IMG/VR virus record: IMGVR_UViG_3300005758_000229
Location: 1 to 45,103 of that record
Length of the DNA: 45,103 nucleotides
Source of the DNA: a virus
Taxonomy: Duplodnaviria; Caudoviricetes
Reading direction: 5' to 3' (one strand)
Each line of letters starts with the position of its first letter. The first letter of the stretch is position 1. The position numbers were made by a program, and so were the translations under genes. The notes beneath the pieces were generated by a model, which saw nothing but the letters and a program-made list of their open reading frames with translations, was not told where the DNA came from and searched no databases. This document shows, piece after piece, positions 1 to 45,103 of the stretch.

Positions 1-1785
1 TCCGCTGAACGTCTCGCCGTTGCACGTCCCGTCCGTGAAGAAATCGCCGGACCAGCTGCCGACCTGGTAATATGCTCCGCAAATATACACCTGGAGGATG
101 CCGGAGTCGCTGCGGATGTAGATGCCGGCGGCCGGAGCGCTGACGCGCGTGTCGCTGGTCGTGTAGCTGTCCACGCCGTCGAACGCCAGATCCAGGGATC
201 CGGAGCATTGACCAGGATCAGAGTGGAACACCTGGCCGGCAGTCGCCGTGATATATTCGTTGTAGTTTGTCGTGATCGTGCCTCCGTTACCGTCAGCGAT
301 CACGGCGCCCTGTTCGTAGTAACCGTATTGGAACGTCCCTTGATGTCCTTCGCTGTCGGACCATTGGAACTGCAGCGGACCTGTTTCACCTGTCGAAAGC
401 ACATAGTTGAAAGGCAAGAAACACCCATGGCTTCCAAGAGGTCCTGTTACGGTGTCATAGCCGCCAGATCCATTGGCAATAGTCCGGCGAGGCATAAAAT
501 ACCCGGACCAGGGCGTTCCGGCCGCGTCGGTTACCTCGACATAGTCGCATTGGCTGTCGATAACGATGCCGGCGTCCTCGTATTCCAGGTCGCCGTGCGC
601 GATGATGCCGAAATCGGTGTGCGTAAACTCGACGAACGAGCGCGGACCCTTGGTCTGGCGCTTGTTTTCCGCGTTCATCACGTTTTTGAAGATCCATTTG
701 CCCAGGAATTCCGGTCGCTGGATCATCCAGGAGCGCGTTCCAATGGCTTGCAGAGGAACCGTGTATTGAGCTCGATCTCCAAAGAGATCGGAACCGGCCG
801 GGATCGACAGATAGCCGGCGTTGTAGATCATCGAGAACGACGCATCGGTCACTTTTTTGAGCCTGGAGTTAATGTCCAGGGACATGCTGCTGATCGTGCT
901 GGTCAGACCCTGGACGTCGGCCATCGCATGCGTGTGAGTTGTGCTGGCCTTGCCGGAAAGCGAGCTCGCCAGGCCGGAAACATCCGCGATCTGGTGCGTG
1001 TGCGCGAGCGCAGCCTTGCCGGCGAGCTCGGCGTCAGCTGAGGCGATTGTTTTATACGTCGCGGCAGCTTCTGTCTTGGTCAAACCGTCAACAAGACCAG
1101 GCCCCGGAGGGCCCTGGATGCCCTGGATACCCTGGGGTCCCGGCTCGCCCTGGGGTCCCATTGGCCCGACGGGCCCTTGCGCGCCGATCGCGCCTTCGAT
1201 GTTGATCGTCCAGGTGCTAAAAGGACCGCCTTGACCGGTGTGTTGCGACACTTCGACGACCATGACGCCGGTTTGCGCGTTGTAGCTCGTCACCGTGCCG
1301 TGCATGTGATGCCCGGCGTCGTAGACGATCGTCAGATCCTGCTGGCTTGTCCACGCCAGGCCGGTCTGCGTCGTGAATGTCTTGGTGCCGTTCGACAGCT
1401 CCAGGCTGTTTGTCGTCGTTCCGGCGTATTTATCGCCTTGCGGGCCTTGCGGTCCGACGGGTCCCTGGATCCCAGGGGGCCCTTGCAAACCGTCCTGGCC
1501 GTTGATACCCGGCGCGCCTTGCACACCTTGGATACCTTGAGGCCCCATTGGGCCCACGGGTCCCATCGGGCCTGGGATCAGATGCTCGAAAGGCACAGCT
1601 GAGTCGCGCAGCTTGCCGTCGTCGCGCTGGATTTCGCCCAGGCGCGAGATCGTATGGTTCAAGCTCTCGCGGACTTCGTTGAACTCCAGGTCGAGCTTGT
1701 TGCCCGGCTGCTGCGCGTTCGGCTGCTGGATGGAGTGATCCGTGAAATTGTATTGGCGCTGATAGGGATCGGGCGGCTGGGACAT
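1..1785 (-). CDS. Tail fibre / receptor-binding protein, N-terminal 595 aa (continues at 45103..44525)
   Basis: Not in the ORF track because there is no stop in the window. My translation from ATG 1785: [22 protein letters not shown]...[32 protein letters not shown] (podophage fibre anchor-like), two collagen Gly-X-Y blocks (~1575-1436, ~1190-1097), two HTHxxADVxGL fibre repeats, then a Gly/Tyr/Cys-rich distal region. Confidence 0.85.
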
Positions 1786-1820
1786 GCGCGGATCTTGTGC
1801 TCGCGCATAAACTCCGGCAA
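1784..1820 (-). promoter_or_regulatory. Putative leaderless promoter of the structural operon
   Basis: TTGCCG-N17-CAAGAT-N6-ATG(1785). The -10 lies inside the inverted repeat ATGCGCG-N11-CGCGCAT. Confidence 0.55.
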
Positions 1821-1859
1821 GGGAACAGTTTGTAGGACGATCTTTTTGAAACCCGCAAA

Positions 1860-2050
1860 TTTTTCCGCGCGGGGGGAGATGGAATTTTCAGTAGAAAAGC
1901 GGAGGTGTAGCCGGGGGATCGGGGAGGGAGGAGCATGGGTGAGGGGAGGAGGAGGGGTGAGCCATAGGCAGGGAGGAGGAGGGGTGGGGTGGACCTAGTT
2001 ACACGCGCGCGCGGGAGGCCTATAGAGCGAGCGCACCGGCAGGAGGGGGG
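1860..2050. other. Strand-skewed G/purine-rich non-coding tract between divergent operons; candidate packaging/terminus region
   Basis: Runs of GGG(G) and GGAGGAGGAGGGG (twice) on the + strand, CGCGCGGAAAAATTT on the - strand. Lies upstream of the lysozyme-terS block. Confidence 0.4.
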
Positions 2051-2071
2051 TAAGCCGATCTGGCTTTGCGC

Positions 2072-2107
2072 TTGCACGTCGATCCGCGCAGCGTCACGCT
2101 GCCGGCC
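2072..2107 (+). promoter_or_regulatory. Putative leaderless promoter
   Basis: TTGCAC-N17-CACGCT-N7-ATG(2108). The inverted repeat GCAGCGT-C-ACGCTGC overlaps the -10. Confidence 0.55.
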
Positions 2108-2545
2108 ATGATCACCCTGGCGCTCGCCCTGGCTGCCAACCTGGCTGCCGATCCCGTGCCGGATCGGTGGATCGACGCCGTGGCCCAGGTCGAGAGCGCC
2201 GGCCGATCTAACGCGGTAGGCGACGGCGGCAAGGCCAAGGGCGCCTGGCAATTCCACCGGGAAGCCTGGGCTGATTGCTCCAGGCTGCGCAAGGCTGCCG
2301 GGCTGCCGATCTACCCGTATAGCCAGGCTACCAACCGGGCTAAGGCCAGGGAGTATGCCAGGACCTGGCTGACCTATCTGCGCGATCAGCTGAGCTCCAG
2401 GATCGGCCGGCGAGCTCACGCGCATGAAACCTGGCTGGCGTTTAACCTGGGCCTGGCCGGCTTCCAGGCATACAGCTACCAGGCTGCCCTGGTGCCGGAG
2501 AAGCGCTACCAGGCTGCCATGAAGATCTACCAGCTTACCAAATGA
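2108..2545 (+). CDS. Lysozyme-fold muramidase / lytic transglycosylase (probable endolysin) with N-terminal signal sequence
   Basis: AVAQVESAG catalytic Glu-Ser motif, AVGDGGKAKGAWQF hairpin, LAFNLG motif. Hydrophobic N-terminus MITLALALAANLAA. Start moved to ATG 2108. Confidence 0.8.
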   Translation: MITLALALAANLAADPVPDRWIDAVAQVESAGRSNAVGDGGKAKGAWQFHREAWADCSRLRKAAGLPIYPYSQATNRAKAREYARTWLTYLRDQLSSRIGRRAHAHETWLAFNLGLAGFQAYSYQAALVPEKRYQAAMKIYQLTK

Positions 2546-3108
2546 CCCCTAAGACACCTACCAATCTCAACCAGGCTAAGGACAGCTGGAAAGGCCAGCT
2601 GCAGATCCAGGCCGGCAGCCAGGCTGCGCAGCTGACCGACCAGGAGCTGAGCTACGTCGAAGCCTACGTCGGCAACGGCGGCGACGCTAAGGCTGCCGCT
2701 AAGGCTGCCGGCTACGCGGATCCTGGCGCAGCCAAGGAGCTGCTGGCCAACCCTAAGATCCGGGAGACGATCGAGCTCAAGCGCGACGTCGAGATCAAGA
2801 CGGCCGGAGCTAGCCGGGCCTGGAACGTGATCCAGGAGCTCATGACCGATCCGGCGTCGCCGGCCCAGGTCCGGTTCCAGGCTGCCAAGTGGACCTTGGA
2901 GGCGTCCGGGCACGGGCTAAGCGCCGTAGCTGCGAGCTTGCAGCTGGGGCTCAAGAGATCCGGCAAGCAGCTGAGCGAGATGAGCGTCAGCGAGCTGGAG
3001 GAATTCATCAACCGGGGCCGGCAGACGTTCGATAACATGAGATCTACGGTAAAAGCGGTGGTTTCGGCCCAAAACGACGTTTTGGACCTGGACGGCCCAA
3101 AAAAGTAG
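2542..3108 (+). CDS. terS: Terminase small subunit
   Basis: LTDQELSYVEAYVGNGGDAKAAAKAAGYADPGAAKELLANPKIRETI matches the Terminase_2 HTH pattern. C-terminal LSEMSVSELEEFI. Confidence 0.8.
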   Translation: MTPKTPTNLNQAKDSWKGQLQIQAGSQAAQLTDQELSYVEAYVGNGGDAKAAAKAAGYADPGAAKELLANPKIRETIELKRDVEIKTAGASRAWNVIQELMTDPASPAQVRFQAAKWTLEASGHGLSAVAASLQLGLKRSGKQLSEMSVSELEEFINRGRQTFDNMRSTVKAVVSAQNDVLDLDGPKK

Positions 3109-3164
3109 GCCCTGGTTTGCCTTCAGAAGCCTTTTGACCAGGCAGCGCGACGCCTGGTATGGAC

Positions 3165-3611
3165 CTATTTCAGCCAATCCGGCCTGGCCGGTCCTGGGCT
3201 AGATCCTGGCGTTGTCTCCAGGTTCTCCAGCTCGACGATCACGCCGGCCTTGTCAGCTGGCGCCCAGGACTTGGACAGGCTGAGCAGCGCGACGTGGGAG
3301 TCGTTCGCGATTAGCCCGGTGTCCTGGATCGCGTCGAGCACGAGCTTGGCCAGGTTGTCCAGGTCCGGCACCTGGGTATGTGGCTTCCCGAACCTGGCTG
3401 TGTCCTTGGTCGGCATGAGGAAAGCCATGGAGCAGCTGATCGGTCCTGGCGCCAGGCTGCCCAGGTCCCTGGGGATAGCTGAGCTCGACGCGCGGATCCT
3501 GGCCTTCCAGGAGCTGGCCAGGGGATCTAATGTCGAGATCGCGCGGCCTCTGATCACGCGCGGCCTGGGTTGGGGCCTGGGGTGACCCTGGGTGATCATG
3601 ATGATCTTCAC
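3165..3611 (-). CDS. rusA: RusA-family Holliday junction resolvase
   Basis: GHPRPQPRPR N-terminus and PDLDNLAKLVLDAI...IANDSHV...K catalytic motifs. Likely start GTG 3611. Confidence 0.88.
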   Translation of the reverse strand: MKIIMITQGHPRPQPRPRVIRGRAISTLDPLASSWKARIRASSSAIPRDLGSLAPGPISCSMAFLMPTKDTARFGKPHTQVPDLDNLAKLVLDAIQDTGLIANDSHVALLSLSKSWAPADKAGVIVELENLETTPGSSPGPARPDWLK

Positions 3612-3647
3612 GGCCCGGAACGTGGCTGCGCTGCGCCGGCGTGGCAA
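3612..3647 (-). promoter_or_regulatory. Putative leaderless promoter of rusA
   Basis: TTGCCA-N17-CACGTT-N7-GTG(3611). Confidence 0.5.
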
Positions 3648-3806
3648 GAAGGATAGGAAAGCCCTGGACGGCGTTAGCCGGGAGTCCAGGGATAAGCGTG
3701 GCCCATGTATGGGCATAGCGTATCCTTCCCGTAGGGATCCTCTGGTTAGCCCAATAAATACAGGGGTTTGCTGCGTAGATGGGATAGGTAAACTATCCCG
3801 TGGTCA

Positions 3807-4000
3807 GTCTCTCGCATCTACAGCCCTATCTACAGCGAGCTGTAACATGTTGTTTTAGATGGGCTTTGACGTGCCGGACCGCGAGAGACTACATGCGAGA
3901 GACGCGAGAGACGCGATCTACCGTCTCTCGCTCAACACCAGAAAACACCCTAAAATGACCCCCCAGGATCCAGACCCGTCTCTCGTCTACCGTCTCTCGC
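3807..4000. repeat. Cluster of GCGAGAGAC 9-mers in both orientations (iteron/operator-like)
   Basis: Forward at 3881, 3895, 3904. Reverse (GTCTCTCGC) at 3807, 3923, 3992, plus a one-mismatch copy at 3978. Interspersed TCTAC motifs. Confidence 0.75.
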
Positions 4001-4311
4001 AATCCGGATCTACCGGGTTCGCTGCCAAGCTGGCTGCAGCTGAGAGCGCTGCGCGCGCCGATCGGGACCCGGAGCCCAGCCACGCGGTGCCCTTCCAGGT
4101 CTGCCGGCGGCGCATGCCGGTAACGGCGAGCCTGGCTGCGCTGATCGCGTGGTTCCATGGCGCCGTGGCCGGGCAGCTGCGCGCAGCCAGGGCCTGGAGG
4201 CAGGACAGCAAGCATCACCGGACGCGGATCAAGGCGTCGAAGCGGGACCGGCGCGCGGCGAAGGCTGAGGCCATGCGCCGTTACCGGGCGAAGCTGCGCA
4301 AGGCCGGATGA
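3955..4311 (+). CDS. Hypothetical protein with very basic C-terminus
   Basis: ATG 3955 follows the A/C-rich leader typical of this genome. C-terminus is KRDRRAAKAEAMRRYRAKLRKAG. Confidence 0.5.
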   Translation: MTPQDPDPSLVYRLSQSGSTGFAAKLAAAESAARADRDPEPSHAVPFQVCRRRMPVTASLAALIAWFHGAVAGQLRAARAWRQDSKHHRTRIKASKRDRRAAKAEAMRRYRAKLRKAG

Positions 4312-4573
4312 TCCGATAAAAGGATCTATTATTTCGGATAACCGGCCCTGGGGTTATCCGAACGGGATAATATGGCCGATCTCGCGATCATATGCTTGCA
4401 GCGCGCTGCGCGTTAATAGCGCCCAGGGCTATTAAAGCGAACCGGGTTTGGCGTTAATTAAACCGCCCAGGGTTTGGTTAACGGAAAGATCCGGACCAAT
4501 CTGTTAACCGGATCTGGTTGTAATTAATTCGGCCGGTAACTGTTCCAAGCCGGCGGCCTTGCGCTGCGGGCAC

Positions 4574-4603
4574 AAAAAAGGCCCCGGCGGTTAGCCGGAG
4601 CCT
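4574..4603 (-). terminator. Intrinsic terminator ending the early operon
   Basis: AGGCTCCGGC-TAACC-GCCGGGGCCT followed by a T-run, just after the stop at 4621. Confidence 0.8.
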
Positions 4604-4620
4604 GTAGTCTCAACCATACC

Positions 4621-4890
4621 TCAGCCCTCCAAGAGCTCGATCTGGCGCCGAAGCGCGTCGATCTGGCCCTTGATGTAGTTATGGACCGCGTGGGATCTCC
4701 ACATGCGCGAGCGCAGCGGATCCCAATCCACGGCCCGCCCGTCGGCCGTCTCGGACTTGAGCGCTTCCCGGACGGCGTCGAAGGCCTGGTGGGCCTCGAT
4801 GCCGGCGTCGCGCTCGTCGTTGCGCAGCGTCTCCAGGTGCTCTTTGAGGAGCAGGATCCGGGCGGCGAGGGTGATCTTAGGCTTAGCCAT
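4621..4890 (-). CDS. Hypothetical early protein
   Basis: Coupled to the upstream gene, helical composition, followed by a terminator. Confidence 0.7.
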   Translation of the reverse strand: MAKPKITLAARILLLKEHLETLRNDERDAGIEAHQAFDAVREALKSETADGRAVDWDPLRSRMWRSHAVHNYIKGQIDALRRQIELLEG

Positions 4891-5359
4891 AGAGCACCTC
4901 CCCGTAGACGGCAGCCTGGAGCAGGGCGCCGGAGTCGATCACGTCGCAATCGCCGGCGACCTCGTCGTCGCCCATGAGCAGCAGGATCGCGTTCTTGAGC
5001 AGCCGGCCGCGCAGCGGCGCCGACTTGCCGTCGTCGTCGAGCAGATCCATGGACTTGGTCACGAGCTTGGTGAGCTGCGCGTGGAACCACTCCGGGGTGA
5101 CCCGGATCTCCGGGAGATCCTTGACGCCGGAGTAGCGGGCGTCCGGGTTCGGAATGACGGTCACGGCTGCGTAGAAAGACCCGTCGGCACGATCGACGTG
5201 GCCGTAGTGCTTCCAGGTCTTGTAGTCGTCGCGGGTGTAGTGGCCGCCCTCGACCGCCGTGACGATCACATAGGACAGGCCGGTGAACACCTTGGCCGGG
5301 ATGTTCTTCTTGTTCTGGTGGTATTCCGGGGCCAGATCCCCGTCGTCGATTTCGGACAT
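4883..5359 (-). CDS. Conserved phage protein of unknown function
   Basis: TAVEGG near the N-terminus and D.ID...LLQAAVYGEVLYG C-terminus, a pattern I recall from phage early genes. Confidence 0.75.
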   Translation of the reverse strand: MSEIDDGDLAPEYHQNKKNIPAKVFTGLSYVIVTAVEGGHYTRDDYKTWKHYGHVDRADGSFYAAVTVIPNPDARYSGVKDLPEIRVTPEWFHAQLTKLVTKSMDLLDDDGKSAPLRGRLLKNAILLLMGDDEVAGDCDVIDSGALLQAAVYGEVLYG

Positions 5360-5360
5360 G

Positions 5361-5732
5361 TTATTTCTTGGGTTGGTTTTTCTTGATCGCGTCCAGCATC
5401 AGCTCGGCGAGCTGCTTGTCCTGGCCGACGACCATAGAGTGGATGTGGTTGAGCACGGACGTGCCGGCGAAGCCGTTGCCGGTGATCGCGCGGATCCTGT
5501 CCAGGCCGATGCCCCGGTGGCTGAGGGCCATCGCGAGCTTGAGCTGCGCGAGCTGGCGTTCGCCGTAGATCGCGCGCCGCGCGTCCTTGTCGGTGCGCGC
5601 CGGGCGGTCCAAGAGCCTAATGGTGGTGTAATAGCGAACCAGCCTCTCGCTCGCACGGATGCAGCCGTGCGCCTGTTTGTTGACCAGATCGGCGAGCTCG
5701 CTCGCGGTCCAGCCGGTGTTGATGTTACTCAT
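5361..5732 (-). CDS. MerR-family HTH DNA-binding protein
   Basis: WTASELA...SERLVRYYTTIRLLDRP...AIYGERQLAQLKLAMALSHRGIGLDRIR fits the MerR winged-HTH consensus. Confidence 0.85.
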   Translation of the reverse strand: MSNINTGWTASELADLVNKQAHGCIRASERLVRYYTTIRLLDRPARTDKDARRAIYGERQLAQLKLAMALSHRGIGLDRIRAITGNGFAGTSVLNHIHSMVVGQDKQLAELMLDAIKKNQPKK

Positions 5733-5742
5733 AGGTGGGCAC

Positions 5743-5775
5743 CAGAAAGGCCGGACCCTGGGTAGAGTCCGGCCT
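5743..5775 (-). terminator. GC hairpin with short T-run (terminator or processing site)
   Basis: AGGCCGGACTCT-ACCC-AGGGTCCGGCCT-TTCT after the stop at 5783. Confidence 0.55.
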
Positions 5776-5782
5776 GTTATGA

Positions 5783-6400
5783 TCAGTAGCCGTCCGGCAT
5801 CTGAGGCGACGCCGGCGGCTCGTTGTAGACGCGCTTGGCGTCGATCTTAGCCTGTTCCTTGGCTTCCCAATCGGCCCAGCGCTTGGCCTCGTTCTTCTTC
5901 CACGCGGCGTGGGAGTCGATCATGCGCTGGTAGAGCGCGTTGAGGTTATGCTCGTCGTAGACGATATGCTCGTGGCCGGGCGAGAGCTTGGCCGCCTGTG
6001 CCGCGCTGCTGTAGACCCGGAAAGGAGGCAGCAGGGACTCGGTATGGTCCTCGCCGGCCTCCCAGGCCTTGGCCTCTGCGGCGCGCAGGACGAACACGCG
6101 TCCCTTGGTCATGATCTCCTTAACCCAGCGCTTGTAGACGCGCAGGATCTCCTGCTTCTGCTGGGCGTCCTCGACCAACAGGTCGATGTGATCGCTGAGG
6201 CCGGCCGGGAAGGCGACGGACTCATGGCCGGCCTTGTGGCTCAGCCCGGTCGAACCGCCGTGCCCGTCGTTGAAGGCGAACCCGACGTGCTTGCCGTCCA
6301 GGTGGACCTCGGCGCGGAAACAGACGGTTTCCTCTGAGAACGCCTTATTGACCTTAACGCGGTCAACGCTCCATCCGGAGAGGTTATTCTTATCGGTCAT
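5783..6400 (-). CDS. Conserved phage early protein of unknown function
   Basis: SEETVCFRAEVHLDGKHVGFAFNDGHGGST motif. Start ATG 6400 after AACCAACCAC. Confidence 0.75.
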   Translation of the reverse strand: MTDKNNLSGWSVDRVKVNKAFSEETVCFRAEVHLDGKHVGFAFNDGHGGSTGLSHKAGHESVAFPAGLSDHIDLLVEDAQQKQEILRVYKRWVKEIMTKGRVFVLRAAEAKAWEAGEDHTESLLPPFRVYSSAAQAAKLSPGHEHIVYDEHNLNALYQRMIDSHAAWKKNEAKRWADWEAKEQAKIDAKRVYNEPPASPQMPDGY

Positions 6401-6444
6401 GTGGTTGGTTGGTTGCAAGGGCGTGATTGCCCTATACCTAAAGC

Positions 6445-6481
6445 AAAAAAGGCCGACCAGGTTGTGAGCCTGGCCGGCCTT
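6445..6481 (-). terminator. Intrinsic terminator
   Basis: AGGCCGGCCAGG-loop-CCTGGTCGGCCT followed by a T-run after the stop at 6486. Confidence 0.8.
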
Positions 6482-6485
6482 GTGG

Positions 6486-6845
6486 TTACTTGATCCTGTT
6501 CAGCTGAGCCTGGAGCTTGGCGATCCTGGCCTTGAGCTTCTGCTTGCGCTTGGCGACACGATCATCGGCGCCCAGGACCTTGCGGGCCTCCAGGCCTTTG
6601 TTCGTGTATTCAGCGCGGACGTCGAGCAGCCGGAGCAGCGCGTTACGCAGATCCTTGGCGACGACCTTGTTGAAGCCGGTCGAGGTGTTATGCGTCTCCA
6701 CATACTTGACCGCGAGCACTCCGGCTTTGATGAGATCACCCACCAGGTGGTTGGACACCTTGAGGTTGAGCTTCTTGTATCCACGCTTGGCGCGGTGGGA
6801 CTGCGCAGACTGATTGCCGGAGTCTACCGGGTTCTGGTTATCCAT
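6486..6845 (-). CDS. Hypothetical basic protein with C-terminal coiled coil
   Basis: Start ATG 6845 after TAACCGAC. Lys/Arg-rich. Ends RKQKLKARIAKLQAQLNRIK. Confidence 0.7.
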   Translation of the reverse strand: MDNQNPVDSGNQSAQSHRAKRGYKKLNLKVSNHLVGDLIKAGVLAVKYVETHNTSTGFNKVVAKDLRNALLRLLDVRAEYTNKGLEARKVLGADDRVAKRKQKLKARIAKLQAQLNRIK

Positions 6846-6849
6846 GTCG

Positions 6850-7400
6850 GTTAACGGGAAATGGGCGAGCGCCTGGCTCAACCGGTGAGGGTAGCGACCA
6901 GGCGCCGATTATTTGACGGTGCCATCTTAGCGCGGCCTATCTATCTCCGCGACACGGCGCTTTTGGCGCGCGTGACTGATCCTGCCAGAAGGACGCTTCT
7001 ATAGCGGCCTAAGCACCGGCTGTCATTGGTTAGCCGGACCGGCGCACAACTGCCGGCGAAAGTGAACCGACATTAGCCCCCGGCTACAGATCCTGGAGTC
7101 CAGGTTTACGGTAGCCGGGGTGACTGTTGTTTCCATGTCGGTTATGATCCCAGGTGGTTGGTCCTGGAAAGGAAAGTGAGAGGAGACAGGCCAGGAGGAG
7201 TGACGTAAGCGTCACTAGCGTCGGCGCCCAGGATCACTCCTAGGACTATAATTAAGCCGATACCTACGAGGCCCATCTCCAAAGTGGCCGGGCATGATCT
7301 GCCCGGCTTTCGGTATGGTTGGACTTTCAAAAAACGGGTCGCGTTCGATGCCGTGCGAGCTGCCCGCTTGTGGGGCCGGTGCCGTGCATTTACTACTGAC
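6850..7400 (-). ncRNA. Candidate structured leader / ncRNA (~550 nt)
   Basis: Largest gene-poor gap. Many stems (GCCGGGCA/TGCCCGGC, CCTAGGA-GTGA-TCCTGGG, AGTGACG/CGTCACT, CCCCGGCTAC/GTAGCCGGGG, AACCGACAT/ATGTCGGTT, GCGCCTGG/CCAGGCGC) downstream of a candidate promoter. Confidence 0.5.
7142..7276 (-). CDS. Possible 44-aa single-pass membrane peptide
   Basis: MGLVGIGLIIVLGVILGA hydrophobic stretch. Could be a chance ORF within the structured RNA. Confidence 0.3.
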   Translation of the reverse strand: MGLVGIGLIIVLGVILGADASDAYVTPPGLSPLTFLSRTNHLGS

Positions 7401-7401
7401 A

Positions 7402-7436
7402 GGACAAGTTATGCTTACCCGGTGTTACTTATGCAA
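7402..7436 (-). promoter_or_regulatory. Putative early promoter
   Basis: TTGCAT-N17-CATAAC with an AT-rich upstream tract. The -10 sits within the imperfect repeat GGGTAAG/CTTGTCC. Confidence 0.5.
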
Positions 7437-7473
7437 GCGCAAAACAGCAAAAAGATCAAAAAAACTTTGGGCC

Positions 7474-7728
7474 TTACTTTTGGCCCAAATCCCCTTTGTT
7501 TTCGCTATTATAGGGGGCCGGCTCGTCGATGATCTGAAACCCCTGGGGGGTTTCGATCAGCTGGGAACCGTCCGCGAAGCGCTGCGAGCGCATCTGGGCC
7601 TGGCCCACCTGGACCTGGAGCCTGGCCACGGCCGCAGCCAGGCCGCGGACCTGGAGCTCCAGGTGGTTGATCCGGCCCAGGACATGGACAATGTGATCGT
7701 TCAGCTTTTGGATTTCGTCGTTATTCAT
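7474..7728 (-). CDS. Small hypothetical coiled-coil protein
   Basis: Coupled to the primase-helicase stop. Heptad pattern. Carries IIDEPAPY. Confidence 0.6.
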   Translation of the reverse strand: MNNDEIQKLNDHIVHVLGRINHLELQVRGLAAAVARLQVQVGQAQMRSQRFADGSQLIETPQGFQIIDEPAPYNSENKGDLGQK

Positions 7729-10006
7729 GGGTGTTTTTCGGTTTGGTGGTGCAAATCATGAGCTCCTCGTCGAAGCGCCAGCGGTTCCAATTAGGAGGGG
7801 TGAAGGCGCCGGACTCAAGCTCCTTGCCGGCCTCGTCGTGGGCGAATGGACCGTTTGGCAGATCGAGCCACTTCTTTTCCTTGGATCCGCGCGCCGCGCA
7901 GCTCGTGATCTGTTTCGAGAGCAGCAGCTCCTCGACGATGCGCGCAAGCTCGTTTGGTCCGGTCCTGGAGAAGATCGGCGGGAGCTCGTGCCGGCGCTTG
8001 TATAGGCCGGAGCCGGCGTTCTTGGTCGCGTTGCTGAACGGGTGGCCGGCGGTGGCGGCCTCCTGGATCGCGAGCAGCAGCCAGGCCTTGTGCTCGTTCA
8101 TGTTGCCGGACGCGTAAGGATCCTGCGCGGTGACGTTCTCCAGCAGCCCGCAAGGCGTCCGGTATAGCGTGAGCTCTCCCTCCAGGTATTCCGGGTTGTT
8201 CTGCTTGATGATGCCGGCCTTCCATAGGGCCTTCTTCTTGATGGGAAGATCCATCGCGATCAGACGCCGGTCCTGGTCCGGGCAAGCCCAGATGCCGATG
8301 CCGGCGCGGAAGCCGGAGATCAGAGCTGAGCTGCCGCGGATCGCTTCCTTCATGTCGTCCGTATTTCTGATCGGCTCGTCGCCGGCCTTGCGCACATGGT
8401 GGGACGCGACGACCGGGATGTTCATGGGGTGCGCCAGGGCGTTGACCTCCCGGATGAATTCGTTGGCTATGACGGCAGCGTTCTCGTCGCCGTGCATGAC
8501 TGAGTTGAGGGTATCGACGATAAAGAGCCGAAGATCCGGTATGGCCATGAGCGCGTCGCGCGTCTCCTTCCAGCGCCTGGATGCCCTGGGCTCCCTGGTG
8601 TGGGGATCATAATCGACCAGGGGGAAGGCGCCGCCGGCCTGGGACAGCGGGACCACGATCAGCTTCTTGCCGGCGACCGCGCGTAGGTTGTCCTTGTCGA
8701 TCTCGCCGAACCGGATCTTGAGCTCGTTCACGTCGTCCTCGGTCGTGAAGTAGACGACGGTTCCACCGTCCTTCACCTCATGGCCTAGCCAGGTGAGGCC
8801 GGATCCTGGCGTCCAGGCTGACACCTTGAGCGCCAGGTCCAGGAGGAGGTAGCTCTTGCCGGCGCCGCCCTCGGCCACGAGCATCTGCAGCAGGGAATTA
8901 AAGATCAGCTTGTCCACCAGGAACTCACGGGTGCCGGTGGATCCGAAGGGCGCCCACTTGTTGACCTCCCAATCAGATAGGACCAGCCCGGTCGGCTTGG
9001 CCTCCTTTGCCGGCAGGATCGGCCCGTTGGTAGCCGTGTCCTTGTTCAGCAGCCCGGTGAACTCCGCGCGGATCTTCTCGGCCGGCCAGGGCGGGATCAT
9101 CTGGGTAAGGACCCAGCCCTCCGTCAGCTCCAGGGCCTTCTCCAGGCTGATCTCGCCGCGCCTGGCGCACCGGATGTAATGGCCGGCCACCTTGTTGAAT
9201 TGCCCCCACCGGTTCTTGTCCAGGCCTCCCTCGTGGATCTTCTCGCTGAGCACCAGGGGCTCTTTAGGCGCCTGGTTGGCCTGGGAGGGTATGTCCAGGG
9301 CTGCCGGCGCCGCGCCGAAGGCGTAGGGCGCCCGCAGGACGGCTGCCTTAAGGGTGCCCAGGTCATGGATAGTCTCGGTCAAGCTGAGGGTGACCGGCTT
9401 GGGCTTGCCGTTCTTGTTATGGATCGAGCCGGCGATGCGGACGGGCTGGTGCGCCCGGCCGAAAGGGTTGGAGTCAACGCCCAGGCCGAACTGAAGATCC
9501 CCGCCGGCGCGCAGCGCGAGCTCATGGCGCAGCTTGACGACCTCGGCCACGTCCTCGGTGGGCTCAGCCAGGGTCCACCAGAGGTGGCGCTTGAGCTGGC
9601 CGTCGATCTCGCCGCCGGAGTGGACGACGGCGGTCGGCTCGCCGATCGCATGCCACAGGTATTCGACCTTCTTGTCGATCTCACCGGAGTCCAGGTCTAC
9701 GACGATGGACCGGAAGCTGCGCACGTTCTTGGACGTGCCCTTAGGATCGGACAGGATCGCCGGCACGATGAAGCAGCCGATGCCGTTGCTGGACCAGCGC
9801 TCGACGTTGCGCGTGACCTCGTCGATCAGCGCCTGGGGCTGCTGCCCCAGGGACAGGTCGATGAACTTGTCCTCGCGAAACACGCCCTCCTTATCGGTCC
9901 CCTTCTCGCCGATGCCCCGGACGTTGACCCAGCCATCGTTCGGGATGATCCCGAAGATGACGTGGAGGTGGTTGGTAATGTCGGTTTGGTTGGCCTGGGG
10001 TATCAT
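7721..10006 (-). CDS. Primase-helicase (RepB/AEP-like primase + AAA_25 RecA-fold helicase)
   Basis: N-terminal VVDLD, VHSGG...HLWW and QPVRIAGSIHNK primase motifs. Walker A AEGGAGKS, Walker B LFIVDTL, SHHVRK and IRGSSAL. Confidence 0.88.
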   Translation of the reverse strand: MIPQANQTDITNHLHVIFGIIPNDGWVNVRGIGEKGTDKEGVFREDKFIDLSLGQQPQALIDEVTRNVERWSSNGIGCFIVPAILSDPKGTSKNVRSFRSIVVDLDSGEIDKKVEYLWHAIGEPTAVVHSGGEIDGQLKRHLWWTLAEPTEDVAEVVKLRHELALRAGGDLQFGLGVDSNPFGRAHQPVRIAGSIHNKNGKPKPVTLSLTETIHDLGTLKAAVLRAPYAFGAAPAALDIPSQANQAPKEPLVLSEKIHEGGLDKNRWGQFNKVAGHYIRCARRGEISLEKALELTEGWVLTQMIPPWPAEKIRAEFTGLLNKDTATNGPILPAKEAKPTGLVLSDWEVNKWAPFGSTGTREFLVDKLIFNSLLQMLVAEGGAGKSYLLLDLALKVSAWTPGSGLTWLGHEVKDGGTVVYFTTEDDVNELKIRFGEIDKDNLRAVAGKKLIVVPLSQAGGAFPLVDYDPHTREPRASRRWKETRDALMAIPDLRLFIVDTLNSVMHGDENAAVIANEFIREVNALAHPMNIPVVASHHVRKAGDEPIRNTDDMKEAIRGSSALISGFRAGIGIWACPDQDRRLIAMDLPIKKKALWKAGIIKQNNPEYLEGELTLYRTPCGLLENVTAQDPYASGNMNEHKAWLLLAIQEAATAGHPFSNATKNAGSGLYKRRHELPPIFSRTGPNELARIVEELLLSKQITSCAARGSKEKKWLDLPNGPFAHDEAGKELESGAFTPPNWNRWRFDEELMICTTKPKNTHE

Positions 10007-10377
10007 GGGATCAGTTTGTTCCTGCGGCTGGGGATCCGGAGCTCGTTGTCTTTGATGAACCTGGAGATGTTCCAGACGCCGACGTTCAGCTCTGCTGCCA
10101 TCTGGCTCTGGCTCTTGCCGGCCGCTTGAGCCTTCTTGATGTGCTCAAGCCACCGGCTCTTGTCGAGCGCGTAGCCGTTGCGCTTATACCGGCGCTTCCA
10201 GCCGATGCCCAGGATCTTGATCCAATTACGGAGGGACGAGGTTGACCAGCCAAGCCACTTGGCCGCCTGGGGGATCGTTCGCTCGCCGTCGTTAGCCCGG
10301 TGGATCAGCGGCCGGAGCGCCTTGAGACGCTCCATCCGGTAGTAGGCCATGTAGACTCCCTTGAACTTGATCTTCAT
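10003..10377 (-). CDS. Tandem-HTH DNA-binding protein
   Basis: TIPQAAKWLGWSTSSLRNWI and KSQSQMAAELNVGVWNISRFI are two HTH motifs. Confidence 0.75.
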   Translation of the reverse strand: MKIKFKGVYMAYYRMERLKALRPLIHRANDGERTIPQAAKWLGWSTSSLRNWIKILGIGWKRRYKRNGYALDKSRWLEHIKKAQAAGKSQSQMAAELNVGVWNISRFIKDNELRIPSRRNKLIP

Positions 10378-10892
10378 TCCTGTGGACTCCCTTGAACATC
10401 CTTGGCGGCGTTCCAGATTTCAATGCTTGGACAAGTCCCGAACTCGTGAGCGAGGTGGTCAGCCAAGTAATCCCCTGCCTTGCGGAGACGCTCGACCTCG
10501 GCCTTGAGACGGGCGATCTCAGCAGATTGTTCGCCAAGATGGCCAACGTCATGGACGGCTTGGTAACGGAGACGTTTTATTTCGTCTTTTAGATCTCCGT
10601 TAACGGCCAGGTGCTGGTCGATGATGCTGTTGTATTGCTCGACGGACTTGGCATGCCGATCAACCAGGGCCTGGTGGTCCTTATGGGCCGCCTCCAGGAA
10701 GGCCTGGCGCAGATTAGGATCATCCAGGACGTTGTTGCGCAGCTGCGTGTTCTCGGCCGACATGACCTTGATCTTATCCCTGTAGGACCGGTTGTCTGCT
10801 TCCAGGTCAACCAGCTTGTCGATCAGCTCGCGGATCCAGGCACGATCGCGTTCGCCCCTGGACGGGTGCGGGTTGGTATAATCAGCGTCCAT
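10374..10892 (-). CDS. Hypothetical coiled-coil protein
   Basis: Start ATG 10892 overlaps the upstream stop. EIARLKAEVERLR heptads. Confidence 0.7.
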   Translation of the reverse strand: MDADYTNPHPSRGERDRAWIRELIDKLVDLEADNRSYRDKIKVMSAENTQLRNNVLDDPNLRQAFLEAAHKDHQALVDRHAKSVEQYNSIIDQHLAVNGDLKDEIKRLRYQAVHDVGHLGEQSAEIARLKAEVERLRKAGDYLADHLAHEFGTCPSIEIWNAAKDVQGSPQE

Positions 10893-11194
10893 TATAGTAG
10901 CCGGATAAAGATGGGCGTCCTGGAGCCGACGTAGGCGCCGGTCACGTTGAAAGACATGTGCTCGATCGCGTCCTCCTCGGACATGTCCTTGCGCAGGAGC
11001 TCGACGCACTTGTCCCAATCGTAGACGACGACCGGGTCGCAAGCCTCGGTGATGCCGATGATCGCCGCGTCGAACCCGTCGGCCACGAGCATGTCGCCGT
11101 CGCCCAGGTTGTCCGCGAAGTCGTCTACCAGCTTGCGCATGGCCTTGCCATGGGCGACGTCCGGATCGACGGGTTTTACTTTTTTCTTAGCCAT
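10892..11194 (-). CDS. Conserved phage protein of unknown function
   Basis: ADGFDAAIIG...VVVYD..KC...MSEEDAIEH..FNV.GAYVG..TPIF, a family I recall from aquatic phages. Start ATG 11194. Confidence 0.8.
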   Translation of the reverse strand: MAKKKVKPVDPDVAHGKAMRKLVDDFADNLGDGDMLVADGFDAAIIGITEACDPVVVYDWDKCVELLRKDMSEEDAIEHMSFNVTGAYVGSRTPIFIRLL

Positions 11195-11961
11195 GATGGT
11201 ATCGGGTGGTTGGTAGGGGAAGGGGTTGCCGGCGCGGACCAGCACGTTTTCTGGTAGTCGCAGAACTTGCAGCGGAAGTCAGCCTGGTCGCCGGTGCACC
11301 TGGGCAGCTCGTCCGGCGCCTGGGTCTGCACGATCCGGACGGCCTTGTCGCTCAGCTGCTGCGCGACCAGGGGATCGAACGGCAGGATCTCCGCGTAGAC
11401 GGCGCCGGTGTTCCGGTTCTTGGTCGTGAACAGCGCGCCGTTGGGCAGCTCCATGTAGGCCATGTAGGTCTGGGTCTGGGCGTAGTAGACCGGCTTGGAT
11501 TTCTTGACGCCGGTGCGCGCGGTTTCCGTCCAGCTCTTGTCGTTGAGCTCCTTGTTCTCCCAAAGCACCGGGTAGACCAGGCCTGGGATCTCCGGGCCGC
11601 CCATGATCACGCCGTCGATATGACCCTTTAGCTTTCCATCGGCTGCGCTGAACCCGAATTGGCTGCCGTCCTCCTTGTGGGTGATCAGATTGAAGCCGGC
11701 CAGGCGTAGGTATTCCGCGGTCCGGTCCTCGCCGTCGTGGCCCATGTCGAAGATCCGGAGAGTCTCCGGCTTGAAGCCGCGGCCCTCGTCGATCGGGGTG
11801 TTGTGGAAGATGTAGCCCAGCTTGCGCTCGCAGGGATCGCCCCACATGGAGGCGCCCAGGTAGGGACGCCTGGTCTGCTGGGATCGTTTGGTTAGCATGG
11901 CCTGGTCCAGGGCTGCCATGACGGCGAGCGCTGCCGGGTCGGTTGGTTGGTCGTTGAACAT
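11176..11961 (-). CDS. Cas4-like PD-(D/E)XK exonuclease
   Basis: YLGASMWGDPCER, GHIDG, LWENK, YYAQTQTYM and the C-terminal CKFCDYQKTC Fe-S motif. Confidence 0.88.
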   Translation of the reverse strand: MFNDQPTDPAALAVMAALDQAMLTKRSQQTRRPYLGASMWGDPCERKLGYIFHNTPIDEGRGFKPETLRIFDMGHDGEDRTAEYLRLAGFNLITHKEDGSQFGFSAADGKLKGHIDGVIMGGPEIPGLVYPVLWENKELNDKSWTETARTGVKKSKPVYYAQTQTYMAYMELPNGALFTTKNRNTGAVYAEILPFDPLVAQQLSDKAVRIVQTQAPDELPRCTGDQADFRCKFCDYQKTCWSAPATPSPTNHPIPSWLRKK

Positions 11962-11962
11962 G

Positions 11963-13624
11963 TTAGCGGAGAAGGATGCGCTTTATGTCGCGCTCGTTGA
12001 ACTTCCAGGTGATGAGGCAGGAAGCCAGATACTTGGTCATGCCGAACTGCATGCCGGTCAGATCCAGGAGCTTCAGCTGCTTGTCGGTCGCCGGCTCGGA
12101 CAGCCAGCGCTTGGTCTTACGGCTGGCGTCCTTGTCGCCGGTCTGGCGTAGGAAGTCGTCCGCGGAAGCCAGGGCGGTGACCTTGTCCTCGGTCGCGTAG
12201 ATCAGCTTGGCGTTGGATCCGTCGGCCCGGCCGACGACGAACCACTTGTCGTTCATGTTGACCAGGCATGCCCAGGCGGTCAGCCCGTTGGCCATGACGA
12301 CGACGCCGTCGAACAGATCCTGCCACCGGTAGGGTGACATGTCCATGAGATGGACCTCGGTCATGGTAAAGCTGGACAGGGGCGCCCGGCCAAGCTTGTC
12401 CACCTCGACGTCCGGATCGTCCTCGTCCTTATCTGGGTCGCCTGGCAGGGGGTATTCGTATCCGCAGACAGGGCACTCCAGGGCGCCGGCCGGGAGCTTG
12501 GTCTTGCACTCCGGGCACTTCTTATGCCCGGCTTCCGGCCGGAGGCATACGTCGGTGTCGATCGAACCGTGCGCCAGGATCGAATAGCCGAAGTCCAGGA
12601 CTATGCAGTCGCTCTTGATTACGCCAGGGTATCGGTCCGGGTCCACCTTGCGCAGCCCGCGCCCGATCATCTGGATCATCGTGCTCTTGTAGCTGCACGG
12701 CCGGAGCAGCACGACGCAGCTGACGTCCTGGCAATCCCAGCCCTCGGTCAGCACGGCGACGTTGACCAGGACCTGGAGCTCGCCCTTGTCGAAGGCGCGC
12801 AGCACCCGGCGCCGTTCGCCGTCCGGCATTTCGCCATGGATCATGTCGGCCTTGAAGCCGGCGAGCTTGAAGTATTCGGAGACGTGGCCGGCATGGGCCA
12901 CGGTGGAACAGAATATGACGGTCTTGCGGTCGCCGGCGCGGGTCCTCCACTCCTCCAGGACGCGGTCGGTCACGACCTGTTTGTCCATGATCTCGGCTAC
13001 CTCGTTCATGTCGAAGTCATTGGTCGTCACCTTGACCTTGGCCAGGTCCTCGCGGATGTTGCAGTCGATCACGAAGAACCGGGGCTTCACCAGGAAGCCG
13101 GAGCTGATCAGCTCGGACAGGGAGATTATGTCGGCGACGTTGCTGAAGGTTTCCGACAGGCCGCGCTTGTCGCCGCGCTGCGGGGTGGCCGTGACGCCGA
13201 ACACCTTGAGCGCCGGGTTGACGTTCCGGGCAGCCTGGATCACGGACTTGTAGCTGTTGGCTGCCACATGGTGGGCCTCGTCTATGACCAGGAGATCCAG
13301 GTGCGGGACGGTAGCCAGGTTGTCCGGCCGGCTTAGGGTCTGGACCATGCCGAAGGTGACGCCGTCGGACCAGCGCTTCCGGTCCGCGGTATACAGGTCG
13401 GTCGTGATGCCTGGGGCGACGGCCTTGAACGTCGCCCGGTTCTGGGCGACCAGCTCGTCGCGGTGCTGCAGCACCAGGGTGCGGCCGCCGACCTCGCGCG
13501 CTACGGCGCTGAGCATGACGGTCTTGCCGGCCCCGGTCGGCGCCACGCCTAGCGTGTTGCCGTCCTTGTCCAGGGCGTCGATGCAGCGCTTCACGAAGTC
13601 GCGCTGGCGGGGTCTGAGTTGCAT
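11963..13624 (-). CDS. SF2 DEAD/DEAH-box helicase with zinc ribbon
   Basis: QLRPRQ Q-motif, APTGAGKT, IDEAHH, TATP, VLTEGWD, QMIGRGLR, CPEC..CPVC. True start is ATG 13624. Confidence 0.93.
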   Translation of the reverse strand: MQLRPRQRDFVKRCIDALDKDGNTLGVAPTGAGKTVMLSAVAREVGGRTLVLQHRDELVAQNRATFKAVAPGITTDLYTADRKRWSDGVTFGMVQTLSRPDNLATVPHLDLLVIDEAHHVAANSYKSVIQAARNVNPALKVFGVTATPQRGDKRGLSETFSNVADIISLSELISSGFLVKPRFFVIDCNIREDLAKVKVTTNDFDMNEVAEIMDKQVVTDRVLEEWRTRAGDRKTVIFCSTVAHAGHVSEYFKLAGFKADMIHGEMPDGERRRVLRAFDKGELQVLVNVAVLTEGWDCQDVSCVVLLRPCSYKSTMIQMIGRGLRKVDPDRYPGVIKSDCIVLDFGYSILAHGSIDTDVCLRPEAGHKKCPECKTKLPAGALECPVCGYEYPLPGDPDKDEDDPDVEVDKLGRAPLSSFTMTEVHLMDMSPYRWQDLFDGVVVMANGLTAWACLVNMNDKWFVVGRADGSNAKLIYATEDKVTALASADDFLRQTGDKDASRKTKRWLSEPATDKQLKLLDLTGMQFGMTKYLASCLITWKFNERDIKRILLR

Positions 13625-13815
13625 GTCGGTAAGGGAGGTGGGGGGCGGCGGTGAGAGGTATGCCAACCAAGGATACATCACCGCTACGAGGTTACTGCCG
13701 GAATGGAACCGACGCCACGTTAAGCAGCTATCCTCTCGCCCCTTCTCAAAGATCGAACCGACCGGCGAAGCTTTGACCCTCTTTCGGAGTCAGTCAAGAT
13801 CGCCGGCCGGCCTTG
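13625..13815 (-). ncRNA. Candidate structured intergenic RNA element upstream of the helicase
   Basis: Long stem GCCGGCCGGCGA/TCGCCGGTCGGT, T-arm-like GTCGG-TTCCATT-CCGGC, and stem GCGGTGA/TCACCGC. Confidence 0.35.
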
Positions 13816-13818
13816 GGA

Positions 13819-14478
13819 TCAGAACGGGTTGTTGGTGCTGCCCTCGTTGTTCTTCTTCAGCCAGGGCGGCGTCGCGCCGGAGGCCGGCTTGGCCGTGGGC
13901 TGCTGGACCGGAGGCTGCGCAGCCGGCGCGGTGAAGGCGGTCTTGCGGACCTCCTGGACGGGCGCGCCGCCGACGAGCTTGTTCCAATTGACGGTGGAGC
14001 CGGAGGCCGGCGCCGGGGACAGGAACTCAGCGACCTCGTTCTTGTCGTCGTAGCCGTCGCCGCCCTTGGCGACCTTGATCTTGATGCCGGCGGTGAGGCC
14101 CTCGATGTGCTGCAGGATCTCGACGAACGTGGCGCCGTTGAACTTCTGGTAGCTGCGCGGGTCGTTGGTAAAGACGCCGGCGGCCTCGAAGATCCGGGTC
14201 AGCGCGACGAGGCCCATCTTGGCGCCGTCGGGCTTGCCCTCGGCGCGCTTGATCTCGTCCACGTTGGCCGGGTCCTGGGGGTTCATGATCACGGTCCAGA
14301 CCTTGCGGCGCTGGTATTCACCCTCGGTGATCGTGAGCTCCAGGTTGGCGTATTCGCCGCCCGTGCGCTTGGACTTCTTCACGCCGGTGACCTTGATCAC
14401 GGCGAAGGCGAGCGTCCCGTGGGGGATGAGCTGGTTCTGGTTGGAGGAGCCGGAGGCTCCGGAGGTTTGGTCGAACAT
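13819..14478 (-). CDS. Single-stranded DNA-binding-like protein (DUF669-type)
   Basis: LIPHGT...GEYANLELTITEGEYQRRKVW...YDDKNEV OB-like core, P/A-rich tail ending PPW...NPF. Lies directly downstream of AAA_24. Confidence 0.75.
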   Translation of the reverse strand: MFDQTSGASGSSNQNQLIPHGTLAFAVIKVTGVKKSKRTGGEYANLELTITEGEYQRRKVWTVIMNPQDPANVDEIKRAEGKPDGAKMGLVALTRIFEAAGVFTNDPRSYQKFNGATFVEILQHIEGLTAGIKIKVAKGGDGYDDKNEVAEFLSPAPASGSTVNWNKLVGGAPVQEVRKTAFTAPAAQPPVQQPTAKPASGATPPWLKKNNEGSTNNPF

Positions 14479-14498
14479 GTGGTTTTTTGGTTTGGTGT

Positions 14499-15359
14499 TT
14501 AGGACTGCTTGGTGGGCAGAGTGGTGGTGATGGTGGTGTCCAGGCGCTTGCCTTCCCGGATCTTCCGGATCAGCGCGCCCAGGTCGGGGGCTTCCAGGAG
14601 CTCAAGCCGGCCGGAGCGATCCTTGGCCGGGTAGCCCCAGGGGTTCTGCTGCTGGCAGACGAACGCGCGATACATGGTGCCGTCGTCGGCCTTCATGTTC
14701 TGGATCGTGACCACCTGGTCGAAGATGCCCGGCAGCTCACGGCCGGTCTTGCTGCCCTCGATCTGCGGGCTCCAGGTGATGCGGTTGAGATCGTCCTTCT
14801 CCTGGTCGAGGATGCCGACCACGATGATGGACATGGGGGCATGCTGGAGGTGGGTCAGCCAGCGGATCATCTCCCTGCCCAGGAGCCCGTAGGCGCCGCG
14901 GGTGTCCGGCTTGCCGGTCTTTTCGGACATGGCTTCCGGCTGCACCTGGGACCACTTGAAGCACTCGCGGGAGGCCACGGTGATGGAGTCCACGAAGATG
15001 GTCTGATACTTGGACAGGTTGATGTGCGGGCTGAACAGGGCGTGGACCTGGTCATAGGCAGCCTTGCTGTAGGCGCCGTCGCGATCGGACGGATCGTGGC
15101 CGCCGATGTAGAGGGCGAGCGCGCGGGCGATCTCCCAGGGGTGGGCGCCCAGGGCCTGGGCGGTAGCCCGGACGTCGAGGACGTCGCCGGCCCAATCTTG
15201 GATGGCCAGGGTGCCGGCCTCCAGGTCCACGAACAGCGTGGTCTTGGGGTCCAGGGTGCGAGCCTGGGTGGTCTTGCCGGCGCCGGACGGGCCGAACAGG
15301 GCGATGTTGATCTTGGGGACGGCCTTGAGACGGTCGTCCGCTTTGATGATGCGGATCAT
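14499..15359 (-). CDS. AAA_24 / Sak4-like phage NTP-binding protein
   Basis: GPSGAGKT, DLEAG, IFVDSIT, ELPGIFDQV, AKDRSGRL. Confidence 0.88.
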   Translation of the reverse strand: MIRIIKADDRLKAVPKINIALFGPSGAGKTTQARTLDPKTTLFVDLEAGTLAIQDWAGDVLDVRATAQALGAHPWEIARALALYIGGHDPSDRDGAYSKAAYDQVHALFSPHINLSKYQTIFVDSITVASRECFKWSQVQPEAMSEKTGKPDTRGAYGLLGREMIRWLTHLQHAPMSIIVVGILDQEKDDLNRITWSPQIEGSKTGRELPGIFDQVVTIQNMKADDGTMYRAFVCQQQNPWGYPAKDRSGRLELLEAPDLGALIRKIREGKRLDTTITTTLPTKQS

Positions 15360-15383
15360 ATGTCGGTTTGGTTTGGGGGGAAA

Positions 15384-15746
15384 TCAGTTATTCCTGGAGT
15401 CCTTGGCCTTCTTGCCCTGGGCGTAAGCTTCATCCATCACGAGCTCAGCAAAGCCGGCGCCGCTGCGCGCGGAGACGATGCTATAGAGCAGGGGCATGTT
15501 GCTGCGAAGCTTGGGCCAGACGCGGATCATGACAGACCCTTCTCGGTAGAAAACCTCATCGTCTATCACCCAGAAATCCCAATCATCACCCTCAGCCGGG
15601 ACGTTCGCGGCAAGCTTGATCGGGGAGACGTGGATGATGGCGGGGTTACGCTCGCCGTCGAAGCAAGCCGGGGTTATGTGCGTATCGACTTGCGGGCACT
15701 CGGCTTTGAGTTGGTCGATGAACTGTTGGATCGTGTCGGGTTTCAT
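15384..15746 (-). CDS. Hypothetical protein
   Basis: Fits the operon, A/C-rich leader. Confidence 0.65.
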   Translation of the reverse strand: MKPDTIQQFIDQLKAECPQVDTHITPACFDGERNPAIIHVSPIKLAANVPAEGDDWDFWVIDDEVFYREGSVMIRVWPKLRSNMPLLYSIVSARSGAGFAELVMDEAYAQGKKAKDSRNN

Positions 15747-15767
15747 GTGTGTCGTGTGGGTGGGAGA

Positions 15768-16187
15768 TTAGGCGAAGGTGACCTTGGGTTCCGGGTAGGT
15801 AACCGTCCGGGCCTCGGTCAGCTGCTCGATCAGCTTCTTGTCCGTAAGCGCCTTGAAGGTTCGCTCCGGGACGGAGAACTCGATCTTGAAAATCTGGTAG
15901 ACCAGGTCGGGGTCCATGCTGCCGGCGACGTCGCGCAGCTTGAGGCTGTCCCACTTGACCTTGGGCTTGATGGAGAGGGTCAGCTTGACGCCGTCGATCT
16001 CCTGGGTGATCTCGCCGGACGTCTTGCCGGACTGAGACAGGGCCAACGTCATGTCGGCAGCGTAGCGCTCAGCCAGGATCTGTTCGTGCAGCGCGATGTT
16101 CTCCTTAAGGGAGTCCATCGTGTGGATCATGTTGTCGTAGGTGAGCTTCAGCTCAGCCGTCGTTCTCTTACGAGGGTCGGTGTTCAT
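15768..16187 (-). CDS. Conserved phage protein usually adjacent to AAA_24 genes
   Basis: PKVKWD..KL, IEFSVPERTF and EARTV..P.VTF pattern. Confidence 0.75.
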   Translation of the reverse strand: MNTDPRKRTTAELKLTYDNMIHTMDSLKENIALHEQILAERYAADMTLALSQSGKTSGEITQEIDGVKLTLSIKPKVKWDSLKLRDVAGSMDPDLVYQIFKIEFSVPERTFKALTDKKLIEQLTEARTVTYPEPKVTFA

Positions 16188-16413
16188 TGTCGGTTTGGGA
16201 GGAAATGACGTAGTCAGCTATGACCAGGGGCTTGCCCTCTTTCTTGGCTAGCGCCATCAGCACCAGGAGCTGGGACGACGGGATCGAGCTGCGCTCGGTC
16301 CACTTCTCGATCGTCTTGACTGATATGCTGTGGTTCATGGCGGTGAGCCGGCGCCAAAGCTCCGTTCGTCCACCGAAGCGGCGAATGACGGCTTTGACGT
16401 CTAGCTGATACAT
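16168..16413 (-). CDS. Cro-like HTH regulator
   Basis: VIRRFGGRTELWRRL...ISVKTIEKWTERSSIP. Start ATG 16413. First gene of the replication operon. Confidence 0.75.
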   Translation of the reverse strand: MYQLDVKAVIRRFGGRTELWRRLTAMNHSISVKTIEKWTERSSIPSSQLLVLMALAKKEGKPLVIADYVISSQTDNEHRPS

Positions 16414-16423
16414 TGGTTGGTAG

Positions 16424-16455
16424 GGACACCGTGCCCCGTGTCCTGGCTCGCGCAA
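16424..16455 (-). promoter_or_regulatory. Promoter/operator of the replication operon
   Basis: TTGCGC-N16-CACGGT with the inverted repeat GGACAC-N8-GTGTCC overlapping the -10. Confidence 0.55.
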
Positions 16456-16475
16456 CCCCAATTCGTAGGAGACTG

Positions 16476-16817
16476 TTACAGCTTACTGTTGGTTCTTGCA
16501 GCCCGGAGCAGCAGCCCAATCCCGACGAACGACGAACCGACGGCCATGGCCAGGGCTATGTCCCTGGTCGTCTTGAGCGCAAGGGTCGCGCTGCTCAGCT
16601 GGCGCTCCGTGTTCTTGTCGTCGAACACCAGGCCGGAGTCCGTGATCAGCCCGACCATGGCCGTGCTCGACGAGAACGCGTCCAGGGTAGCCTGGATCAG
16701 ATAGGCGGTGGCAGCGGCGCAAAGGATCGACACGATCGACGTCACGCCGATCGCGATCAACAGGTTGTCGTCAACGCTTGCGCTTCGCTGCGCTGACTTG
16801 GGCTTGGCCTTTCGCAC
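16476..16817 (-). CDS. Two-TM membrane protein of the lysis cluster
   Basis: Hydrophobic LLIAIGVTSIVSILCAAATAYLI and IALAMAVGSSFVGIGLLL. Start uncertain (GTG 16817 assumed). Confidence 0.65.
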   Translation of the reverse strand: MRKAKPKSAQRSASVDDNLLIAIGVTSIVSILCAAATAYLIQATLDAFSSSTAMVGLITDSGLVFDDKNTERQLSSATLALKTTRDIALAMAVGSSFVGIGLLLRAARTNSKL

Positions 16818-17106
16818 GGATGTATTGGAGAACGTAGTCGCAGACCTCCGGCGCAGCATAAGAGAGCGCGCCGACGGCTGCGAACTGAAGCGATATGCTG
16901 TGGATGTATTCCCGAACTACCATCGACGCGAAGAACCCGACGATGCAAGCGACCATGATCCGGCGCGCGACGTAGCCCAGGCTCTGTTTTTCCGTGCTGA
17001 GCAAAAGCCTGGCCGTCATGGCGCCGGCTCCCAGGGCCGAAGCCTTGGCTCCGTCGGCCAGGACTTGGTTGACCTCGTCCGGGTTAGGCTGGGGTATGGG
17101 GCTCAT
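16771..17106 (-). CDS. Putative holin
   Basis: 111 aa, about three hydrophobic segments, basic C-terminus, located in a membrane-protein cluster. Confidence 0.65.
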   Translation of the reverse strand: MSPIPQPNPDEVNQVLADGAKASALGAGAMTARLLLSTEKQSLGYVARRIMVACIVGFFASMVVREYIHSISLQFAAVGALSYAAPEVCDYVLQYIRAKGQAQVSAAKRKR

Positions 17107-17788
17107 TGACGGTGTCTCGCGCCTTGTCGAAGGCCACCCAGATCAGCAGACCGGCCATGACCAGGCCGGTGCCGCCAGCGATCCAGGCGAACCATTCGCT
17201 TTCGGTTATGTATGGGATGCTGCCGGCGAACGCGCCGGCCACCAGGAGGGGTGCGCCTTTCTTGATCCCGACGAAAGCCATGGCCAGCCCGCCCAGGACT
17301 ACCAGCGCAGCGCCGGTGACGGTCCAGATCTTCCGGTCGCCCTCTTTCTCGACGCGCACAATGTCCAGCTTGAGCTGCTTGTTTTCGTCGGCCAGGCGCT
17401 TGATCTCAGCTGCGTTGACCTTGGCCAGATCATCGGCCTTCTTCCAATCCTTCTGCAGCTGGTCGAGGATCTTGCGCCCGTATTCCATCTGATCCTTGTA
17501 GGCCTTCTCATCCATGGCCGCGGCCCTGGCCAGGGCGAAGGCCTTATCCCCTTCTGACGCCGGCGGCAGATATGATTGGGCCAGCTTGGCCTCAGCTCTG
17601 ACGACCGGTGGCTTGTCGGCGTTTGTCTCGATCGCCACCAGGGCACCGGCTACGCGGCCGTCGATCTTGTCCTGCTTGGCGCCAAGCGCCTCCAGCTGGC
17701 CGGCAGCCGGTGTCGGCTGCACGGGCTGATCCTTTGGCGACGACGCGCAGCCGGCGAGGATCAAGCATATGACGGCTGTCAGCCTCAC
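17084..17788 (-). CDS. Lipoprotein with coiled coil and C-terminal TM helices (spanin-like)
   Basis: Lipobox LILAG-C, long helical middle, up to three C-terminal hydrophobic segments. Confidence 0.65.
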   Translation of the reverse strand: MRLTAVICLILAGCASSPKDQPVQPTPAAGQLEALGAKQDKIDGRVAGALVAIETNADKPPVVRAEAKLAQSYLPPASEGDKAFALARAAAMDEKAYKDQMEYGRKILDQLQKDWKKADDLAKVNAAEIKRLADENKQLKLDIVRVEKEGDRKIWTVTGAALVVLGGLAMAFVGIKKGAPLLVAGAFAGSIPYITESEWFAWIAGGTGLVMAGLLIWVAFDKARDTVNEPHTPA

Positions 17789-17925
17789 TTCTTGAATTCG
17801 TCTGCGATGGACTTGGCCTTGGCCTCGGCCTGGTCGATGGTGTTCCGGTGTTTCCGGAATACCAACAGGCCACCGACGAAACCGGCAGCCAGACCAAGGG
17901 TGAACGTGATGAGATAGGAGATCAT
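17785..17925 (-). CDS. 46-aa single-TM membrane protein (missing from ORF track)
   Basis: MISYLITFTLGLAAGFVGGLLVFRKHRNTIDQAEAKAKSIADEFKK. Its stop overlaps the next GTG start (GTGA). Confidence 0.7.
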   Translation of the reverse strand: MISYLITFTLGLAAGFVGGLLVFRKHRNTIDQAEAKAKSIADEFKK

Positions 17926-17938
17926 GGTTTAGATCTTA

Positions 17939-20900
17939 TTATCTCCGGTATTTTGGCAACCCTTCCGGCTTAGGAGGCGTCCCCTTTTTGGGGGTATCAA
18001 CATCCTGCAGCTCGTTGGACCAGCCGGTATCGTTAGTCGCAGCCACGGCTACGGCGCCGACGGCCGGGTGCATAGCAGACCCTGCGATCACGGCAGCGCC
18101 CTTGATCGGGGCTACGGCAGCCCTGGCGGCAGCCTTCTTAAGGGCAGCCTCCTTCTCGGCCTGGGTCTTGGTGTCGTCCATGGCTAGCTCGATGGCCTTC
18201 TTGCCGACACGGCCTACGCCGACCGCGGTCTGACCGGCGACGCCGCCTGGCGGCTGATCGCGCGCGATATACTTGGTAGCCATTTCGAGCTTGGGCCCGA
18301 ACATGCCGGCGAAGGAGGAGGCGTTGAACAGCTTGTAGATCCAATGGTCCTTCTTGCGCTTCTCGGACGACTCCGTCGGGAACAGGTAGTCCTTGCTTTC
18401 AAACAAGGCGCCCATGGCGACGACGGTCAGAGGGGACAGCATGAGGGGGAGCATCATGTTGATCCGCTGGATCGCCGGCATGTTGTTGGTCGTGATCGCG
18501 CGCTTGGCCATGCGATACATGCGGTCGGTGACCTCGGAGAAGTAGGAGTAGCTGAAGCTCATGAGCTGCAGGGCCAGGCGCCCCAGGACGGCGTCCTGGA
18601 ACACCGGCTTGTGCGCCCGGTTCGCCCGGACGGCAGACTGATGGCTGAACCGGATCTGGGCTTCCTCGTATAGGCGGGCCATCTCAGACCCGTCGGTCAG
18701 CATGGCCATCCGCGCAGCCCGGTCCTTGGTCTGCTTGAGCGTGGCGCACCAGGCGGCGAAGGCGATCTGCTTGGACTTGGGGATGCCAAGCTCCAGCAGC
18801 GCTTCCTCGGCCGTGCTGCGCGTGTCGAACTTGAACAGCCGCGGGATGTAGTGGCTGCCGTCCAGCATGCCGGCATGGTCCAGGATGTAAGCGTGGCCCA
18901 GGGCGTGGGAGGCCTGGAGCTTGGCGTTCTCCGTGGACTCCATGAGGTTGGCCTGGTAGACGCGGTTCGTGATCCAGCGCATGGCCGGGTTGGCTTCCTC
19001 CATGCCGTGCTCCATGGCATGCATGCTCATCCAGGCGTCGTCCAGGGAGTTATGGATAGATCCGATGTGCTCCCCGTATTCCTGCCAGAACGTCGGCCCG
19101 ACGTGATCGCCCAGGACCGGCAGCATCTGCACCAGGTTGCGGATGAACCGCGCCCAGGTTTCGGCGTAGGCGTTGACCGTCCGGAACGGGTTACCGACGG
19201 TAGATCCGCGGATACCCATGGCCGAAGGTTCAAACAGGTTGTTCATGGCGCTCTTACCCATGGCCGCGGCGGCGGTGTATAGGTTGACCGTGTCCATGAA
19301 CATGCGCTCGGAGTTATCCAGGGGCGTCACGCCCAGGCCGGCGGCCAGCTTAACCAGCTGACCCATCTCGTTGATCGTCTCGATCGGGACGCCGTCGGCT
19401 TCCATGGCGTTGGCCATGGCTTCCCACTTCTCGCCTTCCGGTCCGAAGCGCCGGACGAGCTCGGCGCGCTTGACCGCGCTGCCGATGTAACGGCTGATCA
19501 CATAGAACGGATCCGGGGTCTGCCACTTGGCCATGATCCCCTGCGCCTGGCGACCGAACACGCGCTCCTTGGAGCTGTTCTCCGTGGCGCTGTCCCGGCC
19601 GCTGGTGAAGATGCTAGCCCATTCGGCGTCGCCCATGCCCCTGGTATGGGTCCGATACAGGGCAGCCGCGGCGGCGGCGGCCTTGGCCTGGATCTCCTGG
19701 GGCGTAAGGTTCGGGTCCTGGGACAGCTCGATCTCGTAGGCCCTGGTCGCGTCCGCGATAAACGCGGTCCGGTTGGCCGTGATCAGCTCGGAGTTGTAGA
19801 CCGCCGGGAAGTATTGCTGGACCTGGCCCATGTTCTCGCCGGCTGCGGTCCGGTAGTCGTGCAGCTCCTTGAGCAGATCGATCAGCTGCGTGGCCGCGTG
19901 ACCGGCGACGCCAGGCTGAATGTTGGTCCGGCCGGTGATCTGATCGACGAGCTCGCGGTAGAACTGCTCGCGCTGCTCGCTGGTCATACGGCTGAGCTGA
20001 TCGCGCAGCGGGCGCATGATCTGGTTAAACTTGTTCTGATACTTGATGCGCGCGCTCATGATCGCCTTGGGCAGATCGCGATCAGAGGACGGGTTCTCCG
20101 TTCCTGGGCGGGTGTGGATAATGTCGGAGACAGCCCGGACGGCAGCGCTGCCGGTGCGCTCTGCGTTCTGGTGCGCCTTGGTGCTGATGCCGTCGAAGTA
20201 ACGACCGCGCAGGACGTCGCCTACCCGGCGAGCCATGTCGTCGGCCGTGGCCGGCGGGTTAAGCGGAGCCGGCGCCGGGCTGGTGGGCGTGGTCGGCGAG
20301 GGCGGCGGCGGGGTCGGCGGGATCGCGTTGAACAGCTTTGGTCCGGCAGGGCCGTTACCCTGGACCTCTCGCAGCTTCTCCAGCGTCTCGGCTTCAGCGG
20401 CAGCTTGCTGCTCGCCGGTCTGCTCTGCCTGGCCGTAGTCGGCGCCTGGCTCGTTTGCCTGGGGTGTAGCCTGGGACGTAGCCTGGGTATCTCCAATCAC
20501 GGTGACGTCGTTGGCTCCGTTGTCCTTGAAGCTTTGGATGGCTTTATCGACTCTGAAGTCGGCGCCAGGCTTGCCTGTCTTGAGAACCGTAATCACATGA
20601 AGCATCTTGCGATTGCGACCACCAACCCGGAGAACAACGGTCATGCCGGTCGTCTTGGAGTATACGTTGATTGCATCAACCTGGCCGTTATCCATAGACA
20701 CAAGCGCGTGTGTGGCGTCTGCCATTATTTTTCGGATGGCACCAAGGTGGTCGTTTTGCTTCCAGGTCGTATCAGAAGCCAACGCGTCGAGCTCCCATCC
20801 GTGCTTCCATGACACATGCTCTAGGCCAAACCCAGCGGAGTTTTGACCAACGTCTTTATGTTTCTTGGTATCTTTTTCCCAATCAAAGTTACCGTGCATG

Positions 20901-23900
20901 CCGGTTCCTTGTCTGCCCTGCGTGATGTGGACAGGCAGATCAAGCAGCGCAGCCAAGTCGCCCAGCTTGCCGGCCAACCCTTGGATCGAGGTAATCCGCG
21001 GCAGATCAATCGGATTGCCAGACTCATCTGCTACCAGGAGGGATGAGTCTCTGGTAGGACCGACACCAATCTGGCTCTGAGGTATCACCCCAGGGTCCTC
21101 GGTCATTTCGCCATACTTGCTTATCCTGGGGCTGAGCTGTTCGTCCCATAGCATCTGTCGTCCCGTTTCAACCTGTAAGGCAGACGGGGGGATAGGCGGG
21201 TCCGTGCGGTCGCTTGCGCTGTCGCTTTTCAGTAACCCGGTTTTCTTTCCTTGATGCCTTGCTACGGACTCTGGCGTTCCGGCTTGGTTCTCCGGCTTGA
21301 TCGGATCCTGGCCAGGATCGCGCTTGGAGAACAGGGGCATGCTTTCATTTGAATAGGTGGCAGCGTCCGTCACCGGGTCGCTGGCGCGACCCTGGGCGCG
21401 CGCTTCATTGGCGTCCTTGGCTGCTTCCTGGACGTCCATCTCTACCGTGTCAGTCCGGGTATCGGGCATGCCGACCTCCTTGCCGGCAGCGTATGCCCGG
21501 ACATAGCCCTGGGCGATCGCCCGGACGTCACCAGGCCGGATCTCAAGAAGCTTGGATAGTTTTTCCATTCCAAGGTCGAGGGCCATCAATCTGGCATAGC
21601 CTATGGCGCGCATGGCCTTCCCGGCCAGGGGTCGTTCCCCACCTTCGCTTCTAGCGTAGGCCATGCGAATGATCGTAGCCTTGATCCACCGGACGATCAT
21701 AGCAAACAAGCCATCCTTGGGGGCGTTGACGTTAGCTTCGCGTCTGGCCATCACGTTCATGAGATAACCAAGAGTTTCCTCTCGGAACACGCGCATGAAC
21801 TGATTGATCTGCTTGTCAGTAAAACCTTCGGATTTAAGTATATTCGTAAGGCGTTCTTCGGTATAGCGCGTCCGGGAGGTGTATAGCCCCTGGCCGACCT
21901 TATTCATGATCCTTTTGAAGTTGGGATGGTTGCTGGCCACTACGGCAAACGCATCGGCCATGGCTTGGTGAGCCATGATCCTGTCCATGTCGCCGGCTTC
22001 ACCCTTCTCGACCAGGTCGCTCAGCTCTGCGAACAGGTCGTTGACCAGGTCTGTGTCCTTGCCGATGCCCATGTGGACGCCGATCTCATGCTTGATCAGC
22101 GCGTCGATCTCCTCCTTGGAGATAGCGTCGCCTACGAAATAGGTAGCCTCCCGGTTGTCGCCAAGGACAACGGCATTAAACTCTCCTTCGGATGCCTCCA
22201 GCGGGCTGATGCCAGGGATCTCTGCGCGGTCCCTAACCAGGACCAGGCGCCCATTTTCCATGAGTAGCTTGCCAAGCGGATGAGCCTCCAGGTATGCCTT
22301 GGCCTCATTGTAGCCAATGTCGCGCATGGCCTTGACGATCTTGTCCAGGTGGGGAGGAAGCCCACCCTTCGACAGGAGCAGGACCTTGTCTGGGTTCTTC
22401 TTGAAGTAGGCTTTGACTTGATCCAGATCCATGCCCTCCAGATCCTTGGCCAGCTGTTCGATCTCCGCGTCGCTGCCCTGGGTCCGGTTAAACAGCTCCG
22501 GCATGCCGTCGCCGGTGAAGTCGTAGCCCTTGACGCGATCGACCTCGACGCCGATGTATTCGGCCAGCTCCTGCTTGACCTGTTCCCGGAACGTCGGGTC
22601 ATTGATCCGGCCGGCCAGGGACACGCGGACGACGTCCTCGGTAGCGTCGATCCGGCCATGCGCAGCGCCGGCCAGGAGGCCTGGGAAGAAGGCCTCCTCC
22701 CAATCCAGGTGGGTGACGTTGGCGCCGATCATGTCGTATTCGTCCATCAGCTTGGACCTAAGCTCCTCGGCGTTGATAACCTGGAGCTTGCCCTGCTTGT
22801 CGTAAGCCCAGAGCCAGGTCTTTTCCCGGTTCTTCTTGCCGTGCTTGTGGCCGACGTCGGTCCACCATTGGATCCGGCGGGCGCCGGGCAGCTCGTTCTT
22901 GGCGCGCAGCTCAGCCTGGCGCTTCAGCCAGGCCTGGCGACCGCCGCCAGGGACAGCCTGGTTTTCGCCGTCGTCATACGCGGCGCCGGGATCATCCATG
23001 GTCGTTTGGTTTTCCGGGTCCAGCTCGGCTTCCGGATCTCGACCGGTAGGAGGCGGGTTGAGCTCCCGGTCGGCAGCAAGCTCCGGGTAAGGATGGCCCT
23101 GCGCCCTGTGCTTCTCGACGATCTGCTGCCGCCTGGCCTCTTGTCTTGCCCGGCGCTCCTGGGCGCCAGGTCGATTGTCGAAATCGCTCTGGCGCATGAA
23201 CTCCAGCATGATGTTAAACTCAACGTTGTTCTTATTGTCCGGCAGCGTTTTGCGGAAGGCGACCCGTTCGGCCGGAGACATGGACATAAACCTACGCACA
23301 TCAGCCTCGGAAAACGCTAGGCCTTCATAATTTTCCGTGCTCTCATAACCGGCCGCCGGCTCCTCGATCAGAGTGCCGGTCCGGCCGAACGTCATGACGC
23401 TGGCGCTGCGCGGGGTCCTCAGCTTGAAGTGCTTGGTGGCCTCGACCTTTAGGTTCTCGATAGCTTCCGTCAGATCGTCTGCCAGGTTGCCGTCCTCCAG
23501 GACAGGCTTGCCCTGCCGGTGTCGTTCCATGCCGGGCGTGAAGCTCATGACCAGCTTGCCGTCGCGGTTCTCGATCCGGCCCATGCCGATGGCTTCCATG
23601 AAGCCGTTGTGATCGCGGCCGATACCTCCGAACTTGGCGTTCAAGAATACAAGACCATGCGTGACTGACTCCGGTCTGCCCTTTGCCCACGGGCCGTTGA
23701 CCTGGGACAGATCAGACAGGTTCTCCGTGATGTGCACCTTGCCTCGCTTATCGATGAAATACAGGTAGGTGTTGTCGTAGTAGGCCTTCCTTTCTTCGGG
23801 GGAGGCGAACTCGCCCTGGCCGTTGCGGCCCGGACCATGCCCGATGTTTAGGTAGGTTACCGGAAGCTGGGCGGGCTGCTGCTTGAGCTTGGCTTCCCTG

Positions 23901-26900
23901 GCGCCGCCTGGGATCACCGTGTTCTCGCCGTCGTCGTAGGCCGCGGCCGGATCATTCAAGCTTCCGGTGTCTTGGCTCTCAAACCAGGCGTCAAACGCTT
24001 CCATTTCTGCCGTGTTAATGGCGTCGTTCTGGGCGTCGGTAGGGTTCTCGCCGGCTTGTTCGCGCAGATCTGCTGAGCTGGACGCTGCGGCGGCAGCCAG
24101 ATCGGCCAGCTGCTTATCGTTTAGCAGCTTAAGGCGATCATCCATTCCGGCTTCAGCCATGGACTTGTAGTTGTCAATTAGGCCAGCCTCGTAGCTAGAC
24201 GGGGTTTTCCCGTATTCTGCGCCAGGATCCAGGGCTACGTTCGGATCCAGGGTGGTCTTGGTATAGGCAGCCGTGCCGCCCTTTATGATGTTAAGCGCAG
24301 CGTCAGCCATTTCCTTTTGGCTCATGCTAGAGGAACCTGGGATAGCCAGGAGCTCCGTGCTGCCGGCCGGGAAGGCTCTGACGCGCGTAGCCACGGCTGC
24401 CGGGTTGATCACCGATCCGGTAATGAAACGCTGCCCCATGCGTCGCAAGCGTTCGCCGCCCTCGACATACATGATGCTGCCAAGGCCAAGCTTCTGCAGA
24501 TATGTATCAACATGGCTCATGCCGACCTTGGTGGTAAGGGTCGGGAACTCCGGTGTGCTGGCATACCCGCGCATGAGATCCAGGTGAGCTACCTCGCGCG
24601 TAGTCCCGTCCTCAAAAACGGCGTCGATATAGACATAGTCCTGGGCTTCGTAATTACCGATCGGATCTCCGTGGCTCTCGTAGCGCAGCCGGAGGTTTGA
24701 GATCTTCTTCTTACCCCGGCTATACGTTCCGTTGTCATCCCATCCGTCAACCGGGTAGCCATCCGGGAAGCGCTTATTGATGCGCTCCATGATCGTGGCC
24801 ATGTCCTGGCTGGCGCGCTTGGTGATGAACCCCTGGGAAGCCAGGAGGCCGTCGTCATGGTTCGGGACAGGTCTGCCTGTCATCCGGGCCATGTCGGCAG
24901 CAGAAGGGATAGGCTCGGCCTTGAGGACCTCAGCCATACCTTCCGCGTCCGGCGCACCCTCGCCGACCTCTAGATCATTTTTTTTTTTAGCCGCTTGGTC
25001 TACGACGTCGCGGAGGGTCTGGGGCTCGCCCTGGGGCTGGCCGCCTTCCGGATCGTATTCGGCAGCCGGCTCATTGAAGTCGCTGCCGTAAGTGCGAATG
25101 TCAAGAGAACGGTTTTGGCCTCCGGCGCCGAACGCATCCAGGACATTGATCTTAGTAGCACCAGCCACTCCGCTGATGTTTTGAATGACCAGGCGGGCGT
25201 TGGCGTCATCCAGGCCAGCGGTATAAATCATCATGTTGACCGGGTTGGCCCGGTCGATGCCGGCGACATACCGGTTAAAGCCGGTCTGTTCGGTGCCGGG
25301 GATCTTGGCCTTCATAGCCCGGAGCACATCGGCAGCCAGGGGGATTGTGGCAACCATGCGGTTGCTGTTGTCCAGGAGGATGATACCGGGCTGATCCGGG
25401 CCAAAGATGCGCTCGGCCTCAGCCATGGCATCCGTAGGGTTGCTGAACTGCTTGGCGTTCTGGCTGACGCGGAACGCAAACATGCGTTCGGTGATCGGAA
25501 CCTTGAACTTACGGGGGGCAGCCTTGATCGCCATGTTGCTCTCGATCCGGCCGGATGGGGTCATCTGGGCGAACCTGGTGCCGGCGATGGCCATGGTGCC
25601 TTGGTATTTGAGGTTCGCAGCTTCGACCAGCTTCTGGATGTTGCCGCCGGCGCTAATGTCGGCCGGAGACAGGGTGGGCTTACCGGACGGGTGGTTATGG
25701 ATAAACCAGACGCCGGCTGCGCCAGGGGTGCTGGCTGCGGTCCCGATAAGGATGCCAGGGTTGAAGCCGCAAGACGCCGGCTGGGAAAGCATGTGCTCGG
25801 CAATCTGGATCGGACGGCCGTTCTTGTCCGTGATCAGCAGGATCACCTGTTCCTGGGGGCGCTTGCGCAGACCAGCCACGACGTGGGCTGCGTCCTCGGC
25901 GCTCTTGACGAACTCGACGCCGGACATGACGTGGCCGGTCGTGGAGTGCTCGACGAACTGATCAAGCATGGCGTCGGACAGACCGAACTGAGCCATCTGC
26001 TCGCCGGTAAGGCGACCGAACGGAAGGGTGGTATCGAGCTTCGTCGGGAACACCGACGGGTTCGGGGCGGCCGGTTTCTTGCGCGGGGCGCGGGGCTTCT
26101 TGATAATGGGCTCGGCCGGCGTGGCGTTCACCAGGCCGGTGTCGGGAGTGGTGATCCCAGGGGGGTTGACCCTGGCGCCAGCTTCGCGCTCCTGGCGGGC
26201 GAACTCTGCGCCGGCGTTAGGATCTTCCGGGTTGGTTTCGCCGACGCCACCTTCCTGGAGGCCGTTTCGGACGATGCCTTCGATGCCGGCACCGCCATCC
26301 TCGCCGCCGTCGGCGCGCTGCGTGGCCTTACGGTTGGCCATGACCTCCGGATAGTCCTGGGCAGCCTGTTCTTCGCCGCCCTCGATCGGAGCCGGATCAT
26401 ATTCCTCGCCACCTTCGCGGAAGCCCATGCGCTCACCGGTCGGCAGCCTGGGCGTCGTGTTGGCGCCGCCAAGCGTGTCCTGCATAGGGCCAAAGTGGTG
26501 ACCGAAATTACGCTGGTTGTTGATCGTGTCCAGGACGTCGATCTTGTATCTGACGGCCATGTCACGAACGTTGCGGTTCGCGTTCACGGCTTCCTGGCTG
26601 TCGTTGCTGGAGTCGCCCACGCTGATGATGATCTGGTCAGCGTTGGCGCGCTCCATGACCGTTAGGATCCGGGCGAGAGGGGAATTATCCTGGGCGGTGG
26701 ACTCGACGTCGATCGTCGAGCTGGTTGTCCGGGGAAGGCGCTGGGTATTGCTCTGCGCAATACCCATGGTTCCGCGCTTGTTGGTGACCGTCGCAAGCGC
26801 GGTCATCTCTGCCAGGCTTAGAGGCAGGACGCCCATGATCCGGCCGCCCTTATCAAGGAAAGCGATGCCGGGCTTACGGGCGAGCAGCGGGACGATGGCG

Positions 26901-29011
26901 CGGACCGCATCGGTGCCATTAGCAATCCTGGGAGCAAGGGCGTTGCCGCGGATCTTGAACACGCGCTCAGTAAGCGCGACCGGGTAGCCGGCGGTCAGAT
27001 CGCCGCCAGGAGTGTCCTCGGCCAGGGTGATCGGCTTAGACAACGCTTCGTCGCCAGGGTAGGTGTTGAGGAACTTTGCGGTATCCTTGTCGCCAGGGTG
27101 GAAGATGTAGCGAGGACCGTAAGCGCCTTCGCCGCGGGCGCCAGGATCGTTCTGGGCGTCGCCAACGACAAGGCTGCCGGCAAATTGAACGCCGACGCCT
27201 TCAAGGAGCTTCTGGATAGCGACCGCGGCCATCATGTCAGCCGACGAGAACTTCATGGTTCCGGACGGGTGATTGTGGACGACGTAAACCTTACGGCAGC
27301 CAGGGGTGCCGGCAGCGACACCGGCCATGATGTTGGAGTAGTATTGGGTTGCGCCCATGCCACCTAGGGTATGGCGCAAGACGCTGATCGGCTTGCCGTT
27401 CTTATCGGCAAGAATGACGACCATATTCTCCTGGGCCTGGTTGCGCAGGAACTCATAGGCCAGCGCGGCCGCGTCGGCCTCGTTGTCGATCGTAGGCTTA
27501 AACCACCTAAGGACGCCGACCTGGGCGTGTTCGACGAACTGAGATAGGATGGCCTGGCTGACGCCGATCTTCTGCAGCATGCTGGCCGGAATGGCCTTGG
27601 CGTTCCTGTAGCCCTTGCCGCCGATAGAAAGGCTGCCGTTGGAGACGATCGGATCGGCCGGCTTGGCTTCCGTAAGGGGAGAACCGGTGAAGGCGGGCTC
27701 AAGCTCCGGGGTTTCTTCGGGAACCTCCTGGGGCTGTTCGATCGGATCCGACTCCGGAACCTCCTGGGGTTCGACGCGAGACGGGTCATACGGGCGGCCA
27801 GGATCAGCCTGGGCGGCCGGGGGCTGCTGCTGAGGGGCGGGCGCCGGGGCGGCCGGGGCCGCCGGGATACGCGCGCGCAGCTCTGCGATCTGGCGCTGCA
27901 GATCGGCGACGACGGGGTCTACCGCCGGCGCAGGAGCCGGTCCAGCAGCGGGCGCAGGAGCGACAGGAGGCTGGGCTTGGGCTTGGACTTGCTGAGCCGG
28001 AGCTGCTGCGCCCGGACCGCCGCGCGGAGCTTGAGGTCCGGCGGGTGCTTGAACACCACCCTGGATGGCTTGCGGGTTGACATAAGGGGAAGCCTGGGGC
28101 GCCGCCTGGGGCGCTGCAAGACCGGAAGGGATACCCGACGGGGTCGGGAGCTGGGGCATCGGGGGCAGCTGGGGCTGGCGGGCGCCCGTGCCAAAGGTGG
28201 CAGCAGCCGGGTTGCCGGCGATCCCCATCTGCTGGAGCTGGTTTGCCCAGGAGTCAAAGGTGGGGGCGTTAGCCAGGTCAACGCGAGCCTGGGCTTCCGG
28301 CAGCAGCTGAGGGGTGCCGCCAGGGGCAAAGTTAGCGCGGGAGTCGGCGCCGGCATACTGAGGCAGGATCTGCGGGCCGGTAGGCGCCGTCAGCTGGGGC
28401 ATAGGCGGCAGCTGCGGGACGCGCGGCGCCGGCATGCCAGGCTGAGCCATGGCCGGGGCCTGGGGCGCCTGGTTGACGCCAAGGCCACGGGCTACGAGAT
28501 CAGAAATAGTGGTGGCCCCGGTGATCGGAGCAGCGCCCTGGGGCGCCGGCTGAACGGGCATGCCGGGCATGGGAGCTTCGGGCTCCATGGTCATGGCGCC
28601 GGTTTCAGCTCCAGGCCCCATAGCGCCCTGGAGCTCCGGAGCCGGCTCAAGACCGTAATCAGCAAGACCACCGGTGGGCTGCGCAGATTGCGCGCCGGCG
28701 CTGCCGAACAGTCCGGCGAGAGAAGAAGGAACACCGGAAGGGATGCCAGGCTGCTGCGGCGCGATCGGGCTAGGCAGCGCAGCTTGAGAAACACCGGGCG
28801 AACCAAACGTGGGGATCGCGAATTGATTAGAGGCTGCTGTGCCGCGCTGCGCTGCAGCGACGATCTGCGCAAGGGCTCCGATCTGACCGGCGACAGGCGC
28901 GTTGCCTCCAGGGCTAGACGGCTCCGGCGTCGGAGCTACAGGAGGAACGGGAGGCAGGGCGCGCTGATTGGTCGATCCTTTCCCCGAATTCGGATTGATG
29001 TTTAGAGCCAT
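17939..29011 (-). CDS. Giant (3690 aa) polyvalent internal virion / DNA-ejection protein with RadC-like JAB, GNAT-like, zincin peptidase and PBECR-like domains
   Basis: Last gene of the internal virion block. HNHPSG..S.AD twice (27260-27277, 25682-25699), YLQKLGLGSIMY (~24480), HEIGVH...EE (22073-22090), GFGLEHVSWKH (~20801-20833). P/Q/A-rich N-terminus and a helical C-terminal ~800 aa. Confidence 0.85.
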   Translation of the reverse strand: MALNINPNSGKGSTNQRALPPVPPVAPTPEPSSPGGNAPVAGQIGALAQIVAAAQRGTAASNQFAIPTFGSPGVSQAALPSPIAPQQPGIPSGVPSSLAGLFGSAGAQSAQPTGGLADYGLEPAPELQGAMGPGAETGAMTMEPEAPMPGMPVQPAPQGAAPITGATTISDLVARGLGVNQAPQAPAMAQPGMPAPRVPQLPPMPQLTAPTGPQILPQYAGADSRANFAPGGTPQLLPEAQARVDLANAPTFDSWANQLQQMGIAGNPAAATFGTGARQPQLPPMPQLPTPSGIPSGLAAPQAAPQASPYVNPQAIQGGVQAPAGPQAPRGGPGAAAPAQQVQAQAQPPVAPAPAAGPAPAPAVDPVVADLQRQIAELRARIPAAPAAPAPAPQQQPPAAQADPGRPYDPSRVEPQEVPESDPIEQPQEVPEETPELEPAFTGSPLTEAKPADPIVSNGSLSIGGKGYRNAKAIPASMLQKIGVSQAILSQFVEHAQVGVLRWFKPTIDNEADAAALAYEFLRNQAQENMVVILADKNGKPISVLRHTLGGMGATQYYSNIMAGVAAGTPGCRKVYVVHNHPSGTMKFSSADMMAAVAIQKLLEGVGVQFAGSLVVGDAQNDPGARGEGAYGPRYIFHPGDKDTAKFLNTYPGDEALSKPITLAEDTPGGDLTAGYPVALTERVFKIRGNALAPRIANGTDAVRAIVPLLARKPGIAFLDKGGRIMGVLPLSLAEMTALATVTNKRGTMGIAQSNTQRLPRTTSSTIDVESTAQDNSPLARILTVMERANADQIIISVGDSSNDSQEAVNANRNVRDMAVRYKIDVLDTINNQRNFGHHFGPMQDTLGGANTTPRLPTGERMGFREGGEEYDPAPIEGGEEQAAQDYPEVMANRKATQRADGGEDGGAGIEGIVRNGLQEGGVGETNPEDPNAGAEFARQEREAGARVNPPGITTPDTGLVNATPAEPIIKKPRAPRKKPAAPNPSVFPTKLDTTLPFGRLTGEQMAQFGLSDAMLDQFVEHSTTGHVMSGVEFVKSAEDAAHVVAGLRKRPQEQVILLITDKNGRPIQIAEHMLSQPASCGFNPGILIGTAASTPGAAGVWFIHNHPSGKPTLSPADISAGGNIQKLVEAANLKYQGTMAIAGTRFAQMTPSGRIESNMAIKAAPRKFKVPITERMFAFRVSQNAKQFSNPTDAMAEAERIFGPDQPGIILLDNSNRMVATIPLAADVLRAMKAKIPGTEQTGFNRYVAGIDRANPVNMMIYTAGLDDANARLVIQNISGVAGATKINVLDAFGAGGQNRSLDIRTYGSDFNEPAAEYDPEGGQPQGEPQTLRDVVDQAAKKKNDLEVGEGAPDAEGMAEVLKAEPIPSAADMARMTGRPVPNHDDGLLASQGFITKRASQDMATIMERINKRFPDGYPVDGWDDNGTYSRGKKKISNLRLRYESHGDPIGNYEAQDYVYIDAVFEDGTTREVAHLDLMRGYASTPEFPTLTTKVGMSHVDTYLQKLGLGSIMYVEGGERLRRMGQRFITGSVINPAAVATRVRAFPAGSTELLAIPGSSSMSQKEMADAALNIIKGGTAAYTKTTLDPNVALDPGAEYGKTPSSYEAGLIDNYKSMAEAGMDDRLKLLNDKQLADLAAAAASSSADLREQAGENPTDAQNDAINTAEMEAFDAWFESQDTGSLNDPAAAYDDGENTVIPGGAREAKLKQQPAQLPVTYLNIGHGPGRNGQGEFASPEERKAYYDNTYLYFIDKRGKVHITENLSDLSQVNGPWAKGRPESVTHGLVFLNAKFGGIGRDHNGFMEAIGMGRIENRDGKLVMSFTPGMERHRQGKPVLEDGNLADDLTEAIENLKVEATKHFKLRTPRSASVMTFGRTGTLIEEPAAGYESTENYEGLAFSEADVRRFMSMSPAERVAFRKTLPDNKNNVEFNIMLEFMRQSDFDNRPGAQERRARQEARRQQIVEKHRAQGHPYPELAADRELNPPPTGRDPEAELDPENQTTMDDPGAAYDDGENQAVPGGGRQAWLKRQAELRAKNELPGARRIQWWTDVGHKHGKKNREKTWLWAYDKQGKLQVINAEELRSKLMDEYDMIGANVTHLDWEEAFFPGLLAGAAHGRIDATEDVVRVSLAGRINDPTFREQVKQELAEYIGVEVDRVKGYDFTGDGMPELFNRTQGSDAEIEQLAKDLEGMDLDQVKAYFKKNPDKVLLLSKGGLPPHLDKIVKAMRDIGYNEAKAYLEAHPLGKLLMENGRLVLVRDRAEIPGISPLEASEGEFNAVVLGDNREATYFVGDAISKEEIDALIKHEIGVHMGIGKDTDLVNDLFAELSDLVEKGEAGDMDRIMAHQAMADAFAVVASNHPNFKRIMNKVGQGLYTSRTRYTEERLTNILKSEGFTDKQINQFMRVFREETLGYLMNVMARREANVNAPKDGLFAMIVRWIKATIIRMAYARSEGGERPLAGKAMRAIGYARLMALDLGMEKLSKLLEIRPGDVRAIAQGYVRAYAAGKEVGMPDTRTDTVEMDVQEAAKDANEARAQGRASDPVTDAATYSNESMPLFSKRDPGQDPIKPENQAGTPESVARHQGKKTGLLKSDSASDRTDPPIPPSALQVETGRQMLWDEQLSPRISKYGEMTEDPGVIPQSQIGVGPTRDSSLLVADESGNPIDLPRITSIQGLAGKLGDLAALLDLPVHITQGRQGTGMHGNFDWEKDTKKHKDVGQNSAGFGLEHVSWKHGWELDALASDTTWKQNDHLGAIRKIMADATHALVSMDNGQVDAINVYSKTTGMTVVLRVGGRNRKMLHVITVLKTGKPGADFRVDKAIQSFKDNGANDVTVIGDTQATSQATPQANEPGADYGQAEQTGEQQAAAEAETLEKLREVQGNGPAGPKLFNAIPPTPPPPSPTTPTSPAPAPLNPPATADDMARRVGDVLRGRYFDGISTKAHQNAERTGSAAVRAVSDIIHTRPGTENPSSDRDLPKAIMSARIKYQNKFNQIMRPLRDQLSRMTSEQREQFYRELVDQITGRTNIQPGVAGHAATQLIDLLKELHDYRTAAGENMGQVQQYFPAVYNSELITANRTAFIADATRAYEIELSQDPNLTPQEIQAKAAAAAAALYRTHTRGMGDAEWASIFTSGRDSATENSSKERVFGRQAQGIMAKWQTPDPFYVISRYIGSAVKRAELVRRFGPEGEKWEAMANAMEADGVPIETINEMGQLVKLAAGLGVTPLDNSERMFMDTVNLYTAAAAMGKSAMNNLFEPSAMGIRGSTVGNPFRTVNAYAETWARFIRNLVQMLPVLGDHVGPTFWQEYGEHIGSIHNSLDDAWMSMHAMEHGMEEANPAMRWITNRVYQANLMESTENAKLQASHALGHAYILDHAGMLDGSHYIPRLFKFDTRSTAEEALLELGIPKSKQIAFAAWCATLKQTKDRAARMAMLTDGSEMARLYEEAQIRFSHQSAVRANRAHKPVFQDAVLGRLALQLMSFSYSYFSEVTDRMYRMAKRAITTNNMPAIQRINMMLPLMLSPLTVVAMGALFESKDYLFPTESSEKRKKDHWIYKLFNASSFAGMFGPKLEMATKYIARDQPPGGVAGQTAVGVGRVGKKAIELAMDDTKTQAEKEAALKKAAARAAVAPIKGAAVIAGSAMHPAVGAVAVAATNDTGWSNELQDVDTPKKGTPPKPEGLPKYRR

Positions 29012-29078
29012 GTTTGTGTCTTAAAAATCTGATGTAAGACCGATCTTCGCAATCGGATTTAGGTCTACTTTTTGGGGG

Positions 29079-31430
29079 TTACCTGTCTCCTCCGTAGCTG
29101 CGGTCCAACGGATGGTAGTAACGGCCTTCTCCCTTGGTGTAGTCAAAGCCCTGGCGCAGACGATCTATGTCGCCCTGGAGTGACGGGATAAGCGGGCTGA
29201 CCGGGACGTTGCCCGGACGGACGGCCATGAGCCTTTCATGGTCTAGCGCCTCCTGGAGCGCGGCCAGGGCGCTCTGCTTTTGCTTGATGTTGGCCCGGCG
29301 AATGTCCTGCTCATGGGACATTATATCGTCCTTGTTGCCCTTATAGCCCTTGATGAAATAGCGCCAGGCGTAGCCGCGCATGCTAGGAGGGTATCGTTTA
29401 GCGAACGTCTCAAACTGTTCCAGGATCTCGCCGGCCTTCTGAATGGCAGCCTTAGCCCTGGCTGCCGGCATGCCGGTGTTCTTCTCGATCTCGGCCGCAA
29501 CCTGGTCTAGCCCGGACTCACCTTCGGCCGCCTTCTCCTGGATGATCTGAAGCGGGTTATCGATGTTGGACTTGCCGGCGCCAAACGCCGAACCGGCGCC
29601 CATGAGGCCGCCGACCATGAACGACGACAGCGCCGTCTTAAGGTCAACGTCATCACCCATGACCGTGTTGGTAATGATGTCGGTAAGGCCTTCTTCGGTA
29701 GCTTCCCACCAGGTATCAATAGATCCGTGAATTACCCTAGGTAGCAGGATCTTTTTGTAGATGCCTCCCCGGAACGTCTCAACCGGCCTCATGACCATGG
29801 CCGGCACCGGGCGCAGCAGAGATCCGGATGTTCCAGGCGCTTGCATGAACTTAGGTAGCTTAGACTTGCCCCAGGAGGTTAGCTTATCGCCGGCCTGGTT
29901 TAGGACGACGGCCGTAGCTCCCTCTGCCAGGCCGCGCTGCGCGCTCTCCTTGATCATGGCGTCGATCTGCCCCATGAAGCCGGCAGGATCGCGGTTTGCT
30001 ATCTCGTTCAGCTTAGCCTGTGCTGCAGCGAACTCCGGGCTATCTGGATCTGACAGCTGGGATGTGTCTATGCCTTGCTCTCCAAGCCACTTGCCAAACG
30101 CCTGGTTAAACCCGGAGCCGGCACTAAGAATAGCCGTAGACGTTCCCATGGCTGCCGGTCCTACAACGGGCGCTGCTGGGCCGCTGGCAAGGCCGGCCAG
30201 GGTTGTGGCAAGCATAGTCGCGCCGGTGTTAGGCGCAGACTCCGCAAGCTGCTGCCACATGACGTTAAACGCACCCGTTTTGCCGTATTCATCTACGACG
30301 TCGCCGTATCCCATTCCTTCCTTGTTATACAGCTTCATGGCTTCCGACGTAGGCGACCAATAGCGCGTGCTGGCTTCGCGTTGACCGACGGCCTTTGCGC
30401 TTTTCTTGAAATTATCGTTAGCCTCTCCGGCTAGGATCTCATCTACCTTGGCCTGGATCTGCTGATCGTTCATCGAGGCCAGCTGTTCCGGCGTAAGCGT
30501 CAGAACGTAGTTAGCCACCTTGGCTAGTCCGCTGTCATTGAAATTAACTGAGCTGCCTGCGATCATGTTGACCGGATCATACGCGTATCGAGCCAACTTC
30601 TCCCTGTCTTTAAAGATCTCCAAACCCATCTGGCGTCGAGCTTGCTGCGCCCTAGTGTCACGCTGGAACTTATCCCTGGCTTCGATTATGGCGTCTGCCT
30701 CCTCCTTGGCTTTGACGGCAGCCAGGTAGCGCGGATGGTTTCTGGCGTTCTGAGTATTCTGGGTGTAGCTGGCGTAGTTTGGGTTATAAAACCCAAAACT
30801 ACTACCCATACCCGTAGGCATGCTATCTGAACGCATGCCTTGGGCGACGAGCTCTGCCAGGACGGCAGCAGGATCTTCAGTCGGAAGAACCATGCCGGCC
30901 TTAGCAGCTTCATTAACGGCGTCGGTAGTCTCCGGCGCACCAGCCTTACCTTGCAGCGCAGCGGCCAGGGCAAGCTTATCGCGCATGGCGCTCTGCATGG
31001 TCCAGCCCTCAGCTGCGCCGGCTACCGAATTCAAACCGCGCATGAAAGCGTTACCGCCGCCGGCAAACAATGGATCTGCGTAGCCAAGCCACCCCCAACC
31101 TCCAACGCCGGCCTGGGGTGGCTTAGCCTTGGCTGGACCAAACTGAAGCTGGTTGTCCCTAATAAACGCGCCTTCCTTAGGTCTATAAACGACCGGATAC
31201 TTGTCGCGCATGCGAGCCAGGGCAGCTCGGACGTTGCCGGCAGTAGTCGGTAGACCCTGCTTACTTAGCTCGTTTTGAACGTCTACGATCTCAGCTGGCT
31301 CGACCCAGATCACCTCCGGAGGACCTCCAGGGTCTGCAGATCCGACAGGCCAGGCCTGGTAGTTTTTGCCGTCTCCAGGCTGCAACAGGGGGTTAAGCTT
31401 GCCCTTGTCGTCTGTATATCCGGAGGCCAT
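29079..31430 (-). CDS. Internal virion / ejection protein
   Basis: Ala/Gly-rich helical protein with AESAP, EATEEG and hydrophobic Gly-rich segments. Position in the ejection module. Confidence 0.7.
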   Translation of the reverse strand: MASGYTDDKGKLNPLLQPGDGKNYQAWPVGSADPGGPPEVIWVEPAEIVDVQNELSKQGLPTTAGNVRAALARMRDKYPVVYRPKEGAFIRDNQLQFGPAKAKPPQAGVGGWGWLGYADPLFAGGGNAFMRGLNSVAGAAEGWTMQSAMRDKLALAAALQGKAGAPETTDAVNEAAKAGMVLPTEDPAAVLAELVAQGMRSDSMPTGMGSSFGFYNPNYASYTQNTQNARNHPRYLAAVKAKEEADAIIEARDKFQRDTRAQQARRQMGLEIFKDREKLARYAYDPVNMIAGSSVNFNDSGLAKVANYVLTLTPEQLASMNDQQIQAKVDEILAGEANDNFKKSAKAVGQREASTRYWSPTSEAMKLYNKEGMGYGDVVDEYGKTGAFNVMWQQLAESAPNTGATMLATTLAGLASGPAAPVVGPAAMGTSTAILSAGSGFNQAFGKWLGEQGIDTSQLSDPDSPEFAAAQAKLNEIANRDPAGFMGQIDAMIKESAQRGLAEGATAVVLNQAGDKLTSWGKSKLPKFMQAPGTSGSLLRPVPAMVMRPVETFRGGIYKKILLPRVIHGSIDTWWEATEEGLTDIITNTVMGDDVDLKTALSSFMVGGLMGAGSAFGAGKSNIDNPLQIIQEKAAEGESGLDQVAAEIEKNTGMPAARAKAAIQKAGEILEQFETFAKRYPPSMRGYAWRYFIKGYKGNKDDIMSHEQDIRRANIKQKQSALAALQEALDHERLMAVRPGNVPVSPLIPSLQGDIDRLRQGFDYTKGEGRYYHPLDRSYGGDR

Positions 31431-31433
31431 GGC

Positions 31434-32555
31434 TTAGCGCTTCCAGGGGGCGAAATAATCGAGGACGCGTTGATTAGGCGGGACCACAGTAGGCCCCAGG
31501 GACCATGCCTGTGGAGGAACCATGCCGCCGCCATACTGTCCGGTTAGCGTGTTGCGCCAAATAACCCTCGTTCCTGGATCCAAGCCGGCGGCCTTGGCTC
31601 TGATCTCATCCGGCGTTCCTTCGACCACGACGGCATCAGCTCCAGCAGCTTTCAAATTTTTGACAGCATCAAACGCTTCTTTCTTAAACTTGCGAACGCT
31701 CTCGGCTTCCCTGGCCTTTACAGGATCAGTTTTTCTCAATTTTTCGATCTCCTCAGCAGGAGTCATGGCATCGGTGTTCCTTGCAGCGGTTGCAGCGTCG
31801 TTGCCAAGAACTTGTGTTACGGCGGCTTGAGCAATCTCCTCGGCAGATCCGCGCAGCTTTGCTCGCCTTGCAGCCCTCATGATAAGGTTTAAGTCATTTT
31901 CAGACAGCGTCTTTCCCTCCGTAAGCTCATAAACTTGTGCAACAACCGCGTTGCGCAGATCTGCGTCGTTAGGAGGTTGATACTCCTTAACTTTTTTTGC
32001 TTCGCCGGCAAAGTATTCGTTGTCGGCCTTCTCCCTGGCGGCCTTGGCTTCGGCTTCGGCTTTCTGCCTGTTGGCGTTTGCTTCAGCTTCCTGCTTTTTT
32101 CTCTCTTTTTCGGCTGCAGCAGCAGCCCTGGCTGCAGCTTGAGCTTCGGCTGCTTTCTTGCCCTCCGGGGTTAGCTTGTAAATGTCTGCGACAGATCCGG
32201 CGTTGCCTGTGCGCGCGTTGAGCTCAGCAAGGCGCCTGGCTTGATCTGCCGTAAGTGAGCCTTTTGCTGCAGCCTCTGCCATGATCTTAGCTCTCTCCGC
32301 GTTAAACGCGCGCTGCACGTTGGCCTCAGAGATCCGATCAGCGTCATAGATCGCGCGAGCATCGGCAGCCTTGGCTTCGGCGTCGGCGTTCTTGAGCCTA
32401 ATCTCGTTAAGCTCGTTCTGGCTGCGCAGCTGCCCCATCCGTAGCTGCGTTTCCTGGTCCGGCATGAACAGCTTGGCGATACCTACGGCTGCGTCGGCCC
32501 AGGGATCCTGGCGCTGCTGCTGCCGCTGGGGGGTATATCCGGAATAGTCTGCCAT
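31434..32555 (-). CDS. Internal virion protein (coiled coil)
   Basis: Ala/Glu/Lys-rich helices. Position in the ejection module. Confidence 0.65.
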   Translation of the reverse strand: MADYSGYTPQRQQQRQDPWADAAVGIAKLFMPDQETQLRMGQLRSQNELNEIRLKNADAEAKAADARAIYDADRISEANVQRAFNAERAKIMAEAAAKGSLTADQARRLAELNARTGNAGSVADIYKLTPEGKKAAEAQAAARAAAAAEKERKKQEAEANANRQKAEAEAKAAREKADNEYFAGEAKKVKEYQPPNDADLRNAVVAQVYELTEGKTLSENDLNLIMRAARRAKLRGSAEEIAQAAVTQVLGNDAATAARNTDAMTPAEEIEKLRKTDPVKAREAESVRKFKKEAFDAVKNLKAAGADAVVVEGTPDEIRAKAAGLDPGTRVIWRNTLTGQYGGGMVPPQAWSLGPTVVPPNQRVLDYFAPWKR

Positions 32556-32559
32556 AAAG

Positions 32560-33294
32560 TTAAGCTACAGGAACAATCCAGCCTCCAGGTGTATTGCTTG
32601 GAACCATCCAACCGCCGGATGTTGCAGCTTCCATGGCTCCGGCCTTGGTTACGCCTTCGCTGCCAAGCTTGGCAAACTCACCAAGCCCAGCTCCGGCGTT
32701 GGCAGCAGCTGCGTAGCCGCCGGCGACCATGCCGACCTTGGATAGAATGTCTCCGATCGTCTTGAGCTGATCGCCCTTGTGGCTGGCGTAGTCCATCTCG
32801 GCGCCCATGGCGCTGGCAGATCCGCGCATGAAGTCGGCCGTAGTCCCTACGTTCGTCCGGGCGCGGGCGTTTTTGACGGCCATGGTCTGGGTTGCGTCTC
32901 CAAAGCTGGCAAGGGCTGCCTTGTTCTTGGCGTCCATAACAGAGCTCATCTTGCCGGCCTGGCCGCGCGCAGCGGACTCTCCGGAGACTACCTGGGGGGC
33001 TTCAGACCCGTAGGCAGACCCAACTTCTGCCCGCTTAACGGATCCAATGTCACCCTTATACGCCTCTGTGCGGCCGGCCTGGGCCTTAGCTTCGACCTCA
33101 GACCTGTTCTTGGCCGTGTTCTGGTTAAGAGATTGGGCAAAAATAGCGTTAGCCTCCTCGCGCAGCTTGGCCTGGCGCATGTTTTCTGCGGCCTGGACGT
33201 TGCCCATCGCGCGCTGCGCCTTCTTCTGGCCGGCGATCGACGCTGCCGTCCCGGCAGCGGTAGCAGCGATGGCGATGGTGGTAGGCTCACACAT
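32560..33294 (-). CDS. Internal virion protein (T7 gp14-like N-terminus)
   Basis: MCEPTTIAIAATAAGTAASIAGQ start and Ala-rich body. Confidence 0.75.
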   Translation of the reverse strand: MCEPTTIAIAATAAGTAASIAGQKKAQRAMGNVQAAENMRQAKLREEANAIFAQSLNQNTAKNRSEVEAKAQAGRTEAYKGDIGSVKRAEVGSAYGSEAPQVVSGESAARGQAGKMSSVMDAKNKAALASFGDATQTMAVKNARARTNVGTTADFMRGSASAMGAEMDYASHKGDQLKTIGDILSKVGMVAGGYAAAANAGAGLGEFAKLGSEGVTKAGAMEAATSGGWMVPSNTPGGWIVPVA

Positions 33295-33920
33295 TAGGTA
33301 TTAACGGTGCGCTCTTTGCCAGAGCTGCTGCCGCCTCCAAACGTAGAGTTTTTGAAGCCAAAGGCGCGCAGCCCCATGGCGTTAGGGTCGTTCATGCCGG
33401 CTTGGTTAGCTGCGCCCAGGAGGCCGGTAGTGTTCGCAAACAACTGCCCAAGGGCCGACGTCGTCGGCTGATTGGCCTGGATGGCAGCCCTGGACAGGGC
33501 GCTTTGCGCCGCAGCCTGGGCGTCGCCGGTCATGTTTAGCTGGCCGACCAGATCAGATCGTTCGCTTTCGATCTGGTTGCGCGCGAGCTGGGATGCCTCA
33601 AGCGCCTTGTTGCGCGCCTCAACGCGAGCTGCGGCCGTCTGCCGGTCGATCTCAGCCACGTTGCGGGTCTTTTCGCTGGAGTCAGTAAGGCCGGATCTGG
33701 CCAGGTTGAACGCCAGGTTGCTCTCAACCTGGTTGCGCTGATCCGCGATCTTAGGCTTGGCGTCTGCCATGTAGGCTTCCTCGCGTCGCTTGAAATAGCT
33801 GTCGTCGAACTGCTTGAACGTGTTGTCGATCGACGTCATGCCCTCCTTGATGCGAGCCTGGCGAGCTTGCTCATCGGCGCGCGCCATGGCGCCGTAGTCT
33901 GGTCCAGATGATCCGCACAT
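33294..33920 (-). CDS. Small internal virion protein
   Basis: MCGSSG start, helical, follows the GNAT-like gene. Confidence 0.65.
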   Translation of the reverse strand: MCGSSGPDYGAMARADEQARQARIKEGMTSIDNTFKQFDDSYFKRREEAYMADAKPKIADQRNQVESNLAFNLARSGLTDSSEKTRNVAEIDRQTAAARVEARNKALEASQLARNQIESERSDLVGQLNMTGDAQAAAQSALSRAAIQANQPTTSALGQLFANTTGLLGAANQAGMNDPNAMGLRAFGFKNSTFGGGSSSGKERTVNT

Positions 33921-33922
33921 GG

Positions 33923-34405
33923 CTAGGAGTGTGTTTTAGAGGGGTGTTTTATCCAGCTGAAAAGGATGAAGTCCTCTCCATTTTTTCCATACGCCTTGAT
34001 CTCCGACTCTTTGTCGGCGCCAAGCATGCGCAACCAGGCGTGAGCTACGGTATGCTCAGCGGAGGAATAACATTGTGCGCGATGTATGCCGGCGTCGTTC
34101 ATGGCTTGAGGCAGCGCGCGCTTGATGAACTTGGTTACCGACAGAGAAACCTCCGGCCAATTGTCGGTAGCAAACATCCATACCGACCAGACTCCGTCCC
34201 ACATCGGGACGACGCCGATCGCCGCGACCGGGACGTCGTCGTCTGTCTTGGCTACCCAGCCAAGCTCCGGGACGATCATGATGGAGTCAACCAGGTGCAC
34301 CGGGTTGTCCGTCCACCTGGTTGCGTAGATCTCGCGCCGGTCGAGCTCGCGCATGTTGTCGCATACATACAGCAGATCCGGCTCGTTGAGCTTAACCAGC
34401 TTCAT
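33923..34405 (-). CDS. GNAT-fold virion-assembly protein (T7 gp13 / internal virion protein A-like)
   Basis: NMRELDRREI, VWMFATD, AHAWLRMLG, YGKNGEDF. Lies immediately after the nozzle. Start ATG 34405. Confidence 0.8.
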   Translation of the reverse strand: MKLVKLNEPDLLYVCDNMRELDRREIYATRWTDNPVHLVDSIMIVPELGWVAKTDDDVPVAAIGVVPMWDGVWSVWMFATDNWPEVSLSVTKFIKRALPQAMNDAGIHRAQCYSSAEHTVAHAWLRMLGADKESEIKAYGKNGEDFILFSWIKHPSKTHS

Positions 34406-37274
34406 TCTTGGAGTGCTGTTCGTTGTAATGGACGATCGCGTTCGCAAGCTTGGCGTATCCGGACCCGGTGGTCACGGCCTTGACGCCGACATGAGTCCCG
34501 TAGCCGGCGACCGGGATGCGCCCCAGGGCGAAGCTAGGCTGATCTATGGTGGCGATCTCGTCCTTGGCCGTCGGGTTAGTGTAGTCGAACCCGATAAAGA
34601 ACTTCCAGCCGCCCTCACAGGTGACGTCCAGGCCGTTTACGGACTTAAACGTGGCCGGCTTGTTGGCGTCCAGGTAGGGGATCTCGACGGACACCGGGGA
34701 GGCGTCGTAAAGGGTTCCGTCGTGACCGCCGTAGATGTAGATCTTGTTGTCCTGGCTGCGCGCGTAGACCTTGTTTTCCATGGACGCGAACTCCTGGATC
34801 GTGAAGCCAGGCTCATATTCGGACCAGGCGTTGATCCCGGATCCGGCAAAGCTGGACAGGACGAACAGCCTGGAGCCCAGCGCCAGCCAATACCGGCCGT
34901 CCTCCGGCTCGATCACGGCCTTGGCGTCATACTTCTCGGCCTCGGTCATGGTCCGCATGTGCTCGATCACCAGCTGATCTACCGGAGATCCAATGTCGTT
35001 GGCGTAGGCTGCGTCGGTGTTTTCGCGCGCGCGCAGCGACCGGATGCCATTGTCGGCCAGGTAGAACAGATCTATGGCGCCGACGGACACGACTGAACCA
35101 GGGGCTATGCAGCCGGTGTTATCCAGGATCTGCTTCTGCGCGTTCTGAGCCGGATTGGGGTCAAAGAACCACAGCTGGCTGTTGCGCCTGGTGAACACGG
35201 CGACCATGCCCTGGTAGGCTCCGAAGCCGGTCAGATCCTCCCGGCCGCCGAAGTTATTGGACATGTCGATGAAGCCAGATCCCAGCTCGTAGACGCCCCA
35301 CTTGGTCGCGTCATTGAGCTTGGAGAAGTATAGCGTGGACCCGGACGCCAGGTATTCCTTGCCCTTGTATGTGGCAGAGAACGCCGGCTGGACGCCTCCG
35401 ACGCGGTTGAACCCGAACTGATACGGCTGGTTCGGCGAAGCCGGATCTACGATGATGATGGAATACTTGTCGCCTACGGTAAACGTGTCCTTGATCTCAA
35501 ACTCCATGATCTGCGGAGCAGCCTGGATGAGATTAGTCCCGCCGGAAAACGGAGAGAACGCGGACAAGGTGACAGATCCGACCGGGGTGGCTGAAATGTT
35601 TCGACCGTTTCCGGACGCGCCTGTCCCTTGAAGCGTCTCTATGGTTACCGTCGTGTTATCAGACACGGAAGCCGTGTATTCGACAGAGGACAGGTATGTG
35701 TTGATCTGGTTAACGACGTTCAGAGCCAGGGAGCTATTGGAGTTTTCCCAGGGGACGCGCGCGCCCAGGACTTCCACGCCGTCAACCGTGACGCTGCTGA
35801 TGCCGTTGAACGTCCCTCCGGCCAGGGCTCCGGTATATCCGGTAGCCTTCATGATCCACCTACCCGTAGGCTGCGACCTATCCTCTCCAGGACGGTAGTA
35901 TGGGCTGGGGAGGATCGTGTCGGCGGCGTAGCTGAAGAAATTGTCACCAGGGTTGCCGCCGGTAGATCCTGGGTATGCCGGCTGACCGGAGAACTCTACC
36001 CAAACGGTCCGGCCGTTGGCTTGTTCATAGTCTGCCAGGGGCGCGTAGAGCGTCCAAGCGCCTGGGTCCCATTTGTTCCAGCCGCCGCCGCCATGCCAAT
36101 AGGCCGCCGTATACCCGGTGCTCCCGGTGTTGGCGTTCACATAGGTTGAAAACGCGGCCGCGTAGCGCTGACCAGGGTCGCCGCCTATCCCGCCAGCCAT
36201 GCTCCAGGCCGTGAAACCCTGGATCGTGGCGATCACCGGCTGCCTAAGGGTGAGGACAACGTCAGTCTGATCCTCGGTCGCTTCATGGCCGGCGGTAAGG
36301 GTAAAGCCCTTGTTGGTCCCGTCGTCCCAAAGCGCAGCAACCTTGGCGAGATCCGGGATGCCGTTACCGGTTACGGTCATCCCGACCGTAATGCCGGTCG
36401 TGTCGGCCGTCGTCACGGTAAGGCTGCCGTCAACCGTCGAGCATGTCAGCGTGACAGGGGGTGGCAGCGGAGCCGGGAAGCCAAGGAGCTCTTTTGCAGA
36501 TCCATCCGGGTAGGCTACCCACAAGCCGATCGTAGGGGGTAGGTTAGGGTAAAGATGCTGACGCAGGGCGTAACTAGCGCTCGCCGCAACGGACGCAGAC
36601 CCGTTTAAAACGACGAACGACCCTTTGGCCTTCTTGTCCGGAGTAGGGTCTGTCTTGTTCTGAACCACGACCCCATCGACGGCCGGGTTTGAATTCTTGA
36701 TCATGCTACCCTCAAACGCGACGCCTGGAGGGCCGATTACTCGCAACTTATTCCCATTGATCACCTGGATCGAATAAGGCTGGTTTTCGTCGTTAGTGTA
36801 GGAGAACACGGACGCCAGGTGCGCGGCGATGCCGGCGTTGTTCATCATGGCTGCCGTGACGATGCCAGAGGTGAAGTCCTTGATGAAGGCGCCGTCCCAG
36901 AACGGGTATCGCTGGCCGTTGGCGAACTGAGCGATCACGAAAGGCTTGCCGCCATATACCGTTGAATAGACCACCTTGGTCATGCCATTGGCGGCGCCTT
37001 CCGGAGGCACCAGGCGCTGGTAGGTCACGCCGGCCGGCATCTGCGCAGCCAGGTCGTTAGATCCAAAGACATAGACCAGGCCGGACCCCGTCTCCAGGCC
37101 GAACGTCCCGGCCGGCAGCGTGTATGCCAGGTGGAAGGCCTTGCGCTTCTCGATCTCGCCGCCGCGCGTGATGTGCGCGTTGACCAGGGTCGTGAGCGTC
37201 CCAGGAGCTGAGGACAGCTTATGCCGTCGCGTATCAAGGCCTCCCTTGAAGTTTTCAACGACGATGTATGGCAT
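34392..37274 (-). CDS. Tail nozzle / tubular protein B-like with large inserted beta-rich domains
   Basis: NFKGGLD...LVNAHITRGGEIEKR N-terminus, LYFSKLND, GCIAPGSV, DLFYLADNGIRSL. Confidence 0.8.
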   Translation of the reverse strand: MPYIVVENFKGGLDTRRHKLSSAPGTLTTLVNAHITRGGEIEKRKAFHLAYTLPAGTFGLETGSGLVYVFGSNDLAAQMPAGVTYQRLVPPEGAANGMTKVVYSTVYGGKPFVIAQFANGQRYPFWDGAFIKDFTSGIVTAAMMNNAGIAAHLASVFSYTNDENQPYSIQVINGNKLRVIGPPGVAFEGSMIKNSNPAVDGVVVQNKTDPTPDKKAKGSFVVLNGSASVAASASYALRQHLYPNLPPTIGLWVAYPDGSAKELLGFPAPLPPPVTLTCSTVDGSLTVTTADTTGITVGMTVTGNGIPDLAKVAALWDDGTNKGFTLTAGHEATEDQTDVVLTLRQPVIATIQGFTAWSMAGGIGGDPGQRYAAAFSTYVNANTGSTGYTAAYWHGGGGWNKWDPGAWTLYAPLADYEQANGRTVWVEFSGQPAYPGSTGGNPGDNFFSYAADTILPSPYYRPGEDRSQPTGRWIMKATGYTGALAGGTFNGISSVTVDGVEVLGARVPWENSNSSLALNVVNQINTYLSSVEYTASVSDNTTVTIETLQGTGASGNGRNISATPVGSVTLSAFSPFSGGTNLIQAAPQIMEFEIKDTFTVGDKYSIIIVDPASPNQPYQFGFNRVGGVQPAFSATYKGKEYLASGSTLYFSKLNDATKWGVYELGSGFIDMSNNFGGREDLTGFGAYQGMVAVFTRRNSQLWFFDPNPAQNAQKQILDNTGCIAPGSVVSVGAIDLFYLADNGIRSLRARENTDAAYANDIGSPVDQLVIEHMRTMTEAEKYDAKAVIEPEDGRYWLALGSRLFVLSSFAGSGINAWSEYEPGFTIQEFASMENKVYARSQDNKIYIYGGHDGTLYDASPVSVEIPYLDANKPATFKSVNGLDVTCEGGWKFFIGFDYTNPTAKDEIATIDQPSFALGRIPVAGYGTHVGVKAVTTGSGYAKLANAIVHYNEQHSKNEAG

Positions 37275-37277
37275 AGA

Positions 37278-37979
37278 TTAAGAGGGTCGATCGTCCCATA
37301 CGGAACGGCCGCCGATATACCGGATACGCCGGCCATCATCCAGGCCGCCGCCATAGACGAACCGGTCTGTCTTGAGGCCCATGCCCTTGAGTCGATTAAA
37401 ATGGGACTGAGCCTGGCTGAGCTTGGCAGCTGCGTCCTGGGCCTTGGTCCTGGCCAGGTGCTCAGCTGCGGCGAACAGGACGATCAGAGTGTCGTCCAGG
37501 AGCGCCGTATCGGTCGTCGCGATAAGGGGAGGCAGCTTCCGGACAGCCCGGAAGCGCAGGATCTGGTTGTTGGTCGTCGGGATCGGCCAGACTTCAAATT
37601 GGTTGCCCTCGTAATGGCGCCAGCGCAGCGCGGGCTCGCTGGCCTCACCCTGGTCGGAGTCGTAGTTGTTCATCTCGTCGGTCCCGATGCCGTAGCTGAT
37701 CGGGTGCCAGAGATCGCTATACTTGACCTGGGCGCACATGATCCGGTCATAGTCAATGTCCGGGTCAAAGGCGTAGTAGCGTTCGCCGGCGAGCAGAGGC
37801 TCGTCCCGGTCGATCACGCCGAAAGACCAATCAAAGTCCTGCCATAGGCGTTCCTGTGTCCGGCGCAGGAGATGATCGAACTGTTCGATCGTGTTGACGC
37901 CCATGGACACGCTGGGCGACGCACCAATCTCGGCTCTGAGCTGGTCGCGCAGACTAAGGAGACTAGTGTTCCTGGCCAT
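37278..37979 (-). CDS. Head-tail adaptor (tail tubular protein A-like)
   Basis: DFDWSF, GERYYAF, FEVWPIP, LIVLFAAAE. Lies between capsid and nozzle. Confidence 0.75.
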   Translation of the reverse strand: MARNTSLLSLRDQLRAEIGASPSVSMGVNTIEQFDHLLRRTQERLWQDFDWSFGVIDRDEPLLAGERYYAFDPDIDYDRIMCAQVKYSDLWHPISYGIGTDEMNNYDSDQGEASEPALRWRHYEGNQFEVWPIPTTNNQILRFRAVRKLPPLIATTDTALLDDTLIVLFAAAEHLARTKAQDAAAKLSQAQSHFNRLKGMGLKTDRFVYGGGLDDGRRIRYIGGRSVWDDRPS

Positions 37980-37985
37980 GTCCGG

Positions 37986-38288
37986 TTAGGCCTTGGGCTC
38001 GTCTTTGGCCTTGGCCTCGATCTCGACGCCGACCTCGGAGAGATCAGACGGGACCTTGGGCATGGCGCCGGGGAAAACCTTTTTAAAAACGTCGTCGCCG
38101 TAGACGGACTTGAGGCGGTTAACCTCGTCGGCGTTGCTGCGCTTGATGGACTCGACGTCAACCGGGGCGACGACGGAGTCGCTGCCGTGGAGGTGCCGGA
38201 GCACGACGATCTCGGCCGCTGTCACGCGGCGCGTGGTCGTATGCTGGATGTTGCCGTTGAGGAGGATCTCTACGATAGCGGTCTGCAT
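37986..38288 (-). CDS. Conserved hypothetical protein downstream of capsid
   Basis: VTAAEIVVLRHLHG..V, EVNRLKSVYG, FPG. Confidence 0.7.
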   Translation of the reverse strand: MQTAIVEILLNGNIQHTTTRRVTAAEIVVLRHLHGSDSVVAPVDVESIKRSNADEVNRLKSVYGDDVFKKVFPGAMPKVPSDLSEVGVEIEAKAKDEPKA

Positions 38289-38326
38289 AGGCCTGGTAAT
38301 CTGTCCAGGCAGCCTGGACGCGCAAC

Positions 38327-38360
38327 AAAGAAAAGGGCCCTGGAGTTAACCAGGGCCCCT
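38327..38360 (-). terminator. Intrinsic terminator after the major capsid gene
   Basis: AGGGGCCCTGG-TTAACT-CCAGGGCCCTTTTCTTT. Confidence 0.85.
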
Positions 38361-38381
38361 GTTTGTAGGATCTAAGTCCGC

Positions 38382-39464
38382 TTAGGCGAACTTGTAGACG
38401 CCGGAGCTGTTGAGCTTCTTGGTCACAAGACCACCGGTCCAGGTCATGGCCTTGTAGATAACATACTTATCTTCGGGGCGAGCCGGGTTGTGGGTCTTGT
38501 TTTCTTCGCCGTCCATGACGTAGAGCTGCAGCGCATCGGAGTCGATGATGTAGCAGTAGTCCGTCTGGTTGCCGGTGCCGTCAGCCTGGGGGAGATCATC
38601 CAGGGTCGGGTCATAGACGAACTCACCGATGCCCAGGAGGCTGGTGGTGCCCATGCCGACGGTGTTGGAGCCGGTGAAGCCGGACTGAGTGTAAAGACCC
38701 TTGGAGTGGATCTCCTTCTCAAGCTTCTCCAGGGCGCCGGAACCGCAGAAGATCGCGTTCGGCTTGCCGCCGTAGCGCTTCAGCTGGCGCACTTCCTTGC
38801 GGAGGGCGTCGATGATGTTGGTCTGGCCGGACGCGTAGGTGAACTTATCCGAACGGTTGCGCCAGAGGGCGTTGGTCGCACGGGAGATACCGCCGGTGGT
38901 GCCGGTGGCGTTCAGATCCGTGGCGCCGCCGGTGATGGCGAGGCCGGGCTTGAGGAAATTCATCAAGCCGGCGACAACCTTGGGGTCCTGGGAGCCGTCC
39001 TTCCAGAACATCTGGTTCATGCCGCGGGCCCAGCCTTCGGACATGTCGTCGAGCTTGGCCTTGAGGATGTTGGTGAGGACGGTCACGTCGCGGTTGCTGT
39101 GCTTGGAGGTGCTTTCGCCGGTCGTGCTGTCAGAGACGGAGATGCCGTCGATCTTGAGCTCGGTCAGCGTGACCTTGATGCCAGCGTGGATTTCCTTCCA
39201 GGGGAAGGACGCGCGCTTCGTGTTGCCGGGGTTGTCGTAGGACACCTGTTCGTCGCCCTCGTAGCCGTGGATGCCGGGGAGGGTGTCGTGGAAGGTGATC
39301 GGGATGGTGATGTCACCCTTGCCGCCGGGGAAGGTCTGCTTGCGCTTGTTCATGAACGCGAGCAGGGGCTTTTCCTGGATGGTCTGGGCGAACGCGTCGC
39401 TCTTGACGTGGAAGTCGAGCGCGGACGCGACGATGTGGTCGAGGGAGGAGAACGTGGAGGGCAT
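38382..39464 (-). CDS. Major capsid protein
   Basis: 360 aa, after the scaffold and before a strong terminator. Optimised codon use. F.WKEIHAGI, GGISRA..WRN, MTWTGGL. Confidence 0.85.
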   Translation of the reverse strand: MPSTFSSLDHIVASALDFHVKSDAFAQTIQEKPLLAFMNKRKQTFPGGKGDITIPITFHDTLPGIHGYEGDEQVSYDNPGNTKRASFPWKEIHAGIKVTLTELKIDGISVSDSTTGESTSKHSNRDVTVLTNILKAKLDDMSEGWARGMNQMFWKDGSQDPKVVAGLMNFLKPGLAITGGATDLNATGTTGGISRATNALWRNRSDKFTYASGQTNIIDALRKEVRQLKRYGGKPNAIFCGSGALEKLEKEIHSKGLYTQSGFTGSNTVGMGTTSLLGIGEFVYDPTLDDLPQADGTGNQTDYCYIIDSDALQLYVMDGEENKTHNPARPEDKYVIYKAMTWTGGLVTKKLNSSGVYKFA

Positions 39465-39485
39465 GATGTTGTATCTGGTTCGTGG

Positions 39486-40547
39486 TTATGCTTGGAGTCC
39501 CAGCCGGATCACGTCAGCTAGGCTGCGCGGCGCCGGCGAGGCGTTGACGGACGACATTGAGCTGGTCGGAGTCCTAAGCGGCGTATTTCTCCCGGCGAGA
39601 GGCCTAAGGCGAGCGTTCACATCGGAGAGAGCGCGACGTGCGATCTCAATAGCTTCCGACGGATTGCTAGCCGGCCGTTCTGCCAGGAGGGCCTTCACCC
39701 GGTCCTGCACCATCTCGTATTTCGCGGACCATTCCGGATCCCTGGATCGTTCTACCTGTTCCCATTGGCTGACCGCGTTGACCATGGCCTGTGACTGAGC
39801 GATGGCCTCCTGCTGCTGGATGTATTCCTGCTCCTGTTGGGAGCGCTGATACTGCTGGGCCTGTCGAGCCATGATGAAGTCGCGCTCGGCTTGCAGCCTG
39901 GCGAGCTCCTTCGCGGACTCCTTGTCGATCAGCGCTTCATCAACCTTGCTCTGAAGCTCCGGCGGGAGGACGTCCCCCGTGAAGCGAGCCAGGTTCTGAA
40001 CATAGCCATTGAGGCGCTGATACGCCTCGACGGGGTTGTTCTTCATGAGCGCCATGACATACATGCCTTCAGCCATTTCCTGCGGCGTGAGGCCGTTGCT
40101 GGTCATGAAGGTGTTGATCTTCTCGAACTGCTCGGCCTTGGGTTTCAAGGCTTCGCGTTCGGCGACCATCTCCTGCCAGCGCGGGTGCTTGTGGAACGGT
40201 AGCTCCTGCGCATCGGGGGCTTTCTTCTGGCCGGAGCTGTCCAGGCCCTGGCCATCGGCTGCTGTTCCCTGCGCGGATACCTTCTGATCCCCCACGGTGG
40301 ACGATGCCGTGTCAGACTTGCCCTCAGCCGCGGATTTAATCACGTCTAAGAGGCCGATCTTCTTGTTAGCGTCCGTGTCGCCCGCCGGTGACGAACCAGC
40401 GGTGCCTTCGTTTAGCGTCTGAGCTTCCGGCGCAGCGCTTACCTGGGGCGCCACGGTCTGCTCAACAGGCGCCTGGATGGGCGCCTGGGTTGTGGATGTG
40501 GGGTCGATCGACGGTTCCGACCCGGTGCTGTTTAGCGTCTCGCTCAC
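39486..40547 (-). CDS. Scaffolding protein
   Basis: Disordered acidic N-terminus, LPFHKHPRWQEM, Gln-rich coiled coil. Lies between portal and capsid. Confidence 0.75.
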   Translation of the reverse strand: MSETLNSTGSEPSIDPTSTTQAPIQAPVEQTVAPQVSAAPEAQTLNEGTAGSSPAGDTDANKKIGLLDVIKSAAEGKSDTASSTVGDQKVSAQGTAADGQGLDSSGQKKAPDAQELPFHKHPRWQEMVAEREALKPKAEQFEKINTFMTSNGLTPQEMAEGMYVMALMKNNPVEAYQRLNGYVQNLARFTGDVLPPELQSKVDEALIDKESAKELARLQAERDFIMARQAQQYQRSQQEQEYIQQQEAIAQSQAMVNAVSQWEQVERSRDPEWSAKYEMVQDRVKALLAERPASNPSEAIEIARRALSDVNARLRPLAGRNTPLRTPTSSMSSVNASPAPRSLADVIRLGLQA

Positions 40548-40588
40548 AAATTCAGTCTTTCAGCTCTTTTTATCCTGGCAATAAGAGC

Positions 40589-42715
40589 TTAAACCCCATT
40601 TTGGGGGACCCCATACATCTTAGGCTGCGGGATGTTCGGGACCTGGGGGTTGACGTTGACGTTGCCACCGGCCGGCGCGCCAGGCGCCAGATCCGGGGCG
40701 GCCGGCATACCGCCGGCAGCTCCTTGCATATTGGGATCCTGGGAGGCTTCGATCTCGGCCATCTGCTTCTGGGCGTTCATCTGGACGATGGACGGCAGCG
40801 CAGCCCGGACGGCTTCAGACATGTCCAGGCCGTCGTCCATGCGCTTGATGGCCTCCTTGGCCAGCCAGGTCGGGTCAATGCCAGGGATCTGGATCAGCAG
40901 CGGAGCCAGGCGCTCAAAGGCAGCTATGTCGGCGGCCTTGTTCGGACGACCGGAGCTGCCGGCCTCGATCTCCAGGAGCAGCTCGTTGGCGATCTCCTGG
41001 GACGAAAGGGTCGGCCAGGCGGCGCCAGGGCCGGCGATCTTCATGGCCGTAGCCGGGTCCATAAGGGTCAGCATGGTGGCGCCGGCAGCGCGGGCCAGCT
41101 CGGTGAGGAACTCATCCAGGTCGTCCACATGCGAGCCCATGGAGCTCATGCGGCTGGACTCAGCCACGGAAACCTCGGTCGCCGTGTTGCCCGTGCCGCC
41201 GCCCAGGTTGGCTTCCTGGCTGCCGACGACGCGGAACAGGTCCTCCATGAACATGGAGGTGTCATACAGGGACGGATCGACCGGGATAGGCTGGACCGGC
41301 TGCAGCAGCTGGTTGACCGCCTGGCCGGGCTGCAGGGACATGAGCTGGATCACCTCGTTAGGCTGGCGATCCATGAGCTTCTTGACGTCGCCCTCGGAAA
41401 GCATGCCCACCGGCGTGACATACAGCGGCCGGTTGGCGTTCCGGTGCTCGCGCAGTCGCTGGCGCGCCAGGTTGTATTCAAGCTGGATCGGCTTCATGAG
41501 CCGGACGTCTGACGGCGGGTAAATGTCTCGGTCGGACTCGACTTCGTTGAACGCCAGGACAAAGAACGGCCAGAACCGCTTGAGCTTGATCTCCGGGCAG
41601 CCAGGTTCGACCAGGAAGTCCGGATAGCCGTCCGCGATCACATACTTGAGGCCGTCGCGCTTGCTGTAGATCTCCCAGATCCGGGCGACGTCACATTCGG
41701 TCTTTTCGTCGGAGCTGACGTATTTGTTCTCCTGGCGCGTGAACGACGTCCCCAGGTCAACACCGTAGATCTCCTTAACCTCGTCGCATGTGAGGATGAA
41801 CTCCTGGGCGACCCATTCGGCGCCGATGAAGCCCTTGAGCTGCCGGCAGCGCGTATCGACGATGATGGTCTGGGACTGAGGGAAATCAAAGACGATGCCC
41901 TCGTCGATGATCATGTCCTCCTTCTCAAGGAGCTCCTTCTTCAGCAGCTCAAGCTGCGCGCGCTTGGCGTTGTTCTCGTCGAACTTGTCGTCCTTTAGAT
42001 CCTGCTCCAGGCGGTCCAGGGTCTTGATCTGCTCGGTAATGTCCGTGAGCTTCTCGACGTCCTCCGGGCGCCTGGCCATGACGCGCTGGTAGCCGATCTT
42101 GACGAAACCGACGCCGGTGACGCATGTGCGCCGGACCAGCTGCTTCATCTGCCCCTTGATGTTCTGCGTCTCGATGATATGATGGAAGATGATCTCCATC
42201 GTCTTGCCGATCTTGTCGAGCTGCCGGCGTTTCTCGAACCCCTGTTCGACGTCGGCCATGAGCGCCATGGCGTGAGGATCCGGCATGCCGGTGGCCATGA
42301 ACGATTGCTGGTTGGCCGTGTTGGCTGACTCAAGCTGGCTGGCATCGCCCTCCCAAAGCGTGAAATCCAGGGTGTTCCGGCGCTTGGCTACCGCCTTCGG
42401 GTTCTTGGCGTAGAGCGCGGCGACGCGCGTCTGAACGTGGCGCTGCACCAGGTTCGCGACATACCGGTCGTCGTTAGGCCCGCGGTGGCCAGGCCATTGT
42501 TTGCCCATGTAGAAGTCCATGTCCTCCTTCATGGCCTGGAGGGGGCGTTCCCAATGCTTCTTGGCGCGCATGACCTTGCCCTGCCACTCTTTGACCAGGG
42601 CCTTCATGGAGTCCTTGGCGTTCGGATCGGGATCGCGCTTGATGCCCTTCGGCATCTGTTCGCCTTCGACGCCGGAGTCCACGTCGTAGTTTTCTTGAGG
42701 TTCGTTGGCTTCCAT
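40589..42715 (-). CDS. Portal protein (P22-like size)
   Basis: ~708 aa following terL. DMDFYMGKQW, GVGFVKIGY, TATEV, IEAGSS. Start ATG 42715. Confidence 0.88.
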   Translation of the reverse strand: MEANEPQENYDVDSGVEGEQMPKGIKRDPDPNAKDSMKALVKEWQGKVMRAKKHWERPLQAMKEDMDFYMGKQWPGHRGPNDDRYVANLVQRHVQTRVAALYAKNPKAVAKRRNTLDFTLWEGDASQLESANTANQQSFMATGMPDPHAMALMADVEQGFEKRRQLDKIGKTMEIIFHHIIETQNIKGQMKQLVRRTCVTGVGFVKIGYQRVMARRPEDVEKLTDITEQIKTLDRLEQDLKDDKFDENNAKRAQLELLKKELLEKEDMIIDEGIVFDFPQSQTIIVDTRCRQLKGFIGAEWVAQEFILTCDEVKEIYGVDLGTSFTRQENKYVSSDEKTECDVARIWEIYSKRDGLKYVIADGYPDFLVEPGCPEIKLKRFWPFFVLAFNEVESDRDIYPPSDVRLMKPIQLEYNLARQRLREHRNANRPLYVTPVGMLSEGDVKKLMDRQPNEVIQLMSLQPGQAVNQLLQPVQPIPVDPSLYDTSMFMEDLFRVVGSQEANLGGGTGNTATEVSVAESSRMSSMGSHVDDLDEFLTELARAAGATMLTLMDPATAMKIAGPGAAWPTLSSQEIANELLLEIEAGSSGRPNKAADIAAFERLAPLLIQIPGIDPTWLAKEAIKRMDDGLDMSEAVRAALPSIVQMNAQKQMAEIEASQDPNMQGAAGGMPAAPDLAPGAPAGGNVNVNPQVPNIPQPKMYGVPQNGV

Positions 42716-42728
42716 AAAAAAATCGTCG

Positions 42729-44300
42729 TTATGACCAGAAATTGCGCAACCTGTTTTCGGCATACTCCCTCATCTTGGAGGAGTGCTTGACCCAGGCCAG
42801 GGTGCCGGTCGCCGGCCCCTTGTCTGCCTTGGACGGAGCGCTCGCGCCCACCTGGAGGTTCAAGCCCATGCCGATGTGCGCCAGCCAATCGACAAAGTCG
42901 TCGTGCCTGGCGGCCGGGAACTTGAGCAGCTCCAGCTGCGCGTCCGGCCACCAGCTGGCGAACTTGGGGAAGAACACCTTGCCCATCGCCATACGGCCGC
43001 GGATCGCCTGGGCGCGCGTCTGCTTGTCCTTGGACGGCGTCACCTCGTCGATCGCGCAGTAGATCCGTTCCTCCTGCATGCGCTTGCGCAGGAACGGACC
43101 GATCGCCTTGGAGATGTGCCCCTTCTCAGCCCACCAGAGCAGCGGGGTGTTGCGCCGGAACTGATCCAGCATGGCGTCGCAGACGACGTCGGTCTGCGCC
43201 CGGCGCCAGAACAGGTCCGGCAGCACCCAGATGTTGTCGTCCTCGTCGATGCCGACGCAGCCCATGCACGTCTTGTCCGCGTCCTGGGCGATCGAGACGG
43301 CGTGGTCGGAGGCGCCATACTTGCGTAGGTTGGCCGGGATCGCGCTGGGGGAGTCGTAGGTCTGCAGCCAATCGCGCTTGAAGTAGTCGCCGTCCTCCGG
43401 CGTGGGAGCCCCCTGGTAGAGAGCTGAGAAGCCGGTGGGGTTAAGGCGCTTGATCTGATCCAGGGCCTGGATCGGGAAGCGCTCCGGCCAAAGGGCCTCG
43501 CCAGGCTTGCGCTTCATGGGGTCATCCTCGCCGGCGATGGCCGGCAGCGCCAGGATCTTCCAATTCTTGGCTTCGTCGGCGTTGTAGCACGGGTTCGACG
43601 GGTCGGTCAGCCGGCCGATCAGATCGTCCTCATGCCAGCGCGTCATGATGATGACCACCCGGCCGGCCGGCATCAGACGGGTCATGGCCACTTCCGTGAA
43701 CCAGGACCAGAGCTTGTCCCGGAGGTTCTTGGAGTTTGCCTCCTCGCGGTCCTTGATCGGGTCGTCGATGATCAGCAGATCGGCGCCGCGGCCGGTAAGG
43801 CCGCCGCCACGGCCGACAAAGACGGCCAGGCCGCCCTCCTCGGTCTGGAACTTGTCCGACGCCTTGCTGCCGGTCTTGAGGTGGCAGCCAGGGAACACCT
43901 GTTGGAACACCGGCGTCCCCATGGTCGCCCGGACGGATCGGCCAAAGTCCTGGGCAAAGTCGTCGTTGTAGGTGGCAAAGATCAGCTGCCGGTAGGGGTC
44001 CTTCCCCAGGAACCAGGCCGGGAAGCGCCTGGACGCCAGCTCGGACTTCCCGTGGCGCGGAGGCATCGTGATGATCAGCCTGGGCATACGCCCGGCCTCG
44101 CTCTCCTCCAGGGCGGCCGCGATCACCCGGTGATGCAGCGCGTCCTGGTAGCGCGATTGGGTATGGTCATCCGGCGCCTCCGGATCCGGCAGCGTGAACT
44201 TGGTGAACTCGATCAGACCGGACCTGGCCTTCTTAAGGCGCAGCAGACGCTCGGCGGCCTTGATCTGCCGCTGAATGTCGTCCTGGTCCGTCTCGCTCAT
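42729..44300 (-). CDS. terL: Terminase large subunit
   Basis: MPPRHGKS Walker A, LIIDDPIK Walker B, MTRWHEDDL, FP...HDDFVD nuclease motif. True start is ATG 44300. Confidence 0.95.
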   Translation of the reverse strand: MSETDQDDIQRQIKAAERLLRLKKARSGLIEFTKFTLPDPEAPDDHTQSRYQDALHHRVIAAALEESEAGRMPRLIITMPPRHGKSELASRRFPAWFLGKDPYRQLIFATYNDDFAQDFGRSVRATMGTPVFQQVFPGCHLKTGSKASDKFQTEEGGLAVFVGRGGGLTGRGADLLIIDDPIKDREEANSKNLRDKLWSWFTEVAMTRLMPAGRVVIIMTRWHEDDLIGRLTDPSNPCYNADEAKNWKILALPAIAGEDDPMKRKPGEALWPERFPIQALDQIKRLNPTGFSALYQGAPTPEDGDYFKRDWLQTYDSPSAIPANLRKYGASDHAVSIAQDADKTCMGCVGIDEDDNIWVLPDLFWRRAQTDVVCDAMLDQFRRNTPLLWWAEKGHISKAIGPFLRKRMQEERIYCAIDEVTPSKDKQTRAQAIRGRMAMGKVFFPKFASWWPDAQLELLKFPAARHDDFVDWLAHIGMGLNLQVGASAPSKADKGPATGTLAWVKHSSKMREYAENRLRNFWS

Positions 44301-44518
44301 CAAGCCGGCTGCGCGATGCCGCGGGCAGCGAGCTCGGCGTCGATCTCGGCGCGCGTCGGCTTCACGATCACCGGAGCAGCCGACCAGGACTTGCCGGGCT
44401 TGGTGAATTCCTTGATGCCAAGGCACTTCTTGCCGGCGAGATCCAGGAAGGCCGCGAACCCGACAGGGATCGCGAGCTCGACCAGGGGAGGATTGGGAGG
44501 GCGCTTGTATTCGCTCAT
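44300..44518 (-). CDS. Small hypothetical protein (possible fibre chaperone)
   Basis: Lies between the fibre stop and the terL start, translationally coupled to terL. Confidence 0.6.
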   Translation of the reverse strand: MSEYKRPPNPPLVELAIPVGFAAFLDLAGKKCLGIKEFTKPGKSWSAAPVIVKPTRAEIDAELAARGIAQPA

Positions 44519-44524
44519 GGGAGA

Positions 44525-45103
44525 TTAGGTATAGTAGGAGCCGTTGCCGTCGGAATAATAGGTGGTGGTCCCGTCGTTGTAGATCACGGTTCCATAGGGA
44601 TACCAGCTGTTCTGCTGATTGGATGTGTAGGTGCTGCAATCGGCGTGAGTATACTGATCGGCCGTGTAGGTGCCGGCGGTGTATTCGTTGCCGTTGATGT
44701 TCACGAACAGATCGCCGCTGACGGTTCCGACATAACCGCCTTCCGTGCAGGACGGGTTGCCGCCGGTGCTTTCGACGTAATAGCCGCCGGAGCCGTTGGA
44801 CTTGTAGTCGTTCGTTCCGTCGCTGGCCAGAAGCGTTCCGTAGGAATACCAGCTGTCGCTCTGCGACCAGGAGGTCGTGCAGTCGTTGTTGTAGTATTCG
44901 TAAGCCGAATAGCTGCCGCCGACGACGCTCGCGCCGATCTCGCTGATGTAGACATACAGATCGCCGGACGACGTGTTGCCGGTGTTGCCGCTGCAACCGC
45001 CGGTGCCGTCGCTCTCAGAATAGTAGCCGCCGGATCCGTTGCTGTAGTGGTTGTAACCGTCGCAGCTGGTGAGGTAGGTGCCGTAAGGGACGTATTCCGT
45101 CAC
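44525..45103 (-). CDS. Tail fibre, C-terminal 192 aa (continuation of 1785..1)
   Basis: Tyr/Gly/Ser/Cys-rich repeats SGDL.V.I...G.Y.....DC...WY.YGT....DG...Y.S[DN]G.G.YY. The first unit begins at positions ~110-1. Confidence 0.8.
   Translation of the reverse strand: MTEYVPYGTYLTSCDGYNHYSNGSGGYYSESDGTGGCSGNTGNTSSGDLYVYISEIGASVVGGSYSAYEYYNNDCTTSWSQSDSWYSYGTLLASDGTNDYKSNGSGGYYVESTGGNPSCTEGGYVGTVSGDLFVNINGNEYTAGTYTADQYTHADCSTYTSNQQNSWYPYGTVIYNDGTTTYYSDGNGSYYT

What the first reader, a model, noticed from the sequence alone, without database searches (positions are those of the whole stretch)
20430..26425. Recurring [ND]-[ED]-P-x-A-x-Y linker marks domain boundaries of the giant virion protein: candidate injected self-processing polyprotein
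Seen: the same short motif recurs between globular modules: FNEPAAEYD (~25052-25075), LDPGAEYG (~24209-24232), LNDPAAAYD (~23933-23959), IEEPAAGYE (~23342-23368), MDDPGAAYD (~22973-22999), ANEPGADYG (~20432-20458), and a degenerate FREGGEEYD (~26396-26422). The nucleotides differ between copies, so conservation is at protein level. The same protein carries a zincin-like HEIGVH...EE peptidase. Established: Iyer et al. 2017 (J Bacteriol) described phage polyvalent proteins and proposed that MPTase domains process them. Inference: the motif is a cleavage, docking or export signal that releases individual anti-defence cargos after injection, and it may mark where modules are swapped.
Basis: partly seen in the sequence, partly recalled or inferred. 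Interest (0 to 1): 0.85.

Follow-up and report, generated by a model that had tools for sequence, protein, structure and literature searches.

The report
Punctuated phage cargo polyprotein with slippage
A 3,690-residue phage protein, likely injected into its host, is a chain of swappable modules separated by a short repeated peptide that is likely a cutting site, and a conserved run of eleven A bases in its gene would also yield a much shorter version.

Summary
The motif is real. Six [DE]-P-[GA]-A-x-Y copies (0.02 expected), plus two weaker ones, sit at module joints of a 3,690-aa polyvalent virion protein of a 45-kb podovirus-like phage. Relatives swap modules at these joints. Other lineages put a different repeated word before the same cargo (SE[GD]D x9-12, S[AR]RD x4-8), and SE[GD]D is kept through synonymous codon change. 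This fits a lineage-specific recognition site, most likely a polyprotein cut site (0.5); cutting is not shown. The link to the HEIGVH peptidase is unproven: a different word (LF[NS][RK]) flanks that domain, and two intact RadC/JAB domains are a rival reader. The word also resembles V-x-E-P-x-x-x-Y in linkers of bacterial UvrB, UvrA, MutL, DnaB and HsdR (25 of 38 annotated hits act on nucleic acids; no control), so a docking mimic remains open. New side finding: an A11 run about 30 codons after one motif is conserved in five of five loci, with stops in both shifted frames. One lineage is out of frame there, which suggests programmed slippage. This scan saw similar (Ser-centred) linkers before on other DNA.

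The parts
17939..29011 (-). Giant polyvalent virion protein, 3,690 aa; last gene of the head, tail and internal-virion block
27692..29011 (-). Pro/Gln/Ala-rich low-complexity N-terminus (aa 1-440)
   Evidence: sequence
27785..27811 (-).
   Evidence: rank 7, expectation 0.58; DPGRPY also in P0002, P0003, P0007, P0010
27155..27487 (-). RadC/JAB domain 1 with intact HNHPS..S..D motif, followed by an apparently degenerate JAB-like half
   Evidence: Pfam PF04002; invariant H,N,H,P,S,D
26396..26422 (-). Degenerate motif FREGGEEYD after JAB module 1
25586..25906 (-). RadC/JAB domain 2 with intact metal motif
   Evidence: E 5.7e-11
25052..25078 (-). Motif FNEPAAEYD after JAB module 2
24970..24988 (-). 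A11 run (24978-24988) with stops in both shifted frames (TGA 24975-24977, TAG 24970-24972); likely programmed slippage site giving a 1,345-1,346 aa product
24236..24871 (-). GNAT-like module
   Evidence: no Pfam hit itself; homologous to modules of P0012 and P0013 that hit PF00583 at E 0.007 and 8.8e-5
24209..24235 (-). Motif ALDPGAEYG
23960..24208 (-). Small module of about 83 aa, unknown; swapped as a unit
23933..23959 (-). Motif LNDPAAAYD
23369..23932 (-). Copy 1 of an unnamed repeated domain (ENxxIPG ... GH ... H ... GR), present in 1-4 copies in relatives
23342..23368 (-). Motif IEEPAAGYE
23000..23341 (-). Module of about 114 aa (NYEGL...), shared with the SEGD clade
22973..22999 (-). Motif MDDPGAAYD
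   Evidence: coil with pLDDT under 50 in the model
22496..22972 (-). Copy 2 of the unnamed GH/H/GR domain; predicted alpha/beta fold, invariant G, H, G, R
22481..22495 (-). Second junction word LFNRT, just before the peptidase
21362..22474 (-). Zincin-like metallopeptidase (MPTase) module: HEIGVH at 22073-22090, EE at 21776-21781
21317..21334 (-). Second junction word LFSKRD, just after the peptidase
20459..21316 (-). Variable module with GxGLxHxxxKH; PBECR-like RNase only by recalled motif
   Evidence: no Pfam hit; the module at this position in L002 hits PBECR1 at E 0.018, under the cut-off
20432..20458 (-). Motif ANEPGADYG
20321..20335 (-). Second junction word LFNAI before the Pro-rich spacer and C-terminal domain
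17942..20224 (-). Conserved C-terminal domain of a large unnamed family; likely the packaging or ejection anchor (inferred)
   Evidence: 2,367 representatives at E up to 1e-3; no informative Pfam hit
29079..44996 (-). Upstream virion block: terminase, P22-like portal, probable scaffold, SU10-like capsid and adaptor, two PHROG internal-virion-protein hits, four unannotated ORFs of 208-783 aa

Best explanation
The gene encodes a chain of swappable modules separated by a repeated peptide (hydrophobic-x-[ED]-P-x-x-x-Y); the protein is likely packaged and injected, and the peptide is likely a cut site at which a metallopeptidase in the same chain would free the modules. Shown: the word is real, kept at protein level, sits at joints, and is replaced in concert by another word in other lineages. 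Inferred: packaging (gene position), cutting (analogy with viral polyproteins and with Iyer's proposal) and the enzyme. Within my 0.5, about 0.28 goes to the HExxxH zincin, 0.17 to the RadC/JAB domains and 0.05 to another protease. Module swapping at the word would follow because only crossovers that keep a whole site give working chimeras. Separately, polymerase slippage on the A11 run likely makes a short JAB-JAB product beside the full-length one (about 0.75).
For: The same cargo start (ENxxIPG) is preceded by an EPxxxY-type word in 13 of 13 clade-A proteins, SE[GD]D or SQDD in 19 of 19 clade-B proteins, and SARDE in P0037. Clade B repeats its word 9-12 times; P0037, P0065 and P0069-72 repeat S[AKR][RK]D 4-8 times. 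SEGD copies use AGC and TCN serine codons, so selection is on the peptide. L142 has a hybrid VAEGDAEY. Homology breakpoints cluster at joints: 5 of 7 motif sites (random 2.2, P 0.04), and 8 of 10 with the LF words (random 3.2, P 0.002). The one modelled copy is low-confidence coil beside a folded core. Peptidase ligands H, E, H and EE are invariant in 7 of 7 aligned clade-A sequences, with three strands before the HExxxH helix. At deep level S-x-R-D words occur in two groups joined on the peptidase tree (FastTree 94) but far apart on the backbone tree. Iyer 2017 proposes MPTase processing (PMC5512222, sections 8 and 33).
Against: No cleavage data. In clade A the zincin is flanked by LF[NS] or RR[LF]S, not EPxxxY, so there are two words. 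In clade B the peptidase diverges far faster than the backbone under a constant word. SEDD carriers form one side of a 99/97 branch on the backbone tree but are not a clade on the peptidase tree. Only 26 of 154 family members of 1,500 aa or more show a repeated word beyond the shuffle minimum, two of them domain repeats, although many others carry HExxH. Iyer notes that N4 virion RNAP, ArdC and TraC1 carry MPTases yet are packaged or transferred whole. Cutting next to Pro is unusual (own knowledge). The S-x-R-D sharing may simply be ancestral.
Confidence: 0.5

Rival explanations
1. Docking tag: the word mimics a widespread bacterial short linear motif (V-x-E-P-x-x-x-Y) and ties each module to a host hub used by DNA-repair and restriction proteins, with or without cutting elsewhere.
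For: A genome scan for V-A-E-P-A-A-x-Y estimated about 2,100 stretches and returned 120. Of the 83 frames of 100 aa or more sent to Pfam, 38 hit a family and 25 of these act on DNA or RNA: UvrB x7, type I HsdR x3, PIN x3, UvrA x2, DnaB, MutL, XseB, RecD-like and others. In these the motif lies outside the best Pfam stretch shown in nearly all cases. Clade-A copies such as AREPAAAY, VEEPGAAY and VSEAGAGY fit it, and Tyr is invariant in 16 of 16 aligned joints. One copy would sit in the tail of the short slippage product.
Against: The pattern was recalled from memory and matches by construction; no control pattern was run; seven hits are one family. Orthologous joints in clades B and SARD lack Pro and Tyr, so docking is not needed there. 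No hub is known.
Confidence: 0.25
2. Handle for the phage's own packaging or ejection machinery (portal, small ejection proteins or the C-terminal domain), which grips the unfolded chain module by module.
For: The word follows the backbone lineage and recurs every 90-450 residues through the cargo section; in clade B it runs from the first cargo to the C-terminal domain.
Against: The motif occurs in no other virion gene of the window. Most family members have no detectable repeated word. No direct evidence.
Confidence: 0.12
3. Mere recombination joints: relics of duplication and gene conversion with no reader at protein level.
For: Modules are exchanged at the word, and some copies share downstream DNA because they belong to duplicated domains.
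Against: Synonymous codons, including AGC against TCN, vary among copies while the peptide is fixed, and the word precedes unrelated modules.
Confidence: 0.1

Closest known systems
Phage polyvalent proteins with zincin-like MPTase (Iyer et al. 2017, PMC5512222)
   Same: Giant, mosaic, portal-terminase phage context; HExxxH MPTase variant (described there); RadC and GNAT-like cargo; proposed processing.
   Different: The main text has 0 occurrences of 'linker' and the sections read name no cut site. Section 33 lists RadC as found only in conjugative-element polyvalent proteins, while section 16 also names prophages; here two intact copies are in a phage virion gene. No slippage is described in the parts read. 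Its FTP supplements were not seen.
phi24B gp47, 2,811-aa ejection protein (bioRxiv 10.64898/2026.04.10.717836, passages)
   Same: Giant podovirus virion protein with polyvalent domains and a metallopeptidase, found by proteomics and proposed as an ejection protein.
   Different: LPD5/LPD1/LPD38 domains; the authors guess peptidoglycan digestion for the peptidase; no junction motif in the passages seen; homology to this protein was not tested.
tssM transcriptional slippage (PMC4256274, passages)
   Same: An A11 run giving two length variants at about 15-25%; out of frame in Citrobacter tssM1, and in frame with a +1 stop in Yersinia tssM3, the same two states seen here.
   Different: A bacterial secretion gene; here a phage cargo gene, and slippage is only predicted.
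Viral polyproteins and prohead-protease sites (T4 gp21 L/I-x-E, phiKZ gp175 S/A/G-x-E; recalled, no call)
   Same: Short repeated site with a hydrophobic-x-E core read by one protease.
   Different: No prohead protease was annotated in this window, and the word is confined to one protein.

Membership tests
Polyvalent proteins (Iyer 2017) | Encoded by a portal-terminase phage beside virion genes | tested here: met
Polyvalent proteins (Iyer 2017) | Two or more biochemically unrelated domains in one chain, mosaic among relatives | tested here: met
   JAB x2, GNAT-like, peptidase-like; shuffled order
Polyvalent proteins (Iyer 2017) | Packaged and delivered with the DNA | not testable with these tools
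   inferred from gene position
Zincin-like MPTase | HExxH or HExxxH helix plus downstream Glu, after a three-stranded sheet | tested here: met
   invariant H139, E140, H144, E242, E243; strands 87-90, 111-114, 120-124 then helix 130-144 in a model of mean pLDDT 59.7
Zincin-like MPTase | Structural match to solved zincins | tested here: inconclusive
   best Z 5.9, rmsd 4.6, 180 aligned; none at Z 8 or more; no useful sequence hit in PDB
RadC/JAB (PF04002) | Profile match and HxH..S..D metal motif | tested here: met
RadC/JAB (PF04002) | Peptidase or nuclease activity | not testable with these tools
   Iyer proposes nucleic-acid processing
Self-processing polyprotein | Repeated site at module joints, selected at protein level | tested here: met
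Self-processing polyprotein | Site co-varies with the embedded protease | tested here: inconclusive
   fits at deep level, not within clade B, single event
Self-processing polyprotein | Cleavage at the site | not testable with these tools
   needs experiment
Programmed transcriptional slippage (tssM type) | Long A run, conserved, with a defined product in the shifted frames | tested here: met
Programmed transcriptional slippage (tssM type) | mRNA length heterogeneity at the run | not testable with these tools
   no RNA holder listed; ribosomal shift or DNA phase variation not excluded
PBECR RNase | Profile match of the module at 20459-21316 | tested here: inconclusive

The most novel reading that the evidence does not exclude
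RadC/JAB, a protein family without a known substrate, is a peptidase that reads hydrophobic-x-E-x-x-x-x-Y. The phage uses it to cut up its own cargo chain, over-supplies it by A11 slippage, and with the same specificity cuts host proteins that carry V-x-E-P-x-x-x-Y in their linkers (UvrA, UvrB, MutL, type I restriction subunits, PIN toxins). In support: 28 of 32 proteins rich in hydrophobic-x-E words carry JAB, and the other 4 are short clade-A entries (only two sister lineages). Two unrelated viral giants found by VREPAAxY both carry RadC. Against: 4 JAB carriers lack the word.
Probability: 0.12. Interest if true: 0.92.

Novelty: new variant of a known kind. Interest (0 to 1): 0.7.

Why it matters
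Polyvalent proteins have been proposed since 2017 to be cut into working units, but the sections of that paper that I read and my searches name no site. Here are concrete candidate sites, three lineage-specific words at orthologous joints for cross-over tests, and two candidate enzymes. The word also gives exact boundaries of unnamed cargo domains, such as the GH/H/GR domain with no fold match. The A11 run would add recoding as a second way to split a phage cargo protein. The bacterial look-alike motif in DNA-repair and restriction proteins was not found in print by my searches and is worth study on its own.

Tried and rejected
Complex prediction of peptidase + JAB2 + Zn + motif peptide: no answer, score 0.01, no evidence either way. 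Repeat domain: no PDB sequence hit, no ESM Atlas hit, best fold Z 4.6; the absence of a match does not show a new fold. Motif fragment: no Atlas hit; the motif profile against PDB gave only weak chance-level rows. Peptidase fold search was inconclusive; a Foldseek 'pdb' search was not obtained. A search for more clade-B peptidases returned only three known proteins. The idea that peptidase residues (AIK, E at +4) track SEDD was dropped: JAB1 and the C-terminal domain segregate as well (13 and 6 columns against 5). DPIGNY inside the GNAT-like module was rejected as chance (not in the top 14; changed in P0008 and P0010). No RNA holder listed; run X3 laid nothing and X4 does not span the A run. 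Host not determined. No tRNA. Literature searches without a paper on the motif; one search listed one Wolbachia paper (listing only); some searches gave background. The library lacks most subscription papers, and the supplements of Iyer 2017 were not seen.
Full report
Setting. The window is a 45-kb podovirus-like phage contig. On the minus strand lie terminase, a P22-like portal, an SU10-like capsid protein and adaptor, two PHROG internal-virion-protein hits, four unannotated ORFs and then the 3,690-aa ORF at 17939-29011. Pfam finds only two RadC/JAB domains in it. Relatives are present in freshwater metagenomes (runs X1 and X2 laid). The host is unknown.

All seven peptides are at the stated places. 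[DE]P[GA]AxY occurs six times against 0.02 expected. That pattern was chosen after the fact, so I built a matrix from 23 junction 9-mers of 14 relatives, anchored on the cargo start ENxxIPG and leaving this protein out. The aa 401 and aa 864 sites are not significant alone. At a 0.1-per-protein threshold it finds 0 sites in 19 of 19 clade-B proteins and one site among 119 other family members.

The motif marks joints. Thirty-eight homologues found through the C-terminal domain carry the same modules in different number and order. Ends of alignments at 45% identity or more cluster at the motif: 5 of 7 sites (random 2.2, P 0.04), and 8 of 10 when three LF[NS] sites are added (random 3.2, P 0.002). 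In an AlphaFold2 model of one module the motif is coil with pLDDT under 50 and the core is folded; only this one copy was modelled. The modules are two JAB units, a GNAT-like domain (by homology to Pfam-positive relatives), two small unknown modules, two copies of an unnamed GH/H/GR domain (no fold match), the peptidase, a possible PBECR-like domain (inconclusive) and a C-terminal domain with 2,367 representatives.

The word is lineage-specific. The same cargo start is preceded by an EPxxxY-type word in 13 of 13 clade-A proteins, by SEGD, SEDD or SQDD in 19 of 19 clade-B proteins and by SARDE in P0037. Clade B repeats its word 9-12 times, and six proteins repeat S[AKR][RK]D 4-8 times. Copies of SEGD use AGC, TCC, TCG, TCA and TCT for serine, and SEDD copies also vary synonymously, so the peptide and not the DNA is kept. 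L142 carries VAEGDAEY, between the A and B words, which suggests a shared hydrophobic-x-E core. A word that changes at all joints together implies a reader acting on all of them (inference). Only 26 of 154 family members of 1,500 aa or more show a repeated word beyond the smallest shuffle value, two of them domain repeats; my method misses degenerate words.

Which reader? The HEIGVH domain keeps H, E, H and EE in 7 of 7 aligned sequences and is modelled with three strands before the motif helix (mean pLDDT 59.7), as Iyer describes for HExxxH MPTases. The fold search was inconclusive. At deep level three word classes match three peptidase clades, and S-x-R-D spans two groups joined on the peptidase tree but distant on the backbone tree (FastTree only; this may be ancestral). 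Against the zincin: in clade A it is flanked by LF[NS] or RR[LF]S (11 of 15 upstream, 14 of 15 downstream). In clade B it evolves far faster than the backbone under a fixed word, and SEDD follows the backbone tree, although this is one event seen in JAB, peptidase and C-terminal columns alike. The JAB domains are the rival. Of 32 proteins with three or more hydrophobic-x-E words, 28 carry JAB and the other 4 are short clade-A entries; 4 JAB carriers lack the word, and these are only two sister lineages. Of 10 viral frames of 80 aa or more found by VREPAAxY, the two giants both carry RadC. Iyer suggests that RadC acts on nucleic acids.

A bacterial look-alike. I recalled V-x-E-P-x-x-x-Y from bacterial proteins and tested it. 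The scan returned 120 matches out of about 2,100. I sent the 83 frames of 100 aa or more to Pfam; 38 hit, and 25 of these act on DNA or RNA (UvrB x7, HsdR x3, PIN x3, UvrA x2, DnaB, MutL, XseB, a RecD-like helicase, another helicase, a methylase, a restriction-like nuclease and three regulators). One is ribonucleotide reductase and 12 are unrelated, four of them BCCT transporters. No control pattern was run. Searches found no paper on it. The phage word may therefore be a docking mimic, though clades B and SARD do without Pro and Tyr.

A slippage site. About 30 codons after FNEPAAEYD the coding strand has eleven A (24978-24988). It is the only run of 8 or more in the window, in a gene that uses AAA for 21 of 167 lysines. 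The same A11 is in L001, L009, L011 and L018, that is five of five distinct in-frame loci covering it, counting the window. One A more gives TGA at once; one A fewer gives ATG-ANN-TAG, the TAG resting on CTA or TTA leucine codons in the main frame. L142 and L144 have A10 and are out of frame there: the zero frame stops after 1,313 aa in L144, and the shifted frame runs on into the cargo. Contigs from two further studies span the run with no listed change from 24939 to 25021 while the flanks differ. This mirrors tssM, where A11 yields two variants at about 20% (PMC4256274, passages). I infer a short Pro-rich-JAB-JAB product beside the full chain; the level (polymerase, ribosome or DNA phase variation) is untested. 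Clade-B locus L007 has no such run.

Verdict. A real, ordered punctuation system in a polyvalent virion protein. A cut site is the likeliest role (0.5), docking mimic 0.25, packaging handle 0.12, neutral joint 0.1. It is a member of the polyvalent class by every feature I could test; it works like a viral polyprotein only by inference. Papers seen: PMC5512222 (abstract, passages, sections 6, 8, 33 and the stub of 30; supplements not seen), bioRxiv 10.64898/2026.04.10.717836 (passages), PMC4256274 (passages). Prohead-protease consensus sites are recalled. Earlier notes of this scan report Ser-centred linkers in other phage and Omnitrophota giants; I did not check them.

Noticed in passing
window 24970-24988 (-); L001:1077, L009:785, L011:5129, L018:3950; L142:7715, L144:8306: Conserved A11 run with stops in both shifted frames; A10 and out of frame in one lineage; likely programmed slippage.
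   Followed up: yes
L021-L140 (bacterial genomes): V-A-E-P-A-A-x-Y lies in linkers and tails of UvrB, UvrA, MutL, DnaB, XseB, HsdR, PIN and HTH proteins; a possible undescribed bacterial short linear motif; no control run.
   Followed up: partly
window 23369-23932 and 22496-22972 (-): Unnamed alpha/beta domain with invariant G, H, G, R and near-invariant GH, 1-4 diverged copies per protein in three lineages; no Pfam, PDB or Atlas match; may be an enzyme.
   Followed up: partly
L147:1-4239 (-), L162:1-5844 (-): Unrelated viral giants with RadC (L162 also ddrB-ParB and an HExxH motif) carry VREPAAxY and further VRE-type words after the JAB module.
   Followed up: partly
window 29079-31430 (-) against P0020 and L019:10001-20911: Clade-B giants begin with a hydrophobic Gly/Ala-rich region and carry the peptidase at the N-terminus; here a separate 783-aa ORF with similar composition precedes the giant. 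Homology not tested.
   Followed up: no
P0018-P0036, peptidase region: Clade-B peptidase domains diverge many times faster than the C-terminal domain and give an incongruent tree, which suggests swapping or an arms race.
   Followed up: partly
window 1-1785 (-) and 44525-45103 (-): Collagen-like tail fibre ORF at the left end; a Tyr/Ser/Gly/Cys-rich repetitive frame at the right end.
   Followed up: no
window 7721-15359 (-): Replication block: primase-helicase (AAA_25), Cas4-like exonuclease, SF2 helicase, Sak4-like protein; syntenic in L019 and L020.
   Followed up: no
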